In this document: in pieces, positions 1-64,000 of the stretch | How the letters are laid out: each line of letters opens with the position of its first letter | How positions within the stretch are numbered: the first letter of the stretch is position 1 | Assembly (NCBI GenBank): GCA_038040345.1 | Contig: JBBPIQ010000001.1 | Coordinates: 645,927-709,926 of the forward strand | Length of the DNA: 64,000 nucleotides | Origin: Chloroflexota bacterium | Lineage (GTDB): Bacteria; Chloroflexota; Limnocylindria; P2-11E | Direction of reading: 5' to 3' | Position numbers and translations under genes: made by a program | Notes under the pieces: generated by a model | The model's database searches: none | What the model saw: only the letters and a program-made list of their open reading frames with translations | Told to the model about the DNA's origin: nothing

Positions 1-45
1 GCTGACGCACGCGATAGACGGCGCGGGCCACGCGCGACCAGTCGG

Positions 46-924
46 TCACTGCTTTGTCCGCGCGGCTGCCTCCTGGCGGTCCGCATCCTCTTCCGTCGGC
101 GGGCCGCCCGGCCGCTCGGCGGTGATCTCGTCGGACCAGACGACGAACTTCGCGAGCCGCGCGGCGCCGAATGCGGTCGAGAGCGCGCAGTCCACGGCGT
201 CGCGACCGCGGCCGATCACGACCCGGCCGACGCGCGGGGTGTTGTGGCGCGCGTCGAAGGTGTACCAGCGGCCACCGACATAGGCCTCGAACCAGGTGTG
301 GAAATCCATCGGCACGTCCGGCGGCTCTATCGCGATATCGGGGAGATATCCGAACGTATAGCGGGCGGGGATATTGAGCGCGCGGCAGAAGGCGACCGCG
401 AGCAGGGCGAAGTCGCGGCAAACTCCAGCGCGCTGCTTGTATATGTCGAGGGCGGTCGTGCTCGGGGTGGACGACCCGTTCTTGAACTCAATGTTGTGAT
501 GGACCCAATCACATACGGCCTGGATCCGTGCCCACGTCGGGGGCGTGTCACCGAAGAGCGTCCATGCCTCGTCGAGCAGCTGGTCGGACTCAACGTACCG
601 GCTCGGAAGCGTAAAGACGATCGCCTCGTCGGGAAGGTCCTCGACCGGCTGCAAGACCGCGTGCGGAACGACCGGGTCGGCGGTCTCAGGAATCTCGACC
701 ACGGCGTCGTAACGGACTGTCGTCAGCCCCGGCGGCGCGACGAAGCGCCAACAGATGTTGCCGAAAAGGTCGTGGTACTCGTGGAGCGGGATGTCCGAGG
801 GCTCGATCCACTTCGACTCGTAGACCGCGATGTGCTCGGCGTCCATCCGCGGGCGCACGAGCATGAACATAGGCACGGGAGCTTCTGTCTCCCAGCCGAA
901 CTCACAACCGACCCGTACCCGCAT
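46..924 (-). CDS. transglutaminase-like cysteine protease domain protein
   Basis: Has the transglutaminase-core Cys-His-Asp signature (GVCRDFALLAVAFCRAL...HTWFEAYVGGRWYTFDA). The 446-aa track ORF has a low-complexity Arg/Ser N-terminus that I judged junk; I started at the internal Met (MRVRVGCEF), and ATG at 922-924 (minus) was checked in the sequence. Confidence 0.65.
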   Translation of the reverse strand: MRVRVGCEFGWETEAPVPMFMLVRPRMDAEHIAVYESKWIEPSDIPLHEYHDLFGNICWRFVAPPGLTTVRYDAVVEIPETADPVVPHAVLQPVEDLPDEAIVFTLPSRYVESDQLLDEAWTLFGDTPPTWARIQAVCDWVHHNIEFKNGSSTPSTTALDIYKQRAGVCRDFALLAVAFCRALNIPARYTFGYLPDIAIEPPDVPMDFHTWFEAYVGGRWYTFDARHNTPRVGRVVIGRGRDAVDCALSTAFGAARLAKFVVWSDEITAERPGGPPTEEDADRQEAAARTKQ

Positions 925-967
925 ACGCCCCAAGTCTAGGGAGCCGCGTCGCGACCCCAGCGTCGCG

Positions 968-2122
968 TCACTTCTTGAGCGGAAGTGCGAGCGCGAACAC
1001 GCTGCCGGCGTCGGAGCTCGTTTCGAGCCAGAGCCGTCCACCATGACGCTTCGCCAGCTGCTGGCTGATGTGCAGACCGAGGCCGGTGCCGTGAACGTCG
1101 GACGTCCTCGATGTCCGATAGAACGGCGTGAAGAGCATGGAGCGTTCTGCTGCCGGCACGCCGACCCCGTGGTCCGCCACCCGAACGTGCGCCTCGGCAC
1201 CGTGCACCGAAAGCGAGATTTCGATGGGAGCCTTCTCGGCGCTGTACTTGATCGCGTTGTCCAACAGGTTGTCCAGGATCTCGGCGATCCGCTTGGGATC
1301 TCCGCGCACCGCGACGGCGGCGCGCGGCTGCTCGAACGTGATGCGCGCGGTCTCACCGTACTGGTGCCTGGCCATCGCCGCTGCAACGGCGCCGACGAAA
1401 TCGAAGGCCACGACGTTGAGGCTCAGCGCGTTTGAAGCGAGGCGCGACTGGTTCAGGAGCTCGGAGATCATCCGGGCCATGCGATCCATTTGCGCCAGGG
1501 CGCTGTCGATCGCCCCCCGCTCGCGCGCCGGATCCTGTCCGATGTAGCGGCGCGCCAGTTGTGTTTGCCCCCTCATGACGGTCAACGGCGCGCGCAGCTC
1601 GTGGACGACCGTTGCGAAGAGATCGGTAGCGGGCCAGTCGGCGACAAGGTGCTGAACGATGTCCGGAAACACTTTGATCCCCTCGTCACCCGGTTCGGTC
1701 CTGGTCTCCGCGCCCTGCTCTGCCGCCGGCCGCTCCACGACGCTCTTTACGGTCGCAAGGAACTCTTCGACGACGAACGGTTTGCCCACGATCCCCGCGA
1801 AGCTCGCGGCGCGGCTCCGTTCCGAAGTTCCAGCCCGCGCTTCGGCGAGGTCGTCGTTGTCCGCGCTGAACATCAAGACAGGGAGATCCGGGTGTGCGCG
1901 CCGGATCGCGACCGCGTCGTCCCACGAGCGGCCCTCGCCGCTGCTACGGACTTCGCCGTCGAGGATCACGAGGCGAGGTTGCCACCGCTCGACGGCGGCG
2001 CCGATTTGCGCGTGGTCGGCGATCGTCACCGGCCGATAGCCGGCCTCGTCCAGCAGCCCGCCCACGAGCTTGCTCAGATTGACGTCGTCCTCGACGACGA
2101 GCACGTTGTTCGGCGCATCCAT
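968..2122 (-). CDS. hybrid sensor histidine kinase with an N-terminal receiver domain, then HisKA and HATPase_c domains
   Basis: N-terminus is receiver-like (VLVVEDD...LVILDGEV...PVLMFSAD). This is followed by an H-box (VVHELRAPLTVM) and ATPase motifs (DNAIKYS, GTGLGLHISQQLAKRHGG). Confidence 0.85.
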   Translation of the reverse strand: MDAPNNVLVVEDDVNLSKLVGGLLDEAGYRPVTIADHAQIGAAVERWQPRLVILDGEVRSSGEGRSWDDAVAIRRAHPDLPVLMFSADNDDLAEARAGTSERSRAASFAGIVGKPFVVEEFLATVKSVVERPAAEQGAETRTEPGDEGIKVFPDIVQHLVADWPATDLFATVVHELRAPLTVMRGQTQLARRYIGQDPARERGAIDSALAQMDRMARMISELLNQSRLASNALSLNVVAFDFVGAVAAAMARHQYGETARITFEQPRAAVAVRGDPKRIAEILDNLLDNAIKYSAEKAPIEISLSVHGAEAHVRVADHGVGVPAAERSMLFTPFYRTSRTSDVHGTGLGLHISQQLAKRHGGRLWLETSSDAGSVFALALPLKK

Positions 2123-2304
2123 CTCGTCCTCCAGCCAGCCGTACGTCGGCCGGCCCTCCCAGAAGAGCGGCGGGTGTCGCCCCTCCCTCAGCGAGACCCC
2201 ATGCTCGGCTCAAGCGGCCGGGACCGCATGACGATTTCGTAACGTCGGAAAACTGGCCGGTTTTCGGGGACTTTTTGGGGGCCCAGAGGCGAGCGCTAGG
2301 GAGC

Positions 2305-3054
2305 CTAGGTGTCCTCGACGGCGGACGCGCTGACAAATCGATAGCCGGCGCCCGGGACGGTCTCGATGTACCGAGGCTTATGCCAGTCGTTCTGAAGCTT
2401 CGCGCGCAGGGCTCGCACGTGCCGGTCCACGACGTTGCTCTCGATCACGAAGTCGGTGCCCCAAAGCGCGTCGAGGATCTGCTCGCGCGTGAGGGTGCTC
2501 CCGGCGTTGGCGGCGAGAAGGTAGAGGAGTGCCTGCTCGAGCGAAGTCAGGTGCAGCTCGTGCTCTCCGGCGAGCACCTTTCGGTTGAGAACGTCGATCT
2601 CGAGGTCGCCGATGCGCAGCCGCGGGACGAGCTCTCCGGCACTGCCATGTGTCCGACGAATAACGGCGCGTGCGCGCGCGACCAGGTCGTCCGGAACGAA
2701 AGGGATCCCGATGTAATCGTCCGCGCCTCGCTCGAAGGCGTCGAGCTTCCCTCGGAGATCGCTGCGGCGGGTGAGCGCGATCACGCCCATGGGCCCGTGA
2801 TTTCGCGCCTCGTCGACGAGCTGGATCCCGGCGCCGGCCTCGGTGTCGATGTCGACCAGCAGGAGATGGGGCTTCCAGTTCACGATCGAAGCCTTAGCGT
2901 CGTTGACGGTCTCTGTGATTCGGCGGAGGTAATGACCGTGCCGCAGGGTCAGGTCAATCGTGTTCGCCAGTGGCCTGTCACTGATGACCAGGAGCACGCG
3001 GGCCGCTCGCTCAGACCCTTTTGCGGGCGGCGCGGCCGCCCCAGCCTCTGCCAT
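2305..3054 (-). CDS. OmpR/PhoB-family response regulator with a winged-helix domain
   Basis: Receiver domain (RVLLVISDRP...LLLVDID) plus a winged-helix C-terminus (LTSLEQALLYLL...RHVRALRAKL...ETVPGAGYRF). Same strand as the kinase gene next to it. Confidence 0.85.
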   Translation of the reverse strand: MAEAGAAAPPAKGSERAARVLLVISDRPLANTIDLTLRHGHYLRRITETVNDAKASIVNWKPHLLLVDIDTEAGAGIQLVDEARNHGPMGVIALTRRSDLRGKLDAFERGADDYIGIPFVPDDLVARARAVIRRTHGSAGELVPRLRIGDLEIDVLNRKVLAGEHELHLTSLEQALLYLLAANAGSTLTREQILDALWGTDFVIESNVVDRHVRALRAKLQNDWHKPRYIETVPGAGYRFVSASAVEDT

Positions 3055-3063
3055 AACCCCATG

Positions 3064-3636
3064 TTAGGCCCCGCTGTTCTCGTAAATACGCACGCCGAGG
3101 TCGGTGCTTAGCGGGAGCGGCCAGCCAAGGGGATCGCGCCCGACCGCCCGGGGATCGTCGCCATAGCTGCCAAGGAGCACCAGGAGACCCGCGTGAGTGC
3201 CGACCGGCGCCCCGATCCACACCAAACCGACCGGGCGGCTGGCCCCTTGGTCCTCGACGGACCCCTCCGAGAGAGGCGGTCGAGGACGGCCGCCAGCATT
3301 GATACCAGATTCGGTCACGGCGAGGCGGAAGGACGAAGGCGGGCTCTGCGAGCGCTCGGTGATCCTCGGCCCGTAGTGCTTCGGGACTGCCCAGCTGGAG
3401 ACCAATGGTTCGAGAGCCGCGTGTTGCGCCGCATCGGTCTCGGTCGTTTCTCCCACGTGGACTGCCCTGAGCATCGCTACGTCGCGTTGGTCGTCGACGC
3501 TAGTCAGCAGAGGGATGGCGGGTTCGATGCCGTGCGGCGACTCCGCGACGATTCGCGCGGCGGCGCCGTCCACGTCCGCGGCGAGCAGCCGGAACTCCTC
3601 GAGCACGAAGAGATGGATGGGGTTATCGGTAGACAT
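3064..3636 (-). CDS. hypothetical protein; first gene of the putative operon containing the response regulator and histidine kinase
   Basis: A coherent 190-aa ORF with no obvious sequence bias. I chose the start at the internal Met MSTDNPIHLFVLEE. I recognise no domain. Confidence 0.35.
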   Translation of the reverse strand: MSTDNPIHLFVLEEFRLLAADVDGAAARIVAESPHGIEPAIPLLTSVDDQRDVAMLRAVHVGETTETDAAQHAALEPLVSSWAVPKHYGPRITERSQSPPSSFRLAVTESGINAGGRPRPPLSEGSVEDQGASRPVGLVWIGAPVGTHAGLLVLLGSYGDDPRAVGRDPLGWPLPLSTDLGVRIYENSGA

Positions 3637-3667
3637 GTCCCAAACCTTGACCCTCGGCGGCGTCCTT

Positions 3668-3763
3668 GTCATGACCTTGCCGTCACGCCACCGCTAAATG
3701 ACCGATTCGTCATGACTCGAGGCGCTCGCCTTCGTGTATGGGGGGTGACCGAACGGTCATGAC
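3668..3763. promoter_or_regulatory. three copies of the self-complementary 8-mer GTCATGAC (3668-3675, 3709-3716, 3756-3763) in the divergent intergenic region upstream of the ice-binding-like gene
   Basis: Read directly in the sequence: tgtcatgacc, cgtcatgact, ggtcatgaca. The motif has 50% GC, which makes it unusual in this GC-rich DNA. Candidate operator sites. Confidence 0.45.
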
Positions 3764-3837
3764 ACGGGCGACCACACGGTCGACTATTCGGCGCAGACAG
3801 ACACGCCGCGCAGTGGGCGCGCAAGGGAGCATCAAGC

Positions 3838-4836
3838 ATGAACAACTCAAGGGCAATCGTCGCTACGATCGGCATCGCGTTCGTCATTGCGATCGGCGCG
3901 ATGGCAGGCACCGCAGCAAATGCGGCAAACCCGCCCGTCGGCCTCGGAAGCGCCGCAACATACTCGGTGCTCGCCGGCACGCCATCCATCACGAACACTG
4001 GCGCCACCACCATCGACAGAGACGTCGGCATCCACCCCGCAGACTCGATCATAGGATTCCCGCCCGGAATTATCGGCGGAACAGTTCACGCGGGCGACGC
4101 CGTCGCGCTTCAGGCCAAGTCCGACCTCACTGTTGCTTACTTAGATGCGGCGGGCAGACCTGTGACGGCTAACCACTCAGCGCTCGGCGGGCTCACCCTC
4201 GTCGGCGGCGTGTACAACGCCAACGGCGCCACGCTCGGCCTCACGGGCACGCTCACACTCAATGGCCAGGGCGATCCGAACTCCGTCTGGATCTTCCAGG
4301 CCACGTCTGATCTCGTGACGGCATCGACGAGCTCCGTCGTGTTCATCAACGGCGGGAGCCCCTGCAACGTCTTCTGGCAGGTCACGAGCTCAGCGACTCT
4401 GGGATCGGGCTCTCACTTCGTTGGAACGATCCTGGCCCTGGACTCCATCACATTGGCCAATGGCGTCACCGTCAACGGCAGAGCGCTGGCACGGAATGGC
4501 CTGGTCAGTTTGATCAACGACACCTTCATCACGTCCACGTGCAACGCTGCCGCGCCGGTGGTCGTCCCCCCGGGGACGCGGCCACCGTTCACGCCCGGCC
4601 CGACCGCGACACCTGTGCCGGCGCCGATCACCACGTTCACTCCCGCTCCCGTGGTCGCACCCACGGCTGCACCAGTTGCCGCCGTTCCGACCGCTAAGCC
4701 TGCAGCAGTCGCCGGTACGCAACGGCTGCCATCGACGAGCACAAATGACCCGGCAGGTCCGCTCACGATGCTCGGCGTCGCACTGACCGGCATCGGGATC
4801 CTCCTGCTGCGCGGTCGAACGACTCGGCACCTTTAG
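3838..4836 (+). CDS. secreted ice-binding-family (DUF3494) protein with a Pro/Thr/Ala-rich linker and a C-terminal LPSTST + transmembrane + basic-tail sorting signal
   Basis: Signal peptide (IVATIGIAFVIAIGAMAG). The DUF3494 ice-binding-family motifs are present in order: GLGSAATYSVLAG, AYLDAAGRP, GGLTLVGGVY, VWIFQA, NVFWQV, HFVGTILAL...NGRALA. A ribosome-binding site agggag lies 8 nt upstream of ATG 3838. The C-terminus is QRLPSTSTNDPAGPLTMLGVALTGIGILLLRGRTTRHL. Confidence 0.8.
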   Translation: MNNSRAIVATIGIAFVIAIGAMAGTAANAANPPVGLGSAATYSVLAGTPSITNTGATTIDRDVGIHPADSIIGFPPGIIGGTVHAGDAVALQAKSDLTVAYLDAAGRPVTANHSALGGLTLVGGVYNANGATLGLTGTLTLNGQGDPNSVWIFQATSDLVTASTSSVVFINGGSPCNVFWQVTSSATLGSGSHFVGTILALDSITLANGVTVNGRALARNGLVSLINDTFITSTCNAAAPVVVPPGTRPPFTPGPTATPVPAPITTFTPAPVVAPTAAPVAAVPTAKPAAVAGTQRLPSTSTNDPAGPLTMLGVALTGIGILLLRGRTTRHL

Positions 4837-4911
4837 CGAGCCACGCGCGACAGACCGCCAAGCAAAGTCCCGAATCCACGGACTTGCTTGGCGGTCTTGC
4901 ATGACCGTCTG

Positions 4912-4919
4912 GTCATGAC
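4912..4919. promoter_or_regulatory. GTCATGAC palindrome (with a GCATGACC near-copy at 4899-4906) about 30 bp upstream of the YggT gene start
   Basis: The sequence reads gcatgaccgtctggtcatgact. Same motif as upstream of the ice-binding-like gene. Confidence 0.4.
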
Positions 4920-4949
4920 TGGCCGGGGTCCTTGGCCCAGGATTCAGAC

Positions 4950-5342
4950 ATGACAACCTCCCAACCAACAAAGACACCCGCCCCGGCACCGCCTCGTAGC
5001 TCGACGAGCGTGAACGTCCCGGCCGCACCCGCGCGAAACGCTTCGATGTGGACCGCGAGCCGCGTTATCGCGCTGGTGTTCACCGTCATCGAAGTGCTCT
5101 TGCTTGTTCGATTCACGTTCAAGCTTCTGGGAGCGAACGCGGATCAGCCGTTCGTGTCGGCGATCTATGGAATCACCGAGCCGCTCGTCGGCCCGTTCCG
5201 CGGCATCTTCGCCCAGCCCGCGGGCACGCCGGTCGTCGAGATCGCCGCGCTTCTCTCAATCGTCTTCTTCGTACTCGTCGCAGCCCTCATCGTCGCGCTG
5301 GTTCGCGCCTATACCGGCCGACGCGCCGTATCGAACCCGTGA
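4950..5342 (+). CDS. YggT-family membrane protein
   Basis: YggT/Ycf19 signature LLLVRFTFKLLGAN..QPFVSAIYGITEPLVGPFRGIF, followed by a transmembrane helix. ATG 4950 is preferred; the track begins at TTG 4932. Confidence 0.7.
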   Translation: MTTSQPTKTPAPAPPRSSTSVNVPAAPARNASMWTASRVIALVFTVIEVLLLVRFTFKLLGANADQPFVSAIYGITEPLVGPFRGIFAQPAGTPVVEIAALLSIVFFVLVAALIVALVRAYTGRRAVSNP

Positions 5343-5512
5343 TGAGCGACTCGAAGACCGCGCGACCTCGTAACCAGCTCGGGGAGCCGGCGACTACAAC
5401 GCCTGAGGAGACGATCGCCCGGCTCAAGGAGAAGGTCTCCAAGAACCACGGCGCCGCGAATCGCGAACGGATCCAGGCGCAGATCTCACAGGAACGGGCG
5501 CCTTCGGTCTAG
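5342..5512 (+). CDS. small hypothetical protein (56 aa) whose start overlaps the YggT stop (ATGA-type overlap)
   Basis: ATG at 5342 overlaps the YggT TGA at 5340-5342. Hydrophilic product MSDSKTARPRNQ...ERIQAQISQERAPSV. Followed immediately by a strong terminator hairpin. Confidence 0.3.
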   Translation: MSDSKTARPRNQLGEPATTTPEETIARLKEKVSKNHGAANRERIQAQISQERAPSV

Positions 5513-5537
5513 GAACCCCTTAGTCCGGGCGTTAGAA

Positions 5538-5564
5538 AAGAGGGGCGGTCGTTCCGCCCCTCTT
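5538..5564 (+). terminator. rho-independent terminator hairpin
   Basis: Sequence aagaggggcgg-tcgtt-ccgcccctctt: a perfect 11-bp GC-rich stem with a 5-nt loop, followed by the T-rich stretch ccttta. Confidence 0.55.
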
Positions 5565-5795
5565 CCTTTACGCGATGACGAGGCGTCTCAGACGGATGCC
5601 GATGCCTTCACGGTGGATCTCCTTGAGCGAGAACTTTCGGCGTGGGTGTCTTCTCCAAACGGAACGGAATGAGGTCATGAAGGATCCCGAGGGACGTGAG
5701 CGCAAGGCCCACGAGGGCCGCGCCGATCAAGGTGAAGTCCGAACCGAGGAGCTCTGCCACGCTGCCAAAAGTGTGGATGTGCGACCAGCGCGTGC

Positions 5796-5813
5796 CATGA
5801 CGAAAGCGTCATG
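5796..5813. promoter_or_regulatory. palindrome CATGACG-aaag-CGTCATG, a spaced variant of the GTCATGAC motif
   Basis: The sequence reads gccatgacgaaagcgtcatgaaa. It lies in the 670-bp intergenic region upstream of the LPSTS small-protein gene. Confidence 0.35.
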
Positions 5814-6190
5814 AAACGCAGTGACTCCGAGCCTACTGTCGAGCGGTGCTAGATATCTGGTTCGTCGCCGGCATCGCGCTCGGCACCATCGTCACAGGCT
5901 TCTGCGCGATCGGCTCTTTCGATCGCGGTTCCGACAGCGTCCAGCGCCGGTCATGGAACCGCGAGCACGCCGCGCGCAAGCGCGCGCTCCTCGCCTCTCG
6001 CCCGACGATCCGCGCGACCGCTCAGCACACGCCTCCGGGAGCCATCCCCAAGGCGAGCTGACGCCCTTCGCAAGCAAGCGGTGCGTATGAGTTAGCGGCC
6101 CAATTCCGTATGACATCAGAGGAACGAAAGTGTGACGACGCACGCGGTAGTTCCGACGACGATGGACTCGGGAAGAGAAATGGAGTCGTC

Positions 6191-6646
6191 ATGAAATTCG
6201 CCGCGTTGATCGTCGCCGTCATCCTGATGGCGTTCGGTTCTAAACAAGTCGCTGCTGCTGACGTGAGCGTATGTGGCCAGCTCAATGCGTACCAGACCGC
6301 GACGTCGAAGGATGGCAAGCCGCAGAACACAATCCTGTCGCTCAAGACATCTTTGGGGTTCGTCGATTACCAGCTCGTGCTGAACGGAACGGTCCCCGCG
6401 GATCTGGCTCAGAATCCGGCGCTGCCGGAGATCCTCCAGCTAACGGGCCGCACCGTTGAGGGCATCAACACGGTCGCCGATTACACGGTCACGCGAGTCG
6501 CGTCATGTTCGTTGCCGAGCACGAGCACCGCCGCGGCGACGACGGACGCCGGTCTCTTTGGGTCGATCGCGAGCGCTCTAGCCGTCCTGTTCGCTTTCGC
6601 CGGCGCTCTCGTGACCGGCGTGAACCACCGGAAAGCCGCCTCGTAG
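6191..6646 (+). CDS. small secreted protein (151 aa) with a C-terminal LPSTST + transmembrane + basic-tail sorting signal
   Basis: Ribosome-binding site ggag 5 nt upstream of ATG 6191. Signal peptide MKFAALIVAVILMAFGSKQVAAA. The C-terminus is SCSLPSTSTAAATTDAGLFGSIASALAVLFAFAGALVTGVNHRKAAS, with the same LPSTST hexapeptide as the ice-binding-like protein. Confidence 0.6.
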   Translation: MKFAALIVAVILMAFGSKQVAAADVSVCGQLNAYQTATSKDGKPQNTILSLKTSLGFVDYQLVLNGTVPADLAQNPALPEILQLTGRTVEGINTVADYTVTRVASCSLPSTSTAAATTDAGLFGSIASALAVLFAFAGALVTGVNHRKAAS

Positions 6647-6733
6647 CGCGTCACGCATTCAACTAGTACCGCCGTACTGCCCTGTTCGGCTAGTACCCGA
6701 TGCCTTCCCAGCGACACGCCGTTAGTCAGGCGA

Positions 6734-8188
6734 GTGGAAAGCACGCAGACGCAGGCGCCGACGGGCGCCGACGGTCGGCACGAACGCCAGCTGATCGCCG
6801 GTCGCTACCGGCTTGCGTCCTTTCATCGAGGCGACGAGACCACCGAGGTCTGGCGTGCGCTCGACGAATCCACCACCCAGGTCGTCAGTCTCGAGTTCTT
6901 GCGCGACTCCGATCCGGCGGGCAAGGAGCGCTTTCTCGCGGGAGGGCGCCGCTTGGCGTCGGTCCAGCAGCCGTCTGTCATGCGAGTGGCCGCGATCCAC
7001 GACGACCACGACGGGACCTTCATCGTGTTCGAGCACCTTGTCCACATACCCGTACCGCTCGAATGGCTGAAGCCGGCCGTCGAAGCGCCGCTGCCTCTTT
7101 TGAAGGTCGCCGAGCCGACGGCGATAGAGACGCCGCCGGTCGCGTCAGAGGCGGCGGAGCTCGCGGTCGCCGCCCCACCCGATCCCACGGCGGCACCCGG
7201 CGACCATGGACTCAGCTTGTTGCTCTTCGCGCTCCGCTCGCGGGAGCTTTCGCTCATCGACCAGGCTCTTTTACAGGAATCGGCGATCGAGTTCCTCGAC
7301 GTCGTTCTCGCCGAGTTCAAGGCGGTGCGGCTGGACCCAGACTTGGTGCCCGACGCCCGCTCCTTCGTGGTCTCGCTGCTCACGTCGGGGCCGAGACGCG
7401 CCGCCTCCGTCGTCGGGCGGATCGCGACGATTCGCCCGCGTTTCCGAATCGGGACTCCCCGCATGTCACAGCCCAAGCAACCGAAGCAACCCAAACAACC
7501 GAAGGCGGTCGCTGGCCCGTGGCTCAAAGAGACGCCCGTGGCGGAGGCCAAGCCCCTCAAAGTGCCGAAGATGAAGGAACCGCGCGCTCCCCGTGCCGCA
7601 CGCGGACCTGGCATGCGAATCCGGTGGGGCCGCGTGCTCACACGTGGTCTGACGCTCGGTGTCCTCGCGGCCATCCTGGTCTCGCTGCCCCCGGCGATCG
7701 TCGGGAACCTCGGGGGCGTCGCCAACAACGTCGCGAACGTCGCCGGCAACATCGCGGGCCAGGTCAGCTCGACCATCAGCGAGAAGCTCGCGTCGGTCCA
7801 GTCCACACCGGGGCTCCAGCGCGCCAGCTTCGAGCTTCCGCCGCTGAGCGCGTACGGCGCCGCGTTCGAGTCACAGGCCCCGTATCCCCATGCGAGTCCG
7901 AACGGGACGGTCGAGTGGGTCGTCGCGCTCCGCAACACCGGCTCCGTGGGCTGGTACCGCGGGATCGATGGCGCGCAAGCCTCGCTTGCCCTCGCCGACG
8001 GAACCACCGCAGGCGTGCAAACGACGGACTTCGTCGGGCCGGGTCAGCTGGGCTGGTTCGTCGTCCACTTCCCAGCGCCGTCGCAGGCGGGCACCTCGAA
8101 AGTCCGGCTTCTTCCTCGGATCGACGGTCGCGGGTCCCTGCCCGACCTCGGCATCTACGCCACGGTCACGGTGTCGCCGAACCCGTAG
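6734..8188 (+). CDS. membrane protein with a degenerate kinase-like N-terminus lacking the Gly-rich loop, a PKQ repeat linker, one transmembrane helix, and an extracytoplasmic C-terminal domain
   Basis: The N-terminus resembles the N-lobe of Hanks-type Ser/Thr kinases (RYRL...VVSLEFLRD...VMRVAAIHDDHDGTFIVFEHL) but has no glycine loop or catalytic motifs. There is a (QPK)x4 repeat and a TM helix LTLGVLAAILVSLPPAIVG. The overlapping ORFs 6700-8196 (+) and 6823-8007 (-) I judged artefacts. Confidence 0.5.
   Translation: MESTQTQAPTGADGRHERQLIAGRYRLASFHRGDETTEVWRALDESTTQVVSLEFLRDSDPAGKERFLAGGRRLASVQQPSVMRVAAIHDDHDGTFIVFEHLVHIPVPLEWLKPAVEAPLPLLKVAEPTAIETPPVASEAAELAVAAPPDPTAAPGDHGLSLLLFALRSRELSLIDQALLQESAIEFLDVVLAEFKAVRLDPDLVPDARSFVVSLLTSGPRRAASVVGRIATIRPRFRIGTPRMSQPKQPKQPKQPKAVAGPWLKETPVAEAKPLKVPKMKEPRAPRAARGPGMRIRWGRVLTRGLTLGVLAAILVSLPPAIVGNLGGVANNVANVAGNIAGQVSSTISEKLASVQSTPGLQRASFELPPLSAYGAAFESQAPYPHASPNGTVEWVVALRNTGSVGWYRGIDGAQASLALADGTTAGVQTTDFVGPGQLGWFVVHFPAPSQAGTSKVRLLPRIDGRGSLPDLGIYATVTVSPNP
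7469..7504 (+). repeat. tandem 9-bp repeat encoding (PKQ)x4
   Basis: The sequence reads cagcccaagcaaccgaagcaacccaaacaaccgaag. Confidence 0.5.
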
Positions 8189-8228
8189 ACCCGTAGGCTA
8201 TCGCCCTTGACCGCCGCGGTCGGGGGAG

Positions 8229-8951
8229 GTGCTCATGCGAGTCCACGACTGCAACTGGCAGATGCTCGAGGAATACCTGAAGCGCGATGACCGCATCGTG
8301 TTGCCGATCGGATCCACGGAGCAACACGGCTATCTCTCCGTCGGGACCGACGCGATCCTCGCCGAACGCGTCGCGGTCGAAGCCGCCGAACCGCTCGGCG
8401 TTCCGGTCCTGCCGGCGCTCCCATTCGGCGTCACTCCGTACTTCGCCGCGTTCCCCGGCAGTCCTTCTCTTCGCACGAGCACGTACGTCACCGTGATTCA
8501 CGATCTGCTCGACTCACTTTTTGGCCAGGGGTTCCGACGAATCGCTGTGGTCAATGGCCACGGCGGCAACTCGTTCGCCGCCGGGGTGATGCGCGAGTGG
8601 CTGACCGAGCCGCGAAAAGAGCGCGTGCAGGTGCTCTTTCACGATTGGTGGAACGCGCCGCGAGCCTGGGCGGTCGTCCAGCGCTACGAGAAGGACTCCT
8701 CGCACGGCTCGTGGATGGAGAACTTCCCTTGGACGCGCCTTCCGGGCGTGACGATGCCCAAAGGCACCAAGTCGCTGATCCCGCAGCGCGTCATCCGGCA
8801 GGCGCCGCCCGCCGAGCTCCGCCGAATCACCGTCGACGGGAGTTTCGGCGGCTCCTACGAGCGGCCCGACGAGGAAGTGCTTGAGCTATGGCGTACCGGT
8901 GTCGAGGAAGTCCGCGATCTCATCGAGAACGGATGGAACAAGGATGGGTGA
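8229..8951 (+). CDS. creatininase-family amidohydrolase
   Basis: Motifs LPIGSTEQHG, ...D at the N-terminus and VVNGHGGN, characteristic of the creatinine amidohydrolase / MftE-like family. Confidence 0.75.
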   Translation: MLMRVHDCNWQMLEEYLKRDDRIVLPIGSTEQHGYLSVGTDAILAERVAVEAAEPLGVPVLPALPFGVTPYFAAFPGSPSLRTSTYVTVIHDLLDSLFGQGFRRIAVVNGHGGNSFAAGVMREWLTEPRKERVQVLFHDWWNAPRAWAVVQRYEKDSSHGSWMENFPWTRLPGVTMPKGTKSLIPQRVIRQAPPAELRRITVDGSFGGSYERPDEEVLELWRTGVEEVRDLIENGWNKDG

Positions 8952-9642
8952 GCTCACCGGCAAGGTCGCGCTCGTCACAGGAACGGCCCAGGGGATCGGC
9001 ACGGCGATCGCGAACGGTCTGGCAGAGGACGGCGCAAAGGTCCATCGCGTCGACCGCGACACGGCCGATCTCACGGACTCCGCGCAGGTGGCGAAGCTCA
9101 TCGCGCGGCTCGGACGCATCGACGTGCTCGTCAACTGCGCCGGCGGTGTCGTTGGCCAGGTCGGCAAACCACTCGATCAAGTCAGCGACGAAGACTGGCG
9201 AGCGATCGTCGACGCCAACCTGACGAGCGCGTTCCTCTGTACCCGCGCCGTCATCCCCGGGATGAAAGCAGCGCGCGCCGGATCGATCGTGAATATCTCA
9301 TCGGGCGCCGGGCGCAGCGTGAGCCTCACCGGCATCCAGGCCTACGCCAGCGCCAAGGCCGGTCAGATCGGGTTCACGCGTCAGATGGCGCACGAGCTCG
9401 GGCCATTCGGCATCACCGTCAACTGCATCGCCCCGGGCTTCGTGCGATCCAATCCAACGACCGAAAAGCAATGGGAAAGCTACGGTGAGGAAGGGCAGCG
9501 GCGTCTCATCGAAGGGATCGCGTTGCGGCGTCTCGGCCGTCCAGAAGACATCGCGAACGGCGTGCGGTTCTTCGTGTCGGCCAGAGCCTCGTGGGTCACG
9601 GGGCAGGTGCTGTCGATCGACGGTGGTCGCTCACTGTTTTGA
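8944..9642 (+). CDS. SDR-family oxidoreductase (FabG-like)
   Basis: Rossmann-fold motif TGxxxGIG (ALVTGTAQGIGTAIA), NCAG, and the catalytic triad S...YxxxK (SSGAG...YASAKAG). ATG 8944 overlaps the preceding gene's end by 8 nt. Confidence 0.85.
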   Translation: MGELTGKVALVTGTAQGIGTAIANGLAEDGAKVHRVDRDTADLTDSAQVAKLIARLGRIDVLVNCAGGVVGQVGKPLDQVSDEDWRAIVDANLTSAFLCTRAVIPGMKAARAGSIVNISSGAGRSVSLTGIQAYASAKAGQIGFTRQMAHELGPFGITVNCIAPGFVRSNPTTEKQWESYGEEGQRRLIEGIALRRLGRPEDIANGVRFFVSARASWVTGQVLSIDGGRSLF

Positions 9643-11007
9643 TCGTCGCGCGTAGCTCTCCCAGTACCGGGCCCACGCCTCGAGTCCCTCGTGCAGGCGA
9701 TGCACGCGGAAGAACTCGTTCGGCGAGTGGAAGTCCTCGTCGGCCGTTGAGAACGAGAAGAAGACCGTGTGTATCCCAAGTATTCGCTTGAAGAGCTCGC
9801 TCACCGGAAGCGTTGAGCCCATGCGGACGCGGAGCGCCTTCTTTCCGTAGACCTGCTCGAGAACGCGCTCCGCGGTCACAAGGCCCGGATGGTCCGACGG
9901 GATGCGGTACGGCCGCGCGGCGTGTCGCTCGCCGCCGATGGAGAGAGTCACGCCGGCCGGCACATGCGTTTCGAGATGTCGCGCAACGAGCGCGCGAACG
10001 ATGTCCGGGTCCTGATCGGGCACGAGGCGGCAGCTGATCTTTGCGTGCGCCTCATTCGGCGTCACGGTTTGGCTTCCCTGCCCTTGGTAGCCGCCCCACA
10101 TGCCGTTCACCTCGAGGGTCGGGCGTATCCATTGCCGTTCGAGCGTGCTGTATCCGGGCTCGCCGAACGGCGCGGGTGCGCCGACTTCCCCGAGGAAACG
10201 CGCTTCGTCGAACGGCAGCGCGCGGATCTCGCGCCGTTCGGCCTCCGGCAGCGCTGCCACGTCGTGGTAGAACCCAGCGATCGCGACGCGGCCGTCCGGC
10301 GCGTGCAGGCTCGCAACGAGCTCGGCCATCGCGTGCAACGCGTTCGGGATCGAGCCGCCGTAGCGCCCCGAGTGCAGGCTTCTGCTCGCGCCCTTCAGGC
10401 TGAACTCCAGGCCGGCGACGCCGCGACTGGCGACTGTGACCGAGGGCTCGTCGCTCCGCCACATCGCGCCGTCGGCCGACAGGACCGAGTCCGCTCGCAA
10501 CAGTTCACGGTTCGCGGTGAGGAACGGCTCGAGGTTCCGGCTCCCGATTTCCTCTTCGCCTTCGAAGATGAACTTCACGTTGAGCGGCAGCGCGCCGCGG
10601 GTCGCGAAGAAGGACTGCGCCACCTTGAGCGGGATCAGCATCGGTCCCTTGTTGTCCGAGACACCGCGGCCGTACAGCCGGCCGTCGCGGACCTCCGGCT
10701 CGAACGGTTTGCTGAGCCACCGCTCGAGCGGATCGGGAGGCTGCACGTCGTAGTGGCCGTAGACCAGGAGGGTCGGAGCGTTCGGCGTGCCGAGCCACTC
10801 GCCGTAGACGACCGGGTGTCCACCCGTTGGAAGGGTGCGGACGTCGATGGGGCCGGCCTCGCGCAGCGCCGCGGCGACCCATTCGGCCGCGCGCGTCATG
10901 TCCTCGCGGTGCCCCGGGTCGGTGCTCACGCTGGGGATGCGGGCGAACTCGATCAGCTCACCAAGGATTCGGTCGTGGTGGGTGGCGAGGTACTCGAGCG
11001 GCGTCAC
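9631..11007 (-). CDS. M20-family metallopeptidase (dipeptidase/carboxypeptidase-like)
   Basis: Motifs GHYDVQP, GRGVSDNKG and FEGEEEIGS, typical of the M20/ArgE/DapE family. Confidence 0.85.
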   Translation of the reverse strand: MTPLEYLATHHDRILGELIEFARIPSVSTDPGHREDMTRAAEWVAAALREAGPIDVRTLPTGGHPVVYGEWLGTPNAPTLLVYGHYDVQPPDPLERWLSKPFEPEVRDGRLYGRGVSDNKGPMLIPLKVAQSFFATRGALPLNVKFIFEGEEEIGSRNLEPFLTANRELLRADSVLSADGAMWRSDEPSVTVASRGVAGLEFSLKGASRSLHSGRYGGSIPNALHAMAELVASLHAPDGRVAIAGFYHDVAALPEAERREIRALPFDEARFLGEVGAPAPFGEPGYSTLERQWIRPTLEVNGMWGGYQGQGSQTVTPNEAHAKISCRLVPDQDPDIVRALVARHLETHVPAGVTLSIGGERHAARPYRIPSDHPGLVTAERVLEQVYGKKALRVRMGSTLPVSELFKRILGIHTVFFSFSTADEDFHSPNEFFRVHRLHEGLEAWARYWESYARRSKQ

Positions 11008-12020
11008 CCGGGGAGCGAGGCTTTGAGCAGGTCGAGCGTCTCGTGGCTTTGCGGGCGCCGGCCGTCCTCGACCTCATGCATCAACGCGATCAGTCGCGAG
11101 ACCATCGGCGTGGGAACGCCCGCCTCCGCGCCGAGCGTCACGATCGGCCCGAGCTGCGCGTCCGTCTCGGTGCGTCGCTTGCGTACGGCGATGTCGCGCC
11201 AGATCCCGCTGTGGGTCTTGGCCGACTTTCGGTTGAAGGCGACCATCTCGTCGAGGGAGCGTTCGGCCACTCCGCCGTCGGCGTCGGGCGCGAACGCGTG
11301 CGGGTCGAAGCCGTTGAACCCTTCAGGCGTGATGCCGCGGGCACGCGCGACGCGCATCACCTCGCGCGCGATCTCGACATAGAGCTCGCGGTACCTCGGA
11401 TCGGCGAGCGCGTCCGCGATGGAGTCGTTGGTGAGCGCGGTGGCGAACAGCTGGGCGCCGTATCCGAGCTTGCCCCACAGGTACCCCCAGATGTTCGCGG
11501 TCACGATCGCGCGGTCGTCGAAGTCCAGGAAGGCGCAGTGGAGCTCCTCGATACGCGACGTTCTGCGTCCGTCGATCTCGCCGAGCACGACGGCGCCCCG
11601 GCCGGCGTACTGGATCACACCCGGCTCGAGATAGTCCGCCCCGAAGTTGACGAAGCACCCGATCGTCCGCGCGTCGCCGACGATCGTTTTGATGACCAGC
11701 TCGTTCAAACCGTTCTGCGCCGACACGACGTAGCCGTTCGCGCTCAGGTGCGGGGCGAGCTCGCGCGTGGCGCCTTCGGTGTCCTGCGCCTTCACGGCCA
11801 GGACGATGTGCTCGAACTCTCCGCGGAGCTGATCGGGGGTCCACGCCGGAGCGCGGGAGACGAACTGCGCCAGCGGGCCTTCGATGCGGAGGCCGGCTCT
11901 GTTGATCGCGTCGACGTGCTCCGGCGCGCGGTCTACGAACGTGACGTCGTGGCCTGCGCGGGCCAGATGCGCACCGAGCGTTCCGCCGATCGCGCCGGCG
12001 CCCCAGACGAGCAGCTTCAT
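11004..12020 (-). CDS. 2-dehydropantoate 2-reductase family (PanE/ApbA-like) oxidoreductase
   Basis: N-terminal Rossmann fold (LLVWGAGAIGGTLGAHLARAGHDVTFV) plus the ApbA C-terminal domain. Its start overlaps the M20 peptidase gene stop. Confidence 0.75.
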   Translation of the reverse strand: MKLLVWGAGAIGGTLGAHLARAGHDVTFVDRAPEHVDAINRAGLRIEGPLAQFVSRAPAWTPDQLRGEFEHIVLAVKAQDTEGATRELAPHLSANGYVVSAQNGLNELVIKTIVGDARTIGCFVNFGADYLEPGVIQYAGRGAVVLGEIDGRRTSRIEELHCAFLDFDDRAIVTANIWGYLWGKLGYGAQLFATALTNDSIADALADPRYRELYVEIAREVMRVARARGITPEGFNGFDPHAFAPDADGGVAERSLDEMVAFNRKSAKTHSGIWRDIAVRKRRTETDAQLGPIVTLGAEAGVPTPMVSRLIALMHEVEDGRRPQSHETLDLLKASLPG

Positions 12021-12024
12021 ATCG

Positions 12025-12897
12025 TTAGCCCCCGCGGTTTTCGGCGAGTCCGTCGCCGATCAGGCTGAGCGCGACCCCTACCACCAAAAGCGCGAGGCCG
12101 GGAAGCGTCGTCATCCACCATGCGAGCAACAGATACTGGCGCCCCTCGGCGATCATCGCGCCCCACTCCGGGGTGGGCGGCTGCGGGCCGAGCCCGAGGA
12201 AGCTCAAGGTCGCGCCCGTGAGTATCGCCAGCACCATGCCGGTGAAGACGTAGATCAGTGCGGGCGCGATCACGTTCGGGAGGATGTGCCGGATCATGAT
12301 GCGCGCCGACGAGCAGCCGATCGTCCGCGCGGCCAGCACGTACTCGAGGTGCCGCGTCGCGAGCGTTTCGCCGCGAGTGATTCGCGCGTAGGGGATCCAG
12401 CCGACCGCACCGACGGCGATGTAGAGGTTGGTCAGGCCGGGTCCGAGGATGCTCATGATCGCGATCACCAGGATCAGGAATGGGAACGCCATCAGCACGT
12501 CGACGATGCGCATGAGGAACGTGTCCAACTTGCCGCCCAGGTAACCGGTCGCGATCCCCATCAGCCCGCCGAAGATGAATGGGAACAACACCGACAACAG
12601 GCCGATCTGCAGATCGAGTCGCGTGCTGAACGCGATGCGGCTCCAGATGTCGCGCCCGAAGTTGTCGGTCCCGAGGATGTGACCCGGGCTGAATGGGGGC
12701 AGGAACGACTCTTCGAACCGCTGCTCGATCGGGTCGTACGGCGTCAGGAGCGGAGCCGCGATGGCGACGAGGATCACGACGCCGATGAGCGCGAGGCCGG
12801 TCAGAAGCGTCGCGTTGAGCCGGATCCTCCGCGCCCGAATGACGGGTGTTACCAGCGTCAGCTGTGCGGGTCCGACGCCGAGGGCCTTCTCACTCAT
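12025..12897 (-). CDS. ABC transporter permease (DppC/OppC-like)
   Basis: EAA-loop region ARTIGCSSARIMIRHILPN, six transmembrane helices. I chose the internal start MSEKALG to reduce overlap with the upstream permease gene. Confidence 0.8.
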   Translation of the reverse strand: MSEKALGVGPAQLTLVTPVIRARRIRLNATLLTGLALIGVVILVAIAAPLLTPYDPIEQRFEESFLPPFSPGHILGTDNFGRDIWSRIAFSTRLDLQIGLLSVLFPFIFGGLMGIATGYLGGKLDTFLMRIVDVLMAFPFLILVIAIMSILGPGLTNLYIAVGAVGWIPYARITRGETLATRHLEYVLAARTIGCSSARIMIRHILPNVIAPALIYVFTGMVLAILTGATLSFLGLGPQPPTPEWGAMIAEGRQYLLLAWWMTTLPGLALLVVGVALSLIGDGLAENRGG

Positions 12898-13831
12898 AGG
12901 TGACTCGCGGATCGAGGAAGGAATAGGAGAGGTCGACAACGAGGTTGACGACGATCACCAGGACCGCACTGACCACGGTGATCGCCTGCACGACCGGATA
13001 GTCACGGGCCGTGATGGACTGGATCAGGAGCTGGCCCGTCCCGGGTAGGGCGAACACGGTTTCGATGACGATGGCGCCTCCCACGAGAAACCCGAACTGC
13101 AGGCCGAAGATGGTGACTGTCGAAAGCAGTGCGTTCCGCAGCACGTGGCGCAGAAGGATCAGCCTCTCGGAGAGGCCTTTTGCGTGCGCCGTGCGCACAT
13201 AGTCCGAGCGCAAGGTCTGGATGATCTGACCGCGCAGATTGCGGATGAGAACGGCCGAGAGCTGTAGGGCCAGCGTCAGCGCCGGGAGGAACAAATACCA
13301 GATGTGCTGCGGCAGTGTTTCCCCGAAGCCGGCCACCGGGAACCAATGCAGGGTGAGGCCGAACAGCAGGATGAGCAGGATGCCGAACCAGAAATTGGGC
13401 GTGGTGAGCGCGAAGAGGAACCCGATGCGGATCAACTGGTCCGGCCAGCGCCCTTTGTTGACCGCCGCCGTAATCCCGAAGATGAGTGTGATCACCGCGG
13501 CGAGACCCATGGCAAAACCCGCGAGTGCGAGCGTCACCGGCACCCGGGTCAGCACGAGATCGCCGACGGGCTGGCGATAGAGCAGCGACTGGCCCATGTC
13601 GCCGTGAGCGAACCCAGATACGAACATCCAGTACTGCTCCAGCACAGGTCGATTCAGACCGAGCTGTTCGCGAAGCTCCGCCGCCTTTTGGTCGGTCGCG
13701 CGGTCGCCGAGGATCAGGAACGCCGGATCGCCTGGCAGGATGCGCACCATGCCGAAGATGACGACAGTGACGCCGAACAATACGAAAGCCATCAGGACGA
13801 GGCGTCTGCGGATGTAGGCGGCGCGACCCAT
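12890..13831 (-). CDS. ABC transporter permease (DppB/OppB-like)
   Basis: Typical N-terminus RRLVLMAFVLFGVTVVIFGMVRILPGDPA and EAA loop AKGLSERLILLRHVLRNAL. Confidence 0.85.
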   Translation of the reverse strand: MGRAAYIRRRLVLMAFVLFGVTVVIFGMVRILPGDPAFLILGDRATDQKAAELREQLGLNRPVLEQYWMFVSGFAHGDMGQSLLYRQPVGDLVLTRVPVTLALAGFAMGLAAVITLIFGITAAVNKGRWPDQLIRIGFLFALTTPNFWFGILLILLFGLTLHWFPVAGFGETLPQHIWYLFLPALTLALQLSAVLIRNLRGQIIQTLRSDYVRTAHAKGLSERLILLRHVLRNALLSTVTIFGLQFGFLVGGAIVIETVFALPGTGQLLIQSITARDYPVVQAITVVSAVLVIVVNLVVDLSYSFLDPRVTYE

Positions 13832-13905
13832 ATCAGTCGGTCATCAGTAGATCACTGGCCGGATGGCTGATAGCCCGACGTGGGCCATCAGCCATCCGCC
13901 ATCAG

Positions 13906-15486
13906 CTACTTGTTGATCTTCACGTCTTCGAATCGGTAGTAGGACAGTCCGTCGATGAAGAATCCCTCGACGTTGCTGCGCCAGCCGGCCGTCGCGCCGA
14001 GGTAGGCGATCGACGCGATCGGAGCGGCATCCGAATAGATCTTCTGGATCTCGGAGTACAGCGCCGCGCGCTTCGTTGCGTCCTGCTCGAGGTCGGCCTT
14101 CGTGATCTTGTCGTTCAGGTCCGGACTGTTGTAGCGAGTCCAATACGAGAACGGGCTCGCCCCGCCACGCATGGCGTAATTCACGATCTCGGTCGGGTCG
14201 TTCATGTCATTTGTCCAGGCGGTCGGTGTCGACATGAAGTCCCCCGCTCGATAGTTCGTCCGGACGACGGCCGTATCCAGTGTCTGAATGTCCACCGTCA
14301 CGCCGAGCTTTGCCCACGCGTCCTTCAGGATGACGGCGGTGTTGGCGAAGTTGGTGTTGCCGGAGCGGACCTGCATGTCCATCTTGAATCCGGCCGCCCC
14401 GGACGATTGCGCCATCAAGGCCTTGGCCTTTTCGAGGTCGTACGGGTACCCGACCAGGTTCTTGTCGTAGTAGGTCCCCTGCGGAATCGGCGAGTTCATG
14501 ACCTTCGCCTGGCCGAAATAGACGTTCTTGATGATCGCTTCCTTGTCCGTCGCGTAGTTCAGGGCCTGCCGCACCTTCACGTCGTTCAGCGGCGGCTTCG
14601 AGGTGTTGAGGATGATGAACGCGGTCTGCTGGATCGAGAACGTCTGGGCCTTCAGATTGGGCTGCGTGTTCAATGCCGCGATCTGGCTGAAGGGCACGAA
14701 GTCGACCACGTCGGTCTCACCGCCCTGCAGCTTCAATACGCGGGTGTTGTCGTCCGGGATGTACTCGATGCGCACCTCGCTGATCGAGGGCGTGCTCCTC
14801 CAGTAGTTCGTGTTGCGCTTCAGGACGATCGGGTCGCCCTTCTTCCAGCCTTCGCTGTAGTAGGCGCCGGTGCCCTTCGTCTTCCACGCGAGAGCGTTGT
14901 CGTAGTCCTTCGCGTCCGTGGCCTTCGCCATGTCCGCCGGCAGGACGCCGCCCGAGAACATCGCGAGCACCGAAAGAAGCGGTGCGTACGGTTGCGAGAG
15001 CACGATCTTCACGGTCTTGTCGTCCGAGGCCGTGATGTCTTTGATCGCCTTGTAGACGTCCTTCCACGCGCTCTTCTCGCCGCCCCGAGCCATGTCGAGC
15101 GAGGCTTTGACGTCGCTCGCCTTCATCGCCGAGCCGTCCGAGAACTTCACGCCATCTTTCAGTGTGAAGGTCCAGGTGAGCCCGTCAGCGGTGGACTCCC
15201 ACTTGGTCGCGAGTCCGGGCTCGACGTTCGTGCCGTCCTTGGTGGTGCGGAGGAGCGTGTCGTAGACGTTGACCGAGATGAACAGCGCCGGATTGTCGTC
15301 GATCTGCCAGGGCACGAACGGGCTGAATGGTTCGGCGTTGCGCGCCATCCTCAGCACTTGCGGCGCGGCACTCGCACTCGCGCCGGGCGTCGGCGATTGC
15401 GTGCTGGTGCCGCTCTGCGTGCACGCGCTGACAAGCAGCGCCGCGACGACCGCCCACATGACCGGCCGTGTTTTGCCTGCAAACAT
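13906..15486 (-). CDS. ABC transporter substrate-binding lipoprotein, family 5 (peptide/nickel)
   Basis: Lipobox LLVSAC. The length and motifs match the SBP_bac_5 family (DppA/OppA-like). Confidence 0.85.
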   Translation of the reverse strand: MFAGKTRPVMWAVVAALLVSACTQSGTSTQSPTPGASASAAPQVLRMARNAEPFSPFVPWQIDDNPALFISVNVYDTLLRTTKDGTNVEPGLATKWESTADGLTWTFTLKDGVKFSDGSAMKASDVKASLDMARGGEKSAWKDVYKAIKDITASDDKTVKIVLSQPYAPLLSVLAMFSGGVLPADMAKATDAKDYDNALAWKTKGTGAYYSEGWKKGDPIVLKRNTNYWRSTPSISEVRIEYIPDDNTRVLKLQGGETDVVDFVPFSQIAALNTQPNLKAQTFSIQQTAFIILNTSKPPLNDVKVRQALNYATDKEAIIKNVYFGQAKVMNSPIPQGTYYDKNLVGYPYDLEKAKALMAQSSGAAGFKMDMQVRSGNTNFANTAVILKDAWAKLGVTVDIQTLDTAVVRTNYRAGDFMSTPTAWTNDMNDPTEIVNYAMRGGASPFSYWTRYNSPDLNDKITKADLEQDATKRAALYSEIQKIYSDAAPIASIAYLGATAGWRSNVEGFFIDGLSYYRFEDVKINK

Positions 15487-15684
15487 GAACCTCTCCCTCC
15501 AAGCGAAACCTGATGCGGACGATCGTGATGAGTTCGCGTCGGCCTCCCCCCGCGCGTGCGCTTGCGCCGACTGGCGCCAGCGCCCGCATTATCCCCGTTC
15601 GGCGGCTCGCTGGCCTCTATACGCGTACCTCAAACTCTTGTTCGGCGTTAAGTCGAGGGCTAAGGTGAGGAACCCGGAGGTGCT

Positions 15685-16326
15685 GTGAGCCGGATGGAGA
15701 AGCTCCTCGCGAGGATCAAGGCCATTTTCGCGCCCAGTCACCCAGTCGCACCCCCATCAGAGGTCGAGGTAACAGCGACCCCGCCCGCCACCCTTGCCGA
15801 AGCCGCCGAAACGCATCTCGCCGAGCCCATCGTCGCGGTCGAAGAGCCCCTGCCTGCCGATGAGGCCCCGGCCTGGGCCGAACAGGCTTCGCTCTTCACG
15901 GCAGAGGTCCCCACCTCCGTCGAAGACGCAACGACGGAAGCCGTAACCGAAGAAGCTCCGGCCGACCTCGAGCCCGCGCCCGCGGATGGGCTCACGCTCC
16001 GGCTCGAGACCGAGCGCGGGTCACGGTCGACGTTCCAGGTAACGAAGTCCGGCGCGACGATCGGTCGCGGGCCCGAAAGCACGATCCAGCTCGCCGACCT
16101 TTCAGTTTCGCGCAAGCACGCGCGGATCGCCTACAAGCAGGGCGCCTACTGGTTGAGCGACCTGGGAAGCATGGGCGGCACGTGGGTCGACGGGACGAAG
16201 CTCGCCGCGCCACGGCGCGTCGCGACCGGCCAGACCATCGACATCGGCTTGTGCCGCCTCGTAGTCGTGGCCGCAGCCGAAGGCGAAAAGGCAGGAGCGG
16301 CGAAGGGGCCATCGAACGCGGCCTAG
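15685..16326 (+). CDS. FHA-domain protein
   Basis: GTG start with ribosome-binding site ggagg 4 nt upstream. C-terminal FHA domain (ATIGRGPESTIQLADLSVSRKHARIAYKQGAYWLSDLGSMGGTWVDG). N-terminal region is acidic and Ala/Pro-rich. Confidence 0.75.
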   Translation: MSRMEKLLARIKAIFAPSHPVAPPSEVEVTATPPATLAEAAETHLAEPIVAVEEPLPADEAPAWAEQASLFTAEVPTSVEDATTEAVTEEAPADLEPAPADGLTLRLETERGSRSTFQVTKSGATIGRGPESTIQLADLSVSRKHARIAYKQGAYWLSDLGSMGGTWVDGTKLAAPRRVATGQTIDIGLCRLVVVAAAEGEKAGAAKGPSNAA

Positions 16327-16438
16327 GGTCGCGATCGGCGGCATCCACATCGAGTCGAGCACGTTCTCGCCCCACCGCAGCGGACACGCCGATTTCACGG
16401 TCGTCCGCGGCGACGAGCTCCTTGCGCGATACGACGGG

Positions 16439-17773
16439 TTGCCGCGCGATGTCGAGGGGATCCCACTCGTCCACGCGCGCGCGCTCCCGGGTGGCCCCGT
16501 CGAGCGCGACTTCTATGAAACGATCAAGGCCGAGATCCTCGAACGGCTCCGCGCCGCGGTGCCGCTCGATGGGGTCTTCCTCGACATTCACGGAGCGATG
16601 AGCGTCGTCGGCATGACCGACGCTGAAGGCGATCTCGCAGCAGCGGTGCGCGAAGTCATCGGAATGGATGCGCTCGTCTCCGCGGCAATGGATCCTCACG
16701 GGAACATGTCGCGCCGCCTCATTGGCGCGCTCGATCTCGCGACATCGCATCGCATGTCTCCCCACGATGACGCGCCGCTCACCAGGACGCGGGCGGTCGC
16801 GAATCTCGTCCGCTGCTTGCGCGAGGGCGTTCGTCCACACAGAGCGTGGGTGCGCGTACCGATCTTGCTGGCGGGCGAGCGCGCCAGCACGCGCGACGAG
16901 CCGGCGCGCGGGATCTACGGAAGTCTCGCGGGGATCGAGGCGCGGCCGGGGATCATCGACGCCGCCGTGTGGATCGGATACGCCTGGGCCGACGAGCCAC
17001 GTTGCAGTGCCGCGGTCGTCGTGACCGGGACCGATCCGGAGGTCATCCAGCGCGAAGCGCTCTCTCTCGCCGAGCGCTACTGGAATGCGCGCGCCGATTT
17101 CAGCTTCAGCGTCCCCGCGGGCGACGCCGACTGGTGTATCGCGACAGGACTCGCCGCGACCGAACGTCCCTATTTCATCAGCGACTCGGGCGACAACCCC
17201 ACCGCGGGCGGAGCGGGCGACGTTGCCTACGTGCTCCAGCGGCTCCTCGCGCACCCGAACCTCGCTGCGGGGCGCGCCACAGCGATCTGGGCGAGCGTCG
17301 TCGACCCTATTGCGGTCGCGCGGTGCGTCGCGGCCGGAGAAGGCGCCGACGTGGACGTGACCGTCGGCGGTGCGTTCGGCTCGGCCCACGGCAAAGTGGC
17401 CCTTCGAGGAAAGGTCGGTCGCGTCCTCGAAGGTGACCCGGTCGGCGGCGATGTCGCGGTCGTGGAGTCAGGCGGAGTTCGGGCGATCCTCACGACCCGC
17501 CGCAAGCCGTACCACTTCGTCCGCGATCTTCACGCGCTCGGTCTCGATCCGGCGCGGCATGACCTCACCGTCGTGAAGATCGGCTACCTCGTCCCCGATC
17601 TCTTCGGCGCCGCGAAAGGCTGGATCCTGGCGTTGACGCCGGGCGGCGTCGATCAGGACATCGTGCGACTCGGCCACCGCCATCTCGAGCGTCCGATCTA
17701 TCCATTGGATCCGCGCATGCCCTCGCCCGATCTCGCGCCGGAGCTCTTGAGCCGGTCGGTCAGCTCCGCGTGA
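16439..17773 (+). CDS. M81-family (MlrC/microcystinase-C-like) metallopeptidase; the true N-terminus is probably encoded from about 16328
   Basis: DUF1485 and DUF1446 regions are present (FISDSGDNPTAGGAGD). The conserved MlrC N-terminus RVAIGGIHIESSTFSP is encoded in-frame at 16325-16375, 2 nt after the FHA gene stop. I found no ATG, GTG or TTG between the in-frame stop at 16262 and the TTG at 16439. Confidence 0.75.
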   Translation: MPRDVEGIPLVHARALPGGPVERDFYETIKAEILERLRAAVPLDGVFLDIHGAMSVVGMTDAEGDLAAAVREVIGMDALVSAAMDPHGNMSRRLIGALDLATSHRMSPHDDAPLTRTRAVANLVRCLREGVRPHRAWVRVPILLAGERASTRDEPARGIYGSLAGIEARPGIIDAAVWIGYAWADEPRCSAAVVVTGTDPEVIQREALSLAERYWNARADFSFSVPAGDADWCIATGLAATERPYFISDSGDNPTAGGAGDVAYVLQRLLAHPNLAAGRATAIWASVVDPIAVARCVAAGEGADVDVTVGGAFGSAHGKVALRGKVGRVLEGDPVGGDVAVVESGGVRAILTTRRKPYHFVRDLHALGLDPARHDLTVVKIGYLVPDLFGAAKGWILALTPGGVDQDIVRLGHRHLERPIYPLDPRMPSPDLAPELLSRSVSSA

Positions 17774-18836
17774 GCTCTGGCTCGTCCGCCCATTCGCGAT
17801 CGGATGCGGGCGCGACCGGCTCGATCCGCTCCGTGATCTCGCGATCGAGCATCGCTTTCACCACGAGACGGCTCACGAACCGTCCAATGACGCTGGCAAG
17901 CTCCTCGTCCGCTTCCTCATAGCGCTGCCGCGCTCGGCCGAGCACGAGGGCGCCGAGGCTTCGCGTGCGATCGGCGAGCGGCACGACGATGAGCTCCCGC
18001 GTCTCCGCCGGGACCCACGGACGAAGTGCGCCGTGTCCGATCCGGACGAGTCGCTGCTGATGGAGCGCCTGCGCGAGCGCGTCGTGCTCCAACGCGTCCA
18101 TCTGCTCGAAGCGAAGGTTCTCGCGTGGCCTCGCCGCGGAGAGCTCGAGAGCACCGTCGGGTGCGAACAACCAGACTTGCGCGAGGTCGTGATCGAGCGC
18201 GCTGGTGAGCAGGACGGTCACGTCCTGCAGCGTCTCGAGAAGACCCTCACCGAATAGAGAGAGGCGCGCGAGCTCGTACAGCGCGAACGCCTGGCGACGA
18301 TGCGCCTCGTCGCGCTCCGCTGCGGTCTCGCGAGCGAGCTCGAGAGAGACGAGCTCGGACACGCCCGCTGCGGTGAGCGCGTCCGCCGCGGCGAAGGAAC
18401 GCCCAACCCGCAGCGCGACGAGCACGCCGCTCTGGCCTTCGGTCGCGACGAGTGGAGCGATCATCGCCGTGGCCGCCACGCGGTCATCGGCCAGGCGGAC
18501 CGTCGTCTGCGTCTGAACCGTCGCGCCGTTCCGCCGTGTCTCTTCAACGGCCGCGCGTGTCGCATCGTCAGCGAGAGGATCGTCGACGAGGTTGTATCCC
18601 TTGCGGCGCGCCGTGCTGTCGACGATGAACATCAGCGCGTCGTACTGACCGATCGTCGCGAGTGCCGCGAGCCTGATGGACCATTCGTCGGCGTCGCTTG
18701 CGATCTCGCGCCTTGTAGCGATCGACGGACTGAGCAAACGGCTGACGACCGATGGCATCGCTGATTCCTGCCGAACGATGCGGTCGCCGGCGGCGCGGAA
18801 GGACTTGGCCGCCCTTGGCTCCCTGATCGCACTCAC
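17760..18836 (-). CDS. GAF-domain protein (putative signalling/regulatory)
   Basis: Two GAF-like segments. No output domain is recognisable. The start may be the internal Met at 18758. The product is noticeably Ala/Arg/Leu-rich. Confidence 0.5.
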   Translation of the reverse strand: MSAIREPRAAKSFRAAGDRIVRQESAMPSVVSRLLSPSIATRREIASDADEWSIRLAALATIGQYDALMFIVDSTARRKGYNLVDDPLADDATRAAVEETRRNGATVQTQTTVRLADDRVAATAMIAPLVATEGQSGVLVALRVGRSFAAADALTAAGVSELVSLELARETAAERDEAHRRQAFALYELARLSLFGEGLLETLQDVTVLLTSALDHDLAQVWLFAPDGALELSAARPRENLRFEQMDALEHDALAQALHQQRLVRIGHGALRPWVPAETRELIVVPLADRTRSLGALVLGRARQRYEEADEELASVIGRFVSRLVVKAMLDREITERIEPVAPASDREWADEPELTRS

Positions 18837-18979
18837 CTCGATCTTTGTTGCGCGCGAGATGTCACCGACGCGTGCTGGGGAGCATCAGCATCGGGGCGCG
18901 CGGGGTCGGTCGTCAAACGACGGTTATGTCTCTGCATCGTCTTTGCGCGAGGTTTGATGCCGCCGATCGGACGTGCTCG

Positions 18980-19972
18980 ATGAAAATGCGACCCATGGCA
19001 CGCGGGACGCTCTTCGCGGTCGCGCCGTTCGCACTCGTCGCCGCACTCGCGATGGGTGTGGCGCTCGTAGGATTCGTCGTGAGCCCGCGTGCTCCATCCG
19101 AACCGGCCGGATTGGCGACAACGGCATCCCCGACCGAAGTCGCGATCTCGGCGACTCCCGAGGCGACGGCGTCACCGAGCTCTGCTCCATCAACCGCTGC
19201 GGCGACGATGGGTCCGAAGTCGAACGACTCGGCCGAGATGCTCCGTGTGCACAACGAGCTTCGCGCCGCGATCGGCGCGCCGGCGGTGCGCGGCGACGAC
19301 CGCGTGACGGCAGCGGCGCAGCGCCACGCGGAGTACCTCGCGCGCGCCGGCGCCATCGGGCACGACGAGACAGCGGGGCAGCCCGGGTTCACAGGCGCGT
19401 CCGTTCGCGATCGCCTGGCCGCTCAGGGCTACGCCGACGCGACAGCGAGCGAGGTGGCGGCATCGTCCGACTCCGGGACCGAGGACGTGCACTTTCTCTG
19501 GGATCTTCCGTACCACCGCCTCGGGCTCATGCATCCGCACGCGGCGATCGCGGGATGGGGCCACGCCGAGATCGGTGGCCACACCGCGACGGTCGGCGTC
19601 CTCGTGTTCGACTTCGGGGCCGCCGCACCCGAACGCGTGCGGTCGCCCGCGGCGGGCCAGCGCGTGACGGGATCGTGGGCCGGCGACGAGACCCCCGATG
19701 CGCTCCCCACGGGCGCGGCCCGCCCGGTCGGATACCCGGTGATGATCGTGTACTCGCGCGCGCCGTCCGTCGATCTGAAGAGCGCGAAGCTGACCGATGC
19801 GAGCGGACGCGACGTCGCGGTGTCGGTCGTCCCGCAGATCTACGAGCGCGACTACGCCGGCATCGTGCCGACGGCCCCTCTGGCCGCTGGCGGGCGTTAT
19901 CGCGTGCGGTTCGAGCTCACGGTCGCGGGGAGCGATGTCGTGGACGAGTGGGAGTTCGAGACCGAGCCCTAG
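18980..19972 (+). CDS. secreted CAP-domain (SCP/PR-1-like) protein
   Basis: N-terminal TM/signal segment, a Ser/Thr/Ala-rich linker, then a CAP core (MLRVHNELRAA...AAAQRHAEYLARAGAIGHDE...HRLGLMHP). Confidence 0.65.
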   Translation: MKMRPMARGTLFAVAPFALVAALAMGVALVGFVVSPRAPSEPAGLATTASPTEVAISATPEATASPSSAPSTAAATMGPKSNDSAEMLRVHNELRAAIGAPAVRGDDRVTAAAQRHAEYLARAGAIGHDETAGQPGFTGASVRDRLAAQGYADATASEVAASSDSGTEDVHFLWDLPYHRLGLMHPHAAIAGWGHAEIGGHTATVGVLVFDFGAAAPERVRSPAAGQRVTGSWAGDETPDALPTGAARPVGYPVMIVYSRAPSVDLKSAKLTDASGRDVAVSVVPQIYERDYAGIVPTAPLAAGGRYRVRFELTVAGSDVVDEWEFETEP

Positions 19973-20631
19973 CGGGTAGGGAGCGTCGCGGGACGACCGA
20001 TGTACGGCAGCTTTTCCCCGACCGCGAGGATCACGGGAACGATTCGACTCTGGAGCAGCTCGGGCCGCACCTTCTGCTCGTAGAAGCCGAGTGCGCTATC
20101 GGCCTGCGACAGCTGATCGCCAGACAGGGGCCCCTTTGCGGCCGCGCTCTCCAGGAGGGCCTGGAGCATGGTCGGACTGGCGAATACGGAGAGGGTCGGG
20201 TTCGCTTTGGCCATCGTCTGAAGCGCGACGATCTCCTGTGTGCCGATGGCCGCCTTGCCGTGCAGCGGGTCGAGCCAGGCGTCCAGGGTGAGCGTTCCCA
20301 GCAACGCGACGTAGAGGGCGACCGCCGCCGTCGCCATGCCGATGGGTATGCCGAGCACCTTGTCGATCTTCTGCAATAGACCGAAACGGTGGATCAGACC
20401 GGCAATGAACATCCCGATGCGGGCGAACAGCGTCGCGCCAAGCCCGAGCGCGATCGCGCCGGCCCCGAGCCCCACCGAACCGGACGGAACCGATCCATTG
20501 AAGGGACCGGCGAAGAGGAAGGCGATCGAGAAGAGCGCGCCACCGGCAGCCACCAGCGGTAGGACGAAGCCCTTGGAGAATCCGATGAGAGCGCCAAGGA
20601 GGATGAAGCCCACGATCGCGATGTCTGCCAC
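19969..20631 (-). CDS. CvpA-family membrane protein
   Basis: Four N-terminal transmembrane helices plus a C-terminal soluble region; this layout resembles colicin V production protein CvpA. Confidence 0.65.
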   Translation of the reverse strand: MADIAIVGFILLGALIGFSKGFVLPLVAAGGALFSIAFLFAGPFNGSVPSGSVGLGAGAIALGLGATLFARIGMFIAGLIHRFGLLQKIDKVLGIPIGMATAAVALYVALLGTLTLDAWLDPLHGKAAIGTQEIVALQTMAKANPTLSVFASPTMLQALLESAAAKGPLSGDQLSQADSALGFYEQKVRPELLQSRIVPVILAVGEKLPYIGRPATLPTR

Positions 20632-20660
20632 GGCCGGAGTTTAGGCGGCCGATTCAGCGC

Positions 20661-21587
20661 TCAGGTGCCGGATAGCTCCTTGACGACCGGTGCGAGCTCC
20701 TCAACGTGCGGCCCGCGTACGCAGAAGTAGGTGATGCCGGTCTCGCGCCGCACGCGAAGGATGTGTTCGCGTACCTGGTCGAGCGTCCCAATAGGGCGAT
20801 AGACGGACGACCCGACCACCGCCGGATCGGCCTTCGCCTTCTCGGCGAACTCGGCGATCGTCTTGTCCCGGTCATCGGTGAGCGCGACGTCGAGGAAGCA
20901 GCTCAGCTCGATCTCTTCGAAGCGTCGGCCGGCGGCCTGGCGAACGATGTCGAGCTGCCTGCGCACGCCCGCGGCCGCGACGTCGTCGGGCGCGGGCGGC
21001 CGAACTCCCGCACCGGGCGGGATGACCGCGACGATCTCGGCCTCGCGTCCGGCGAGCTCGAGTATTTGCGGACCGCCGGCCGCGATGAGGATCGGAGGCC
21101 GCGGCTGTTGCACGGTCTTTGGCCGGCACTCCGACTTCACCGTCCGGTAGTACGTCCCCTCGAAGCTCACCTCATCCTCGGTGAAGACGCGCTTCATCAG
21201 CGTCACCGCTTCGGCGAGACGCGCGACGCGGACGCGGCCCCGCTCGAACGGAATGCCCGTGCTCTGGTAATCGCGGTCGAACCAGCCCGCTCCGAGCCCG
21301 ATCTCGACGCGTCCGTTCGAGATGATGTCGAGCGTCGCGAACTCGCGCGCAAGCACGACGGGGTTGCGGAAGTCGTTGTCCAGCACGAGGTTGCCGAGGC
21401 GGAGCGTGGTCGTGACCGCTGCCGCCGCGCCGAGCGCCGGCATGTTGCTCCACGCGCCGCCCACCATGTGATCGGGCATTGAGAGCGTTGCGTAACCCAT
21501 GCCTTCGATGCGCTTCGCGCGCGCCAGCCAATCCGCACCCGTCGGCTGCCCGCCGCTCTGTGTCGAGAATCGGATCTTTCGTGTCAC
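20661..21587 (-). CDS. luciferase-like monooxygenase (LLM) class flavin/F420-dependent oxidoreductase
   Basis: TIM-barrel LLM motifs (GRVEIGLGAGW, ILIAAGGPQ). Confidence 0.75.
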   Translation of the reverse strand: MTRKIRFSTQSGGQPTGADWLARAKRIEGMGYATLSMPDHMVGGAWSNMPALGAAAAVTTTLRLGNLVLDNDFRNPVVLAREFATLDIISNGRVEIGLGAGWFDRDYQSTGIPFERGRVRVARLAEAVTLMKRVFTEDEVSFEGTYYRTVKSECRPKTVQQPRPPILIAAGGPQILELAGREAEIVAVIPPGAGVRPPAPDDVAAAGVRRQLDIVRQAAGRRFEEIELSCFLDVALTDDRDKTIAEFAEKAKADPAVVGSSVYRPIGTLDQVREHILRVRRETGITYFCVRGPHVEELAPVVKELSGT

Positions 21588-21597
21588 GACGCCGAGC

Positions 21598-22689
21598 CTA
21601 CGTTCTCATGAATTCCGCGAGGAGTCGGTGGAAATGGTGCACGCCGCCTTCGCGGGCTGGGGAGTATCGGCCGCGGTCGTAGAGGCGCGAGCGCACGCCG
21701 CGCTGGACCGACTCGACGACCGCCTCGTCCTCGCGCTCCACGCGATCGAGACCAGCGCCCGCGCCGGTCTCGCGCTTTGTCGCGTCCCACACGAACGGGA
21801 GGAACGAGACACGCGTGCGGTCGACGGCCAGGGGCGTGACGACGTTCACTGACACGCCCCACGGGTAGACGTTGAACATCGTCGTCGGGAAGAGCCAGTA
21901 GTAGTAGGCAGCGACGGCGCGCCCGCGATCGGGGTGGGACTGCGGAAGCGCGAACGCGGGCTCGCCGGGCTTCGCGATCCCGAGCTGCACGACCGAATAG
22001 CGCTCTAGCTCGACGGCGTACTCGCCGTAGTCGAGGGTCGTCGCGAGACTCGAGTGCACGTACGGGATGTGGAAGCCCTCGAGGTAGTTGTCGAGGTACA
22101 GAGCCCAGTTCGCGTTCACGAAGTAATCGCGCGCGCCGCCGGCGTCATAGACGAGCTCAGCGAACGGCAGCGTCTCGAGCCGCGTGCGCATCGGTGAGAC
22201 GAGGTCGTCGAACGGCATCGCGGGAGCGAGCGACACCATGAGGAAGCGCGTCCACGTCCCGAGCGACACCGGCGGCAAGTCGTCCGACGGCGATGGAAAG
22301 TTCGCCGTCTGCTCGAACTCGGGCATCGAGTGAAAGCGGCCGTCGAGCGTGAAGCGGCGGCCGTGGTACCGGCAGCGCAGCTGCTGCTCGTGACCCGGGC
22401 CCTCGACGACGAGCGTCCCGCGATGCGTGCACACGTTCGAAACGCAGTGGACCTGATCCGTCTGATCTCGCGTGAGCAGAAGCGGCTCGTCGAGCGCGCC
22501 GGGGAGCAGCGTGAACGGATGGACCTGGCCGGCGACCTTCACGAGGTCGTCGTGACCGGCGTAGTGCCACGTGCGCGCGAAGAGACGATCGCGCTGGAGC
22601 CGGAAGATCTCGGGATCGGAGTAGACGCGCGCTGGAAGCGTGCGCGCCACGCGGATGTCGGGGTCGATCTCGAACAGCGCATCGCCCAT
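21598..22689 (-). CDS. Rieske [2Fe-2S] non-heme-iron oxygenase alpha-subunit-like protein
   Basis: Rieske motif CSNVCTHRG...CRYHGRRF, followed by a catalytic-domain-like C-terminus. Confidence 0.8.
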   Translation of the reverse strand: MGDALFEIDPDIRVARTLPARVYSDPEIFRLQRDRLFARTWHYAGHDDLVKVAGQVHPFTLLPGALDEPLLLTRDQTDQVHCVSNVCTHRGTLVVEGPGHEQQLRCRYHGRRFTLDGRFHSMPEFEQTANFPSPSDDLPPVSLGTWTRFLMVSLAPAMPFDDLVSPMRTRLETLPFAELVYDAGGARDYFVNANWALYLDNYLEGFHIPYVHSSLATTLDYGEYAVELERYSVVQLGIAKPGEPAFALPQSHPDRGRAVAAYYYWLFPTTMFNVYPWGVSVNVVTPLAVDRTRVSFLPFVWDATKRETGAGAGLDRVEREDEAVVESVQRGVRSRLYDRGRYSPAREGGVHHFHRLLAEFMRT

Positions 22690-22700
22690 CGCGGGCGATG

Positions 22701-23951
22701 CTAGCTATTGGCTCTGGCCACCCTCGCGAGCGTCGACACGAGCTCGAGCTGATCGCGAAGATCGCGAGTGATCAGGAAGTTCTCGCGCACGTGCTCGCGT
22801 CCCGCGGCGGCCATGCGCTTACGGAGCGCGGGATCGCGCAAGAGGTCGAGGCACCGTGCGGCGCACTCCTGGGGGCTCGTCACGAGATACCCGGAGACGC
22901 CGTCCTGGATCTGGATGACGATGCCGCCGACCTTGCCCGCGACGACCGGTATTCCCTTCCAGAGCGCTTCGGCGACGACGAGGCCGAATCCTTCGCGCAG
23001 CGACTTCTGGATCACGATCTCCGACGCGCGCTGGAACGCGTTCACCTCGCGGTCCTTGACGCCGTCGAGATTCGTGAAGAGGAAGACATCGGGGTCCCCG
23101 CCCGCGTGCTTCTTCGTACGGTCGAAGTACTCCTGGCCCTCGGGATCGTCGTCGGCGAGCGAGCCGATCATCACGAGCTGGACGGCGGGCACCTCTTTCT
23201 TGACGAGGCGGTACGCGTCGATGACGCCGAGAGGGTCCTTCCATGGATCGAAGCGCGAGACCTGCAGAAGGATCGGCCGGGCCGGATCCACGCGGAACTT
23301 CCGGACGACCTCACGCGCTTCGTCGATCGGCATGTCGCGGTTCTTCTCGGAGAACGGGTCGATCGTCGGCGCCTGGATGAGCACCTTCTGCTTGAGGTCA
23401 GGTCGCACGAACCCCGGCATCGTCCAGATCGACGCGTCGTGCTCTTCCACGAACGGCTTGAGGAAAGACCACACCGGTTGATGCGCGGCCGTGAGATCGA
23501 TGTGGCAGCGCCATACCCATCCGGCCCGGTCGGGATCCTTTGCGAAGTGGCGGAGCGCCACCGCTTGCGGGTCGTGCGCGAGGACGACGTCGGCGTCGGT
23601 GAGCTGCGCTGCGTTCTCTCGCGCGACGTCGAGGAAGAGCTTCTTCTCCGTGTCCGAGAGGTCGAGCTTCATTCCCTGGAGCGCGTTATGGATCTTCTTG
23701 GTGATGTCGTAGAACGCGGCCGGCGCGTCGAGGACGGCCCAGTGCGCGTCCACGCCCGCATCCCTGAGGAGCGGGACGAGGTTTTGTAAAATCTCCGCGA
23801 CTCCACCGCCGTATGCGGTCGCGTTGATGTGGAGCATGCTGCGGCCCTTCGCGGCCTTCGCGAGCGTTCGCAGCTGCTCGTACCGCTCGTCGCCGATGAC
23901 CTTGGCGTAGTCGGCAAGGCGCTTGTTGGCGGTAATCGGTACCGCGTGCAC
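22701..23951 (-). CDS. GT4 glycosyltransferase, TreT-like (NDP-glucose-dependent trehalose synthase family)
   Basis: N-terminus HINATAYGGGVAEILQNLVPLLRDAGVDAHWAV, and C-terminal GT-B motifs EGFGLVVAEALWKGIPVVAGKVGG. These match trehalose glycosyltransferring synthase-type GT4 enzymes. Confidence 0.7.
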   Translation of the reverse strand: MHAVPITANKRLADYAKVIGDERYEQLRTLAKAAKGRSMLHINATAYGGGVAEILQNLVPLLRDAGVDAHWAVLDAPAAFYDITKKIHNALQGMKLDLSDTEKKLFLDVARENAAQLTDADVVLAHDPQAVALRHFAKDPDRAGWVWRCHIDLTAAHQPVWSFLKPFVEEHDASIWTMPGFVRPDLKQKVLIQAPTIDPFSEKNRDMPIDEAREVVRKFRVDPARPILLQVSRFDPWKDPLGVIDAYRLVKKEVPAVQLVMIGSLADDDPEGQEYFDRTKKHAGGDPDVFLFTNLDGVKDREVNAFQRASEIVIQKSLREGFGLVVAEALWKGIPVVAGKVGGIVIQIQDGVSGYLVTSPQECAARCLDLLRDPALRKRMAAAGREHVRENFLITRDLRDQLELVSTLARVARANS

Positions 23952-24827
23952 CTATTTGATCGAGCCGGCGAGGAGGCCCTGCACGAAGTAGCGCTGCAGG
24001 CTGAAGAACACGATCAGCGGGACGATCATCAAGAGGAAGGCGCCCGCCGCGAGGAGGTGCCACTCGGTGCCGTACTGGCTGAGCAGGTTCTGGATCGCTC
24101 GGGTCATCGGGTACTTCTCCGAGTCCTGCACGAAGACGAGGGCCATGAGCAGATCGTTCCAGACCCACAGGAACTGGAAGATTCCGTAGGCGGCGATGGC
24201 TGGGACCGACACCGGCACCACGATCTGGCTGAAGACTCGGAAATCCGAGGCGCCATCGATGCGCGCGGCTTCGATCATGTCCGGTGGCAACGTGATGAAG
24301 AAGTTGCGCAGCAGGAAAATGCCGAAGGGCAACGCGAAGGCGGTGTGCGCGAGCCACACGGCGACATAGCCCCGTGTGAGCTGGAGGTCGGGCACCAGGT
24401 TTGTCGCCGTCGTGAGCAACGGGATGAAGGCGACCTGCACCGGCACCAGCAGGAACGCGATCACGATGAGGAAGAGGGTGTCACGGAATGGGAACCGGAC
24501 CCACGAGAAGGCGAATGCGGCGAGAGCGCAGATGGCGATGGGAAGCACGGTCGACGGCACCGCGATGAAGACGGTGTTCACGAAGGCTTGGAGCATCCCC
24601 TGCGCTTCGAGCACCTGTCTGTAGTTGTCGAGCGTGAGGTGCAAGTTGAAGATGTCCCACCACCCGGTCGCCTGGATGTCGGACCGCGGCCGGAACGAAG
24701 TCACCAGGAGTCCGAGCGTCGGGACCAGCCAGAAGACCCCGACGAGCCCGAGGACGACGTGGATCACCGATCGGTTGAGAGCCGCGACCGCGCGCCCGGC
24801 GGGTGTCCGCGGGCGCGAGCCGGCCAT
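23952..24827 (-). CDS. carbohydrate ABC transporter permease (MalG-like)
   Basis: EAA loop AARIDGASDFRVFSQIVVPVS. ATG 24825-24827 (minus) was checked in the sequence. The N-terminal half of the 549-aa track ORF is antisense junk. Confidence 0.85.
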   Translation of the reverse strand: MAGSRPRTPAGRAVAALNRSVIHVVLGLVGVFWLVPTLGLLVTSFRPRSDIQATGWWDIFNLHLTLDNYRQVLEAQGMLQAFVNTVFIAVPSTVLPIAICALAAFAFSWVRFPFRDTLFLIVIAFLLVPVQVAFIPLLTTATNLVPDLQLTRGYVAVWLAHTAFALPFGIFLLRNFFITLPPDMIEAARIDGASDFRVFSQIVVPVSVPAIAAYGIFQFLWVWNDLLMALVFVQDSEKYPMTRAIQNLLSQYGTEWHLLAAGAFLLMIVPLIVFFSLQRYFVQGLLAGSIK

Positions 24828-24844
24828 GGCTTCGGCGAGGACGC

Positions 24845-25822
24845 TCACGTTACGTTTGCCGTTCGGAAGCGCCGAACGTTGTAGATCATGATCGGGATCA
24901 GCACGACGAGCATGACGACCGCGACCGCCGAGCCGTAGCCATATTGCCCGGCCTGGAACGCCTGCTGGTACATCGTGAACGCGATCACCCGGCTGGCCTT
25001 GCCGGGTCCGCCCGCAGTCATCACGTAGATGAGGTCGAAAAGTTTGATGACGTTGACGACGAGCGTGACGCCCAGCACCGAGATGGGGAGGCTGACCATC
25101 GGCAGGATCATCCGGAAGAAGATCTGCCGCTCGTTCGCCCCTTCGACCCGGGCTGACTCGATGACCTCCGCCGGGATGCTCTTCACGGCCGCCGAGAGGA
25201 TGACGGTCGCGAATCCGACCGATCCCCAGATGCCCACGGCGATGAGCGCGAAGTTCACGAGATTCTCGTCGCCCAGCCAGGCGACCGGCGACACGCCGAA
25301 GTTCCCGAGTACCGCGTTGAGGAGGCCGATGTTCGCGTCGGGCGAATACACGAACTTCCAGATCACAGCGAGGGCCGTCGCCGAGATCGCCATCGGGATG
25401 AAGACGATCGCTTTGATGACCGACTCGTAGCGGACCCGCGCCGCCACGACCGCGATGATCAGCCCCAGAAAGATGACGATGCTCGTGTAGAAGACGATCC
25501 AGAGGACGTTGTTCCAGAGCGCTCCTGACGGCGGGAACGTCGACAAGTTGATGAAGTCCGGATCGGTGAACAGGCGGACGTAGTTGTCCAGACCGACCCA
25601 CTCCGAGAAGACACCACCACGCCCGCGGTTGAAGCTCAGCAGGATCGTGTAGAGGGACGGGTACAAGAGGAAGACGACGAGGAGGATCGCGGCGGGGAGA
25701 AGGAACAGGACGGCGGCTACATAGTTCGGTCCCTCAGGTGTGCGCGCACGACGCACCGCCGTGCGGTCTCGAGCCGGTACCGCGGTGCGCACGAGATCCA
25801 GTGGTGTTGGCGCGATCCCCAT
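24845..25822 (-). CDS. carbohydrate ABC transporter permease (MalF-like)
   Basis: EAA loop SARVEGANERQIFFRMILP, six transmembrane helices. Confidence 0.85.
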   Translation of the reverse strand: MGIAPTPLDLVRTAVPARDRTAVRRARTPEGPNYVAAVLFLLPAAILLVVFLLYPSLYTILLSFNRGRGGVFSEWVGLDNYVRLFTDPDFINLSTFPPSGALWNNVLWIVFYTSIVIFLGLIIAVVAARVRYESVIKAIVFIPMAISATALAVIWKFVYSPDANIGLLNAVLGNFGVSPVAWLGDENLVNFALIAVGIWGSVGFATVILSAAVKSIPAEVIESARVEGANERQIFFRMILPMVSLPISVLGVTLVVNVIKLFDLIYVMTAGGPGKASRVIAFTMYQQAFQAGQYGYGSAVAVVMLVVLIPIMIYNVRRFRTANVT

Positions 25823-25901
25823 CTATCTCCGTCCGTAGTGGAGCGGATGGGCCATGTCTTGAGGCCCACCCGCTCCGTTGATTTCTAGGTCACGCGCCTG
25901 G

Positions 25902-27197
25902 TCATTTCTCCGCTTTCCACTTTGCCTGCATTCGCGTTTCGAAACCCGCCCAGTCGACGGTTTTGCCGCGGAGCGCGTCCTGTAGCGCGGCGCCCATGTC
26001 GTCGCCGCCGCCAGATGGAAGCAGGTCGGAACCGTCGAAGCGGACCGCGGAGGCATTCGCTACCTGAGCCGCCTCGCGCTTGGCGAGATCGTTCGGATAC
26101 GCGGTGGCTGGAACGGACTTGACGGGCGAGATGATCGCGCCGGTTCCGGCCCAGACCCCGCCGGCCTCAGCCGTTGTCATGTACTGGAGGAATTCCTTGA
26201 CGCCGGGCTTGGTCGTGAAGGCGGCGATCACGTCGCCTCCGATGGTCACCGACTTGTTGCTGTTGATCGACGGGAAGTCGAACCAGTCGATCGTGTCGCC
26301 GACCTTCAACGCGGTGTTGGTCTGCCCGGTGGCGATGCCGCCCACGAATCCGCCTTCGTAGTAGACGACCGCCTGGGGGTTCGTGCTGAACACCTGGCCG
26401 ATCCCGTCCGTGAAGGTGCGTCCCAGGGCGGCTGTGACGCCGCCTGCGACGTACTGGTCCGAGAGGGCTTGCTTCATCGTGTCGATGGCCGTCGCGACGG
26501 ACGCGTCGGTCCACGGAAGCGTGCCGCTGAAGAGCTTGTCGTATTTGTCCGGGCCGGCCTGCCGGACGTAGATGCTCTCGAACCAGTCGGTGAGCGTCCA
26601 CGAGTCACCCGCACCGAGTCCGAGCGGCGTCTGGCCTTTGGCCTTGATGTCGGCGAGGAGCTTCGTGAAACCGGCGAAGTCCGTCGGCGCCGTGACGCCG
26701 AATGTCTTGAACTTATCCGGTCGGAACCACACCGTGCTCTTGCTGTTGAACTTCACCATGATCGCGTACTGGGTCCCGTCGACCTGACCGATCTCAAGAA
26801 TTCCCGGTGGGTAGTTCGACTTGAGGGCGTTCACGTCGACGCCGAGGTCGGCCACCTTCTTGAGCGACCCTTGACGCGCGAACTGCCGGAGGAAGCCAAT
26901 CCCCGGGATGATGGCGACGTCAGGCGGATTGCCGCCCGAGATGCGCGTCTGAAGGGTCGTTGCGTAGTCCGCGCGGATCGATTCGTATTTCGCGGTCACG
27001 CCCGTCTTCGTCTTGAAGGCGTCGAGCACTTTCTGGAAGTTGTCCTGCTCGCTGGCGCCCCAGAGCGACATGACGTTGATCGTGCTGCCGGATGCCCCTG
27101 TCCCGGGCGCGTTCCCGCCCGACGAACAGGCGGTCGCCACCAGTAGGGCGACAAAGGCAAGGATGGCTAGAGGTCTCATAGATCGCGCCATTGACAC
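25902..27197 (-). CDS. carbohydrate ABC transporter substrate-binding lipoprotein (maltose/trehalose-type family 1 SBP)
   Basis: Lipobox LLVATAC. The fold resembles MalE-like SBPs. Confidence 0.85.
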   Translation of the reverse strand: MSMARSMRPLAILAFVALLVATACSSGGNAPGTGASGSTINVMSLWGASEQDNFQKVLDAFKTKTGVTAKYESIRADYATTLQTRISGGNPPDVAIIPGIGFLRQFARQGSLKKVADLGVDVNALKSNYPPGILEIGQVDGTQYAIMVKFNSKSTVWFRPDKFKTFGVTAPTDFAGFTKLLADIKAKGQTPLGLGAGDSWTLTDWFESIYVRQAGPDKYDKLFSGTLPWTDASVATAIDTMKQALSDQYVAGGVTAALGRTFTDGIGQVFSTNPQAVVYYEGGFVGGIATGQTNTALKVGDTIDWFDFPSINSNKSVTIGGDVIAAFTTKPGVKEFLQYMTTAEAGGVWAGTGAIISPVKSVPATAYPNDLAKREAAQVANASAVRFDGSDLLPSGGGDDMGAALQDALRGKTVDWAGFETRMQAKWKAEK

Positions 27198-27265
27198 ACC
27201 TCCCCGTGCGGTTGGGTAACAGTATCGCTCCGCGTGGGACCGCGTTTTCGGCGACAGTACGCGCG

Positions 27266-28888
27266 ATGGGGACCTTCGTCCTCGCCCTCCATTCGCATCT
27301 CCCGTATTGCCGCGGCGCGGGCCGGTGGCCGCACGGTGAGGAGTGGATCCACGAGGCGGTGCTCGGCACGTATCTGCCGTTGCTTGTGCTCCTCCACGAT
27401 CTTCGCGACGCGAAGGTCGCGTATCGCATAGTCATCGGGCTCACGCCGATCCTCATCGAGCAGCTCGCCGACCGTGACATCAACGTCCGCACGCTCGAGT
27501 ACATCGACGATCAGGTCCTGCGCGCCGAGAAGGACGTTCGGCGCTTCAGCGACGCACCGGACCAGGGTCGTGCCGAGCTCGCCAATTTCTATGTCGGTTC
27601 CTATCGTCGCTTGCGCGAGGCGTACCGAACGCGCTTCGGTCGCGACCTCGTCGGCGCGTTCGCGGATCTCGCGAAGACGGGTCACGTCGAGATCCTCACC
27701 TCAGCTGCGACGCACGGTTATTTGCCGCTCCTTGACCGGCCATCGGTCGAGGCGCAGCTAGGAATCGGCCGTCGTTCATCGCGCCGACTCACCAGCCTTG
27801 ATCCCACCGGCATCTGGTTGCCGGAGTGCGCGTACACACCTGGCCTAGAGAAGGCACTCGCCGCGCATGGCATCACGCACTTCTTCACCGACGCCGCGCT
27901 TCTGCCCGGACACGCGCGTCCCGCCGGCGATGTCCGGCGCCGTCGCGGGCAGAGCGAGCTCGGTCGTTGGGCGCCCCACGAAGAACGAGTCCAGGTCATG
28001 GAGGCGTCAACAACATCGAGTGACGTCGATCTCCTGCGTCCCTATTACGTGGGCGATTCCGATGTCGCCGCGATCGCGCGGCACGATCGCGTCTCGAGTC
28101 AGGTGTGGTCGGCGGTCACCGGTTATCCCGGCGATGCGCATTACCGCGAGTTCCATCGCAAGGACACGATGAGCGGGCTGCGTTATTGGCGCGTGACCTC
28201 GGTCCACACGGGACTCGGCGAAAAAGAGGTGTACTCGCCAAACCGGGCGGCCGAGCGCGTGCGCGATCACGCGCGTCACTTCGTGGACGTCGTCCGGAAC
28301 GAGATGGCGGGTCGGAGCGCGGACGGCCGCGACCCGCTGCTCGCGGTGACATTCGACAGCGAGCTCTTCGGTCACTGGTGGTTCGAGGGCGTGGATTGGC
28401 TCGGACTCGTCCTGCGCGAGCTCACCGAGTCCGACATTCGCGTTGCCACAGCGGCTGAGTACCTCGACCGCGAGCCGCCGAAGGAGCGCATCGCGCTCTC
28501 GGAAGGATCCTGGGGAAAGAACAACGATCACTCGACTTGGCTGAACGAGGGAACCGCGTGGATGTGGGACGAGCTCGGCCGTCTCGCGCGCGAGATGGAC
28601 GGTCTTCGCGCTTCACCCCCTCGGGACGATCCCTTTCGCGACCGCGCCGCGCGCCAGGCGGTGCGCGAGCTCCTGCTCGCGCAATCGAGCGACTGGCCGT
28701 TCCTCGTCACGACGGGGCAGGCCGCCGACTACGCGGTCGAGCGCTTCCGCTCGCACGTTCATCGCTTCCGCCGCGCAGTCGCGCTGGCGCACTCCGGCGA
28801 TTCCACCGAAGACGAGACCGAGCTGCGAAGCCTCGAGCATGCGGACAACCCGTTCCCGGATGCCTCGCTGAAGGACTTCGAGACCTAA
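27266..28888 (+). CDS. GH57-family 1,4-alpha-glucan branching enzyme-like protein
   Basis: GH57 N-terminal signature FVLALHSHLPY. It has the length and motifs of GH57 branching enzymes (Thermus/Mycobacterium type). ATG 27266 was checked. Confidence 0.75.
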   Translation: MGTFVLALHSHLPYCRGAGRWPHGEEWIHEAVLGTYLPLLVLLHDLRDAKVAYRIVIGLTPILIEQLADRDINVRTLEYIDDQVLRAEKDVRRFSDAPDQGRAELANFYVGSYRRLREAYRTRFGRDLVGAFADLAKTGHVEILTSAATHGYLPLLDRPSVEAQLGIGRRSSRRLTSLDPTGIWLPECAYTPGLEKALAAHGITHFFTDAALLPGHARPAGDVRRRRGQSELGRWAPHEERVQVMEASTTSSDVDLLRPYYVGDSDVAAIARHDRVSSQVWSAVTGYPGDAHYREFHRKDTMSGLRYWRVTSVHTGLGEKEVYSPNRAAERVRDHARHFVDVVRNEMAGRSADGRDPLLAVTFDSELFGHWWFEGVDWLGLVLRELTESDIRVATAAEYLDREPPKERIALSEGSWGKNNDHSTWLNEGTAWMWDELGRLAREMDGLRASPPRDDPFRDRAARQAVRELLLAQSSDWPFLVTTGQAADYAVERFRSHVHRFRRAVALAHSGDSTEDETELRSLEHADNPFPDASLKDFET

Positions 28889-28935
28889 GAACCTCCGCCT
28901 GCCAGCGACGTCGGGTGAATGGCGGCGAGTGGGGG

Positions 28936-28959
28936 CCGGCGACCCTACGTGGTCGCCGG
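28936..28959. terminator. bidirectional terminator hairpin between the convergent GH57 and L25 genes
   Basis: Sequence ccggcgacc-ctacgt-ggtcgccgg: a 9-bp perfect stem. Confidence 0.45.
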
Positions 28960-29008
28960 AGGGACCCGCGAGACCGCCGGTCGCCCGGCGGCGCTGGCCA
29001 GCAACGCG

Positions 29009-29797
29009 TTAGCCCTTCTTCGGCGCTCCACCAGCAGGCGCCTTCGGTGCGGCGCCCTTCGCAGCGTCCGCAGCTGCGGGCTTCGCGCCGGCTGCGGCAG
29101 GCTTCGCGCCCGCGGCTGCAGGCTTCGCGCCCTCGGCGCCAGCGGCCGGTGCGGCGGCTTCGCCCTCTTCACCTGCCGCGGCGGCCTCGCCCTCGACGGG
29201 TGCGGCAACCTCGGCTGGCGTCGGCTCCGCTTCGACCTTCACCGGGACCGCCTTGACCACAAGCTCGTCTGGGTCGTTCTCGACCTTGATCAAGGTCGCG
29301 TCGACCACGAGGTCGCGGACGAAGATCGCGTCGTCGATCTCCAGCAGTCCTGAGAGGTCGACCTCGATCGCGCGGGGCATGTCCTGCGGGAATGCTTCGA
29401 CGGTGACCTCGCTCCGCGCATGGAGCAGTACGGCGCCTAGCGTCTTTACGGCGGGTGATTCGTTCACGAAGTGGAGCGGCACGTCCGCGTGCGTCTTCTC
29501 GGTGAGCGAAACGCGGGCGAAGTCCACGTGGAGCATCTTGCCGCTGACGGGGTCGCGGCTCACGTCGTAGATCAGGGCCGGCACGTCGCCGCCATCGAGC
29601 CCGGTGAGCGAGAGAAGGGTCGTGTTGCCCCAACGGCGATAGGAGAGCTCGAAGGCGTGCTGATCCGTCTCGACCGGCGTCGAATCGGCGTGCCCGCCGG
29701 AGACAACACCCGGGAGCAGACCCTGGCGGCGAAGGGTGTTCACCTTCTTACCGAGGACCTGGCGCGGACGGACGCTGAGCTTTTGTGCTTCGGCCAC
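29009..29797 (-). CDS. rplY: 50S ribosomal protein L25 / general stress protein Ctc, with a long Ala/Lys/Pro/Glu-rich C-terminal extension
   Basis: L25/Ctc domain (RQGLLPGVV...HADVPLH...). The roughly 70-aa C-terminal tail contains GAKPAAA tandem repeats. Confidence 0.85.
   Translation of the reverse strand: MAEAQKLSVRPRQVLGKKVNTLRRQGLLPGVVSGGHADSTPVETDQHAFELSYRRWGNTTLLSLTGLDGGDVPALIYDVSRDPVSGKMLHVDFARVSLTEKTHADVPLHFVNESPAVKTLGAVLLHARSEVTVEAFPQDMPRAIEVDLSGLLEIDDAIFVRDLVVDATLIKVENDPDELVVKAVPVKVEAEPTPAEVAAPVEGEAAAAGEEGEAAAPAAGAEGAKPAAAGAKPAAAGAKPAAADAAKGAAPKAPAGGAPKKG
29078..29140 (-). repeat. about 21-bp tandem repeat (3 copies) encoding the GAKPAAA repeats of the L25 tail
   Basis: Three successive gcttcgcgcc-N10 units are seen on the plus strand. 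Confidence 0.5.
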
Positions 29798-29842
29798 GAT
29801 GGAGCGCTCCCCTGAAAGTTCTTGCGGAGACCTAATTATGGG

Positions 29843-30535
29843 TCAAGGCGGGGTTGGGAAATCGAGGACGACCCGGAAGGGTCCGGCGAGCTCGGTCACC
29901 TTCGGGCACGCGAGGTGGTCGAGGCCGACGCCCCAGAGCAGCACTCGCTCGAAGTCCTCGACGATCTTGACCTCTTTGATGAGCGGCGTCGTCGGCTTTA
30001 TGTCGTTGCTCCCGGTGTAGCTCGGCGTGCCATTCGGGTTTTGGGTCGAGGCGTTCTGGAACCGCGTCCCGAAGAGCGCGTTGCCGACGATCGTGACCGG
30101 CTGCCCGCTCGGCCCGGAGAGCGAGGTCGCGGTCTCGACGGTGTAGGCCGGCATGCCGAAAGGCCCGGGCGCGGTGCTCTGACCGAACTCGAAGACGAGG
30201 CGATCGAAGCCGGGCTGGTGCGCCACCCGCACCGCGACCAGCTGGGCCTGGTTGCTCGCGTTCCCGCCGGTCGTCCGAGGGCACGCCGCAGCGGGCGTGG
30301 ATCCCGGGCTTGCGGTTGCGGTCGGGACGGTCGTCGGAGAGCTGGTCGGTCGAGCAGTCGCCGTCGCGATCGGCGGGACCGAGGCCGTCGCCGTGGGGCT
30401 CGCTGACCGGGAAGCGGACGCAGTCGGGGTCGCCGTCGGCGACGAGGCCACGTCCGGTTGGGGCCCACACGCGCTCACGACCACTATGCCGAGGGCCAGG
30501 GCCAGCGCCCCGTAGATAATCAAGCGTCCAAACAT
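29843..30535 (-). CDS. hypothetical lipoprotein with a Ser/Thr/Pro/Ala-rich linker
   Basis: Internal start MFGRL was checked (cat at 30533-30535). Lipobox VVVSAC. The C-terminal domain of about 130 aa is of unknown function. Confidence 0.5.
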   Translation of the reverse strand: MFGRLIIYGALALALGIVVVSACGPQPDVASSPTATPTASASRSASPTATASVPPIATATARPTSSPTTVPTATASPGSTPAAACPRTTGGNASNQAQLVAVRVAHQPGFDRLVFEFGQSTAPGPFGMPAYTVETATSLSGPSGQPVTIVGNALFGTRFQNASTQNPNGTPSYTGSNDIKPTTPLIKEVKIVEDFERVLLWGVGLDHLACPKVTELAGPFRVVLDFPTPP

Positions 30536-30646
30536 CTGACCCAAAGCCTGCGGGACTAACGCAACGCTGTCGAGTTCGTCGACAAGCAGCCGAGCGTTCT
30601 GTACGAAGTCCGTCCGGGACACCATTTTTGGTAAAATGCATCTCGA

Positions 30647-32812
30647 GTGGCCGATCGCCTGCGATTGGCGCTGGTGTTTCACCAGCACCAGCCGGCCGGG
30701 AATTTCCCGTCAGTCTTCCAGGATGTGACCGAGCGGGCGTACGCCCCCCTCGTGGCCACCCTCTATCGGCACCCCGAAGTAAAGGCCAGCCTTCACTTCT
30801 CGGGGCCGCTCCTCGATTGGCTGGAAGCCAACCGCCCAGACGTCATCGGGGACCTCTCCGACCTGGTCCGAAGGGGTCAGATAGAGCTCCTCTCCGGGGG
30901 CTATTACGAGCCGGTTCTGGTCGGTGTGCCTCGGCGCGACGGCGTCGCCCAGATTCGGGCGCTTTCCGATCGGGTTCACGCGATCTTCGGACAGCGCCCG
31001 TTGGGCGCATGGCTGACCGAGCGGGTGTGGGAGCCCCACCTCCCGTCTCTCCTCGCCGAAGCGGGAGTCGCGTACACGGTCCTCGATGACGAGCACTTCC
31101 TCCAGGCGGGACTCCGCCCGCAGGAGCTCGGCGAGTCGTACGTCACGGAAGACCAGGGCCTTCCGGTCATCGTCTTCCCCGGAAGCGTGAAGCTCCGCTA
31201 CCTCATCCCGTTCCGCGACGTGAGCGCAACGATGAAGGAGCTCCGCGCCCGAGCCGACGAGGGCGCGCGTCTCGTCGTCTATGCGGATGACGGCGAGAAG
31301 TTCGGCGGCTGGCCGGGCACCTACCAGCGCGTGCACAAGGACGGCTGGCTCGAGCAGTTCTTCTCGGCGATCGCGCAGGCCGACTTCATCCAGACGACGA
31401 CGCTCGAAGACGCCTGGGTCTTCCAGAAGCCCGCGCGGCGTATCTACATCCCATCCGGGTCGTATCCCGAGATGGCTGAGTGGGCACTTGAGCCGAACGC
31501 TGCGAAGCGGTACCAGCAGGCGCGGAACAAGCTCGGCGACGAGTCTTCAGCGCTCGTTGCCGCTCCGCTCTGGCGGAACTTCCTCGCGAAATACCCTGAA
31601 TCCAACGCCCTCCACAAGCGGATGCTCATCGTCAGCGAGGAGCTCGCGCGCCGCAGCATCCTCGACGCATCGGCCGAGGTCCGTCAGGCGCAGCAGAACC
31701 TGTGGCGCGCACAGGGCAACGACGTGTACTGGCATGGCGTCTTCGGCGGCATCTACTTCCCGCACCTTCGTGCCGACGCGTACGCCTCCCTGCTGAAGGC
31801 AGAACGGATCCTGTCGGAGCGGCGCACCGCGGCCGGCGAGCAGCGCGACTACGACGTCGACGGCTACGACGAATACATCTTCCGTGGGAACGCGGGTGCC
31901 GTGTTCGTGCACGTCCAGGGCGGCGCCGTCATCGAGTGGGACATCTACGCGTCGGCGACCAACCTCGTCGACACCCTCGCGCGCCGGCCGGAGGCCGAGC
32001 ACGAAGCGCTGCGTCGCGCCGAAAAACTCGGCAAGGTCCTCGTCGGCAAGGCAGCAGAAAAAGAGTCGAAGTCCATCCACGAGGCCGTGCGCGCACGGGA
32101 GCGCGGCCTCTCGAAGCTTCTCGAATACGACGTCGCGCGCCGCGCGTTCTTCCAGGACAGCTTCCGCGTCGGAAAGGCCGAGCCGGTCGTGCTGCACGCG
32201 TACTACTACCAGCTCACCCCGCAGCGCGAGGCGCGCACCGTGAGCCTCATCCTCGAGCCGCCGCCGCGCTCTCTCGCGAGCGTTCCCGGCCTCGGGATCC
32301 GCAAGGACATCCGCATCGCCGACGAAGGGCTCGCCGCTGGCGTCCGCTACCGCCTTCGCAACGACGGCGAGGAAGCGATAAGTCTCCAGTTCACCAGCAC
32401 GTCGAACATCGGTCTGCTTTCCGAGCAGAACCCGGCCGACGTGATCACGGTCGGCACGCGGAAGACGACCGCGGGAAAGCCGATCGACGCGCGGCATGTG
32501 TCAGAAATCGCCGTTCACTCGGAATCGAAGCACTTTGACATCGCAATTGCTATCGATCCGCCGTGCGAGGTGACGACACGGCCGATCTACTCGATCACCA
32601 ACTCCGAGCAGGGCTTCGAACGCGTCTATCAGCAGTTGGAGATCGCCTCGATGTGGAACGTCACCATCGAGCCCGACGCCCATGTCGACCTCGAGGTGCG
32701 CGCGACCGCGGTCGGCCAGATGGTCGAGCCGGACGCCGTTCGTCCGACGGCTCGGCGCCGCAAGGCCGCGGCTGGCGCGAGCGCGGAAACGGCGAGGGCT
32801 CCGCGGAGGTAA
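30647..32812 (+). CDS. GH57-family alpha-glucan-active enzyme (4-alpha-glucanotransferase / amylopullulanase-like)
   Basis: Classic GH57 start LALVFHQHQP. The catalytic region and 721-aa size fit GH57 glucanotransferase-like enzymes. Confidence 0.75.
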   Translation: MADRLRLALVFHQHQPAGNFPSVFQDVTERAYAPLVATLYRHPEVKASLHFSGPLLDWLEANRPDVIGDLSDLVRRGQIELLSGGYYEPVLVGVPRRDGVAQIRALSDRVHAIFGQRPLGAWLTERVWEPHLPSLLAEAGVAYTVLDDEHFLQAGLRPQELGESYVTEDQGLPVIVFPGSVKLRYLIPFRDVSATMKELRARADEGARLVVYADDGEKFGGWPGTYQRVHKDGWLEQFFSAIAQADFIQTTTLEDAWVFQKPARRIYIPSGSYPEMAEWALEPNAAKRYQQARNKLGDESSALVAAPLWRNFLAKYPESNALHKRMLIVSEELARRSILDASAEVRQAQQNLWRAQGNDVYWHGVFGGIYFPHLRADAYASLLKAERILSERRTAAGEQRDYDVDGYDEYIFRGNAGAVFVHVQGGAVIEWDIYASATNLVDTLARRPEAEHEALRRAEKLGKVLVGKAAEKESKSIHEAVRARERGLSKLLEYDVARRAFFQDSFRVGKAEPVVLHAYYYQLTPQREARTVSLILEPPPRSLASVPGLGIRKDIRIADEGLAAGVRYRLRNDGEEAISLQFTSTSNIGLLSEQNPADVITVGTRKTTAGKPIDARHVSEIAVHSESKHFDIAIAIDPPCEVTTRPIYSITNSEQGFERVYQQLEIASMWNVTIEPDAHVDLEVRATAVGQMVEPDAVRPTARRRKAAAGASAETARAPRR

Positions 32813-34091
32813 GTCTGGGCGTGACCGGCGTACGCGCGGCAGGCGACCTTCCATAGCGACGACGCTCGGACGGCGCGACGCCGTCCTCTACCTCATCGCG
32901 GCGGGTCTGGGGAGCTTCGGCCTCGGCGTCGCGCAGTTCTACCTGAACTTCCTATACCGCTCACTCGGCTTCGACGCGTTCGCGATCGGACTCCTGGCCG
33001 GGGCGGAAGCTCTCGGCGTCGTCGCCGGAGCGATCCCGGCGGCGATCTTCACACGCGGGCGATCGCGCCGTGCGGCGATCCTTCTCGGGGGCACGCTCAC
33101 CGGGATCGGCATCTTCGGGATCCTCATCTTCAACGCGCTTGGCGCGGTCTTCCTCTCGGCGATGCTCGTCGGCTTCGGGGGGATCATCGCGAGCTCCTCT
33201 GGCGCCGCGCTCCTTGCGGATGCGACCGACGCCGCGCGGCGCGCGACGCGTTTCGGCCAGCAGGTCGCGCTCGGCACGACGGCCGCGTTCCTTTCGAGCG
33301 TGATCGCGGGCGCGCTCGCGACGCCGGTGGCGTCGCTACTCGGCGCTCGACCGGACGACGCGCTCGTGTTGCGAGCTCTCGTCGGGAGCGGCGGCATCAT
33401 CGCGGCCGCGTCGATCGTTCCCATCCTCGCGATCCGTGCTGTGCCTGTCGCCCAGCACACCCTCGCGGCGCCGACGCGCAACGACCTCGTGCGGCGCTTT
33501 CTCGCCATCGAGATCCTCTTCGGTTTCGGCGCGGGCAGCTTCCTCCCGTTCGTGAACCTCTTCTTCGCCGACCGCTACGGAGTGCCGTTCTCAGCCCTCG
33601 GCCTCGTCCTCGGCGTCCTCGCGGTCGCCGGCAGCATCGGCGCGCTGCTCCACGGCCGCTTTGTCGCGGCGCGCCTCGGGGCGATCCCGTCGATCGTTCT
33701 CGTGGAGGCACTGTCCTTGCCTTTCGCGCTCGTCGCCGCGTTCACCGGCGCACTACCGATCGCCGTCGGCGCGCTCGCGACGCGCCATTTCCTGATGTTC
33801 GGCGCGAGCGGGACCGTGAACGCCTTCCAGCTCTCGTCCTTCACGCCGGCGGAGCGCGCCGGGGCGAACGCCGTCTTCGCGCTCGCCTGGAGCGCCGCGA
33901 ACGCGGTCGGCGCGATCCTCTCGGGCGCGATACGCGCGCGGCTCGGGCCCGAGGGGTTCACGGCCAACCTCGTCACGCTCGTCGTCGCGTACGGGCTCGC
34001 GGCGGTCCTCACCTGGCGACTCTTCGCGACGCATAGGCCCAGTGGCGATGTTGGCGTGCGCACCCTCGCTGTCCCAGACTCGCGCGGGTGA
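32682..34091 (+). CDS. MFS transporter (start uncertain)
   Basis: Twelve transmembrane helices. The only canonical start is ATG 32682, which overlaps the GH57 gene by 131 nt and adds an Arg-rich 60-aa N-terminus. No ATG/GTG/TTG lies between the GH57 stop (32812) and the first transmembrane helix; ATA (32853) and CTG (32898) are the only alternatives I found. Confidence 0.7.
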   Translation: MSTSRCARPRSARWSSRTPFVRRLGAARPRLARARKRRGLRGGKSGRDRRTRGRRPSIATTLGRRDAVLYLIAAGLGSFGLGVAQFYLNFLYRSLGFDAFAIGLLAGAEALGVVAGAIPAAIFTRGRSRRAAILLGGTLTGIGIFGILIFNALGAVFLSAMLVGFGGIIASSSGAALLADATDAARRATRFGQQVALGTTAAFLSSVIAGALATPVASLLGARPDDALVLRALVGSGGIIAAASIVPILAIRAVPVAQHTLAAPTRNDLVRRFLAIEILFGFGAGSFLPFVNLFFADRYGVPFSALGLVLGVLAVAGSIGALLHGRFVAARLGAIPSIVLVEALSLPFALVAAFTGALPIAVGALATRHFLMFGASGTVNAFQLSSFTPAERAGANAVFALAWSAANAVGAILSGAIRARLGPEGFTANLVTLVVAYGLAAVLTWRLFATHRPSGDVGVRTLAVPDSRG

Positions 34092-35755
34092 CGACGCTCC
34101 TCCGCGACCAGGTCGCCGCCGCGATCAAAGATGCCCTCGCGCGCGCGTCGAAGGAGCTCGGGTGGCCTGACCTCGACGGCGTACCTGTCGACGTGGAGCG
34201 TCCCGCCAATCCGGAGCACGGCGATTACGCTTCGAACGTCGCGCTCAAGCTGGCGAAGCAAGTGCGCAAGCCCCCGCGTGATATCGCAAAAGCCATTGGC
34301 GAGCGGGTTCGCATCGCTTCCCCGATCGCCGCGGTCGAAGACCTGAGCGGTTTCGTGAACGTGCGCCTGGATGAGAAGTGGCTCGCCGCGCAGGTCGACG
34401 AGATCGTGCGCGCGGGCACCGACTTCGGCCGCTCGAAGACCCTTGCCGGCAAGCGCATGCAGGTCGAATTCGTCTCCGCGAATCCGACGGGGCCGCTCAC
34501 CGTAGCGAACGCGCGCGGCGGGCCGCTCGGCGACGCGCTTTCGTCGGTGCTCGAGTTCTCGGGCGCGAGGGTCGAGCGCGAGTACTACGTCGAGGACACC
34601 GGAACCCAGTTCGACACGTTCGGCCGCTCCATCGCCATCCGCTACCGGCAGCTCCACGGCGAGGACATCGAGATCCCCGCCGATGCGTATCCCGCCGAGT
34701 ACGTGAAGGACATCGCCGCCGGGATCAAGACGCGTGATGGCGACAACTGGATGAAGCTCCCGCTCGAAGAGCAGGCGAAGAAGTTCGCGCCCGAGGGCGT
34801 GGAGTGGGTCCTGGGTGAAGCGAAGCGCGTGACGGCCATGCTCGGAATCCGGTACGACACGTGGTTCTCGCAGGCCGAGATGATGCGGTCGGGCTACTTC
34901 GAAAGGACGCTCGCCGAGCTGCGCAAGCTCGGCAAGGTCTACGACAAGGACGGCGCCGTCTGGTTCGAGGCGAGCGAGTCGGTCGACGACAAAGAGGGCT
35001 GGGTCCTCGTTCGCTCGAACGGCGAGCCGGGTTATCTCGGGAAGGACATCGCGTACCACGTTCAGTCACTGCGCGATCGGCGCTTCGACAAGAAGATCGA
35101 CATCTGGGGATCGAACACGCACTACCACCTCATCCAGATGCGCGCCGCGATGGAGGCGCTCGGTCTGCTCGAGAAGTTCGAGGTCGTTCTCTATCAGTAC
35201 GTGCGCTTCCTGCACGAGGGCGTGCTCAAGCGCATGCAGAGACGAACGAACCAGTTCCTCCTGCTCGAGGAGGTCATCGAGGCCGTCGGCAAGGACGCGA
35301 CGCGCTACTTCTTTCTCCAATCCAGCGCGGACCGCCAGCTCGACTTCGATCTCGAGCTCGCGGTCCAGCAGTCGAACGAGAACCCCGTCTATTACGTGCA
35401 GTACGCGCACGCGCGCATCGCGAGCATCCTGCGGACCGCCTCCGAGCGTGGGATCGACACGAACGGCGCCGATACCGCGCTGCTCACCGACAAGGGCGAG
35501 CTCGACCTCGTGCGGCTCGTTCTTCGTTTTCCCGAGCTCGTCGACGACGTCCGCCAGCACTACGGCGTGCATCAGCTCACGACCTATGCGCTCGAGCTCG
35601 CCGGTGCGTTCCACGGGTTCTATCGCGACCACCGCGTGGTCGACGAAGCGGATGTCGCGCGGTCCAAAGCGCGCTTACGCCTGGTTCAGGCGGTGCAGGT
35701 CGCGCTTCGTCAGACGCTCGGACTGCTTGGAGTCAGCGCTCCCGAAAAGATGTAG
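34088..35755 (+). CDS. argS: arginine--tRNA ligase
   Basis: Class I aminoacyl-tRNA synthetase motifs (VEFVSANPTGPLTV; HIGH-type region) and a C-terminal DALR anticodon-binding domain. GTGA overlap with the upstream MFS gene. Confidence 0.9.
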   Translation: MTTLLRDQVAAAIKDALARASKELGWPDLDGVPVDVERPANPEHGDYASNVALKLAKQVRKPPRDIAKAIGERVRIASPIAAVEDLSGFVNVRLDEKWLAAQVDEIVRAGTDFGRSKTLAGKRMQVEFVSANPTGPLTVANARGGPLGDALSSVLEFSGARVEREYYVEDTGTQFDTFGRSIAIRYRQLHGEDIEIPADAYPAEYVKDIAAGIKTRDGDNWMKLPLEEQAKKFAPEGVEWVLGEAKRVTAMLGIRYDTWFSQAEMMRSGYFERTLAELRKLGKVYDKDGAVWFEASESVDDKEGWVLVRSNGEPGYLGKDIAYHVQSLRDRRFDKKIDIWGSNTHYHLIQMRAAMEALGLLEKFEVVLYQYVRFLHEGVLKRMQRRTNQFLLLEEVIEAVGKDATRYFFLQSSADRQLDFDLELAVQQSNENPVYYVQYAHARIASILRTASERGIDTNGADTALLTDKGELDLVRLVLRFPELVDDVRQHYGVHQLTTYALELAGAFHGFYRDHRVVDEADVARSKARLRLVQAVQVALRQTLGLLGVSAPEKM

Positions 35756-35788
35756 CTCGCTTGACGCGCTTTCCCTATTTCACTAGTG

Positions 35789-35809
35789 TAGTAGTGAAAG
35801 TGGCTACTA
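35789..35809. promoter_or_regulatory. inverted repeat TAGTAG-N9-CTACTA overlapping the start of the gntR/ytrA-like gene; candidate autoregulatory operator
   Basis: The sequence reads tagtagtgaaagtggctacta. This is an AT-rich island in GC-rich DNA. Confidence 0.35.
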
Positions 35810-36219
35810 TCCGTTTCCGCCTCGATCCGAGCTCAGGCGTGCCGACCTATTTACAGCTCGTCCATCAGGTCAAGCACGCGGTGCAGTACGCGATGCTGAA
35901 ACCCGGCGATCGGCTACCCACCGCCCGCGAGGTCGTCGAAGACCTGGCCATAAACCCGAACACCGTCCTCAAGGCGTACCGCGAGCTCGAACGTGAAGGA
36001 TTCGTGTACAGCCGGCCGGGCGCGGGAACCTTTGTCGCGGACGATGCGCCAGCTCCGCTCGCGCGCACGGTCCATCAACCGCTGCGCCGGTCGCTGGATC
36101 GTTTGCTCGCGAGCGCTCTTGCGGCGGGCCTCGATCGCGAGAGCGTCGTCGCCCTGATGACCCTCGCACTGAACGACGCATTCCCCGAGAAGGAGGCTGC
36201 TCATGGACGTCGTGCTTGA
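35794..36219 (+). CDS. GntR-family transcriptional regulator, YtrA subfamily
   Basis: Winged HTH (VPTYLQLVHQVKHAVQYAMLKPGDRLPTAREVVEDLAINPNTVLKAYRELEREGF) with a short C-terminal region. Followed by ABC ATPase and ABC-2 permease genes. GTG starts at 35794 or 35800. Confidence 0.7.
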   Translation: MKVATIRFRLDPSSGVPTYLQLVHQVKHAVQYAMLKPGDRLPTAREVVEDLAINPNTVLKAYRELEREGFVYSRPGAGTFVADDAPAPLARTVHQPLRRSLDRLLASALAAGLDRESVVALMTLALNDAFPEKEAAHGRRA

Positions 36220-37072
36220 GACATCCGGCCTGACGAAGCGGTATGGAAGGACCGAAGCCCTGCGCGGGTGCGACCTCTCGCTCGCAGGCGGGAAGGTGAC
36301 CGGTCTCGTCGGGCCGAACGGCGCCGGGAAGACCACCCTTTTGAACATCGCGGTCGGTCTCCACCGGCCGAGTTCGGGACGGATCCGCGTCCTCGGGCTT
36401 GACCCTTCCCGTGATGCTGTGGCGCTTCTCGCGCGCGTCGGCTTCGTTGCGCAGGACCCGCTTCACCAAGGCTTCACGGTCGCCGAGACCCTTGAGATCG
36501 GCCGCCGGCTGAATCCGCGATGGGACCACGCCTACGCGCTTGCGCGTGTGAAGCATTTTGCTCTGCCGCTCGACCGTCCGGTGCGATCCCTCTCCACCGG
36601 GCAGCGCGCTCAGCTGGCGCTCACGCTCGCGCTCGGGAAGCGCCCCGATGTGCTTCTGCTGGATGAACCCGTCGCGAATCTCGACCCGGTCGCTCGCCTC
36701 GAGCTCCTCGAGGAGCTCATGGGCGTTGTCGCCGAGAACGGCCCGAGCGTGATCCTCTCATCGAACGTCCTCGCCGATGTCGAACGCGTATGCGAATACG
36801 TCGTGATCCTGGTCGACGGGCGGGTGCGCATTTCGGGCGACGCGGACCAGCTTGTGCGGTCCCACGTTGTTGTGAGCGGTCCGCGCCGCAGCGCGGGCGA
36901 GCCCGTTGACGACGGCGAGGTAATCGAGGTCCGGCACGCGGAGCGGCAAACGACGCGCCTGCTTCGCGGTCACGCCGCTGCGTCCCAGGACGGGACCGAG
37001 GTCCGCCAGGCGACGCTCGAGGAGATCGTCGTCGGTTATCTGCGATCGGAGCGCGAGGAGGTGTCCAAATGA
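36203..37072 (+). CDS. ABC transporter ATP-binding protein
   Basis: Walker A GPNGAGKTT, ABC signature LSTGQRAQ, Walker B LLLDEP. Confidence 0.85.
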   Translation: MDVVLETSGLTKRYGRTEALRGCDLSLAGGKVTGLVGPNGAGKTTLLNIAVGLHRPSSGRIRVLGLDPSRDAVALLARVGFVAQDPLHQGFTVAETLEIGRRLNPRWDHAYALARVKHFALPLDRPVRSLSTGQRAQLALTLALGKRPDVLLLDEPVANLDPVARLELLEELMGVVAENGPSVILSSNVLADVERVCEYVVILVDGRVRISGDADQLVRSHVVVSGPRRSAGEPVDDGEVIEVRHAERQTTRLLRGHAAASQDGTEVRQATLEEIVVGYLRSEREEVSK

Positions 37073-38043
37073 TCTGGCTCACGCTGCGCGAACACCGCGC
37101 TCAGCTTGTCGCGATGGCGATCGCCGCGGCGTTGCTCGCGATCGGACTAGCGGTAATGGGAAGCTACGCGGCAGCCCAACGCGCCGCTCTCGGTGTCGAC
37201 ACCTGTGTTCCGCTCCCCAACACGAACGTGAACTGCGTCGACCTCAGTGTGGAGTGGATGCGGCGGATCGGTCCGGCGCCGTACCTAGTCGGCGCGTTGC
37301 TTCTCGTTCCCGCCCTGGCCGCTTCGTTTGTCGGCGGACCGCTCTTCGGCGGAGATTTCGAGCGCGGGACCCACCGCCTTGCCCTCACTCAAGCAATAAG
37401 TCGCGTTCGGTGGAGCGCCACGAAGATCGGTTTGGTCCTCGCGACAGCCTTCGTGTGCGCGCTGGTCCTCGCGCAGCTTGGATGGGCGGCACGCGTTCTG
37501 AACGGGCTCCCCGGAGGTATCAAGACCCCATTTGATGGGTTCGATATCGACGGGCCGCCCATGGTCGGGTACTGGCTGTTCGGCATCGCCGTAGGTGGAC
37601 TCGTCGGTGCCTTCTCACGGCGGGCGCTCACCGGCATGTTCCTTGGCCTGCTCCTCTTCACGGGGGCGCGGGCGCTCGTCGCGGCCGAGCTTCGTCCGAA
37701 TTACGAGCCGCCGCTCGTGGCGTATGGAAACGCGTATTCATCGGAAGTAACGGCGCCGGCGAAGGCCTGGGTCCTAGGGCAGACGACGGTCGACGCAGAG
37801 GACCGACCGGTCGATTTCAGGGATATCGATAAGCTCATGCAGGGCTTCGGGAGGTCGGCGACGGCCGGCGGTCCCACGGATATGGGAACGTACCTCGCAA
37901 CATTTGGTGTGCGACAGCGGTTCGTCTATCAACCCGCGGAGCGCTACGCAAAGTTCCAGTGGATCGAGTTCGGACTCTTCACTGCTCTCGCGGCCGGCTG
38001 CGCGCTGCTCACGGTCGTGCTAATCCGCCGGCGGGACGCGTGA
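37069..38043 (+). CDS. ABC-2-type transporter permease
   Basis: Six-transmembrane membrane protein whose start overlaps the ATPase gene stop. Confidence 0.65.
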   Translation: MIWLTLREHRAQLVAMAIAAALLAIGLAVMGSYAAAQRAALGVDTCVPLPNTNVNCVDLSVEWMRRIGPAPYLVGALLLVPALAASFVGGPLFGGDFERGTHRLALTQAISRVRWSATKIGLVLATAFVCALVLAQLGWAARVLNGLPGGIKTPFDGFDIDGPPMVGYWLFGIAVGGLVGAFSRRALTGMFLGLLLFTGARALVAAELRPNYEPPLVAYGNAYSSEVTAPAKAWVLGQTTVDAEDRPVDFRDIDKLMQGFGRSATAGGPTDMGTYLATFGVRQRFVYQPAERYAKFQWIEFGLFTALAAGCALLTVVLIRRRDA

Positions 38044-38050
38044 CCTGCCG

Positions 38051-38938
38051 CTAGAGCTCCAGCCAGCCGGTCCGATTTCGCCAGTGCTTTCCCACGCGCA
38101 AATGCGTGACGATTGCGCGCTCGAGAGTCGTGCGCTGCGGGAGCTCATCGAAGTTCGGCGCGATGCGATGGAAGACGAAGCGCAGCACGTCCGCGTCGCC
38201 GTCGTAGCCGTCACCGACGAGTTTGAAGCGGCGCTGAAACCGCATGATGTTCGAGTCCGGCGCGACGTACTCGGCGAGCTGCGGATCGAGCAGCCACGAC
38301 GTGCAGATCCCAAGGCGTGTCGGCGTCTCCGGGAAATGGCCCGCGAAGAACGGATGCGCTTGGCCGAGTGAGTCGTCGCACGCCTCGGGTGTGAGCGGAC
38401 CGCTCTCGGGTATGTGGATGCCGAGCGCGGGGTCACCCTCGCGAAACGCGTCGGCGACACGCGCGGCGAGCACGTTCATCCGATTGAACTGCAGACGGCC
38501 GAGCTCATAGAGCGACCCGCGGAAATGCAGCGTCAGCCAGCCGCTCGTCCGTAGACCTCCGTCGCCGAGCAGAAGGCGGTCGCGGTTGAGGTTGCGCCCG
38601 AGGTCCGCGAGCGTCGCCCACGAGATCTCGTCTGGAACCCTGCGCTGTACGTGGAATCGGCGCACGTCCGCCAGCGCCGCCAGGTACACGTAAACAAAGA
38701 AGTAACGTCCGAGCGGTGTGGACTCGACCGCAGGTCGGGGAAGCTCGAGCGGCGCGAACCCACCGAGCTCGTTCACGAGCGCCTCGTACGCGCGCTCGAG
38801 GGACCTCCAGATCTCCGAGTCCATATCGGGTGAGGGCCACGCGGCGAGGATCTCCTGCTGGTCCTCCAGAGCGATCGCGAGGTGCTCGAAGATCGCGGGC
38901 AGGTAGGTCCGGTCCGGAAGCCGAAATCCGCGCGTCAC
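38051..38938 (-). CDS. hypothetical protein
   Basis: A 295-aa ORF of ordinary composition with no family I can recognise from the sequence alone. Confidence 0.45.
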   Translation of the reverse strand: MTRGFRLPDRTYLPAIFEHLAIALEDQQEILAAWPSPDMDSEIWRSLERAYEALVNELGGFAPLELPRPAVESTPLGRYFFVYVYLAALADVRRFHVQRRVPDEISWATLADLGRNLNRDRLLLGDGGLRTSGWLTLHFRGSLYELGRLQFNRMNVLAARVADAFREGDPALGIHIPESGPLTPEACDDSLGQAHPFFAGHFPETPTRLGICTSWLLDPQLAEYVAPDSNIMRFQRRFKLVGDGYDGDADVLRFVFHRIAPNFDELPQRTTLERAIVTHLRVGKHWRNRTGWLEL

Positions 38939-38961
38939 GCCATGAAGCTAATCGAGTGGAG

Positions 38962-39525
38962 TTACGGCGCCTTTGTCGGGCTCGCGCTCGGTCGCGCGCC
39001 GCCGCCGAGGCCGGCGCCTCCGGTCTGCGAGCCGAAGAGCTGCCCCAGGATGTTCGTGGAGCCGACGACGATCGCGGTCGCCGAAACCATCCCCGTCGCG
39101 TCGGTGGTCCCGACGACGGTGATCTGATCGTTGACCTTGAGGTCGCTGAGCTTCACATCAGCCTCGGTCGTCTTCACGATCCGCGTACTCGCACCGACGA
39201 GCACGATTTCGGATGTCGTCGCGGGCGAGGCCGACGCCTGCGCGTTCTGTCCCGCACCACGGTCGACCGCGGCGATTGTGATCGAGCCATCGTTCACAGC
39301 GAGGATGCGTCCGGTGATTGGTTGCTGCCCGGTGGCCGCGCCGGTCCCGCCGCCGCCGAAGCCGCCGCGTGCGCCGGTCCCGCCGCGCGCTCCGGTCGCT
39401 CCGGTCGCGCCCGCCGTGTTCGTGCTCGGGGTCTGCGCCTTGTCGAACGTCATGCCAGCCGCGAAGCCGCCGCCCGCGAGGGCGAGCGCCGCGACCACTC
39501 CGATCACGATCTGTGGTGCCTTCAT
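38962..39525 (-). CDS. secreted Gly-rich hypothetical protein, last gene of the efflux operon
   Basis: Signal peptide MKAPQIVIGVVAALALAGGGFAAG, then a Gly/Thr/Ala-rich region and a beta-rich C-terminus (ITGRILAVNDGSITIAAV...ITVVGTTDATGMVSATAIVV). Confidence 0.45.
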   Translation of the reverse strand: MKAPQIVIGVVAALALAGGGFAAGMTFDKAQTPSTNTAGATGATGARGGTGARGGFGGGGTGAATGQQPITGRILAVNDGSITIAAVDRGAGQNAQASASPATTSEIVLVGASTRIVKTTEADVKLSDLKVNDQITVVGTTDATGMVSATAIVVGSTNILGQLFGSQTGGAGLGGGARPSASPTKAP

Positions 39526-39544
39526 TTCAAACCCCTTTGTTTCG

Positions 39545-40825
39545 CTATTCATATCTGAGTGCCTGTATCGGATGGAGCCGCGCCGCGCGCATCGCCGGGT
39601 AGAGCCCGAAGACGACGCCGATCGCGACCGAAACGCCCACGGCGATGATCACAGTGCCGCTCGTGATGAGGAGCGGCAGGCTCGCTGCTTGCGGGATGCG
39701 ATGGACGACCTCGGTGATCGCCCATCCGAGCAGGATGCCGATCACGCCGCCGAGACCGGTGAGCGCCACCGCTTCGATGAGGAATTGGTTGAGGATGTCG
39801 CCGCGCCGCGCGCCGACGGCCTTACGAATGCCGATCTCGCGCGTCCGCTCGTTCACGGACACGAGCATGATGTTCATGATCCCGATGCCGCCGACGAGCA
39901 GCGAGATCCCGCCGATCGCGCCGAGCAGAAGCGTGAACGTGCCTGTGACGGACGAGAGCGCGGCGAGCGTGTCGTTCTGGTTGGTGACCGCAAAGTCCGC
40001 GCTCGCCGGATCCGCGATGTTGTGGCGTACGAGGAGGATGTTGCTCACGTCGCTCGTCGTGCGATCCATCGTTTCGCTCGACGTCGCCTTGATCACGATC
40101 TGATTCACGCGATTCAGCTGGCCGGTCAGCACGTGCTGCGAAGTGGTGAGCGGCACGAGGATCTGGTCGTCGCGGATCTGTCCGAACGTGCTGCCCTTCG
40201 TACCGAGCACGCCGACGACGCGGAAGTTCAGGATCCGCGCCCGCTGCGCCGCCGCGCCCTGGCCGCCACCACCGAATGCCTGCCGTAGCTGGATCGTCTG
40301 CCCGACAGGGTCGATGTCACCGAACAGGTTCGCCGCGGTCGTCGATCCGAGCACGGCGACCTGCGCGTTCACGTTGATGTCGGATGCCGTGAAGAAATCG
40401 CCGCTGTCGAGGCCCCAGTCGCGCACGATCGGATAGTCCTCGGTCACACCGGTCACGGTCGTGTTGGTGTTCTGTCCTGCGGCTGTGACCTGCCAGCGGC
40501 CGGCCTGCTGTTCCGCTTCAGCAGCTGAGATCGAATCGCCCAGCTGGTCTTGGATCGATCGCATGTCGTCGATCGTCAAGGTCTGCGCCTGTGCCCCGGC
40601 TCCGCGAAGGCCCTGGTCCGTCCCGTTCTGCGGCGTCACCGTCACGAGATTCGAACCGAGGTTGAGGATCGTGTTCTGCACGCTTTGCGACGCGCCATTG
40701 CCGACGCTGACCATCGCGATCACCGCGGCGACGCCGATGATCACGCCGAGCATCGTCAAAGCCGAGCGCAGCTTGTTGACGACGAGCGACTGCAGCGCCG
40801 ATCGGAACGAGTCGTAGAGCTTCAT
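39545..40825 (-). CDS. ABC transporter permease, MacB/FtsX-like
   Basis: MacB-like N-terminal transmembrane helix followed by a periplasmic domain, and a C-terminal FtsX four-TM domain. ATG 40823-40825 overlaps the ATPase gene stop (ATGA). Confidence 0.85.
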   Translation of the reverse strand: MKLYDSFRSALQSLVVNKLRSALTMLGVIIGVAAVIAMVSVGNGASQSVQNTILNLGSNLVTVTPQNGTDQGLRGAGAQAQTLTIDDMRSIQDQLGDSISAAEAEQQAGRWQVTAAGQNTNTTVTGVTEDYPIVRDWGLDSGDFFTASDINVNAQVAVLGSTTAANLFGDIDPVGQTIQLRQAFGGGGQGAAAQRARILNFRVVGVLGTKGSTFGQIRDDQILVPLTTSQHVLTGQLNRVNQIVIKATSSETMDRTTSDVSNILLVRHNIADPASADFAVTNQNDTLAALSSVTGTFTLLLGAIGGISLLVGGIGIMNIMLVSVNERTREIGIRKAVGARRGDILNQFLIEAVALTGLGGVIGILLGWAITEVVHRIPQAASLPLLITSGTVIIAVGVSVAIGVVFGLYPAMRAARLHPIQALRYE

Positions 40826-41562
40826 TCGGCGGCCCCGATGCCCACCGCAAGCTCCTCTTCGGCGCGGCGCGGGCGCGGGACGAGCTCGTCGCGGGCGATG
40901 AGACCGTCGCGCATGCGCACGACGCGTTTGCAATGCGCGGCGACGTCAGGCTCGTGCGTGACCATGACGACGGTCTTACCCAGGTCGTTGAGCCGCTGGA
41001 AGATCGACAGGATCTCCGCGCTCGAGCGCGAGTCGAGATTCCCTGTCGGCTCGTCCGCGAGGATCATCGAGGGGTCGTTGAGGAGCGCGCGAGCGATCGC
41101 GACGCGCTGCTGCTGACCGCCGGAGAGCTCGCTGGGCCGGTGATGGATCCGGTCGCCGAGGCCGACCTGCTCGAGCGCGGCCAGCGCGCGCTGGCGCCGC
41201 TCTTTGCGATCGCCGCCGTAGATGAGTGGAAGCTCGACATTCTCGATCGCGTTCAGTCGCGAGAGCAGGTTGTACGTCTGAAATACGAAGCCGACGTGCT
41301 TATTGCGGATCGAGGCGAGCTGATCGTCGGAGAGCTTGTTGACGTTCTCGCCGGCGAGGATGTACGTGCCGCCGTCGGCGACGTCGAGGCAGCCGAGGAC
41401 ATTCATGAGCGTCGACTTCCCCGACCCCGACGGGCCCATGATCGCCAGGAACTCCGCGGGCCGGACGTCCAGGTCCACTCCGCGCAGCGCGTTCACGGTG
41501 ATGTCCCGCCCGATGCGGTACGTCTTGGTGATCCCGCGGAGCTGGACGACGCTTTGGATCAT
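40822..41562 (-). CDS. ABC transporter ATP-binding protein (MacB/LolD family)
   Basis: Walker A GPSGSGKST, signature LSGGQQQRVAIARAL, Walker B ILADEPTGNLD. Confidence 0.9.
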   Translation of the reverse strand: MIQSVVQLRGITKTYRIGRDITVNALRGVDLDVRPAEFLAIMGPSGSGKSTLMNVLGCLDVADGGTYILAGENVNKLSDDQLASIRNKHVGFVFQTYNLLSRLNAIENVELPLIYGGDRKERRQRALAALEQVGLGDRIHHRPSELSGGQQQRVAIARALLNDPSMILADEPTGNLDSRSSAEILSIFQRLNDLGKTVVMVTHEPDVAAHCKRVVRMRDGLIARDELVPRPRRAEEELAVGIGAAE

Positions 41563-43457
41563 CGGCCGATGATCACGGGGGCTCCGCCACCGCCGCCGCC
41601 GAACCCACCGCCGCCCGCGCCCGGCCGCGCCGTCGCGGTCGCGCGCGCCGCGGGCAGGACCACGAGGTCGCCCTCGGCCACGCCAGTCACCACTTCGGTC
41701 GTCGTGTCGTTCGCGATCCCGAAGGTCACGTCCGTGTCGACGGCCTCGCCATCTTTCAACACCTGCAGGTAGCGCCGGCCGGCAGTGGTGCGGATCGCGA
41801 GATTCGGCACCGTGAGCACGCCCTGCTTGCTCGCGATGATCACGGTCGCTGTGCCGGTCATGCCCGGCTTCACTTGATTGTTCGGAAGATCGATGGTGAC
41901 GTCGATCCCGTAGACCGGGACGCCGGACTGGATCGTCGCGAGCGGATCGAGCGAGGTCACGCGGCCGGTCATGCGCCCGGCGGCGGAAACCGCGTCGACG
42001 GCTATGTTGGCGACGAGGCCGAGCTTCACCTTCGCGACGTCGCTCTCGCCGATGGTCCCGTGAAGGACCAGCGCGGTCGTGTTCGCGAGGACCATGAACG
42101 GATTCGCGGCGGTCTCGCCGACCTGAGACGCGACCGAGGCGACCACGCCGGCGGTCGGCGCGGTGATCGTCGCGTTCGTCAGGTTGTTCTGCGCCGTGTC
42201 CACGGCCGAGGCCGCGTTGTCGACGCTCGCCTGGGAACTCGCGAGGTCATAGGGCTTCGAGCTCAGCGAGGTCGTTGCCGCGTCGATCGACTGCTGTCCC
42301 CGCTGTGCGGTGTTCGTCACGTTCTGCGTCGCGGTCGCGATCGAACCGCCGACGGCGTCGTTGACGGTCCCGAGGTACGTCGTCGCCTGCGTGATCTTCA
42401 GCTTCACCGTCGAAACGTTCTGCTGCTGGCCGCCGACCAGCGTGTACAGCGTGGCCAGATCGGCTCGCCACTGGTCGAACGGTGTGTGCAGGTCCTTCGT
42501 GGCCTGGGTGTTCAGAGAGGATTGGGCGGTGGTCACGCTGCTCTGGACCGTCGTGAGCACTGCGGAGGTCGTGTCGAGCGCGCTGGTCAGTCGCGAGGTC
42601 GCGATCGTGTAGTTGGTCAGCGCGAGCTGGAGACTGCTCGCGATGCTGGTCGTGTCGCTGCCCGCGGCCGACGCGGCGTCGAAGTCGGCCACGACCGACA
42701 GCAACGCGCTTCGGGCGCTCCGGTAGTCGGCGAGCGCCGGCGAGAGCAGTGTCAGGGAATTCGCCTGAGCGTTCTGCAACGCAGGAGACTTCGCACTGCT
42801 AATTGCGTTCAGTGCGTTGCGGAGATCGCCGGTATCGCCGCCGCCGACGATCGTGCTCATCTCGGCGATGAGTCCGTCGATCTGCGACTGGATCGTGTTG
42901 AGGCTGTCCTGGAAGCTCGAAATTCCGCTCGTGGCGTTGTCGGTGTACGAGCTGAAATTCGATTTCGCTGACGCGTAGTTGGTGGTGATCTTGTTGAGCG
43001 CGGCCTGCGCCGTCGCGAGGTCCTGCGCGGCTTGCTGGCGAGCCTGGTTCAGAGCCTTCTGCGAGTCATTCGTGGTGGACGCTGTTCGGTTGTAGTTGTT
43101 CTGCGCGGTCACCAGATTCGCCTGCGCTTGCGCGAGCGCAGCCTCGAGATCCGTCGTGTCGAGCTTGGCGAGCGGCTGACCCGCGGTCACCTGCTGTCCG
43201 ACGGAGACGTAGAGCGCCGCGATCTTGCCCGCGGTCTTGAAGCTCATCTTCGTTTGATTCGACGCGGCGACGGATCCGGACACGGCGACGCTCTGGATGA
43301 CCGAGCCCTTTGTGACGGCCTGCGTGCGGATCTCCGCCTTCGCGGCGGGGGCGTTCGCGCGCGAGACGAAAACCGCACCGCCCGCGATCAACCCGATGAG
43401 GGCGACGGCGAAGATCCGACCCGGCCAGGTCATCAGGATTCCTCTGAACACCGTCAT
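41559..43457 (-). CDS. efflux transporter periplasmic adaptor (HlyD/MFP family) with an extended coiled coil and a Gly-rich C-terminal tail
   Basis: N-terminal transmembrane anchor, biotinyl/lipoyl-like hairpin, an alpha-helical region of about 300 aa, beta-barrel motifs, and a C-terminus of GAGGGGFGGGGGGAPVIIGR. Confidence 0.8.
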   Translation of the reverse strand: MTVFRGILMTWPGRIFAVALIGLIAGGAVFVSRANAPAAKAEIRTQAVTKGSVIQSVAVSGSVAASNQTKMSFKTAGKIAALYVSVGQQVTAGQPLAKLDTTDLEAALAQAQANLVTAQNNYNRTASTTNDSQKALNQARQQAAQDLATAQAALNKITTNYASAKSNFSSYTDNATSGISSFQDSLNTIQSQIDGLIAEMSTIVGGGDTGDLRNALNAISSAKSPALQNAQANSLTLLSPALADYRSARSALLSVVADFDAASAAGSDTTSIASSLQLALTNYTIATSRLTSALDTTSAVLTTVQSSVTTAQSSLNTQATKDLHTPFDQWRADLATLYTLVGGQQQNVSTVKLKITQATTYLGTVNDAVGGSIATATQNVTNTAQRGQQSIDAATTSLSSKPYDLASSQASVDNAASAVDTAQNNLTNATITAPTAGVVASVASQVGETAANPFMVLANTTALVLHGTIGESDVAKVKLGLVANIAVDAVSAAGRMTGRVTSLDPLATIQSGVPVYGIDVTIDLPNNQVKPGMTGTATVIIASKQGVLTVPNLAIRTTAGRRYLQVLKDGEAVDTDVTFGIANDTTTEVVTGVAEGDLVVLPAARATATARPGAGGGGFGGGGGGAPVIIGR

Positions 43458-43577
43458 CGCTCCGTCCCCTCCGCCCAGGAATTTCGGCCTGTCACGCCCT
43501 ATAGATAAGGGTCACGTCTAAGAGGGCGATGAGAGGCACCGCCCCGCGCCCTATTTCGCGTATTCTCGGCCCGCTCC

Positions 43578-44222
43578 ATGGACCTGACCTGGCTCGGTCA
43601 CGCTTGTTTTCGCATGCGCGGGCGCGAAGGCGTCGTGCTGGCGGACCCGCCCGACCCCAAATCTGGGCACGCCATCTCCAAGACCGAGGCCGCCATCGTG
43701 ACCATCTCCCACGAGCACCTCGGCCACTCGAGTCTCAAGTCCGTCGGCGGCGAGCCCGTGGTGCTCCGCGGCCCGGGCGAGTACGAGGTCCACGAGGTGC
43801 TCGTGACCGGCATCGCGACCTTCCATGACGATTCCAAGGGATCTGTCAGGGGACGGAACACCGTGTTCGCGATCCGGTTGGACGATCTCGTCATCTGCCA
43901 CCTCGGAGACCTCGGCCACGAGCTTCCCGCCGCCGATCTCGAACGTCTCGGCGACGTCGACATCGTCCTCGTCCCCATCTCCGGCGGCGACATCAACCTC
44001 ACCGCGGCGAAGGCCGCCGAGGTCATCCATCAGCTCGAGCCCAAGGTCGTCGTGCCGATGTCGTACGACCCCGACGCGAAGAAGGACGCGCACGCCCCGT
44101 TCGACCGGCTCTTGCACGAGCTCGGCGTGAAGGAGCTCACGCCCGTTCCGAAGCTCTCGGTCACACGGGGTTCACTCCCAGAGAACGTGCAGGTCGTCGC
44201 GCTCGACTCCCGGGCGCGTTAA
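43578..44222 (+). CDS. MBL-fold metallo-hydrolase
   Basis: HxHxDH-type motif ISHEHLGH plus downstream His/Asp ligands. Confidence 0.75.
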   Translation: MDLTWLGHACFRMRGREGVVLADPPDPKSGHAISKTEAAIVTISHEHLGHSSLKSVGGEPVVLRGPGEYEVHEVLVTGIATFHDDSKGSVRGRNTVFAIRLDDLVICHLGDLGHELPAADLERLGDVDIVLVPISGGDINLTAAKAAEVIHQLEPKVVVPMSYDPDAKKDAHAPFDRLLHELGVKELTPVPKLSVTRGSLPENVQVVALDSRAR

Positions 44223-44247
44223 CCTGCCGCCGCGGGAGGAGGGTTTT

Positions 44248-45480
44248 ATGGGCTATCCAGCAGCTACGGCACGCGCATTCCAGTACGGACTCATCATCTT
44301 CACGCTCACCGCGCTTCTCGGGTTGGCGAACGCGACGCAGCTCTTCGGAGCGCTCGATCGCAACACGCTGCTCACGCACCTCCACTCCGGCACGCTCGGG
44401 TGGATCACGATGGGCGTGATCGGTCTCTCGATCTGGATCTTCGGCGCCTCCGGACCGACGCTCGCGCGGAACGTGATGCTGAGTGCCATTGCGACCGCGG
44501 CGTACGTGCTCGCGTTCTGGTCCGGGAACTTTCAGGCGCGCGCGATCTTCGGCACGATCGAGCTTCTCGTCGTTCTCTACTGGTGGTGGTTTGCAGTATC
44601 GCGCGGCATGGCTGAAGGCTTCGGTCGTCTCGACATCCCGAAGCTCTCCGTCATCTTTGGTCTGACGACCCTCGTCATCGGCTCCACGCTCGGCGTGATC
44701 GTCCAGATCATCCTTGGGACCGGCAATCAGCTCCCAACGAATGACCTCGTCGGCGCGCACGCCTCCGCGCAGACCGGCGGCTACCTCGTGCTCGTCGCGG
44801 CAGGGTTCATCGAGTGGCAGCTAACCGGAGGCGGCAGACGCACCGTCGCCGGGCTCGTTCAGATCGGGCTTCTTTTCGTCAGCGGACTGCTCCTCGCGTT
44901 CAGCCTGCTTCTCGCACCGCAGCTCGGGCCGCAGATGGCGCAGGCGCTGCCTGGCATCGCGACGGTCCTGTCGCTCATCGGTGCAGTCGTTGTCGCTGTC
45001 AGGCTCGGACGCGCGGCGCTCGGCGTGTCCTGGGGCGCAGGCTGGAAGCGCCACCTCGCGCTGGCTGTCGGCTTCCTCGTGCTCGCCAAGATCCTCGAGG
45101 CCGTCCTCGTCCAGCAGTTCATCGCATCGCAGGGCGACATCAACAAGGTCTCGATCGGTCTGCTCCACGCGCTCGATCATTCGTACTTCATCGGCCTCAT
45201 GACCAACGTGGCGTTCGGCGCGATCCTGGTGCTCAGCGCCGACCGGCCGCGCGCCTGGCCGTGGGCCGATCAGCTCATCTTCTGGGGACTGAACATCGGT
45301 GCCACCGGGTTCGTGGCCGTCCTGCTCATCGCCGGTTCGGGCGAGGGGGCGAAGCCGTTCACGCATCCGGTCTCCTTCATCGCGCCGATCATGGGTCTGG
45401 CCGCCCTGCTCGGCATCGCTACCTTCTCGATGCGCCTTTCGAACGCACCGGCGGCCATGCGCGCGCCAGCACCGGCCTAG
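44248..45480 (+). CDS. polytopic integral membrane protein (hypothetical)
   Basis: Ribosome-binding site ggaggagg upstream. About 12 predicted transmembrane helices. No family recognised. The opposite-strand ORF 44821-46011 is an artefact. Confidence 0.55.
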   Translation: MGYPAATARAFQYGLIIFTLTALLGLANATQLFGALDRNTLLTHLHSGTLGWITMGVIGLSIWIFGASGPTLARNVMLSAIATAAYVLAFWSGNFQARAIFGTIELLVVLYWWWFAVSRGMAEGFGRLDIPKLSVIFGLTTLVIGSTLGVIVQIILGTGNQLPTNDLVGAHASAQTGGYLVLVAAGFIEWQLTGGGRRTVAGLVQIGLLFVSGLLLAFSLLLAPQLGPQMAQALPGIATVLSLIGAVVVAVRLGRAALGVSWGAGWKRHLALAVGFLVLAKILEAVLVQQFIASQGDINKVSIGLLHALDHSYFIGLMTNVAFGAILVLSADRPRAWPWADQLIFWGLNIGATGFVAVLLIAGSGEGAKPFTHPVSFIAPIMGLAALLGIATFSMRLSNAPAAMRAPAPA

Positions 45481-45491
45481 TGGGCGTCGAA

Positions 45492-45521
45492 CCGGACGGC
45501 CGTCGCGGGACGGCCGTCCGG
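45492..45521 (+). terminator. rho-independent terminator hairpin, or leader element of the rplU-rpmA operon
   Basis: Sequence ccggacggccgtc-gcgg-gacggccgtccgg: a 13-bp perfect stem followed by tatacttttcatt. Confidence 0.55.
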
Positions 45522-45585
45522 TATACTTTTCATTACGTCGCGCACGGAGCGCGGCGACTTTTTCTGTTCGGAGAGGTTCACATCC

Positions 45586-45897
45586 GTGTATGCGGTCGTC
45601 CGTAGCGGCGCCCGGAGCTACCGGGTTGAAGAGGGGGGCACCATCACCGTCGATCGCCGTGCGGGCGACGCCGGCGAGACGGTCATCCTCGACCAGGTTC
45701 TGCTGTTCGCCGACGGCGTTCGCGTGCGTGCCGGGACCCCCTTCGTGACCGACGCCATCGTTACGGCCCAGATCGTCGGGCATGGAAGAGGGCCCAAGAT
45801 CCGCGTGTTCAAGTACAAGAACAAGACGCGGTCGCGGAAGACCCGCGGTCACCGGCAGGAAGAAACGACACTCCGAATCACGAAGATCGAGGCTTAA
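45586..45897 (+). CDS. rplU: 50S ribosomal protein L21
   Basis: Begins [17 protein letters not shown] and ends [24 protein letters not shown]. Confidence 0.9.
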
Positions 45898-45901
45898 GGA
45901 A

Positions 45902-46156
45902 ATGGCACACAAGAAGGGCGCGGGTTCCACCCGCAACGGACGAGACAGCGCCGGGCAGCGGCTCGGCGTCAAGGAATACGCGGGCGCCCGCGTCCAAGCG
46001 GGGGCGATCATCGTCCGTCAGCGCGGCACGAAGGTACTTCCCGGCAGCAACGTCGGTGTCGGCAAGGACCACACGCTCTTCGCGCTCATCGCGGGGACCG
46101 TGGAATTCAAAGCGGCACGAGACGATCGCCGGCGCGTGAGCGTCGTCGCGGTATAG
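45902..46156 (+). CDS. rpmA: 50S ribosomal protein L27
   Basis: Begins [24 protein letters not shown]. Confidence 0.9.
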
Positions 46157-46166
46157 AGGTCAGTCC

Positions 46167-46409
46167 ATGAAAGAAAAGATTCACCCCAACTACATGCAGG
46201 CGAAGATCATCTGCGCCTGCGGTCGCAGCTACACGACCGGGTCGACGAAGCCGGAGCTCCACGTGGAGGTCTGCGCCGGGTGCCATCCGTTCTATACGGG
46301 GACGCAGCACATCCTCGACATCCAGGGTCGCGTAGAGCGGTTTACCAAGCGGTACGCGAAGAAAGCGGCCGACGCACCCGCCTCCGCGGAGGCCGCCCCG
46401 CACCGTTAG
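46167..46409 (+). CDS. rpmE: 50S ribosomal protein L31
   Basis: Begins MKEKIHPNY and has a CxxC...CxxCH zinc-ribbon motif. Confidence 0.9.
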
Positions 46410-46432
46410 GTGCTGACCGCCCGCGGCCCCGC

Positions 46433-47329
46433 ATGACCGAAAAGAAGCAGCAGCCGGCCCTGTACGGCGGTCAGGCCGTGATCGAAGGCGTCATGATCCG
46501 CGGCCGTCGCACGGTCGCGCTCGCGTGCCGGAAGCCGAACGGCGAGATCTACCGCTACCGCGAGCCGCTGCGCTCCCCTTTGGTCCGATCGCGCATCGCG
46601 CGGCTTCCGTTCGTGCGCGGCGTCGTCGTGCTCTGGGAGTCTCTCGACTACGGCATCCGCATGCTGATGCGCTCGGCCGACGTTCAGCTCGAGCACGAAG
46701 AGCAGCTCGGCAAGGGCGGGAACACGCTGATCATGGGCGTGGCCCTCGTGGGCGCGCTCCTTCTTTTCATCGGCGTCCCGTATCTCGCCACGAGCCTCGC
46801 GCGCGCCGTGATCCCGAGCTCGGTCGTCCTCAACGTGACCGAGGGGCTGATCCGGCTTGCGCTGCTTATCGGCTACCTCATCGCGATCTCGTTCCTGCCC
46901 GACGTGCGCCGCGTGTTCGCGTATCACGGCGCCGAGCACATGACGATCCACGCGTTCGAGCACGGCGACCCGCTCACGCCGGCGCGCATCGAGCCCTATC
47001 CGACTGCGCACCCGCGATGCGGCACAGCGTTCCTGCTGCTCGTGGTTGTCGTGTCGATCGTGATCTTCGCGTTCCTGCCGCGTGTGAACCTGTTGGTCGA
47101 TCTCATCGTCCGCCTCGCGCTGGTCATCCCCGTCGCATCGATCTCGTACGAGGCGCTTCGGCTCGGCGCGGCGCACGAGCGATCGCCCGTCATGCGCCTG
47201 TTGGTCGCGCCCGGTCTTCTGCTTCAGCGCGTGACCACACGGCGCCCCGACGCGCGGATGATCGAGGTCGCGATCGCGTCGCTCGAGGAAGCGATCGCCG
47301 GCGACCGCGAAGCGGAGGCCGCGGCATGA
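46433..47329 (+). CDS. DUF1385-domain membrane protein (YqhQ-like)
   Basis: Motifs YGGQAVIEGVMIRG and AYHGAEHM. Conserved genomic partner of prfA. Confidence 0.8.
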   Translation: MTEKKQQPALYGGQAVIEGVMIRGRRTVALACRKPNGEIYRYREPLRSPLVRSRIARLPFVRGVVVLWESLDYGIRMLMRSADVQLEHEEQLGKGGNTLIMGVALVGALLLFIGVPYLATSLARAVIPSSVVLNVTEGLIRLALLIGYLIAISFLPDVRRVFAYHGAEHMTIHAFEHGDPLTPARIEPYPTAHPRCGTAFLLLVVVVSIVIFAFLPRVNLLVDLIVRLALVIPVASISYEALRLGAAHERSPVMRLLVAPGLLLQRVTTRRPDARMIEVAIASLEEAIAGDREAEAAA

Positions 47330-48426
47330 CCGACGTGCTCACGCCTGGACTGCGCCGCCGGCTCGAGGGAGTCGAGGGCCGCTACGAGGAGCTCGAACGC
47401 GCGGTCAGCGCGCCCGAGACCACCTCCGATCGCAACCGCATCCGCGAGGTCGGACAGGAGCTCTCGTCGCTCGCCCCGATCGTGGAGACGATCCGCTCGC
47501 TCCGCGACGTCGAAAAGCGGCTCGGCGAGGCGCAGCAGCTCTCGGAAGGCGACGACGCCGACATGCGTGACCTCGCGCTGCAGGAGGTCACCGACCTCAC
47601 GGCCAAGGCGGGTGAGCTCACGACACGCCTTCGCGCGCAGCTTGTGCCGCGCGACCCGCTCGACGAGAAGAACGTGATCGTGGAGATACGCGCCGGGGAG
47701 GGTGGGGAAGAGGCGGCCCTGTTTGCCGGCGATCTCTACCAGATGTACCTCCGCTACGCCGAGCGGCATCGTTGGAGCACTGAGGAGCTATCCGCCAGCC
47801 GATCAGACAAGGGCGGCTTCAAAGAGGTCATCTTCAAGGTTGTCGGCCGAGGCGCGTACTCGAAACTGAAGTTCGAGTCTGGCGTCCATCGCGTTCAGCG
47901 CGTCCCCAAAACCGAGGCCCAGGGTCGCATCCACACGTCGACCGCGACCGTCGCTGTCCTCCCCGAAGCCGAAGAGACCGACCTCGTCATAAACGACGAC
48001 GATCTGAAGATCGACGTCTACCGCGCCGGCGGCAAAGGCGGCCAGGGCGTGAACACGACGGACTCCGCCGTTCGCATCACGCATCTCCCCACCGGCGAGG
48101 TGGTCACCTGCCAGGACGAGCGAAGCCAGCTGAAGAACAAGGCGAAGGCGATGGACGTGCTTCGCTCGCGGCTTCTCGCACGCGCCGCCGAGGAACGCAA
48201 CGCTCGCGAGTCGCTGGCGCGCAATGCGCAGATCGGCCACGGCGAGCGCTCCGAGAAGATGCGCACGTACAACTTCCCGCAGGACCGCCTGACCGATCGG
48301 CGCCTCGGCCACAACCTCTCGAACCTGGATCGCCGCATGGACGGCGACATCGACGATCTCGTCGAAGCCCTGTCGGAGGAGGACGAGGCCGACCGCCTGT
48401 CCCGACTCGAAGAGGACGGCGACTGA
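47326..48426 (+). CDS. prfA: peptide chain release factor 1
   Basis: GGQ motif (RAGGKGGQGVNTTDSAVRITHLPTG) and RF1-type domain 2. ATGA overlap with the DUF1385 gene. Confidence 0.9.
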   Translation: MTDVLTPGLRRRLEGVEGRYEELERAVSAPETTSDRNRIREVGQELSSLAPIVETIRSLRDVEKRLGEAQQLSEGDDADMRDLALQEVTDLTAKAGELTTRLRAQLVPRDPLDEKNVIVEIRAGEGGEEAALFAGDLYQMYLRYAERHRWSTEELSASRSDKGGFKEVIFKVVGRGAYSKLKFESGVHRVQRVPKTEAQGRIHTSTATVAVLPEAEETDLVINDDDLKIDVYRAGGKGGQGVNTTDSAVRITHLPTGEVVTCQDERSQLKNKAKAMDVLRSRLLARAAEERNARESLARNAQIGHGERSEKMRTYNFPQDRLTDRRLGHNLSNLDRRMDGDIDDLVEALSEEDEADRLSRLEEDGD

Positions 48427-49775
48427 CCGATCTGGTCATACGCGGCGGCACGCTCGTCACGCCGGAGGGCGAGCGCCGCGCGGACATCGCGATCGATGGC
48501 GAGCGCATCGGCGCGATCGGCGACGTGGGTCCAGCCTCACGCGAGATCGACGCGCGCGGCAAGCTCGTGCTCCCGGGATGCGTCGACCTGCACACGCATC
48601 TTGCGTCCACGCCGACGTTCACACCACTCGACGATTTCGAGCACGGCACGCGCGCGGCGATCGCCGGCGGCGTCACGACCGTTGTCTCGATGGTCTACCA
48701 GGAGGACGGCTCTCTTCGTCGCGGCGTCGAGCGCGCGATGCGCGACGCGGAGCGCTCGCTCGCAGACTTCGCCTTTCACGTTGTCGTGACCGACCCGAGC
48801 GACGCAGCGCTTGCGGAAGTCCCCGGCCTCGTGCGCGACGGTCATGCCGGGCTCAAGGTCTTCATGGTCACGCCGCGGTTCGTCGAGCGTCGCGACGATT
48901 ACCGCCTCCTCCTGCGAGCGGCGGCTGAGGCGGGCGCGGTCGTCGCGATCCACGCGGAGGACCACGAGATCGTGGCGGCCCGAACCGCGGAGCTGCGCGC
49001 GTCCGGCCGAAACGGCGTCGAGCACTTCCCGGAGAGTCGCCCGGTCGAGGCCGAGGTGAAGGCCGTCGCCGAGGCGATCGACCTCGCGGCAGCGACGAAG
49101 GCGGCGATCTATCTCGTCCATCTCAGCTCGCGCGCCGCACTGGATGCGATGCGCGTGGGCAAGCGACGCGCGCGCGTGTTCGGCGAGACGCGCCCGCTCT
49201 ACCTCTATCTCACGCGCGCCCAATTCGATCGTCCGGACGCCGCCCTGTGGGTCGGACAACCGCCGCTCCGCGAGGCGGACGACGTCGACGCGGTTTGGTC
49301 CGCGCTCGCTGATGGGACGCTCGACACCGTGGGCACCGATCACATCCCCCACACGCGCGCCGCGAAGCTCGCACCCGGCCTCACGTTCGATCGCATCCCG
49401 CCCGGCGTTTCGAACCTGGAGACGCTTCTGCCGATGCTCTATTCGGAGGGCGTGCGCAAAGGTCGTCTCACGCTCGCGCGGCTCGTCGAGGTCCTCGCGA
49501 CCGCGCCGGCGCGCATCGCCGGGATGTATCCGCGGAAGGGCGTGATCGCGGTGGGATCCGACGCGGATCTCGTGGTATTTGATCCGGACGCGCATCGCAC
49601 GATCCGCGCGGCCGACCTGCATTCGGCTTGCGATTACGACCCATATGAAGGCTGGGAGGTCACCGGCTGGCCCGAGGCCGTGATCTCGCGCGGGGAGATC
49701 GTCTTCGAGCGTGGCGACATGCGCGCGAAGTCCGGTCGTGGCCGGCGCGTGCCGCGGTCGGCCATGAAGTGGTAG
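48423..49775 (+). CDS. cyclic amidohydrolase (dihydropyrimidinase / D-hydantoinase / dihydroorotase-like), probably starting at a CTG
   Basis: Metal-binding motif DLHTHL. The conserved N-terminal beta-sandwich TDLVIRGGTLVTPEG...DIAIDGERIGAIG is encoded from 48423, whereas the first ATG (48525) would cut it off. No ATG/GTG/TTG is in-frame for at least 120 nt upstream. CTG 48423 overlaps the prfA stop TGA at 48424-48426. Confidence 0.7.
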   Translation: MTDLVIRGGTLVTPEGERRADIAIDGERIGAIGDVGPASREIDARGKLVLPGCVDLHTHLASTPTFTPLDDFEHGTRAAIAGGVTTVVSMVYQEDGSLRRGVERAMRDAERSLADFAFHVVVTDPSDAALAEVPGLVRDGHAGLKVFMVTPRFVERRDDYRLLLRAAAEAGAVVAIHAEDHEIVAARTAELRASGRNGVEHFPESRPVEAEVKAVAEAIDLAAATKAAIYLVHLSSRAALDAMRVGKRRARVFGETRPLYLYLTRAQFDRPDAALWVGQPPLREADDVDAVWSALADGTLDTVGTDHIPHTRAAKLAPGLTFDRIPPGVSNLETLLPMLYSEGVRKGRLTLARLVEVLATAPARIAGMYPRKGVIAVGSDADLVVFDPDAHRTIRAADLHSACDYDPYEGWEVTGWPEAVISRGEIVFERGDMRAKSGRGRRVPRSAMKW

Positions 49776-49784
49776 AAGAAGGAC

Positions 49785-50252
49785 GTGGGAAAGCTCAGGT
49801 ACGACGAAGACAAGGCGTTCTTCCTGGCCGACGATGCCTCGACGATCGCGCGGATCGTTCGGACGGTCCCGGCGGACCGCCTGCGGGCCACGAAGTTCGA
49901 CGAATGGACCGCCGTCGAGATCATCGGCCACGTGGCCGACGCGGCCGAGATCTTCGCCGACCGAGTGCAGCGGTGCATCGACGAGGAGCGGCCCGCGGTC
50001 GCGTCATACGACCAGGACGCGATCGCCGCGGAGCGCCGGAACAACGAGCGCGACCCGATGGAGCTTTCGCGGCGGCTCTCCGCCGCCCATTCGCGCATCG
50101 TGCAGCTCCTCCAACGGCCCGGCGCCGCCGCGCGGCCCGGTACGCACAGCGACTGGGGCGAGGTCGACGCCGGCCATTTCGCCGCCTATCAGGCCGACCA
50201 TTCCCATGGGCATACAGGCGAGCTGGCGAGGGCTTTCCCGCCTTCCTTCTGA
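49785..50252 (+). CDS. DinB-family / mycothiol-maleylpyruvate-isomerase N-terminal-domain-like protein
   Basis: GTG start with ribosome-binding site gaagga upstream. Conserved His (EIIGHV) and the four-helix-bundle pattern of the family. Confidence 0.6.
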   Translation: MGKLRYDEDKAFFLADDASTIARIVRTVPADRLRATKFDEWTAVEIIGHVADAAEIFADRVQRCIDEERPAVASYDQDAIAAERRNNERDPMELSRRLSAAHSRIVQLLQRPGAAARPGTHSDWGEVDAGHFAAYQADHSHGHTGELARAFPPSF

Positions 50253-50296
50253 CGCCCGCGCAAGAACTTAACTCCTAGTCATGGCGTAATACATGT

Positions 50297-51808
50297 GTGC
50301 CGACCCTGCGGGAGCAGGCGCTTGCGCCTCTCTCGCGCGCCGACGCGGAACGGCTCCTTCCTTTGCTTTCGAGCGGACGTCAGACGCTCGAGCGCCGGGT
50401 CTTGCGTGCGCGGTGTCTCAAATACTTCGAGTCGTTCGATCTCGCGTGGGCCGAGCTGAATGAAGTCCTCCCGCACGTCAAGGATCCCTTGCTCGAGGCC
50501 CGCGTCGCGGTCGACCTGCTACAGCTTTCCTATTACCTCGTCCGCCGCGAGGAGACCCCGAAGCTCGCGAAGATCGCCGAGAAGCACGCCGCCGGCGACC
50601 TGCTGATGCTCGCCGAGTTCTATCTCGGCAACTCCACCGTCCTCACGGCGCAGAACGAGATCACCAACGCGTTGCAGAGCGCGCGACGCGCCGAGGACGC
50701 GCTCCTCACCGCGCCGAAGGGACGATCGCGCGACCTGGTCGTCACGCGCGTGCAGCGCCAGCTCGCCCATCTTCTCTCGCACTCGGGCGACTACGTGGAT
50801 GCGACCGCCGCGGCGGAGGCGACCGTGCGCCACGCGGCGCGCGTCGGCGATCCGTGGGAAGCGGCGTGGGCCGTCTACACGACGGGCTTCGTCGATTGGG
50901 CGGCGGGCCGCATCGATCAGGCGGTCGACCAGTTCACAAAGGCCGAGGCGAGCCTCCGCACATACGGATCGTCGGTCTGGCGCTACACGTGCCTCTGCCT
51001 CGCCCGCGCGCGAATGGAGCGCGGCGAGATCGCCGACGGCGACCGTCTCGCAAGGCAGAGCGCGACCGGCGCGGCGGAGGATCACGCGCACCTCGCGCTG
51101 CTGCGTGGTGAGACCGACGTGGCGGATCGCATCCTGACGCGAGCGCCCACCGGCTTTCCGGAGGACGAGCAATTCCGCAACAACGTTCGCGCGATCGTGC
51201 GCGCTGAGAAGGGCGACCCGCGCGGCGGCGTGCGCATGCTCGACGAGGCGGCGAAGGAATACGAGGCGCGCGGAATGGCGCACTGGGCCCTCGGTGCCTC
51301 GGTGCATGCCGCGTACTGGCGCGAGTCGTTGGTGCGCGGCGGCGGCGCCTCGCGCGCCGCGGGCCTGGTGCGTGACATCGGGGCGCGTGGCGGCGAGGGA
51401 TTCGCGTATTACCTGCCGGAGGTCGCGTCGTGGCTCGGGCGCGCGGCCGAGCGGGATCCCGCGGCGCGGGAGCTCGCGCGAAAGATCAGCGCGCATGCCG
51501 ACGCGGCATTGCGGCGTGCGAAGTCCGACAGCGCGGCACCCGTGGGCGCGTCGGCGCTCGACGAGGCGACGTTCTACCTCCGGACGGTCGGGCTCACCTG
51601 GCGCGAGCTCGGCATCCTCCGCGAGATGGAGCTGCTGTCGCGCGAAGGGAAGCGCCTCGATCGCGCATCGCTCGCGGATCGGCTCGGCGTCTCACCGAAC
51701 ACGCTGCGCGTTCATCTCACTCGGATCCGCGCGAAGCTCGACGTTGGCGACAAGCGCGGCGACGAAGTGCTGCTCTCGGCCGCCCTCACGCAGCGGCCGG
51801 TCGCCTAG
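50297..51808 (+). CDS. LuxR-family transcriptional regulator with an N-terminal TPR-like helical domain
   Basis: C-terminal LuxR-type HTH (LTWRELGILREMELLSREGKRLDRASLADRLGVSPNTLRVHLTRIRAKL). Confidence 0.75.
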   Translation: MPTLREQALAPLSRADAERLLPLLSSGRQTLERRVLRARCLKYFESFDLAWAELNEVLPHVKDPLLEARVAVDLLQLSYYLVRREETPKLAKIAEKHAAGDLLMLAEFYLGNSTVLTAQNEITNALQSARRAEDALLTAPKGRSRDLVVTRVQRQLAHLLSHSGDYVDATAAAEATVRHAARVGDPWEAAWAVYTTGFVDWAAGRIDQAVDQFTKAEASLRTYGSSVWRYTCLCLARARMERGEIADGDRLARQSATGAAEDHAHLALLRGETDVADRILTRAPTGFPEDEQFRNNVRAIVRAEKGDPRGGVRMLDEAAKEYEARGMAHWALGASVHAAYWRESLVRGGGASRAAGLVRDIGARGGEGFAYYLPEVASWLGRAAERDPAARELARKISAHADAALRRAKSDSAAPVGASALDEATFYLRTVGLTWRELGILREMELLSREGKRLDRASLADRLGVSPNTLRVHLTRIRAKLDVGDKRGDEVLLSAALTQRPVA

Positions 51809-51868
51809 TCCAGCGTCACGGCCTCACGCGACGTCGGGACTGCATGCGCGGCTATTCTGGCCGCTTCC

Positions 51869-52408
51869 ATGTTCGGACCGTTGCTCCAAGGCGAGAAGGT
51901 CACGCTTCGCCCCGCGCGTGAAAACGATGCGGAGCATTTCGTGCGCTGGTTCGCAGACATGGAGGTCACGCGCTTTCTGGCGACGCGCATGGCGATCACG
52001 CTCCAGCAGGAGCAGGAGTTCCTGAAGAAGATCGGCGAATCGAAGGACGACGTCTGGTGGGTCATCGAAGCGGAAGGCAAGGCGATCGGCGCGACCGGGA
52101 TCCACGGCATCAACTGGCTTGACGCGAACGGGACCACGGGGATCGTGATCGGCGACAAAGCGTCGTGGGGCAAGGGCTATGCGACCGAGGCGATGGAGCT
52201 TCGCACCCGCTACGCGTTCCGCGAGCTCAACCTCCACAAGCTCATCACCGAGGTCGACATTGAAAACGAAGCAAGCAGAAAAGCGCTCGAACGCAACCAG
52301 TACCGGACCGTCGGCGTTCGACGCGAGCAGACCTTTCGCGAAGGAAAGTGGAAGGACCGTTGGCTCGGCGAGATCCTTCGCGACGATTGGGAGAAAAGGC
52401 AGGCCTGA
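51869..52408 (+). CDS. GNAT-family N-acetyltransferase (RimJ/RimL-like)
   Basis: Acetyl-CoA-binding motifs IGDKASWGKGYATEAM. Confidence 0.8.
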   Translation: MFGPLLQGEKVTLRPARENDAEHFVRWFADMEVTRFLATRMAITLQQEQEFLKKIGESKDDVWWVIEAEGKAIGATGIHGINWLDANGTTGIVIGDKASWGKGYATEAMELRTRYAFRELNLHKLITEVDIENEASRKALERNQYRTVGVRREQTFREGKWKDRWLGEILRDDWEKRQA

Positions 52409-52471
52409 TACCCGCCTGCGACCTTTCAAACGAGCGGTGCACTGATAGCCTCCCCCTGCGGAAGGGGCGCG

Positions 52472-53920
52472 TTGAAGAAAGTATTTGTCGTTCTTCTCTT
52501 GATCGTTGCGGGAGTAGCGGCGTTCCTCTATTTCCCTCGCGGCGGTGCCAACACATCCGCACAGAACGCGGCGACCCTCGCGATCCTCAACACCGCGATC
52601 GAAGGCGCGCGCGCCGGCGCCGCGTTCGCACCCGCGCTCGATGGTGAGATCTACGCGACGGGGGACCTCGTCCGCGCGAACGTCGACGGACGCGCGGTCC
52701 TCACGTTCTTCGACGGATCCTCGCTCTCGGTCGATCCAGGCTCGCAGGTGAAAGTCGTCGCTTTGAATCGTGTGTCGACCGACGGCATCCAGGTGACCAT
52801 CGAGCAGTCGCTCGGGCGGTCCTGGCAGTCGGTGCAGAAACTGAAGACGCCTGACTCGCGCTACGAAGTGCGGACTCCAAGCACGAGCGCGGTCGTCCGC
52901 GGCACCGGGTTCCTCACCTTCGTTCAGCAGCTCACGACGGGCGGGACCCAGACGACCTATCAGGTCGACGAAGGCACGCTGCAGGTGAACGCGACGGCGG
53001 GCGGCACCGTGAGCGTGCCGGCCGGGACGCAGGTCACCATCGCCGAGGGTGCGCAGGCTCCCGCGAGCGCGACGCCGATCCCCCCGTCGCCGCGCCTTGA
53101 GATCACGAGCATCGGCGGGCTCGGCTTCCTCGTCGTCGCGCCGACCGGTCAGGCGTGCGGGCCAACGGGCAACAAGGCCGAGATCTTCGGCTGCGTGGTG
53201 AGCGCCGACAAGGTCACCATCCGCGAGCCCGCGGCGGGCCGGTGGGGACTCTTCATGACCTCCACGGGCGCGGTGCCGCTCGGGACGCTCAGCGTCGACG
53301 GGTTCATTGGCACGACGCGGAACGCCGGGCGCACGTCAGGCCGACCCTACGCCGCCGGCGACATGGTCCGGACCGGCCTGACCTTTACGCCTGGTCCGCC
53401 GCTCGCGCTCACCGCGTTCGAGCCGCCGACGCTCGTCACGAGCGTGTGCGCCGCCGCGGCAGCGGGCCGCGTGTTCGCAACCGGTCCGGTCGACGGCCGC
53501 GCCGACTCGATCAGGACGTTCGCCCGCGACAACAAGGCGACCCCGGTCTCGCTCGTGTTCACCGAGGCGGAGCTGAACGATGCCGTGAACAAGAACGCGC
53601 CGTCCCCGACGCAGGGCGTGACGCTCAGCGACGCGAAGATCACGATCGACGCGGGAGGCATTCACGGGACCGCGAAGGCCGCGACCCAGTTCATCACAGT
53701 CAACGCGAGCGCGGACGTCGTGGGCGGGCCGGTCGGCGACAAGTTCACGCTCAAGGTGTCGCGCCTTGCGGCCGACCCACTGCCGCCGGGCCTCATCGAC
53801 GCGATGAAAGGCCTGGTCGATTCGAGCACCGCGGACATCTCGGGAACGGTCCCGTTCCTCGTGAAACAGGTCGCGTTCCGTAACGGCTGCTTCTGGGTCA
53901 GCGGGGTGACGCCGAACTAG
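52472..53920 (+). CDS. secreted or membrane-anchored FecR-domain-like protein
   Basis: TTG start with ribosome-binding site ggaagggg upstream. N-terminal TM/signal segment, then a FecR-like beta region (GDLVRANVDGRAVLTFFDGSSLSVDPGSQVKVV), and a long beta-rich C-terminus. Confidence 0.55.
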   Translation: MKKVFVVLLLIVAGVAAFLYFPRGGANTSAQNAATLAILNTAIEGARAGAAFAPALDGEIYATGDLVRANVDGRAVLTFFDGSSLSVDPGSQVKVVALNRVSTDGIQVTIEQSLGRSWQSVQKLKTPDSRYEVRTPSTSAVVRGTGFLTFVQQLTTGGTQTTYQVDEGTLQVNATAGGTVSVPAGTQVTIAEGAQAPASATPIPPSPRLEITSIGGLGFLVVAPTGQACGPTGNKAEIFGCVVSADKVTIREPAAGRWGLFMTSTGAVPLGTLSVDGFIGTTRNAGRTSGRPYAAGDMVRTGLTFTPGPPLALTAFEPPTLVTSVCAAAAAGRVFATGPVDGRADSIRTFARDNKATPVSLVFTEAELNDAVNKNAPSPTQGVTLSDAKITIDAGGIHGTAKAATQFITVNASADVVGGPVGDKFTLKVSRLAADPLPPGLIDAMKGLVDSSTADISGTVPFLVKQVAFRNGCFWVSGVTPN

Positions 53921-53941
53921 ACGCGCGCGCACAATTCGGGC

Positions 53942-55288
53942 GTGCGGCCTGAGCTCGAGAAGCTGGTGCGGGAAGGGATGTCCCGCTATCACGTCCCCGG
54001 GGTCGCGATCGGACTTCTCCACGACGGCGACGAGGACATCGCCGCGTACGGAGTGACCAATCTCGAGCACCCGCTTCCGGTCGACGGCGACACGCTGTTC
54101 CAGATCGCGTCGATCACGAAGACGATCACGGCGACGGTCGTCATGCGCCTCGTCGAGCGCGGCGCGCTCGATCTGGACGCGCCGATCCGCCGCTACCTCC
54201 CGGAGTTCAAGCTGCGCGACGACGACGCCGCGAAACGCGCGACGCTCCGGCACCTCGTCACCCACACCGGCGGGTGGCTCGGCGACTGCTTCGCCGACTT
54301 CGGCAAGGGGGACGACGCGCTCGCACGCTACGTCGCGGCGATGGCCGAGCTCGAGCAGCTGACTCCGATCGGCGAGATCTGGCATTACTCGAACTCGAGC
54401 TTCGCGGTCCTCGGCCGGCTCATCGAGGTCGTCACCGGGAAGACGTACGAAGCCGCGGTGCGCGAGCTTCTCTTTATCCCGCTCGGCATGGCGAAGAGCT
54501 GCTTCAACGCGGACGAGGCGATCACCCATCGGGTCGCCGCGGGGCATTCGATCGTCGACGAGCAGCCACGGGTCGTGCGCCCATATGCGTTCCCGCGCGC
54601 CACCACCCCGGTCGGCGGTGTGATCTCCAGCGTGCGCGACCTCCTGGCCTATGCGCGATTCCACCTCGGGGACGGGCGCACGCCGGACGGCGGCCGCCTC
54701 CTGTCGGTGGGGTCGCTCGAGCTCATGCGCACGCGCCTCGCGCCGGCTGACAACGACCGCGGGGTCGGCGTCGCGTGGTTCCTGCGCGAGGTCGGCGGCG
54801 TGACGCTCCAGTACCACGGCGGATCGGCGATCGGCCAGCAGGGCGTTCTGATGCTCGCGCCGGAGCGCGGCTTCGCGATCGCGGTGCAGACGAACTCGAC
54901 GCGCGGCGCTCTGCTGCATCAGTCGATCACCAAGTGGGCGCTCAAGACGTTCGTCGGTGTCGAGGAGCCGGCGCCGGAGCACGTCCGTATGACGAAGACG
55001 CGCCGCGACGAGCTCGTCGCCCGCTACACCGCCGCGCTTGACGACGTCGAGCTGCGCGCCGGGGGCGACGGCGTGCTGCTCTACCGGTCGATCTACCACA
55101 ACCTGCTCGGGATCAGTCCCGCGCCGACGGATCCTCCGCCGTCTCCGGTGGCGTTCACCGCTGACGATCGTTTCGTGTGCCTCGAAGGGCCCTTGAAGGA
55201 TGTCCGCGGCGAGGTCATCCGCGACGAGACCGGGGCGGTTCGCTGGCTACGCGCCGGCGGCCGCGTCCACCGGCGCGTCGACACCTAG
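53942..55288 (+). CDS. serine hydrolase (beta-lactamase / transpeptidase superfamily)
   Basis: SxxK motif (QIASITKTIT), YSN motif (HYSNSSF), and HGG/KTG-like (QYHGGSAIG). Confidence 0.8.
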   Translation: MRPELEKLVREGMSRYHVPGVAIGLLHDGDEDIAAYGVTNLEHPLPVDGDTLFQIASITKTITATVVMRLVERGALDLDAPIRRYLPEFKLRDDDAAKRATLRHLVTHTGGWLGDCFADFGKGDDALARYVAAMAELEQLTPIGEIWHYSNSSFAVLGRLIEVVTGKTYEAAVRELLFIPLGMAKSCFNADEAITHRVAAGHSIVDEQPRVVRPYAFPRATTPVGGVISSVRDLLAYARFHLGDGRTPDGGRLLSVGSLELMRTRLAPADNDRGVGVAWFLREVGGVTLQYHGGSAIGQQGVLMLAPERGFAIAVQTNSTRGALLHQSITKWALKTFVGVEEPAPEHVRMTKTRRDELVARYTAALDDVELRAGGDGVLLYRSIYHNLLGISPAPTDPPPSPVAFTADDRFVCLEGPLKDVRGEVIRDETGAVRWLRAGGRVHRRVDT

Positions 55289-55290
55289 CT

Positions 55291-56172
55291 TTGCGCCAGT
55301 ACCTCGACATCCTGCGGAAGGCGCTCGAGGAGGGCGACGACCGCGCCGATCGCACGGGCATCGGCACCCGTGCGGTGTTCGGCGAGATGATGCGCTTCGA
55401 TTTGTCCCGCGGATTCCCCGCGGTGACGACGAAGCGGCTCGCGTTCCGGTCCGTCGTGGCGGAGCTGCTCTGGTTCCTCGCGGGAAGCTCCGACGTGAAC
55501 GACCTGCACGCCCTGGGCGTGCACATCTGGGACGGCAACGCGTTCGCCGACTACTGGCAGAGCCGCGCGCGTTTTCCGGGCGATGCGGGCCGCAATTACG
55601 GACAGCAGTGGCGCGACTGGATCGCCCCCGACGGCCGGCACATCGACCAGCTGCGCGACACGATCAGGCTGATTCGCGAGCAGCCCGCGAGCCGGCGGAT
55701 GATCGTGAACGCCTGGAACCCTGGCGAGCTCGAGCAGACCTCGCTTCCGGCATGTCACGCGCTTTTCCAATTCTTCGTGGCCGACGGGAAGCTCTCGCTG
55801 ATGATGTACCAGCGCTCCTGCGATCTCGTGCTCGGCGTCCCGTTCAACATGGCCGAGTACGCGCTCCTGCTGCATCTCGTCGCTCGCGAGGTCGAGCTCG
55901 AGCCGCATGAGTTCGTGCACGTGCTCGCCGACGCGCACGTCTATCGCGATCACGTGGACGCGGCGCGCGAGCAGTTAGAACGCGAGCCGTATCCCGCACC
56001 GGCGCTGTGGCTCGATCCTGACCTCCGCGGTGTCGACGACGCGGTCGCGCGCTACCGCGAGATCGTCGCGCGCGCCAGGCGTGGCGAGGCGCCGGGTCCA
56101 CTGCTCGACGGGTTCGCGAAGCTTCAGAACTACCAGTACCACCCGCCGATCAAAGCGAAGATGGCGGTGTGA
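55291..56172 (+). CDS. thyA: thymidylate synthase
   Basis: Conserved N-terminus RQYLDILRKALEEGDDRADRTGIGTRAVFG and active-site motifs. In-frame TTG 55291 lies 3 nt after the upstream gene's stop; the track start 55177 overlaps that gene. Confidence 0.9.
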   Translation: MRQYLDILRKALEEGDDRADRTGIGTRAVFGEMMRFDLSRGFPAVTTKRLAFRSVVAELLWFLAGSSDVNDLHALGVHIWDGNAFADYWQSRARFPGDAGRNYGQQWRDWIAPDGRHIDQLRDTIRLIREQPASRRMIVNAWNPGELEQTSLPACHALFQFFVADGKLSLMMYQRSCDLVLGVPFNMAEYALLLHLVAREVELEPHEFVHVLADAHVYRDHVDAAREQLEREPYPAPALWLDPDLRGVDDAVARYREIVARARRGEAPGPLLDGFAKLQNYQYHPPIKAKMAV

Positions 56173-56666
56173 CCAGGCGCATCTCGTTCGTTGTCGCGTT
56201 CGACCGCAACAAGGTGATCGGCAGGGACGGCACTCTGCCTTGGCGGCTACCCGACGACATGAAGCACGTGCGTGAGATCACCACAGGCAAGCCTCTCATC
56301 ATGGGTCGCCGGACCTACGCTTCGATCGGCCGACCGCTGAAGGGACGCACGAGCATCGTCCTAACGCGCGACCCAACATTCAATCAGGAGGGCGTCCTTA
56401 CCGCGCAGACGCCGGACGAGGCGCTCACGCTCGCGGGCGATGTGCCCGAGGTGATCATCTTCGGCGGCGCTGAAGTGTTCCGCCACTACCTACCGATCGC
56501 GGACCGCATCTACCTGACGCAGGTCGATGCGGATGTCGGCGGCGATACGTACTTCGACTTCGGCGGCACCGACTGGCTGGTCGTCGAGAACACTCGGCAT
56601 GAGGCCGACGAGCGTCACCCCTATCCGTTCAACTTCCTCACGCTCGACCGCATCCGCAAGTCATGA
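56169..56666 (+). CDS. folA: dihydrofolate reductase
   Basis: Motifs ISFVVAFDRNKVIGRDGTLPWRLPDDMKHV and LIMGRRTY. GTGA overlap with thyA. Confidence 0.9.
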   Translation: MTRRISFVVAFDRNKVIGRDGTLPWRLPDDMKHVREITTGKPLIMGRRTYASIGRPLKGRTSIVLTRDPTFNQEGVLTAQTPDEALTLAGDVPEVIIFGGAEVFRHYLPIADRIYLTQVDADVGGDTYFDFGGTDWLVVENTRHEADERHPYPFNFLTLDRIRKS

Positions 56667-57754
56667 GCGCCGCTGCCGCCGGGTTCGTCTGGGATCCGCG
56701 TCTCGCGTCGCACGTCTATCGATCGGACCATCCGTTGAAGCCGTGGCGGCTCTTGGGCGTCCACGACACGCTCGAGCGCCTGGGCGCATTCACGCTTCCG
56801 AACGCGCGTCTCCTGGCGCCGCGACTAGCGACGCGCGCCGAGCTCGAGCGCATCCACGACCCCGCGTACGTGGACGCGATCGCGCAGGCCTCCGCCGACC
56901 CGGAGCTCGACTACTCCGCGTGGGGGCTCTCGGCGTGGGGCGATACTCCGCCGTTCGCCGGGATGCACGAGGCGTCGCTTCTGACGACCGGCGCGTCGCT
57001 CGCCGCGATGGAGGACGTGCTCGCCGGTCGTGCCCGCGTCGCGTTCAATGGCGCGGGTGGACTGCATCACGCGATGCGGCGGAATGCATCCGGGTTCTGC
57101 ATCTACAACGACCCCGCGATCGTCTGCGGCCTCCTCGCCGATCGCGGCATGAGGGTCGCGTACGTCGACATCGACGCGCACCACGGCGACGGCGTGCAGG
57201 CCGCGTTCTACGACACTGCCCAAGTGCTCACGATCTCGCTGCACGAGTTCGGGATGATCCCGCGACTCGGCCGGCCTTTCTTCCCGGGCACCGGCAGCGC
57301 CGACGAGCGCGGCACCGGGAAAGGCGCCGGATACAGCGTCAACGTCGCGCTCCCGGCCTACACCGACGATCTCGCGTACATGCGCGCGTTCGACGCGGTC
57401 GTTCCGCCGCTCCTCGAGCGCTTCCGCCCCGACATCCTCGTGACCCAGCAGGGCATCGATTCACACTTCACCGATCCGCTCACCGATCTCCAGCTATCGA
57501 CGCACGCGCGAGAGCACGTGGTGAGCTGGTTCGCGTCCACGCCGTATCCCTGGGTCGCCATGGGAGGCGGCGGCTACGACCTCGACGCGGTGCGGCGAAC
57601 CTGGTCGATGGAGTACCTCATCATGCTCGGCGCTCCCGTGCCCGAAGCGCTCCACGACGATGATCCGCCCGTTCTCGGCGGCCGCGCGCGGATCGAGGTG
57701 GACACCGCGACCGACCAGGCCACGCACGAAGCGCTCGCCGCCGCCTTCAAATGA
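56663..57754 (+). CDS. histone-deacetylase-family protein (AcuC / acetoin-utilisation-type deacetylase)
   Basis: Active-site region FNGAGGLHHAMRRNASGFCIYND...VDIDAHHGDG...ISLHEF. Confidence 0.85.
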   Translation: MSAAAAGFVWDPRLASHVYRSDHPLKPWRLLGVHDTLERLGAFTLPNARLLAPRLATRAELERIHDPAYVDAIAQASADPELDYSAWGLSAWGDTPPFAGMHEASLLTTGASLAAMEDVLAGRARVAFNGAGGLHHAMRRNASGFCIYNDPAIVCGLLADRGMRVAYVDIDAHHGDGVQAAFYDTAQVLTISLHEFGMIPRLGRPFFPGTGSADERGTGKGAGYSVNVALPAYTDDLAYMRAFDAVVPPLLERFRPDILVTQQGIDSHFTDPLTDLQLSTHAREHVVSWFASTPYPWVAMGGGGYDLDAVRRTWSMEYLIMLGAPVPEALHDDDPPVLGGRARIEVDTATDQATHEALAAAFK

Positions 57755-58419
57755 TCGCGACGGTCGGCGAGCGCTGGCGACCGAAGGCTTTCGCCGGCTG
57801 GGCCCTGCACGCGAGCACCTTCTGGGGCCTCGCGTGCGTCCCGATCGCGATGATCTTCTCGACGCTCAGCGCCTACCGCCTCTCGCAGACCGTCCACGTC
57901 GACGACATCGTCTTCGGCCCGACGCGCAGCGCGATCGTCGACACGCTCCTTCTGGCGATCGGCGTCGAGCGGACCGCGGTCCTCGTCTACGTGCTGCAGC
58001 GATCGTTTGACGCACTCGTCGTCGCGGCGGCGCTCACGCCGATCTTTCTCTGGCTTCTCGGCTCGAGCGCGATCCACGCCGCCGCGCGATTCCGCGGCGT
58101 GCGCGGCCGTCCCTACCGGCCGCTGCTCGTGCTCTTCGGGTACGCCGAGCTCGTCTATCAGCTGCCGACATCGCTCGCCGGGATCGTATTTGCCGGCGGA
58201 CCGTTCACCCCCATCGCCGACGTCGTCAGCGTCGTCATGCTGGTGTGGCTCGCGTTCGTTGTTCATCGCGCCATCGAGCTGCATTACGGCGTGCCGGGCG
58301 ATCAGGCCACCGCGATCTTCATCCTCGGCGGCCTTGCGTTCTATCTCTTGCCCCTGATCCTCATCGGGATTCTGCTCGTCGCGATCGTGGTCGCGGCGGC
58401 CATCCTGCAGTACTTCTAG
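57751..58419 (+). CDS. Yip1-family membrane protein
   Basis: Five-transmembrane Yip1-like topology, with an ATGA overlap with the upstream gene. Confidence 0.6.
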   Translation: MIATVGERWRPKAFAGWALHASTFWGLACVPIAMIFSTLSAYRLSQTVHVDDIVFGPTRSAIVDTLLLAIGVERTAVLVYVLQRSFDALVVAAALTPIFLWLLGSSAIHAAARFRGVRGRPYRPLLVLFGYAELVYQLPTSLAGIVFAGGPFTPIADVVSVVMLVWLAFVVHRAIELHYGVPGDQATAIFILGGLAFYLLPLILIGILLVAIVVAAAILQYF

Positions 58420-58421
58420 CG

Positions 58422-58769
58422 ATGCGCCGCGTGTGGGCGATCCTCCGCAGCCGTTGCCCGCGGTGCCTCTCCGGGCGAGTCTGGCGCGGCATGTTCTCGA
58501 TCAACGAGTCGTGCCCGGTGTGCGGCCTGCGCTTCGAGCGCGAGAGCGGGTACTGGACCGGCGCGATGGTCGCGAGCTACGCCCTCGGCATTCCGGTGCT
58601 CGCACTTATGGTCCTGGTGCTCTGGCTCGCCACCGGGTGGGACATCCTCGTCGCCCTCGTCGTGGCGGACGTCCTCTTTCTCGCCGTCGTCCCCTTCATC
58701 TGGCGGTACTCGCGCGTGGTGTGGCTGCATCTCGACTGGCTGATCGACCCGGTCCCCGCGTCCCGATAA
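58422..58769 (+). CDS. DUF983-family membrane protein with a zinc ribbon
   Basis: CPRC...CPVCG zinc ribbon followed by two transmembrane helices. ATG 58422 was checked. Confidence 0.6.
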   Translation: MRRVWAILRSRCPRCLSGRVWRGMFSINESCPVCGLRFERESGYWTGAMVASYALGIPVLALMVLVLWLATGWDILVALVVADVLFLAVVPFIWRYSRVVWLHLDWLIDPVPASR

Positions 58770-58776
58770 CGCTAGG

Positions 58777-60717
58777 GTGACGCGCATGGCAGCAGCGTGG
58801 ACGCCCAGCGAGAAGTACATCGAGCGCAGCCGTCTCCGCGCGTTCGCGATGAAGAACGGCTGCGCCGACTACGCGGCGCTCCTGCGCTGGTCGACAGAAG
58901 ACCTCGAAGGATTCTGGGCAGCGACCGAGCGGGATCTGCATATCTCCTGGCGCACGCCGTACACGCACGTGCTCGACATGTCGCGTGGCATCCCATGGAC
59001 GACCTGGTGGACGGGGGGCCGGATGAACTATGTCTCGACCGCTCTGCGACACGAGGGCGATCGCGTCGCCGTCATCGCTGAAGGCGAGGAGGGAACGGTT
59101 CGCACCCTCACGTACCGCGAGCTCTCGGACCAGGTCGCGAGCTTCGCCTCCGGTCTGCGCTCGCTCGGCGTGAAGCCTGGCGACCGCGTCGCGGTCTACC
59201 TCCCGCTGACCGTGGAGTGCGCGGTCGCTGTCCTCGCGATCGGCGCGATCGGCGCGGTCCTCATCCCGATCTTCTCGGGGTACGGCGCGGAGGCGATCGC
59301 CGGTCGCTTACGCGATGCGCAGGCGAAGGTACTCATTTGCGCCGACGGCTTCTATCGCCGCGGGCAGATCGTCGCGATGAAAGAGACCGCGGACGCCGCG
59401 GCTGACGGGGCGCCATCGGTCGACGCGGTCGTCGTCGTCGATCGCGTCGGGCGCCCGTATCCCAAACGCGGCCGCGACGTTCCCTGGTCGGACGTCACGC
59501 ATGCGGGCGCGATGCTGGACATTGCCGACACGTCCGCCGAGGACCCGTTCATGATCATCTACACGTCGGGGACGACGGGCAAACCGAAGGGCGCGCAGCA
59601 CGTGCATGGCGGCTTCCCGGTGAAGGCGGCGCAGGACCTCGCGCACTGCTTCGACCTTCAAACAGGCGACGTGATCCTGTGGTCGACCGACATCGGTTGG
59701 ATGATGGGCCCCTGGCTCATCGCGGGCGGGCTGATGCTCGGCGCCACCATCGTCCTCTATGACGGAACGCCGGACTTTCCCGACGCGTCGCGCACGTGGT
59801 CTCTCGTCGAGCGCCACAAGGTCACGCACCTGGGCATCTCGCCTACCGCGATCCGCGGCCTCATGCGCTCCGGAGAGGATCCCGTCCGCGCGAAGGATCG
59901 CTCCTCGCTCTTCGTGCTCGGGTCGACCGGCGAGCCGTGGAATCCAGATCCCTGGTGGTGGTACTTCCGGAACGTTGGCGAGTCGCGCTGCCCGATCATC
60001 AACTACTCCGGCGGCACCGAGATCTCGGGCGGCATCCTCGGATGCACGACCTGGACGCCGATCCAGCCGAGCTCGTTCGTCGGGCCCTGTCCGGGAATGG
60101 ATGCCGACGTCGTGGACGAGAACGGACGACCGGTGCGCGGCGCGGTCGGCGAGCTCGTCATTCGCAAGCCCTGGCCGGGCATGACCCGCGGGTTCTGGGG
60201 AGATCGGCAGACAAAGGATGGCCGCTACTTCCAGACGTACTGGGCTCGCTTCGAGAACACCTGGGTCCACGGAGACTGGGCGCGCATCGACGACGAGGGC
60301 TACTGGTACATCGAGGGCCGCAGCGACGACACGCTGAAGATCGCGGGCAAGCGCGTCGGGCCCGCGGAGGTCGAGTCGGCGGCGGTCGCCCACCCCGCGG
60401 TGTCCGAGGCGGCCGCGATCGGCGTGCCGCACGAGATCAAAGGAGAGGCGATCGTCGTGTTCGTGGTGCCGCGCCCGCTGCACCATCCGACCGAAGAGCT
60501 CGCGCGGTCGGTGCAGGACAAGATCGCGGAAATACTTGGCAAGCCGCTGCGGCCCGAGGCGGTGCGCTTCGTCACGCAGCTTCCGAAGACGCGAAACGCA
60601 AAGATCCTGCGTCGGGTCATCCGCGGCGCCTACCTTGGCAAGACCGACCTAGGCGATCTGAGCTCGCTCGAAAATCCCGCCGCGATCGAGGAGCTGCGGA
60701 ATCTCACCCCTCGGTGA
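58777..60717 (+). CDS. AMP-forming acetyl-CoA synthetase-family ligase (acetate/propionate/acetoacetate--CoA ligase-like)
   Basis: Acs-type N-terminus (WWTGGRMNYVSTALRH), AMP-binding motif YTSGTTGKPKG, and a C-terminal PKTRNAKILRR motif containing the conserved regulatory Lys. Confidence 0.85.
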   Translation: MTRMAAAWTPSEKYIERSRLRAFAMKNGCADYAALLRWSTEDLEGFWAATERDLHISWRTPYTHVLDMSRGIPWTTWWTGGRMNYVSTALRHEGDRVAVIAEGEEGTVRTLTYRELSDQVASFASGLRSLGVKPGDRVAVYLPLTVECAVAVLAIGAIGAVLIPIFSGYGAEAIAGRLRDAQAKVLICADGFYRRGQIVAMKETADAAADGAPSVDAVVVVDRVGRPYPKRGRDVPWSDVTHAGAMLDIADTSAEDPFMIIYTSGTTGKPKGAQHVHGGFPVKAAQDLAHCFDLQTGDVILWSTDIGWMMGPWLIAGGLMLGATIVLYDGTPDFPDASRTWSLVERHKVTHLGISPTAIRGLMRSGEDPVRAKDRSSLFVLGSTGEPWNPDPWWWYFRNVGESRCPIINYSGGTEISGGILGCTTWTPIQPSSFVGPCPGMDADVVDENGRPVRGAVGELVIRKPWPGMTRGFWGDRQTKDGRYFQTYWARFENTWVHGDWARIDDEGYWYIEGRSDDTLKIAGKRVGPAEVESAAVAHPAVSEAAAIGVPHEIKGEAIVVFVVPRPLHHPTEELARSVQDKIAEILGKPLRPEAVRFVTQLPKTRNAKILRRVIRGAYLGKTDLGDLSSLENPAAIEELRNLTPR

Positions 60718-60730
60718 TCCGCGCAGGAAC

Positions 60731-60749
60731 GGCCGCCCGAGGGCGGCCG
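60731..60749. terminator. bidirectional terminator hairpin between convergent genes
   Basis: Sequence ggccgccc-gag-gggcggcc: an 8-bp perfect GC stem. Confidence 0.45.
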
Positions 60750-60762
60750 CTCCACAGCAGCG

Positions 60763-61227
60763 CTAGGTGGTGCGGGGTGATGTGATCGCGCGCACCAGCG
60801 CGACGATCAGAGCTGCGATGAGGAAGAAGAACGCGACCGCGAGGAGCGCGGCGAGGTCAAGCGCCGGCGGACCGGACGGCTCCGGGAAGATGCCCTGGAA
60901 CGGACGGACCAGAGGCTCGGTGATCCGGTACAGGCCGGAGACGAGTGGCTGGTTCGCGTTCGCGCCGAAGAGCTTCAGTACGAACCGGAGCAGCAGCAGG
61001 ACCTCGAGTACGGTGAACAGGAGCGTGACGACGCGCGTAACCGTCCAGACCCCGTCGTTCCGCGCGACCGTCGCGGTCGTCGGTCCGACGTTCACGTTCG
61101 ATGCAGCCGGCGGCGTGTACGCGGGACGAACGATGCGCTCGCGCTCGTAGCGGTCGATGCGCTCGGTCGTGTCGTGATCGGGGCGTGGTGCTGATGTAGC
61201 CATGCCCGACGAGGGAGCAGGTGGCAT
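60763..61227 (-). CDS. YggT-family membrane protein (paralog of the 4950-5342 gene)
   Basis: Motif LLLLRFVLKLFGANANQPLVSGLYRITEPLVRPFQGIFP. About 60% identical to the first copy over the C-terminal ~100 aa, including the N-terminal SNVNV segment. Confidence 0.7.
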   Translation of the reverse strand: MPPAPSSGMATSAPRPDHDTTERIDRYERERIVRPAYTPPAASNVNVGPTTATVARNDGVWTVTRVVTLLFTVLEVLLLLRFVLKLFGANANQPLVSGLYRITEPLVRPFQGIFPEPSGPPALDLAALLAVAFFFLIAALIVALVRAITSPRTT

Positions 61228-61254
61228 GCCAAATGGTTAACCTGCCAAGCGGCC

Positions 61255-61671
61255 ATGGATTTTCCCTTCGCGCATCGCCAGCGAGTGCGTTTTGGCGAGA
61301 CGGACCTCCAAGGGGTCGTTTACTACGCGAACTATTTACTGTTCGCGGAGATCGGTCGCATCGCTTTCTTGCGGCAGCTTGGCGTCGTCTACGAGCGCGA
61401 TCTGCTCGCGCGCGGCGTCGACTTCACGATCGGCGAGGCGCGCGTGCGCTATCAGGCGCCCCTACGCTTCGACGACGAGTACGACATCAAAGTCCGCGTC
61501 GGTGAGATCCGACACTCGTCGTGGACGCTGGAGTACGCGATCGATCGCGCCGACGGCATGCATTGCGCCGACGCTTCGACGATCCAGGTGATGATCGACC
61601 GCAAGACCGGCCGGGCGACCCGGATCCCAGCCGACTTGCGTCAAATACTTGAGCGCGCGAAGGGCGCCTGA
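61255..61671 (+). CDS. acyl-CoA thioesterase (hotdog fold, YbgC/4HBT family)
   Basis: Motifs RVRFGETDLQGVVYYANYL, within a hotdog-fold protein. Confidence 0.8.
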   Translation: MDFPFAHRQRVRFGETDLQGVVYYANYLLFAEIGRIAFLRQLGVVYERDLLARGVDFTIGEARVRYQAPLRFDDEYDIKVRVGEIRHSSWTLEYAIDRADGMHCADASTIQVMIDRKTGRATRIPADLRQILERAKGA

Positions 61672-62816
61672 TGGACCCCGTTCTTCCCGAAGATCTCGTC
61701 ATGCTCCAGCGTTCGGTCCGCGAGTTCGTCGAGGAGAAGCTCGCGCCTCTCGAGCGCGAGATCGAAGAGAAGGATGAAATACCGAGGCATGTGATCGACG
61801 CGATGGCCGGCATGGGCCTCTTTGGCCTGGGCTTCAGCGAAAACGTCGGCGGTCAGGGTTTCGGCAAGCTCGGCTACTGCGTCGCGGTCGAGCAGCTCGC
61901 TCGCGCGAACGCGTCGCTCTGGAACGTCATCGGGGGATCGGCCGGACTCTGCGGCACCGCGATCGACATCGGCGGGCCCGACGCGCTGCGCTCCCAGTAC
62001 CTGCCGGACCTCCTATCGGCGCGAAAGATCGGCGCGTACGGTCTCTCCGAGCCGGGCGCGGGCAGCGACGCGGGTGGACTCAAGACCACCGCCCGCCGCG
62101 ATGGCGACGCATACGTGATCGATGGCGCGAAGACGTTCATCACGAACGCGCCGATCGCCGACGTGTTCGTGATTTTCACAACGCTCGATCCGAAGCTCGG
62201 CTCGAAAGCGATCACGGCGTTCGTCGTCGACCGCGCGACCCCGGGCCTCGAGGTCGGACGGAACGACGCGAAGATGGGCCTGCACGGCTCCACGACCGCG
62301 CAGCTCTACTTCCGCGAGATGCGTGTGCCGGCATCGCAGCGCGTCGGCGACGAGGGCAAAGGCTTCGCGGTAGCCCTCGCGACGCTCGATTACGGCCGCA
62401 TGGGACTCGCGGCGCACGCGGTCGGCGCGGCGCAGCGGCTGCTCGAGGCCTGCGTTGCGCACGCCAAGACGCGCACCCAGTTCGGACGACCGATCGGCAC
62501 GAATCAGGCGATCCAATGGCCCCTGGCCGACGCCGCGATCGACATCCACGCGGCCCGCCTGATGGTGTACGACGCGGCGTCGCGGGCCGACCGCGGCGAG
62601 CGCGTCACCGACCGCGCGTCGAAGGCGAAGCTGTTCGCCACGGAGGCACTCGGACGGATCGCCGACGCCGCGGTTCAGATCCACGGCGGCATGGGATACA
62701 TGCGCGAGCTCTGGATCGAGCGGGCGTACCGGGACGCTCGTATCTACCGGATTTACGAGGGCACGAGCGAGATCCAGCGGCTCGTTATTGCGCAGGGGCT
62801 ACTTGCGGACGGCTAA
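61671..62816 (+). CDS. acyl-CoA dehydrogenase
   Basis: Motifs YGLSEPGAGSDAG and a C-terminal catalytic Glu region (YEGTSEIQRLVIA). ATGA overlap with the thioesterase gene. Confidence 0.9.
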   Translation: MDPVLPEDLVMLQRSVREFVEEKLAPLEREIEEKDEIPRHVIDAMAGMGLFGLGFSENVGGQGFGKLGYCVAVEQLARANASLWNVIGGSAGLCGTAIDIGGPDALRSQYLPDLLSARKIGAYGLSEPGAGSDAGGLKTTARRDGDAYVIDGAKTFITNAPIADVFVIFTTLDPKLGSKAITAFVVDRATPGLEVGRNDAKMGLHGSTTAQLYFREMRVPASQRVGDEGKGFAVALATLDYGRMGLAAHAVGAAQRLLEACVAHAKTRTQFGRPIGTNQAIQWPLADAAIDIHAARLMVYDAASRADRGERVTDRASKAKLFATEALGRIADAAVQIHGGMGYMRELWIERAYRDARIYRIYEGTSEIQRLVIAQGLLADG

Positions 62817-62835
62817 CACCATTTCTGGAGTCAGT

Positions 62836-62895
62836 TGTGGATAACCCCATGAATACGGTGGATAAGCGCCCTCCCGGGACCGTTTCTGTGGACAA
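62836..62895. promoter_or_regulatory. cluster of three DnaA-box-like 9-mers: TGTGGATAA (perfect, 62836-62844), GTGGATAAG (62858-62866), TGTGGACAA (62887-62895)
   Basis: Read directly in the sequence. They are the reverse complement of the TTATCCACA consensus. They overlap the ribosome-binding site and start and the first 20 codons of the downstream TPR-like gene. Confidence 0.4.
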
Positions 62896-63619
62896 CCCCC
62901 CTGTACAGCGAGCGTCCATCGCTGACGTTTGGGGTGTTCCGGTGGCCGTTTGGCGCGCTCGGAGAGCCCTGGACCGCGGTGATTTGGAGGTCGCTCGGAC
63001 GCTCGTGGCGCCCCTTTTGGGAGCCTTCGGCACAGTCACCTTCATCCGGAAAATCGCGGCGGAGATCCTCTACGCCTCGGGGGACCCCTTGTCCGCGGCT
63101 GCCCTCTTCGAGCAGGCTGCCAAGCGGCTCCCGCACGACCGCGCCGTGGTGGTCGGGCTCGTCGCGTCGTACGCCGCACTGAACCGCGCCGGTGACGCCC
63201 GTCGGAGCGCCGCCCTATTGCCCGAGCACGTCGATGTGCGTCTCGCGCTCGCCTGGGCCGAGCTCGTCGCGCTCGGCGGCGACCCCGATCGCGGGGCGGG
63301 CCTCGTCACATTGATCGCGACGGATCCGGAGCTCTCGCGATCGGCCGAGCGCGTCGCGATGCATCGCGCACTCGAGGCGATCGTCGCCGCGCGGTCACGC
63401 GATCGCGAAGGCGTTCGCTCGAAGTTGCGCGCGGCGGAGCTCGGCGCGCCGAAGCTGCGGGCCGGCGACCGCGCGTTCCTCGGTTACCTGGGCGGGGTCG
63501 CGCTGCGCGAGGCCGGTCTCATCGACGACGCGCGAGCGACATTCGCGCTCGCAATGGAAGCCTCGACGGACTCGATCGGCGCGGCCCTCGCGCGACGCGA
63601 GCGCGCGAACCTTGGCTAG
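62837..63619 (+). CDS. TPR-like helical repeat protein (hypothetical)
   Basis: Ribosome-binding site ggag 6 nt upstream of GTG 62837. N-terminus MDNPMNTVDKRPPGTVSVDNPP, then Ala/Leu-rich helical repeats. The track ORF starting at 62516 overlaps the acyl-CoA dehydrogenase gene. Confidence 0.5.
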   Translation: MDNPMNTVDKRPPGTVSVDNPPVQRASIADVWGVPVAVWRARRALDRGDLEVARTLVAPLLGAFGTVTFIRKIAAEILYASGDPLSAAALFEQAAKRLPHDRAVVVGLVASYAALNRAGDARRSAALLPEHVDVRLALAWAELVALGGDPDRGAGLVTLIATDPELSRSAERVAMHRALEAIVAARSRDREGVRSKLRAAELGAPKLRAGDRAFLGYLGGVALREAGLIDDARATFALAMEASTDSIGAALARRERANLG

Positions 63620-63634
63620 ATTCGGCGAAGGTGC

Positions 63635-64000
63635 CTACGTGCCGACGACAACACCGCCGTCGACCGAAAGAACGACGCCGTTGATGAATGAAGCCTCGTC
63701 CGAAGCGAGGAAGAGATACGCGTATGCAACGTCCTTTGGCTCGCCGAGCCGCCGGATCGGGGTGCGCTCGACCATCGTCGCGAGGATCTTCTCCGGCATC
63801 TGACGCACCATCTCGGTCCCGATGAATCCCGGGGCGACCGCGTTCACGGTGATGCCCTTCGGCCCAAGCTCGCGAGCCCAGACCTTTGTCATGCCGATGA
63901 CCGCGGCCTTCGTCGCGACGTAGTTCGTCTGCCCGAAGTTTCCGTAGAGACCGACGACGGACGACGCGTTCAGTATTCGGCCGGAGTGCTGTCGGATCAT
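63635..64000 (-). CDS. SDR-family 3-oxoacyl-ACP reductase (FabG-like); N-terminus truncated by the window edge
   Basis: Motifs NASSVVG...YVATKAA...PGFIGT. The gene runs off the window end. Confidence 0.8.

Follow-up and report, generated by a model that had tools for sequence, protein, structure and literature searches.

The window, i.e. the whole 64-kb stretch of DNA that was analysed, contains a three-gene cassette on the minus strand and, next to it, genes for a secreted protein and several membrane proteins:

968-2122, minus strand: histidine kinase gene; cytoplasmic protein with an N-terminal receiver (REC-HisKA-HATPase)
2305-3054, minus strand: OmpR/PhoB-family response regulator gene (Pfam Trans_reg_C and a weak Response_reg match)
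3064-3636, minus strand: gene of a 190-aa protein, first of the cassette, predicted leaderless
3838-4836, plus strand: gene of an ice-binding-like (DUF3494) secreted protein (Pfam PF11999, E = 9e-56)
4950-5342, plus strand: YggT-family membrane protein gene (Pfam PF02325), predicted leaderless
5342-5512, plus strand: 56-aa open reading frame overlapping the end of the YggT gene
5608-5760, minus strand: gene of a 50-aa membrane protein, divergent from the 71-aa gene
5846-6061, plus strand: gene of a 71-aa single-pass membrane protein with a GTG start, predicted leaderless

The ice-binding-like protein has a signal peptide, a Pro/Thr/Ala linker and, at its C-terminus, an LPXTG-like LPSTS motif ahead of a membrane anchor; a look-up of the exact protein returned no record. 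An earlier, sequence-only reading of this DNA had assigned the LPSTS motif to the small protein encoded after 5796-5813. The motif is the C-terminus of the ice-binding-like protein, and the gene at that position encodes the 71-aa membrane protein, which lacks it. Orthologues of the 50-aa membrane protein are found in three related loci (L001, L004 and L013).

The palindrome and its copies in the window

The word GTCATGAC occurs exactly four times in the window (3668, 3709, 3756 and 4912), as the sequence-only reading had reported. The near-copy GCATGACC at 4899 and the spaced variant CATGACG-aaag-CGTCATG at 5796-5813 are likewise present. The 8-mer itself is not the unit, however. The GTCATGAC words are the ends of a 16-18 bp palindrome, (C)ATGAC-N6-GTCAT(G), and every one of them ends an 18-bp inverted repeat.

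The statistics point the same way. The GC content of the window is 66.8%, not the ~70% assumed before, and dinucleotide-preserving shuffles give 0.97 expected copies of GTCATGAC in place of ~0.5. As 2 of 100 shuffles already contain four copies, the count by itself is only marginally unusual. The inverted repeat is the stronger signal: CATGAC-N6-GTCATG with at most one mismatch occurs five times against 0.09 expected, a number reached in none of the 100 shuffles, and ATGAC-N6-GTCAT with the same tolerance six times against 1.12. The proposed non-random clustering thus holds for the palindrome and is marginal for the count of the 8-mer.

The window was also scanned with a weight matrix trained on sites from other loci only, with the window excluded. 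Strong sites were found at 2225, 3668, 3695, 3742, 4898 and 5794 (scores 20.7-25.4). All six are intergenic and lie within 2225-5815, and the scan gave no convincing copy in the remaining 60 kb. A seventh match at 17556-17577 (score 17.4) was rejected as chance, since it lies inside an MlrC-like gene and has a score that the null also reaches (null maximum 19.5). In the following, the offset is the number of nucleotides counted from the G of GTCATG to the start codon.

2228-2243, minus strand: kinase-facing site, a degenerate palindrome reading ATGACGATTTCGTAAC on the plus strand (score 20.7); -10-like GAGCAT at 2206-2201 of the minus strand
3671-3686, minus strand: site 1, ATGACCTTGCCGTCAC, 8-mer at 3668-3675; promoter-proximal box of the minus-strand operon, with the G of GTCATG at 3675, -10-like CAAGGT at 3649-3644 and ATG at 3636 (offset 39)
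3698-3713, plus strand: site 2, ATGACCGATTCGTCAT, 8-mer at 3709-3716; faces the ice-binding-like gene
3745-3760, plus strand: site 3, GTGACCGAACGGTCAT, 8-mer at 3756-3763; -10-like GACTAT at 3782-3787
4901-4916, plus strand: site 4, ATGACCGTCTGGTCAT, 8-mer at 4912-4919; -10-like CAGGAT at 4938-4943, YggT ATG at 4950 (offset 38)
5797-5812, no strand: site 5, ATGACGAAAGCGTCAT, one palindrome separating two divergent small membrane-protein genes; TACTGT at 5834-5839 and GTG at 5846 (offset 38) on the plus side, CACACT at 5775-5770 and GTG at 5760 (offset 41) on the minus side

The first of these, in front of the kinase gene, was absent from the site list of the sequence-only reading. The target list of that reading missed the divergent minus-strand operon, which is the best-conserved target. 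The distance from the 8-mer at 4912 to the likely YggT start codon is 38 nt, where ~30 bp had been given.

Most of these arrangements recur in related loci. Kinase genes elsewhere have the same site, followed by GAGCAT and a start codon at offset 38/39. The layout of site 4 is common to nine YggT orthologues, and ten orthologues of the 71-aa protein have the motif at offset 38/39. For site 3, a block also kept in L001, L002 and L004, transcription is predicted to start near A3795, which would give the ice-binding-like gene a leader of ~43 nt containing the Shine-Dalgarno sequence AAGGGAG ahead of ATG 3838. Site 2 has only a poor, unconvincing -10 in the window; its counterpart in L006 is the predicted direct driver of the ice-binding-like gene. 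The divergent gene pair of site 5 recurs in L001 and L004, and a single palindrome between two divergent genes is seen in the window, L001, L004 and L032. Such sharing is sensible only at the DNA level.

The gene content behind the sites (YggT, tiny membrane proteins, YeaQ/GlsB-like proteins and the secreted ice-binding-like protein) makes a putative envelope- or membrane-related regulon plausible. The label 'cold-responsive' has no support: cold-shock genes are absent from the predicted targets, and the sole link to cold is the Pfam name (Ice_binding) of one target.

Conservation and promoter geometry across related loci

The palindrome was compared across 41 related loci, all from metagenome-assembled genomes (MAGs) of Chloroflexota / Ca. 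Limnocylindria. The organism of the window is itself known from metagenome-assembled genomes only. In 572 kb, 74 exact inverted repeats have the N6 spacer, against 0-2 at any other spacer length. The spacer is therefore rigid, with a centre-to-centre distance of 11 bp between the half-sites of ATGAC-N6-GTCAT. The half-sites are inverted and form no head-to-tail array; the direct repeats that do occur are by-products of the terminal GTCATGAC.

In most of the 41 loci, the palindrome is located at -50/-49 from the start codon of the 190-aa protein gene. It persists even where the proteins are no more than 46% identical and the flanking sequence has diverged, and the expectation that it would be conserved upstream of orthologues is thus confirmed. 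Nor is it uniformly frequent: immediately upstream of the cassette there are 104 copies per 10 kb, but beyond 3 kb only 0.57, compared to 0.18 by chance. At the one fixed position, the enrichment over chance exceeds 500-fold.

The distance to the start codon is fixed as well. Of 294 site-directions, 82 have an ATG or GTG at offset 38 or 39, with a background of ~8 per offset. Between box and start codon, an nAnnnT -10-like hexamer is located 26-31 nt past the G of GTCATG; the conserved positions are A at offset 27, T at offset 31 and a C immediately 5' of the ATG. Relative to the ATG or GTG, the A falls at -11/-12 and the T at -7/-8 (83 oriented sites), in agreement with the TANNNT found ~12 nt upstream of the start codon that marks leaderless bacterial genes (PMC3160421). 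The upstream sequences that were read have a pyrimidine before the start, and no Shine-Dalgarno sequence stands out.

The fixed spacing of box, -10-like hexamer and start codon suggests that transcription most likely begins at the start codon. The promoters most likely are leaderless, and the box would then cover about -50 to -35 with its centre at about -42 to -42.5. The ice-binding-like gene and the kinase gene of the window are predicted exceptions, with leaders of ~43 nt and ~72 nt, the latter from a predicted transcription start near 2194 of the minus strand. High-GC leaderless promoters share the A at -11/-12, the T at -7/-8 and the pyrimidine before the start; they differ from the small regulon described here, which combines the leaderless layout with a fixed upstream box. 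No sigma-70 consensus promoter was found in 2000-6400, which fits factor-dependent promoters. In a metagenome control, 116 of the 120 exact CATGAC-N6-GTCATGAC matches listed from unrelated contigs lack the combination of -10 and start codon; among the matches listed, this combination is confined to cassette-bearing contigs.

Two elements in a fixed arrangement, at a constant distance from the start site, would also be expected of a promoter read by an ECF-type alternative sigma factor, with GTCATGAC as the -35 and GGTCA/CAnnnT as the -10 element. Some ECF promoters indeed have similar elements, namely a TGTCA/TGAC-like -35 and a GTC-containing -10. The distal half-site would be dispensable for such a promoter, but the inverted repeat is conserved in full with its rigid N6, and one palindrome serves both directions. 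The window cassette encodes no sigma or anti-sigma factor, and in the related loci the conserved cassette consists of homologues of the same three genes. We regard an ECF promoter as very unlikely.

Even more improbable, to the point of being barely credible, is a function of the repeat at the RNA level, as a hairpin that serves as attenuator, processing site or translational element, or an origin from chance, base composition or a mobile repeat. CATGAC-N6-GTCATG could fold into a hairpin of 6 bp with six loop nucleotides. However, the sequence of both arms is conserved, which suggests base readout and not pairing. The site also lies upstream of the presumed transcription start, is used symmetrically by divergent genes and has no Rfam match. 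The flanks are not conserved as expected of a mobile element, and the enrichment at one fixed position argues against chance.

The cassette and a candidate regulator of the palindrome

The genes of the 190-aa protein and the response regulator are neighbours in almost every locus. The kinase gene is usually present as well and follows the regulator gene in most loci. Pfam and NCBIfam searches and the predicted fold gave no DNA-binding domain in the 190-aa protein or the kinase. For the 190-aa protein, which matches no Pfam or NCBIfam family, a tandem ferredoxin-like (ABM-like) fold is predicted (AlphaFold2 pLDDT 78, diverse alignment). The best PDB matches of the model are ABM-type monooxygenase-like proteins, HmoB and TRAP (TM 0.4-0.5). 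This protein was considered as a DNA binder and rejected, the predicted ferredoxin-like/ABM fold being without a helix-turn-helix.

The best PDB match of the response regulator is KdpE. In the alignment to KdpE, its receiver domain is degenerate: I-S stands in place of the acidic pair, and Ile in place of the conserved Lys. Both replacements are present in 36 of 36 regulator homologues, and in five of the 36 the phospho-Asp position is occupied by N, E or H. Identity across loci is 71-93% for the regulator and 46-86% for the neighbouring 190-aa protein. The recognition helix NVVDRHVRALRAKLQ is nearly invariant, paralleling the invariant palindrome. From its linkage to the motif and this co-conservation, the regulator encoded at 2305-3054 is the best candidate and most likely the binder.

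We consider it fairly probable that the palindrome is the box of this adjacent OmpR/PhoB-family regulator, which would activate leaderless promoters including that of its own operon. The palindrome would thus be a protein-binding box built into a promoter family of Ca. Limnocylindria (Chloroflexota). A regulator dimer would sit on it with two winged-helix domains, each reading one half-site, one helical turn apart. Binding is probably head-to-head, as the site is symmetric and the receiver domain degenerate. Bound at about -50 to -35, the regulator would bring RNA polymerase to promoters that are weak without it. In this way, it may switch on its own operon of ABM-like protein, regulator and kinase (autoregulation). 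The kinase gene would also be activated from its own promoter, and the remaining targets would be YggT, the ice-binding-like surface protein and several tiny membrane proteins. The sequence-only reading had seen in the motif the operator set of one dimeric regulator. The likely co-regulated promoters and the anatomy of a symmetric dimer site largely bear this out, with a unit of 16-18 bp in place of the 8-mer.

The site could belong instead to another symmetric dimeric factor encoded elsewhere (PadR-, CRP/FNR- or other helix-turn-helix type), the cassette being one of its targets. Helix-turn-helix dimers typically bind inverted repeats of the 5-N6-5 type; ATGA-N8-TCAT is similar to the PadR consensus ATGT-N8-ACAT, and the geometry to that of CRP (TGTGA-N6-TCACA). 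Class II sites of CRP, FNR and NtcA likewise are 5-N6-5 palindromes centred near -41.5/-42.5 and overlapping the -35 region, which applies here if the genes are leaderless. Their half-sites are TGTGA, TTGAT or GTA, in contrast to the ATGAC found here, and the window genes scanned include no CRP/FNR-family or cNMP-binding protein. One motif shared by several paralogous cassettes per genome would be simply explained by a single global factor. For example, the MAG DATCPK has three such cassettes (L001, L003 and L006) with the same motif and a nearly identical recognition helix, suggestive of cross-talk or of one shared regulator encoded elsewhere. On the other hand, no gene of such a factor was found around the motif cluster of the window (in the flanks of related loci, the search was with 11 window proteins only). 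The sites are concentrated around the cassette and not spread, and the only DNA-binding protein travelling with the motif is the OmpR-type regulator with its nearly invariant recognition helix. A factor encoded elsewhere is therefore unlikely in our view.

Repression by the same regulator, or by its unmodified form, is a somewhat stronger contender, though still clearly the less probable mode of action. Here, the protein would block the promoters at the -35 region, and induction would come from its release. Promoter-overlapping palindromes are typical of repressors, and a protein at -50 to -35 would compete with sigma region 4 and could equally block sigma-70. In the window and many other loci, the proximal half-site runs into ATGACA, which matches TTGACA at 5 of 6 positions and is located 17 bp from the -10-like hexamer. 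This -35-like hexamer is not conserved, however, as many loci have GTCATGCTG or GTCATGCCG instead. With a weak -10 (nAnnnT only) and no sigma-70 consensus promoter detected, the promoters seem to depend on assistance. Class II activator sites are classically centred near -42, and the closest analogue, HP1043, activates. Given its position at about -50 to -35 of genes predicted to be leaderless, an activator box fits at least as well as a repressor operator, and we infer activation.

Comparison with known systems

The Pho box, the PhoP box and other OmpR-family boxes resemble the palindrome in having half-sites one helical turn apart that replace or overlap the -35 region, which is predicted here. 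As at other two-component promoters with such boxes, the predicted targets include the regulator's own operon and envelope-related genes. As a counterpoint to the proposed model, the site is a clean inverted repeat, whereas OmpR/PhoB regulators normally bind direct repeats in head-to-tail orientation. Binding to these classical boxes follows phosphorylation; the receiver described here, in contrast, is without the acidic pair and the Lys.

A closer analogue is HP1043 (HsrA) of Helicobacter pylori, an OmpR-family activator with a degenerate receiver that functions independently of phosphorylation (PMC8345958). Its sites consist of two 6-bp half-sites ~11 bp apart that overlap the promoter, and head-to-head binding has been proposed (PMC8345958, PMC5253667). 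The family, the degenerate receiver and the two half-sites ~11 bp apart overlapping the promoter (predicted here) are thus shared. HP1043 is an orphan, however, while a kinase and an ABM-like partner accompany the Limnocylindria regulator. The consensus of the HP1043 sites, TTTAAG-N5-TTTAAG, is rich in A and T and has the form of a direct repeat, in contrast to the GC-balanced inverted repeat described here, and the two proteins have no sequence relationship beyond the family level. With HP1043 as the first case, the Limnocylindria protein would likely be the second in the OmpR family to combine a dead receiver with a symmetric site.

The proposed regulon is new but of a familiar kind, and no new kind of regulatory mechanism is revealed. 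Searching the literature for GTCATGAC in connection with response regulators gave incidental primer and sequence matches only, and nothing was found on regulators of Limnocylindria. Ca. Limnocylindria is abundant in soil and essentially unstudied at the molecular level; for this lineage, the palindrome provides the first defined promoter/operator architecture and the first candidate regulon.

A more far-reaching possibility, which we hold to be doubtful, is a three-part module in which a ligand- or haem-binding ABM-fold protein controls a pseudo-receiver regulator by contact and not by phosphorylation. The regulator would bind head-to-head to a perfect palindrome and govern a nearly all-leaderless mini-regulon of tiny membrane proteins, in several paralogous copies per genome, within an abundant uncultured soil lineage. 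The 190-aa protein has at least 850 homologues, and all of the 120 listed carry the source name 'hypothetical protein'. With it, a large group of unannotated ABM-like proteins gains a connection to signal transduction.

Palindromic sites and genes of the cassette region

The observation holds up and has biological meaning. To judge from sequence comparison, the element is a conserved palindromic box that Ca. Limnocylindria would use, at about -50 to -35, in the promoters of a small regulon whose genes are for the most part predicted to be leaderless. The box, an inverted repeat of the form (C)ATGAC-N6-GTCAT(G), lies among the following genes, three of which form a minus-strand operon (190-aa protein, response regulator, histidine kinase; hereafter the cassette).

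Genes of the region
968-2122, minus strand: putative soluble histidine kinase, receiver domain at the N-terminus
2305-3054, minus strand: OmpR/PhoB-family response regulator
3064-3636, minus strand: 190-aa protein, no Pfam or NCBIfam match
3838-4836, plus strand: ice-binding-like (DUF3494) protein, signal peptide, C-terminal LPSTS-plus-anchor signal
4950-5342, plus strand: YggT-family membrane protein, stop codon overlapped by a 56-aa ORF
5608-5760, minus strand: tiny (50-aa) membrane protein, divergent partner of 5846-6061
5846-6061, plus strand: tiny (71-aa) membrane protein, divergent partner of 5608-5760

The whole window contains four copies of the 8-mer GTCATGAC and no more, at the positions named by the sequence-only reading (3668, 3709, 3756 and 4912); its near-copy (4899) and spaced variant (5796-5813) were confirmed as well. 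At a GC content of 66.8%, dinucleotide-preserving shuffles give 0.97 expected copies, so that the earlier estimate of 0.5 was too low. Since 2 of 100 shuffles reach four copies, the count by itself is only mildly unusual. Reading of the flanks revealed that each 8-mer forms an end of a larger inverted repeat that had been missed.

Palindromic sites 1 to 5
Site 1, 3670-3687: CATGAC CTTGCC GTCACG
Site 2, 3697-3714: AATGAC CGATTC GTCATG
Site 3, 3744-3761: GGTGAC CGAACG GTCATG
Site 4, 4900-4917: CATGAC CGTCTG GTCATG
Site 5, 5796-5813: CATGAC GAAAGC GTCATG

With at most one mismatch, CATGAC-N6-GTCATG matches five times in the window (0.09 expected) and ATGAC-N6-GTCAT six times (1.12 expected). A weight matrix trained on the other loci only recovers sites 1-5 and a degenerate sixth copy ahead of the kinase gene (2225-2246), with scores of 20.7-25.4. 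All six sites are intergenic and together span 3.6 kb; the matrix finds no real site in the remaining 60 kb. The single further match above 10 (17556-17577, GGCATGACCTCACCGTCGTGAA) falls in the coding region of an MlrC-like peptidase and was judged non-functional, because its score of 17.4 falls within the chance range (null maximum 19.5).

The gene downstream of 5796-5813, earlier labelled an LPSTS protein, carries no LPSTS, and the label is therefore a mix-up with the ice-binding-like protein. The C-terminal part of the latter (4560-4836) runs from a Pro/Thr/Ala-rich linker through LPSTS and a hydrophobic stretch to the tail RGRTTRH. This order resembles the cell-wall sorting signals used by sortases, here with an unusual motif and in a member of the Chloroflexota. 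A long imperfect hairpin is found 3' of this gene (4853-4896). The YggT gene and 56-aa ORF are followed by a terminator hairpin (bidirectional; 5540-5562), GC-rich and placed between A- and T-runs, beyond which lie the 50-aa gene and its divergent partner. A generic terminator scan detected neither hairpin.

Conservation in related loci

A search with the 190-aa protein, limited to one genome per species, yielded 41 loci (identity 86% down to 46%). All come from soil metagenome-assembled genomes (MAGs) of Chloroflexota / Ca. Limnocylindria, although three are binned under other phyla, as Udaeobacter (L002), Acidiferrales (L022) and Saccharimonadales (L030). Cassette, motif and neighbors of these three match Limnocylindria contigs, and their labels are probably binning errors in public MAGs.

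Almost every locus has a 16-mer copy of the box at position -50/-49 relative to the 190-aa start codon. Usually there is another near -75, and the DNA that separates and surrounds these copies has diverged. Per 10 kb, sites number 104 within the 150 bp ahead of this gene, 3.1 within 3 kb and 0.57 beyond, against 0.18 by chance; the motif is thus neither uniformly frequent nor lost upstream of orthologs. In 572 kb, 74 exact ATGAC-N6-GTCAT copies compare with 0-2 at each other spacer from N0 to N12. Chance is poorly supported as an explanation.

ORFs downstream of the sites were clustered into families.

Families behind the box (instances)
190-aa protein: 42
Ice-binding-like proteins: 15
Receiver-kinases: 14
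YggT: 10
71-aa membrane protein: 6-10
Stand-alone OmpR-type DNA-binding domains: 5
Further 61-aa membrane protein: 5
50-aa membrane protein: 3
YeaQ/GlsB-like membrane proteins: 3
Small basic protein similar to 5342-5512: 2

These families are a compact membrane-/envelope-related set plus the signalling cassette itself; the cold response also proposed earlier finds no support.

Further downstream, a 151-aa predicted secreted protein (6191-6646) is encoded between the 71-aa gene and that of a 484-aa protein without Pfam match (6734-8188). The former is a local insertion, as it is missing from the otherwise collinear L001. L001, L002 and L004 encode the 484-aa protein close to the 71-aa gene; L008 and L021 encode it at another place in the cluster.

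Promoter layout

Each site was oriented to both sides (294 site-directions), and start codons were tabulated by offset, counted from the G of GTCATG. In 82 of these, an ATG or GTG stands at offset 38 or 39, a few being artefacts from the CATG of an adjacent site; the background is about 8 per offset. The aligned sites share CATGACGG-N4-GTCATG(A/C)C, about 18 nt, nAnnnT (A at offset 27, T at 31), 6-7 nt and a C directly before ATG. Relative to the start codon, the A at -11/-12 and T at -7/-8 correspond to TANNNT, the signal typical of leaderless genes in bacteria of high GC content (PMC3160421). By eye, the aligned upstream sequences show no conspicuous Shine-Dalgarno sequence.

Start codons, offsets and -10-like hexamers in the window
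ATG 3636, minus strand: offset 39, CAAGGT
ATG 4950: offset 38, CAGGAT
GTG 5846: offset 38, TACTGT
GTG 5760, minus strand: offset 41, CACACT

The ice-binding-like gene combines the same box with the -10-like GACTAT (3782-3787) and a predicted leader of about 43 nt including a Shine-Dalgarno sequence, kept in full in L001, L002 and L004. A small GC hairpin (CGCGC-AGTGG-GCGCG, 3807-3821) directly precedes this Shine-Dalgarno sequence. The kinase gene of the window has the box, GAGCAT and a predicted leader of about 72 nt, whereas the layout in other loci is leaderless.

If transcription starts at the start codon, the box would span about -50 to -35, with its centre near -42. A generic scan of 2000-6400 found no sigma-70 consensus promoter. 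The box as a -35 element for an alternative sigma factor is poorly supported. So is an RNA hairpin: a single palindrome is shared by two divergent genes at site 5 and in L001, L004 and L032, which argues for an element acting at the DNA level, and Rfam gave no match. The palindrome is very probably a protein-binding promoter element.

An exact pattern scan of metagenomes (CATGAC-N6-GTCATGAC) matched at least 120 contigs. Among the 120 listed, 116 belong to unrelated organisms (GC 32-72%), none of which has both the -10 signature and an ATG or GTG at offset 38/39; the other four carry the cassette, and two of them, alone among those listed, show the full architecture. Among these matches, the architecture is therefore a property of the lineage's promoters and not of the palindrome.

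Candidate regulator and partner protein

The 190-aa gene adjoins the regulator gene in nearly all loci, and the kinase is usually present too, in differing order and strand and in several loci with its own box and leaderless layout. The regulator is much more conserved than the neighboring 190-aa protein (71-93% versus 46-86% identity), and its recognition helix region ESNVVDRHVRALRAKLQ shows almost no variation, just as the motif is invariant. For the 190-aa protein, AlphaFold2 (79-sequence alignment, pLDDT 78) predicts a tandem ferredoxin-like barrel, clearly not a DNA-binding fold. Given this linkage, helix and fold, the regulator is, among the cassette proteins, the sole DNA-binding one that travels with the motif, and it most likely occupies the box; an unlinked helix-turn-helix dimer is a main rival. 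Half-sites 11 bp apart (centre to centre) suit a winged-helix dimer. The earlier proposal of an operator set for one dimeric regulator was largely right, with the inverted repeat in place of the 8-mer as the unit.

Aligned to KdpE, the receiver of the regulator is degenerate (acidic pair I-S, conserved lysine replaced by Ile). Both changes recur in 36/36 homologs, five of which have N, E or H in place of the phospho-acceptor; control by ordinary phosphotransfer is improbable. The kinase has a canonical receiver; Pfam and NCBIfam reveal no sensor domain in it.

The inverted half-sites differ from the usual head-to-tail mode of OmpR/PhoB proteins. A precedent for such an arrangement read by an OmpR-family protein with a degenerate receiver is HP1043 of Helicobacter pylori, a phosphorylation-independent activator that binds two hexamers 11 bp apart overlapping promoters and was modelled head-to-head (PMC8345958, PMC5253667). 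The bound regulator would probably activate its targets and its own operon; repression by the same protein is another main rival. The whole chain, with the box bound by the adjacent atypical regulator, activating and autoregulating, appears moderately probable. The system would be a two-component regulon box of known type with some atypical features.

The best PDB neighbors of the 190-aa model are ABM-type monooxygenase-like proteins, HmoB and staphylococcal TRAP (TM 0.4-0.5), a weak fold assignment; the protein may work with the regulator as a sensor of a ligand or of haem. Its family comprises at least 850 metagenomic proteins without Pfam or NCBIfam match, all named 'hypothetical protein' among 120 listed.

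One genome (MAG DATCPK; L001, L003, L006) carries three or more paralogous cassettes that share the box and a near-identical recognition helix, which implies cross-regulation among them. Stand-alone OmpR-type DNA-binding domains without receiver (L009 5410-5800, L002 12828-13130, L007 9454-9753) are 42-49% identical to the regulator, lie near the cassette with a palindrome upstream, and may be competitors or co-regulators.

What the first reader, a model, noticed from the sequence alone, without database searches (positions are those of the whole stretch)
3838..4836. Secreted DUF3494 ice-binding-family protein with a non-canonical LPSTST cell-surface sorting signal
The DUF3494 ice-binding-family motifs are all present (GLGSAATYSVLAG, AYLDAAGRP, GGLTLVGGVY, VWIFQA, NVFWQV, NGRALA). 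The protein ends in a tripartite signal: LPSTST, a ~17-aa hydrophobic segment, and a basic tail (RGRTTRHL). This has the architecture of a sortase substrate, but Ser replaces the canonical Gly of LPXTG. A 50-aa Pro/Thr/Ala-rich stalk precedes it, which would project the ice-binding domain from the cell surface. Together with the TreT-like trehalose synthase 18 kb away, this suggests a cold-adaptation repertoire.
Basis: partly seen in the sequence, partly recalled or inferred. Interest (0 to 1): 0.8.

Follow-up and report, generated by a model that had tools for sequence, protein, structure and literature searches.

The report
Surface-anchored ice-binding-family protein, LPSTST signal
A soil Chloroflexota (Limnocylindria) bacterium encodes a secreted ice-binding-family protein on a flexible stalk, ending in a lineage-wide variant (LPSTST) of the Gram-positive LPXTG cell-wall anchoring signal; the variant is real and appears undescribed, but the enzyme that reads it and any role in cold tolerance are unproven.

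Summary
It has a signal peptide and a DUF3494 domain (PF11999, E=9e-56). The AlphaFold model of that domain matches the Antarctic ice-binding protein EfcIBP (45% identity, rmsd 1.1 Å). A disordered ~60-aa Pro/Thr/Ala stalk follows, then LPSTST, a membrane helix and a basic tail.

The tail is a genuine, modular sorting domain:
- It is kept in 118 of 120 homologues.
- It recurs on an unrelated small secreted protein 1.7 kb downstream.
- It recurs on more than 100 other secreted proteins, most without any Pfam hit, from Limnocylindria MAGs and metagenome contigs I take to be soil.
- The extended consensus is VAG[VT]Q-x-LPST[S/N/G]T, with L lying 35-37 residues from the C-terminus.

The isolated tail scores just above the curated cut-off of the LPXTG-anchor model (17.0 vs 15.9 bits). 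NCBI and JGI already label some relatives as LPXTG proteins. It is therefore a lineage-specific variant of a known signal.

No sortase gene appears in the window or in about 0.95 Mb of related loci, but the whole genome could not be searched. The "cold-adaptation repertoire" reading is unsupported: the TreT gene is real but unlinked, and DUF3494 proteins occur in many environments.

The parts
3838..4836 (+). Whole gene: 332-aa secreted, surface-anchored DUF3494 (ice-binding family) protein. Identical to NCBI MEK6225314.1, 'MAG: ice-binding family protein [Chloroflexota bacterium]'.
3838..3924 (+). Sec-type signal peptide, residues 1-29 (MNNSR / hydrophobic core / TAANA|AN). The cleavage site is inferred.
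   Evidence: Read from the sequence. AF2 predicts a helix at 4-22. Alignment to the crystallised EfcIBP chain begins at residue 30. No signal-peptide predictor was available.
3928..4533 (+). DUF3494 / IBP-1 fold domain, residues 31-232: a beta-solenoid with one long flanking alpha-helix (88-105).
   Evidence: PF11999 E=9.4e-56. PDB 6eio E=1.2e-45. pLDDT >90. Foldseek to 6EIO: 45% identity, rmsd 1.1 Å, and 31 IBP structures at E<=1e-3.
4543..4725 (+). Pro/Thr/Ala-rich disordered stalk, residues 236-296. It ends in the conserved VAGTQR that precedes the motif.
   Evidence: 67% P+T+A. pLDDT <50. Conservation of V-A-G-[VT]-Q.
4726..4743 (+). LPSTST motif, residues 297-302, the LPXTG-equivalent core of the sorting signal.
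   Evidence: L, P and T invariant in 118 homologue tails. Position 5 is S 108, N 9, G 1. Position 6 is T 116.
4759..4809 (+). Hydrophobic membrane-spanning segment, residues 308-324.
   Evidence: AF2 helix 309-325. Conserved in homologues.
4810..4833 (+). Basic C-terminal tail RGRTTRHL, residues 325-332.
4932..5342 (+). YggT-family membrane protein gene. It is the constant downstream neighbour of the IBP gene in every Limnocylindria-type locus read. Its functional link to the IBP is unknown.
   Evidence: PF02325. Synteny.
6191..6646 (+). Second protein with the same signal: 151 aa, signal peptide, no Pfam or NCBIfam hit, ending in CS-LPSTST-AAATTDAG + TM + HRKAAS. The longest ORF starts at 6110.
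   Evidence: Eight homologues keep LP[ST]T[SG]T + TM + basic tail.
2305..3672 (-). Conserved upstream neighbours: an OmpR-type response regulator (2305-3054) and a ~200-aa protein with no family hit (3064-3672). A histidine kinase lies at 968-2122. This is context only.
   Evidence: Synteny.

Best explanation
The gene encodes a cell-surface display protein of a monoderm soil bacterium of the class Limnocylindria (Chloroflexota).

Proposed pathway:
1. The Sec signal peptide (residues 1-29) exports the protein.
2. The ~200-residue DUF3494 beta-solenoid is held away from the cell on a ~60-residue unstructured Pro/Thr/Ala stalk.
3. The C-terminal ~40 residues (VAGTQR-LPSTST-NDPAGPL, a hydrophobic helix, RGRTTRHL) act as a sorting domain. 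The helix and basic tail stop transfer and hold the precursor in the membrane.
4. The LPSTST motif is then presented to a membrane-bound sortase-type cysteine transpeptidase. This enzyme cleaves after Thr300 and joins the protein to the cell wall.

LPSTST is this lineage's standard form of LPXTG. The P1' glycine is replaced by Ser (Asn, Gly, Gln or Ala in relatives), and P2' is fixed as Thr.

Shown here: the domain architecture, the fold, conservation of the tail, and its modular reuse on many unrelated secreted proteins.

Inferred: signal-peptide cleavage, cleavage at LPST|S, wall attachment, and the identity of the enzyme.

What the solenoid binds is not known. Ice is the best-documented ligand for the family, and the closest solved relative is an active ice-binding protein, so freeze-thaw protection in soil is the leading guess. 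Adhesion to another surface is equally allowed by the data.
For: Architecture and fold:
- PF11999 at 189 bits.
- phmmer to EfcIBP 6eio, E=1.2e-45.
- AF2 pLDDT >90 over residues 31-230.
- Foldseek top 31 hits are all DUF3494 ice-binding proteins.

The tail is under selection:
- 118 of 120 homologues at 60-100% identity keep LP-x-T-x-T + TM + basic residues.
- The distance from L to the C-terminus is 35-37 residues in 114 of those tails.

The tail is modular:
- It is on an unrelated small protein in the window and on that protein's 8 homologues.
- A tail profile finds 68 cluster representatives at E<=1e-3 among 1.84 billion. Many are unrelated signal-peptide proteins with no Pfam hit.
- 126 tails were found in 80 metagenome loci, on proteins of up to about 1100 aa with long Thr/Gly/Ser-rich regions.

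The tail is of the LPXTG kind:
- TIGR01167 scores 17.0-32.2 bits on isolated tails, against a cut-off of 15.9.
- NCBI names two such proteins 'LPXTG cell wall anchor domain-containing protein' in Limnocylindria/Chloroflexota. JGI does the same for many.
- Orthologous tails swap S, N and G at position 5, including true LPSTG and LPATG.

Ser or Asn at P1' is compatible with sortase chemistry:
- S. pyogenes SrtA accepts LPXTS in vitro and was crystallised with LPATS (PMC9520033).
- S. agalactiae has natural LPXTS and LPXTN proteins, and the LPXTN protein ScpB depends on SrtA (PMC8225981).

Lineage: 8 of 10 genome loci carrying the tail are titled Limnocylindria or Chloroflexota/Chloroflexi.
Against: - No sortase was found. 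No ORF with a TLxTC-type signature, and no phmmer hit to S. aureus SrtA, turned up in the window or in 106 related loci (0.95 Mb, highly redundant, essentially three genomic contexts).
- The whole IBP protein did not report TIGR01167 at E<=0.1. The isolated window tail passes by only 1.1 bits.
- Pfam PF00746 does not reach its cut-off on any tail tested.
- The conserved part of the signal is longer than a sortase pentapeptide (VAGVQ upstream; [DGN][DE]P..PL downstream). That is more typical of the dedicated sorting domains read by other enzyme families.
- Ice binding itself is untested. DUF3494 proteins also occur outside cold habitats (PMC12337378).
Confidence: 0.6

Rival explanations
1. The LPSTST domain is read by a different, non-sortase sorting enzyme specific to this lineage. 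Precedents are the exosortase, archaeosortase, rhombosortase and myxosortase systems, each of which pairs a short motif + TM + basic tail with its own membrane protease. The outcome could be lipid or glycan attachment, or release, rather than peptidoglycan linkage.
For: - The conserved signal is about 25 residues longer than a pentapeptide and strikingly uniform.
- No sortase lies near more than 100 tail-bearing genes.
- Weak sub-threshold matches of some tails to MYXO-CTERM and PEP-CTERM models. JGI labels one such protein MYXO-CTERM.
- A polytopic HTTM/SdpB-like membrane protein lies directly downstream of one tail-bearing family in about 30 loci. From my own knowledge, B. subtilis SdpB is needed to mature a secreted peptide.
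Against: - The best and only above-threshold match is the LPXTG anchor model.
- Position-5 variants include G, giving canonical LPSTG/LPATG in orthologues.
- The 35-37-residue spacing equals that of LPXTG signals.
- The HTTM gene accompanies only one cassette type. It is absent from the window and from all IBP loci.
- Housekeeping sortases are normally unlinked to their substrates, so their absence nearby is uninformative.
Confidence: 0.2
2. The tail is not processed at all. The protein stays as a C-terminally membrane-anchored (type I) surface protein. LPSTST is conserved for another reason, such as an O-glycosylation or hinge site at the membrane-proximal end of the stalk.
For: - A TM helix plus a positive-inside tail is enough for anchoring.
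- The motif is Ser/Thr-rich and sits at the end of a Pro/Thr stalk, or of Thr/Gly/Ser-rich regions that look like glycosylation substrates.
- No processing enzyme was identified.
Against: - The invariant L and P, together with the fixed distance to the C-terminus across unrelated protein families, are hard to explain by glycosylation alone.
- The tail matches the LPXTG model.
Confidence: 0.15
3. As to function: the solenoid is an adhesin or substrate-binding module rather than an ice binder. The gene has nothing to do with cold.
For: [quoted passage not shown]
- The gene is a syntenic, apparently core gene in many MAGs and metagenome contigs. From my own recollection of the sample prefixes, these come mostly from temperate soils.
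- The score against the curated ice-binding equivalog NF045625 is 72 bits, against a cut-off of 400.
Against: - 45% identity and 1.1 Å rmsd to EfcIBP. From my own knowledge, EfcIBP has measured ice-recrystallisation-inhibition activity.
- All 31 significant structural matches are proteins deposited as ice-binding or antifreeze proteins.
- Soils do freeze and thaw.
Confidence: 0.4

Closest known systems
EfcIBP (PDB 6EIO) and the DUF3494 / IBP-1 fold ice-binding proteins (FfIBP, ColAFP, IBPv, AnpIBP, TisAFP, LeIBP)
   Same: Same Pfam family and same fold: a beta-solenoid braced by one long helix. 45% identity and rmsd 1.1 Å over 203 columns to EfcIBP. Secreted through an N-terminal signal peptide.
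   Different: Those proteins are free, lipoprotein-anchored or multi-domain, and come from polar organisms. This one carries a Pro/Thr/Ala stalk and an LPXTG-type wall-sorting tail, and comes from a Chloroflexota lineage that I take to be soil-dwelling. No paper in the searched library holds both 'DUF3494' and 'sortase'. Ice binding is untested here.
LPXTG cell-wall sorting signal read by sortases (classes A-F; TIGR01167 / PF00746)
   Same: Tripartite layout, position about 35 residues from the C-terminus, invariant L, P and T, and a score above the TIGR01167 cut-off. The carriers are secreted proteins with low-complexity stalks.
   Different: - P1' is Ser (or Asn) instead of Gly as the rule rather than the exception.
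- P2' is fixed as Thr.
- Conserved flanks: VAGVQ upstream and [DGN][DE]P..PL downstream.
- PF00746 is below threshold.
- The cognate sortase was not found.
Known P1' variants: class D LPXTA, SrtB NPQTN, and the LPXTS/LPXTN proteins of Streptococcus agalactiae
   Same: They show that sortases can use Ala, Asn or Ser at P1' (PMC8225981, PMC9520033).
   Different: In streptococci these are rare exceptions among LPXTG proteins. Here LPSTST is the dominant form across a class-level lineage, and the host belongs to a different phylum.
Dedicated variant sorting-domain models in NCBIfam (LPxTATN NF058670, GVDTG NF058571, LAXTG small protein NF058583) and PEP-CTERM, MYXO-CTERM and similar domains
   Same: The same idea: a lineage-specific short motif + TM + basic tail that marks many unrelated secreted proteins.
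   Different: None of these models reaches its cut-off on the LPSTST tails. No dedicated model for LPSTST showed up in NCBIfam release 20.

Membership tests
DUF3494 / Ice_binding (Pfam PF11999) | Profile HMM score above the gathering cut-off | tested here: met
   189.2 bits against 28.7, residues 48-229, model positions 4-206 of 208
DUF3494 / Ice_binding (Pfam PF11999) | IBP-1 fold: beta-solenoid with one long alpha-helix packed alongside | tested here: met
   AF2 pLDDT >90 over residues 31-230, helix 88-105. Foldseek to 6EIO: TM(target) 0.87, rmsd 1.1 Å. 7bwy: TM 0.93.
DUF3494 / Ice_binding (Pfam PF11999) | Binds ice (thermal hysteresis, recrystallisation inhibition) | not testable with these tools
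   Needs recombinant protein.
NCBIfam NF045625 IBP_CFB (ice-binding protein equivalog) | Score above the curated cut-off of 400 bits | tested here: not met
   72.4 bits. A family relative, not this equivalog.
LPXTG-type cell-wall sorting signal (sortase substrate) | Pentapeptide LPXTG | tested here: not met
   LPSTS: Gly is replaced by Ser. Gly appears at this position in only a few orthologues.
LPXTG-type cell-wall sorting signal (sortase substrate) | Motif followed by a hydrophobic segment and a basic tail at the extreme C-terminus | tested here: met
   Residues 297-332. L lies 36 residues from the end. Helix 309-325. RGRTTRHL.
LPXTG-type cell-wall sorting signal (sortase substrate) | TIGR01167 LPXTG_anchor score above the curated cut-off (15.9 bits) | tested here: inconclusive
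   17.0 bits on the isolated 52-aa tail, and 22-32 bits on homologues' tails. Not reported when the whole protein was scanned at E<=0.1.
LPXTG-type cell-wall sorting signal (sortase substrate) | Pfam PF00746 Gram_pos_anchor above 20 bits | tested here: not met
   No hit for the window tail. 7-19.8 bits for other tails.
LPXTG-type cell-wall sorting signal (sortase substrate) | N-terminal secretion signal on the same protein | tested here: met
   An n/h/c-region with AXA is seen in the sequence. AF2 helix 4-22. Alignments to the crystallised relatives start at about residue 30. No dedicated predictor was run.
LPXTG-type cell-wall sorting signal (sortase substrate) | A sortase (PF04203; His-Cys-Arg, TLxTC) encoded in the same genome | not testable with these tools
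   None in the 64-kb window or in 0.95 Mb of related loci. The remaining ~1.1 Mb of the contig and the rest of the MAG could not be fetched.
LPXTG-type cell-wall sorting signal (sortase substrate) | Cleavage between Thr and the P1' residue, and amide linkage to peptidoglycan | not testable with these tools
   A biochemical feature.
Other C-terminal sorting domains (PEP-CTERM, MYXO-CTERM, LPxTATN, GVDTG, JDVT, Loki-CTERM) | Model score above the curated cut-off | tested here: not met
   All below cut-off. The best is MYXO-CTERM at 16.1 against 20, and LPxTATN at 12.6 against 32.

The most novel reading that the evidence does not exclude
VAGVQ-x-LPSTST-..PL + TM + RR is the recognition domain of a sorting system of Limnocylindria that has not been described. 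Its processing enzyme is either not a sortase, or is a sortase class with a new extended specificity. This system displays a large, fast-evolving repertoire of mucin-like surface proteins, including the ice-binding-family protein. The HTTM/SdpB-like membrane protein next to some substrates would be one candidate partner.
Probability: 0.2. Interest if true: 0.7.

Novelty: new variant of a known kind. Interest (0 to 1): 0.4.

Why it matters
Limnocylindria are, from my own knowledge, an uncultured class of Chloroflexota that is abundant in soil. Almost nothing is known about their cell surface.

- A uniform, easily searchable C-terminal tag (LPSTST, 35-37 residues from the end) defines their surface proteome from sequence alone.
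- That tag gives a handle for finding the sorting enzyme by phylogenetic profiling.
- It would justify a dedicated annotation model. At present the window protein is annotated only as 'ice-binding family protein', with its anchor unrecognised.
- It is also an example of a DUF3494 protein covalently or stably displayed on a monoderm cell surface. That bears on whether such proteins work by keeping the cell attached to ice, or by conditioning its immediate surroundings.
- If the enzyme is a sortase that prefers LPSTS, it could add an orthogonal specificity to sortase-ligation chemistry.

The gain is incremental, not a change of concept.

Tried and rejected
1. Fetching the window's own contig. 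The look-up of encoding contigs has no record of the exact protein, so the rest of the 1.19-Mb contig could not be read.

2. Looking for a sortase.
- A TLxTC-type regex and phmmer with S. aureus SrtA were run over the window and 106 loci. Nothing was found.
- The loci fall into only three syntenic contexts: the IBP-yggT locus, the aminotransferase-cassette-regulator locus, and one other. This is therefore not evidence of absence from the genome.
- I had no Chloroflexota sortase seed. The homology tools list only the best 120 hits, so a foreign sortase query would not have reached this lineage.

3. Neighbours of tail-bearing genes as candidate processing enzymes.
- The ~315-aa gene between two tail genes is a Ser/Thr protein kinase.
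- The 505-aa membrane protein is HTTM/SdpB-like. It accompanies only one cassette type and is absent from IBP loci.
- I rejected it as the general partner but recorded it.

4. Pfam on ten non-IBP tail proteins gave no domains, apart from one probable chimeric ketoacyl-synthase fragment. The large cassette proteins gave none either.

5. AlphaFold of the second LPSTST protein gave mean pLDDT 43 and was unusable, so no fold search was made.

6. Literature. There were no papers with LPSTS + sortase, DUF3494 + sortase, or Limnocylindria + sortase. The four Chloroflexota + sortase papers looked irrelevant from their titles and abstract openings; I did not open them.

They were rerun with narrower alignments.

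8. I considered horizontal transfer of the IBP gene. Its GC3 of 0.76 compares with 0.74-0.90 for the other predicted genes in the window, at the low end of that range but not outside it. Synteny is conserved across relatives, so I did not pursue it.
Full report
**1. What is there**

ORF 3838-4836 on the + strand starts with ATG and encodes 332 residues. LPSTST is at 297-302, the hydrophobic stretch PLTMLGVALTGIGILLL at 308-324, and RGRTTRHL at 325-332. The segment between the folded domain and the motif (residues 236-296) is 61 residues long and is 67% Pro+Thr+Ala.

The same protein is in NCBI as MEK6225314.1, 'MAG: ice-binding family protein [Chloroflexota bacterium]', on a 1.19-Mb contig. 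A 94%-identical protein is assigned to Candidatus Limnocylindria. The window is 63-70% G+C throughout. The gene's third-position G+C (0.76) lies within the range of the other predicted genes, at its low end.

**2. The folded domain**

- Pfam PF11999 (Ice_binding/DUF3494) matches at E=9.4e-56, 189 bits against a cut-off of 28.7, and covers almost the whole model.
- By sequence, the best solved relative is 6EIO at E=1.2e-45, followed by about two dozen other ice-binding or antifreeze proteins. From my own knowledge, 6EIO is EfcIBP, from a bacterium of an Antarctic ciliate consortium.
- An AlphaFold2 model built on 41 homologues has pLDDT above 90 for residues 31-230. It drops below 50 for 238-307 and shows a helix at 309-325.
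- Foldseek against the PDB returns 31 hits at E<=1e-3, all DUF3494 ice-binding proteins. The top hit is 6EIO, at 45% identity and rmsd 1.1 Å.
- The curated NCBIfam ice-binding equivalog NF045625 is far below its cut-off (72 against 400 bits).

The protein is therefore a member of the broad family and not of that particular orthologous group.

**3. The C-terminal signal is real and modular**

*Conservation in homologues.* Among the 120 closest homologues (60-100% identity), 118 end in LP-x-T-x-T, a hydrophobic segment and basic residues.
- L, P and the first T are invariant.
- Position 3 is S (107) or A (9).
- Position 5 is S (108), N (9) or G (1).
- Position 6 is T (116).
- The distance from L to the C-terminus is 35-37 residues in 114 of them.

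Conservation extends beyond the hexapeptide, to V-A-G-[VT]-Q upstream and [DGN]-[DE]-P-x-x-P-L downstream.

*A second protein in the window.* A second ORF 1.7 kb downstream (6191-6646 +) encodes a 151-residue protein with a signal peptide, no family hit, and the ending CS-LPSTST-AAATTDAG + hydrophobic segment + HRKAAS. Its eight database homologues keep LP[ST]T[SG]T + TM + basic tail, although the rest of the tail differs from the IBP tail. Two LPSTST occurrences in the six-frame translation compare with 0.02 expected.

*Other carriers.*
- A 40-column profile of tails from both families, searched against 1.84 billion cluster representatives, gave 68 hits at E<=1e-3.
- Besides IBP fragments, these are signal-peptide proteins of 90-490 residues. 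They are built from shuffled modules without Pfam hits, and all end in ...VAGVQ[SN]LPSTST..PLAALGLA.MALGG.LLRRR.
- A scan of one genome per species found 10 loci with such tails. Eight are titled Limnocylindria or Chloroflexota/Chloroflexi, one Chloroflexi, and one Saccharimonadales. The last is in the same synteny and is probably a binning error.
- A metagenome scan gave 80 loci with 126 tails of the forms LPSTST, LPSTNT, LPSTQT and LPSTAT. They sit on proteins of up to about 1100 residues with very long Thr/Gly/Ser-rich regions, often two or three in tandem.

The signal is a lineage-wide tag.

**4. What kind of signal**

- Scanned alone, the window tail scores 17.0 bits on TIGR01167 (LPXTG_anchor, cut-off 15.9). 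Homologues' tails score 22-32 bits.
- Every other sorting-domain model (MYXO-CTERM, PEP-CTERM, LPxTATN, GVDTG, JDVT, Loki) stays below its cut-off.
- When the whole protein was scanned, the model was not reported at E<=0.1. This is probably why NCBI's name omits the anchor.
- Pfam's PF00746 stays below 20 bits.
- NCBI names two short proteins with this tail 'LPXTG cell wall anchor domain-containing protein' in Limnocylindria/Chloroflexota. JGI uses 'LPXTG-motif cell wall-anchored protein' for many.
- Orthologues occasionally carry true LPSTG or LPATG.
- The literature shows that Ser and Asn are workable P1' residues. S. pyogenes SrtA accepts LPXTS in vitro and was crystallised with LPATS poised for attack (PMC9520033). 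S. agalactiae has natural LPXTS and LPXTN proteins, and the LPXTN protein ScpB depends on SrtA (PMC8225981).
- No paper in the searched library combines LPSTS with sortase, DUF3494 with sortase, or Limnocylindria with sortase.

I conclude that the tail works like an LPXTG signal and is its lineage-specific variant. Strict membership is only borderline: the pentapeptide test is not met, one of the two profile models passes only just, and the other fails.

**5. The missing enzyme**

I found no sortase-like ORF in the window or in any of 106 related loci, 0.95 Mb in all. I looked for a His ... [TS]LxTC ... Arg signature and for a phmmer hit to SrtA.

This is weak evidence. The loci are highly redundant and represent three contexts:
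- (a) response regulator - 190-aa protein - IBP - yggT;
- (b) aminotransferase - one to three tail-bearing genes - a ~1100-aa cyclase/AAA/TPR regulator;
- (c) one divergent IBP locus.

Housekeeping sortases are usually unlinked to their substrates. Neither the rest of the contig nor the rest of the MAG could be fetched.

In context (b) there is often a Ser/Thr kinase. In about 30 loci a 505-aa polytopic HTTM/SdpB-like protein lies directly after one tail-bearing family. It is absent from the window and from the IBP loci, so I do not take it as the general partner. It is nevertheless the only membrane-enzyme candidate seen.

**6. Function of the displayed domain**

The closest characterised relatives bind ice. 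That is the best-supported guess, and freeze-thaw stress is relevant in soil. Against a specific 'cold repertoire':
- The TreT-type trehalose synthase is real (22701-23951 -, PF21269). But it sits 18 kb away beside a Rieske oxygenase and a luciferase-like monooxygenase. From general knowledge, trehalose synthesis is a general stress trait.
- DUF3494 proteins are reported as putative ice-binding or substrate-binding proteins from a wide range of environments (PMC12337378).
- The gene is a syntenic, seemingly core gene of many soil MAGs.
- The one constant partner is a YggT-family membrane protein gene immediately downstream. It is present even where the wider context differs. Its meaning is unknown.
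- In one relative a second, tandem DUF3494 paralogue lacks the anchor. In others the locus holds only a ~70-aa remnant with the sorting tail, and similar short proteins that keep an IBP-type signal peptide plus the tail appear among the representatives.

**7. Verdict**

The structural interpretation is supported. The sortase reading is the most likely one but remains unproven (about 0.6). The ecological interpretation is not supported.

The find is a new, lineage-wide variant of a known kind of signal, attached to a new member of a known protein family. Interest is moderate (0.4). It would rise substantially only if the processing enzyme turned out not to be a conventional sortase. I put that at about 0.2.

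Noticed in passing
window 4932-5342 (+); also L001, L002, L004, L007, L099, L101: A YggT-family membrane protein gene (PF02325) directly follows the IBP gene in every Limnocylindria-type locus read. This holds even where the flanks differ, and even where the IBP is duplicated or reduced to a 70-aa remnant. It suggests a functional pair or an operon.
   Followed up: partly
window 6191-6646 (+): A small secreted protein of 151 aa with no family hit carries the same LPSTST + TM + basic tail. It is present at this position in L099 but absent in L001 and L002, so it is a variable insert between yggT and the 484-aa gene. The AlphaFold model was unusable (pLDDT 43).
   Followed up: yes
L035, L048, L054, L057, L059, L071 and about 70 other metagenome loci; L010-L017 in genomes: A hypervariable surface-protein cassette lies between an aminotransferase gene and a ~1100-aa guanylate-cyclase/AAA/TPR regulator. 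It holds one to three LPSTST/LPSTNT-tailed proteins of 200-1100 aa, built from shuffled modules without Pfam hits, with very long Thr/Gly/Ser or Ala/Gln-rich regions. A Ser/Thr protein kinase is often among them.
   Followed up: partly
L102 2672-4198 (+); homologues in about 30 loci, e.g. L048 4196-5704 and L071 6965-8458: A polytopic HTTM-domain protein lies about 150-250 bp downstream of one family of LPSTST-tailed giant proteins. It matches PF05090 and is SdpB-like (TIGR04033, 70 bits, below the cut-off of 178). It is a possible processing or modification partner, but it is not found in the window.
   Followed up: partly
L101 6710-6922; proteins P0130, P0131, P0135, P0146: Short genes of 70-130 aa join an IBP-type signal peptide, or a few N-terminal residues, directly to the LPSTST tail. 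In L101 one sits exactly where the IBP gene normally lies. These are either internal deletions of the solenoid or assembly artefacts.
   Followed up: no
L007 11175-12098: A tandem second DUF3494 paralogue of 307 aa lacks the LPSTST anchor. It ends in a Gly/Asn-rich, charged tail instead. The lineage therefore has both anchored and free forms.
   Followed up: partly
window 22701-23951 (-), 21598-22689 (-), 20661-21587 (-): A TreT-type trehalose synthase (PF21269 + GT1) is adjacent to a Rieske ring-hydroxylating oxygenase alpha subunit and a luciferase-like monooxygenase. There is no visible link to the IBP locus.
   Followed up: partly
window 3064-3672 (-) and 6734-8188 (+): Two conserved syntenic genes (~200 aa and 484 aa) have no Pfam or NCBIfam hit. 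The ~200-aa gene always sits between the response regulator and the IBP gene. The C-terminal ~130 residues of the 484-aa protein are nearly identical across relatives.
   Followed up: no
L014 (contig DATJHW010000013.1): This contig is titled Candidatus Saccharimonadales. It carries the Limnocylindria-type aminotransferase - LPSTST protein arrangement, with a tail 70% identical to the query. It is probably a binning error in the MAG.
   Followed up: no
window 18845-19972 (+), 29843-30688 (-), 41559-43457 (-): Other predicted envelope proteins in the window: a CAP/SCP-domain protein, an AMIN-like domain protein and an HlyD-type membrane-fusion protein. None has an LPSTST tail.
   Followed up: no

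Follow-up and report, generated by a model that had tools for sequence, protein, structure and literature searches.

Secreted proteins of Limnocylindria (Chloroflexota) share a C-terminal LPSTST cassette that is probably a serine variant of the LPXTG cell-wall sorting signal

Two nearby genes in a 64,000-nucleotide stretch of DNA from an uncultured soil Chloroflexota bacterium of the class Limnocylindria (the window) encode secreted proteins which end in the same type of C-terminal cassette, built around the hexapeptide LPSTST. We consider it probable that this cassette is the lineage's variant of the LPXTG cell-wall sorting signal, with Ser in place of Gly, and that it would be processed by a sortase. 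The signal is tripartite and conserved, it stands strictly at the C-terminus, it is carried by many unrelated passengers, and the models which it matches best are models of sortase signals. Systems of this kind are already known; what appears to be undescribed is a clade-wide LP[SATN]T[SNG]T signal, mostly LPSTST, in an uncultured class of Chloroflexota. In the literature we found no report of LPSTST as a sorting motif and nothing specific on sortase in Limnocylindria or Chloroflexi.

The first of the two genes (6191..6646, +) codes for a secreted precursor of 151 aa belonging to an orphan family of the Limnocylindria lineage. Its product starts with MKFAALIVAVILMAFGSKQVAAAD and ends with CSLPSTSTAAATTDAGLFGSIASALAVLFAFAGALVTGVNHRKAAS, and exactly the same 151-aa product was called in two independent Logan contigs. 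The enclosing ORF spans 6110-6646 (+), and use of the in-frame upstream ATG would place 27 extra, charged residues (MTSEERKCDDARGSSDDDGLGKRNGVV; window 6110-6190, +) before the signal peptide, and the annotation of one database homologue, P0002 (177 aa), includes an extension of this kind. The putative ribosome binding site, GGAG at 6182-6185, 5 nt before the ATG at 6191, and most of the homologues favour the start at 6191.

Residues 1-23 (MKFAALIVAVILMAFGSKQVAAA; 6191..6259, +) read as a Sec-type signal peptide. Cleavage would be expected after the AxA-like site at the end of MKFAALIVAVILMAFGSKQVAAA, the next residue being D, and both the h-region and the A-A-A/D junction are kept across the relatives in our alignment A1. 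The passenger (residues 24-107; 6260..6511, +) is about 85 aa long and reaches from Cys28 (VCGQLNAYQ) to Cys106 (ASCS), which is invariant in alignment A1; these are the only two Cys of the protein. The passenger is predicted to be beta-rich, and the AlphaFold2 model, based on a nine-sequence alignment, had a pLDDT of 43, showed only strand propensity and was unusable. No relative of the 151-aa protein was found in Pfam, NCBIfam or the PDB, where a profile search gave nothing below E 0.4. The LPSTST motif (L108-T113; 6512..6529, +), recognised from the sequence and from its conservation in relatives, is followed by the seven-residue spacer AAATTDA (residues 114-120; 6530..6550, +), which differs among the orthologues of alignment A1, by the hydrophobic segment GLFGSIASALAVLFAFAGALVTGV (residues 121-144; 6551..6622, +) and by the short cytoplasmic tail NHRKAAS with its basic residues and the stop codon (6623..6646, +). 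In alignment A1 all orthologues retain the hydrophobicity of the segment without conservation of its sequence, and their tails are of the type R..RR or RK. The initial annotation had already described a 151-aa protein with a signal peptide, two Cys, LPSTST, a helix and a basic tail, with which the ORF and the Logan calls agree; the hydrophobic helix, given there as 20 aa, measures 24 residues (G121-V144).

The second gene (3838..4836, +) encodes an ice-binding-like (DUF3494) secreted protein. It matches PF11999 with E 9.4e-56 and 189.2 bits against a gathering score of 28.7. Since its score for the NCBIfam equivalog IBP_CFB is far below the cut-off (72 versus 400), we do not assign it to that family. 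The protein is 100% identical to P0009, an NCBI entry named 'MAG: ice-binding family protein [Chloroflexota bacterium]', and shares 94% identity with a protein of 'Candidatus Limnocylindria bacterium'. Its signal peptide, read from the sequence, is MNNSRAIVATIGIAFVIAIGAMAGTAANA, and its C-terminus is ...QRLPSTSTNDPAGPLTMLGVALTGIGILLLRGRTTRHL, in which QRLPSTSTNDPAGP, the hydrophobic segment LTMLGVALTGIGILLL (L309-L324) and RGRTTRHL follow one another in this order. The LPSTST motif corresponds to L297-T302 (4726..4743, +), and the hydrophobic segment together with the basic tail RGRTTRHL and the stop codon to 4762..4836 (+). The stop codon lies 1.35 kb before position 6191.

Both proteins thus have a signal peptide, an L-P-x-T core about 30-45 residues from the C-terminus (L108-T111 of 151 residues and L297-T300 of 332) and a helix with a basic tail before the stop; position 5, which is Gly in LPXTG, is Ser in both of them. 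The two C-termini had been called identical. This holds for the hexapeptide and for the layout, which are all that the two proteins have in common there, and is otherwise overstated, since the sequences of spacer, helix and tail are not the same. When the window is translated in all six frames (127,996 codons), LPSTST appears at these two sites only, where 0.02 sites are expected from composition. Four of the six motif codons are unlike (TTG CCG AGC ACG AGC ACC in the 151-aa gene, CTG CCA TCG ACG AGC ACA in the ice-binding gene), and therefore the match exists at the protein level and is not copied DNA. With the genes just 1.35 kb apart one could think of a coincidence, or of a recent local DNA duplication of one tail, either of them devoid of functional meaning. 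We regard this as practically out of the question: it is refuted by the codons, by the 0.02 expected sites and by the retention of both tails in orthologues from many samples, and further by a syntenic contig (L006, see below) whose ice-binding gene has the cassette without the 151-aa gene being there; spacer, helix and tail are, moreover, unrelated in sequence.

Among 5.8 billion proteins we found eight homologues of the 151-aa protein, with 30 invariant columns in the alignment. Every complete C-terminus of the family contains S-C-[SA]-L-P-[ST]-T-[SG]-T, followed by an unconserved spacer, the hydrophobic segment and a tail rich in R and K. As motifs we found LPSTST, LPTTST, LPSTGT and, in a more distant Limnocylindria homologue, LPNTST, that is LP[STN]T[SG]T, and the residues L, P and T111 are kept in all relatives with a complete C-terminus. 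LPSTS is likewise retained in the orthologues of the ice-binding-like protein. Of its closest 120 homologues, which reach down to about 60% identity, 118 have LP.T[SNG][TS] and 102 have exactly LPSTST. The pentapeptides are LPSTS (102), LPATN (5), LPATS (4), LPSTN (4), LPFTS (1), LPLTS (1) and LPSTG (1); position 5 is accordingly occupied by Ser 108 times, by Asn 9 times and by Gly once, the remaining 2 homologues having no motif, and position 6 is Thr in 116 of the 120. Ahead of the motif, the linker rich in Pro, Ala and Thr drifts freely among the same homologues. Since the motif is kept while its surroundings vary, the alignments indicate that it is under selection. A minority of proteins (P0003, P0122 and P0130) has Gly at position 5, as would be expected for a relaxed LPXTG specificity.

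The order of genes in this part of the window, namely the ice-binding gene, yggT, a 484-aa gene, creatininase and genes beyond, is kept in three related loci (L001, L003 and L006). In L006, a 92-kb syntenic metagenome contig, the 151-aa gene is missing from the interval between the yggT-associated small ORF and a gene of about 470 aa (L006:11710-12104, corresponding to window 5512-6734), and the ice-binding gene still carries its cassette. Each cassette is therefore retained independently of the other, and the 151-aa gene is an accessory gene within the lineage.

Some further genes of the window deserve mention. Two genes for YggT-family membrane proteins (PF02325) are present, at 4932-5342 (+) and 60763-61227 (-), the former directly 3' of the ice-binding gene, a position kept in L003 and L006. 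Just upstream of the 151-aa gene there is a 71-aa ORF with a GTG start and one hydrophobic segment (5846-6061, +), which has no Pfam match and is called as a gene at this position in L001, L002 and L003 as well. The 484-aa gene (6734-8188, +) begins 88 nt downstream of the 151-aa gene and is syntenic in L001, L003 and L006; its product has no Pfam domain, a faintly kinase-like N-terminus (NF033483, E 0.078) and a middle part rich in lysine and proline (PKQPKQPKQPK), behind which there is a hydrophobic stretch. The window also encodes a CAP domain protein (18845-19972, +), an AMIN-like domain protein (29843-30688, -) and a protein with a weak DUF5666 match (38962-39552, -). The LPSTST cassette is absent from these three proteins with envelope-type domains, so that wall anchoring of this type would be limited to part of such proteins.

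The cassette is found on many other proteins. A profile of its 39 positions (A2), searched against 1.84 billion representative proteins, gave 36 matches at E <= 1e-3, consisting of ice-binding fragments and of proteins with other N-terminal parts; another protein search with a cassette profile returned short fragments only. The non-ice-binding matches (P0151, P0154, P0158, P0159, P0161 and P0147) all possess a signal peptide, and their C-termini consist of (A)GVQxLPSTST, a helix and RRR. A position-blind DNA pattern for G-V-Q-x-L-P-S-T-S-T, run on JGI metagenomes, returned 120 loci. The GC content was at least 0.62 in 88 of them, and in 76 of these 88 one or more ORFs end in a complete cassette, 94 such ORFs in all, which stand two or three in tandem in 16 loci. 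The other 32 loci, of low GC content, are chance matches and carry no cassette. The in-frame GVQxLPSTST sequence occurs 87 times in the high-GC loci and is located in 85 instances at most about 45 residues from the stop, with the hydrophobic stretch and the basic tail behind it. The passengers range from about 90 to 1028 residues, and when the scan ORFs were clustered together with the cassette ORFs from the earlier loci (n = 107 in total), the N-terminal parts formed 21 similarity clusters; a Pfam search with ten representative passengers found essentially no domain. LPSTNT, LPSTAT, LPSTTT and LPSTSS were seen as further variants of the motif. As read from all these sequences the consensus is LP[SATN]T[SNG]T, a spacer of 6-12 residues, a hydrophobic segment of 16-24 residues and a basic tail. 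The initial annotation had argued for a dedicated sorting or anchoring pathway with a motif of the LPXTS type, and this is supported by the conservation and by the many unrelated secreted carriers, among them P0151, P0154, P0158, P0161 and the 94 cassette ORFs from the metagenomes. The two outcomes named there as refuting the idea, a motif absent from all other secreted proteins and a lack of LPSTS conservation in orthologues, were thus not observed.

The metagenome loci showed several recurrent features. In one type of high-GC locus a gene for a TetR regulator (about 195 aa) is followed by one to three tandem genes for LPSTST-cassette proteins with different passengers, often by a gene for an HTTM polytopic membrane protein (PF05090, about 495-550 aa) and then by one for an adenylate cyclase-AAA-TPR protein of about 1100 aa; genes for a Ser/Thr kinase and an aminotransferase frequently lie in the vicinity. 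This arrangement was found in L035:1219-8557 and in L071, L075, L080, L133, L014, L009 and L134. Some cassette proteins are minimal, with a signal peptide, about 20-40 residues and the cassette (P0166, P0170 and P0147, 90-97 aa; L134:7242-7463 is a further example), and still shorter forms of 72-73 aa (P0184, P0185 and P0188) have the degenerate motifs ALPATST, NVPLPSTDT and NVALTSTDT. If these minimal substrates were processed, the mature peptide would have only about 10-45 residues. In many non-ice-binding substrates a pseudo-copy of the motif context, VAGVQ[TS]xP, precedes the true (A)GVQxLPSTST by 14-40 residues; we saw it in the linkers of P0151, P0154, P0158, P0161, P0147 and P0166.

The established models of sortase signals recognise part of these cassettes. 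With TIGR01167 (cut-off 15.9 bits) we obtained 21.1 bits for the cassette protein of L130, 20.6 for P0158, 20.5 for P0151, 19.5 for P0154 and 16.5 for the protein of L035, and the ice-binding homologue P0045 reached 16.0 bits. With PF00746 (cut-off 20 bits) P0158 scored 24.6 and the L130 protein 23.8 bits. Many homologues bear the JGI label 'LPXTG-motif cell wall-anchored protein'. The two window proteins have no match to TIGR01167 or PF00746 even at E <= 1 and are therefore missed by standard annotation. MYXO-CTERM (14.3-15.1 bits versus 20), GVDTG_CTERM (12.9-17.1 versus 29), LPxTATN (14.4 versus 32) and Microco_LAVTG (NF058582) all stayed below their cut-offs on the LPSTST cassettes. Neither window protein was matched by the exosortase-type '-CTERM' models of NCBIfam, which contains no model dedicated to the LPSTST cassette. 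The models that match best are thus those of sortase signals.

That the window proteins fall under the thresholds of the LPXTG models would also suit a plain C-terminal membrane anchor that is never cleaved. LPSTST would then be a conserved juxtamembrane element rich in Ser and Thr, for example for O-glycosylation or as a stalk motif, and neither the window nor the related loci yielded a sortase. The main oddity in this respect is a Limnocylindria MAG homologue of the 151-aa protein (L005:9446-10459, +; about 337 aa) with two domains. Its first domain ends in ...AAGSLPNTSTAQAATGD and runs straight into a domain homologous to the 151-aa passenger, which itself ends in a full cassette of LPNTST, helix and RSRRRS. 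The internal LPNTST, an inter-domain linker, has no helix after it, and therefore the motif can also sit in a linker. To us the protein looks like a fusion of two former substrates, of which the first would have lost its helix and the second its signal peptide. A stalk motif, however, gives no reason to expect that the short distance between L-P-x-T and the helix stays fixed, and dozens of unrelated proteins keep L-P-x-T while the rest of the linker drifts. Several relatives exceed the cut-offs of the LPXTG models, some members have Gly at position 5, and 85 of the 87 occurrences are terminal. We therefore think an uncleaved anchor quite unlikely and prefer a sortase-processed LPXTG-type signal.

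Sortases are recognised by the domain PF04203, a His-Cys-Arg triad and the motif TLxTC. As the initial annotation had stated for the window, we found no sortase gene in these 64 kb, and the same holds for about 770 kb of related sequence (135 loci). The TLxTC pattern with its His and Arg context gave no sortase in the window or the related loci, and neither did phmmer searches with the SrtA sequences of S. aureus and S. pyogenes. Pfam searches with 30 mid-sized window genes, precomputed Pfam matches for 3.8-17.7 kb and Pfam searches with the recurrent neighbours of the substrates were equally negative for sortase. An HMM of several sortase classes, run on all ORFs of 90 aa or more from the window and the 135 loci, scored at best 8.5 bits; its seeds, of class A, C and D, came from a tblastn search of SrtA against plasmids, in which the records were mostly from Bacillota with a few from Bifidobacterium, the matches listed were all of class A, C or D, and no class E/F or Chloroflexota seed was obtained. 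Two groups of neighbours were considered as candidates and rejected: the genes just downstream of the new substrates are adenylate cyclases according to Pfam, and the sortase-sized recurrent neighbour of about 195 aa is the TetR regulator. The lack of a sortase near the substrates is what is expected if the enzyme is a housekeeping sortase unlinked to them.

The same lack of a sortase in the sequences examined could mean that another type of processing enzyme reads LPSTST, which would then define an undescribed '-CTERM' class comparable to the signals of exosortase, archaeosortase, rhombosortase or myxosortase. The extended (A)GVQxLPSTST with Thr at position 6 is unlike canonical LPXTG, NCBIfam has no dedicated model, and in several loci the polytopic HTTM-domain membrane protein adjoins the substrates. 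This adjacency is limited, however, to one conserved type of locus (TetR, substrates, HTTM, cyclase), and HTTM proteins are not known to be peptidases. L-P-x-T is exactly the recognition core of sortases, and the LPXTG model passes its cut-off where the MYXO-CTERM, GVDTG and LPxTATN models do not. A non-sortase enzyme thus appears very unlikely to us. A bolder proposal, for which we see only a small chance, is that LPSTST is read either by a non-sortase enzyme specific for Limnocylindria/'Eulabeiota' or by a sortase clade with obligate Ser or Asn at P1' and Thr at P2'; were the second option true, it would be a natural orthogonal 'LPXTS-sortase'. Most simply, the LPSTST route would be the lineage's version of the ordinary LPXTG/sortase route and not a new kind of pathway, because TIGR01167 and PF00746 recognise related cassettes and because JGI labels some of them LPXTG.

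By analogy with this ordinary route we infer the enzyme, the cleavage site and the linkage to the wall as follows. The precursor would be exported by Sec, and the hydrophobic segment with the basic tail would keep it in the membrane. A membrane-bound cysteine transpeptidase, probably a housekeeping-type sortase encoded elsewhere in the genome, would then cut between Thr111 and Ser112, the presumed scissile bond if cleavage takes place as between Thr and Gly of LPXTG, and the passenger would be transferred to the amine of lipid II or another peptidoglycan precursor. As a result the Cys-bracketed domain of about 85 aa and the ice-binding-like domain would both be displayed covalently on the wall of a monoderm cell.

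What is known of the host is consistent with such an envelope. Among species-representative genomes, a relative of the 151-aa protein was found solely in a Ca. Limnocylindria MAG (JBHEML010000006). The GC content of the window is 63-70%, and a mean of 68.9% has been reported for Limnocylindria genomes (PMC10608941). Limnocylindria, also known as Ellin6529, RIF-CHLX or 'Eulabeiota', have been reported to be without outer-membrane genes and to possess genes for peptidoglycan synthesis (bioRxiv 10.1101/2021.08.23.457424), and are therefore presumably monoderm. The cassettes are evidence at the level of sequence that this abundant uncultured high-GC class of Chloroflexota uses an LPXTG-like route for many surface proteins, which supports a monoderm, peptidoglycan-walled envelope.

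The results define a searchable signal, LP[SATN]T[SNG]T with helix and basic tail, of which the current models catch only part. Since TIGR01167 and PF00746 miss the window proteins, the surface proteomes of these genomes are under-annotated. The signal should be of use for annotation and in judging the envelope of Limnocylindria, and it may also lead to a Ser-specific sortase: should the cognate enzyme really favour Ser at P1', it would be worth considering for orthogonal, sortase-mediated ligation to N-terminal Ser. A specialist will not be surprised by a system of this type.

Among known systems the PEP-CTERM, PGF-CTERM, GlyGly-CTERM and MYXO-CTERM signals resemble the LPSTST cassette in that many unrelated secreted proteins carry them at their very C-terminal end, as a motif with a helix and a basic cluster; their signature motifs, however, are others. 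The corresponding enzymes, exosortase, archaeosortase, rhombosortase and myxosortase, are polytopic in the membrane and often encoded next to a substrate, and we recognised no enzyme of these types in the sequences examined. Other lineage-specific sortase signals, namely LAXTG of class E, LPNTA of class D, NPQTN of class B, LPxTATN (NF058670) and Microco_LAVTG (NF058582), likewise show a clade-wide shift of the pentapeptide with the tripartite layout retained, although the substituted position and residue are not those of LPSTST. The LPXTG signal itself (TIGR01167, PF00746) is read by housekeeping sortases, of class A in Bacillota and of class E/F in Actinomycetota. It shares with the LPSTST cassette the signal peptide, L-P-x-T about 35-45 residues from the C-terminus, the spacer, the helix and the basic tail, as well as the occurrence on many unrelated surface proteins of one organism and an enzyme gene unlinked to most substrates. 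The LPSTST signal differs in that Ser (about 90%) or Asn (about 8%) stands at position 5, so that the canonical Gly at P1' is replaced in about 98% of cases, in that Thr at position 6 is near-invariant and (A)GVQ precedes the motif in many substrates, neither of which is known to be conserved in classical LPXTG signals, and in that the host is an uncultured Chloroflexota class. Real sortases do tolerate Ser or Asn after the scissile Thr. In Streptococcus agalactiae there are two LPXTS and two LPXTN signals among 35 substrates, and an LPXTN protein, ScpB, depends on SrtA in vivo (PMC8225981); in vitro streptococcal SrtA accepts LPXTS as well as N-terminal Ser nucleophiles (PMC9126251). Such signals are rare exceptions in S. 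agalactiae, whereas the cassettes described here normally have Ser and only rarely Gly.
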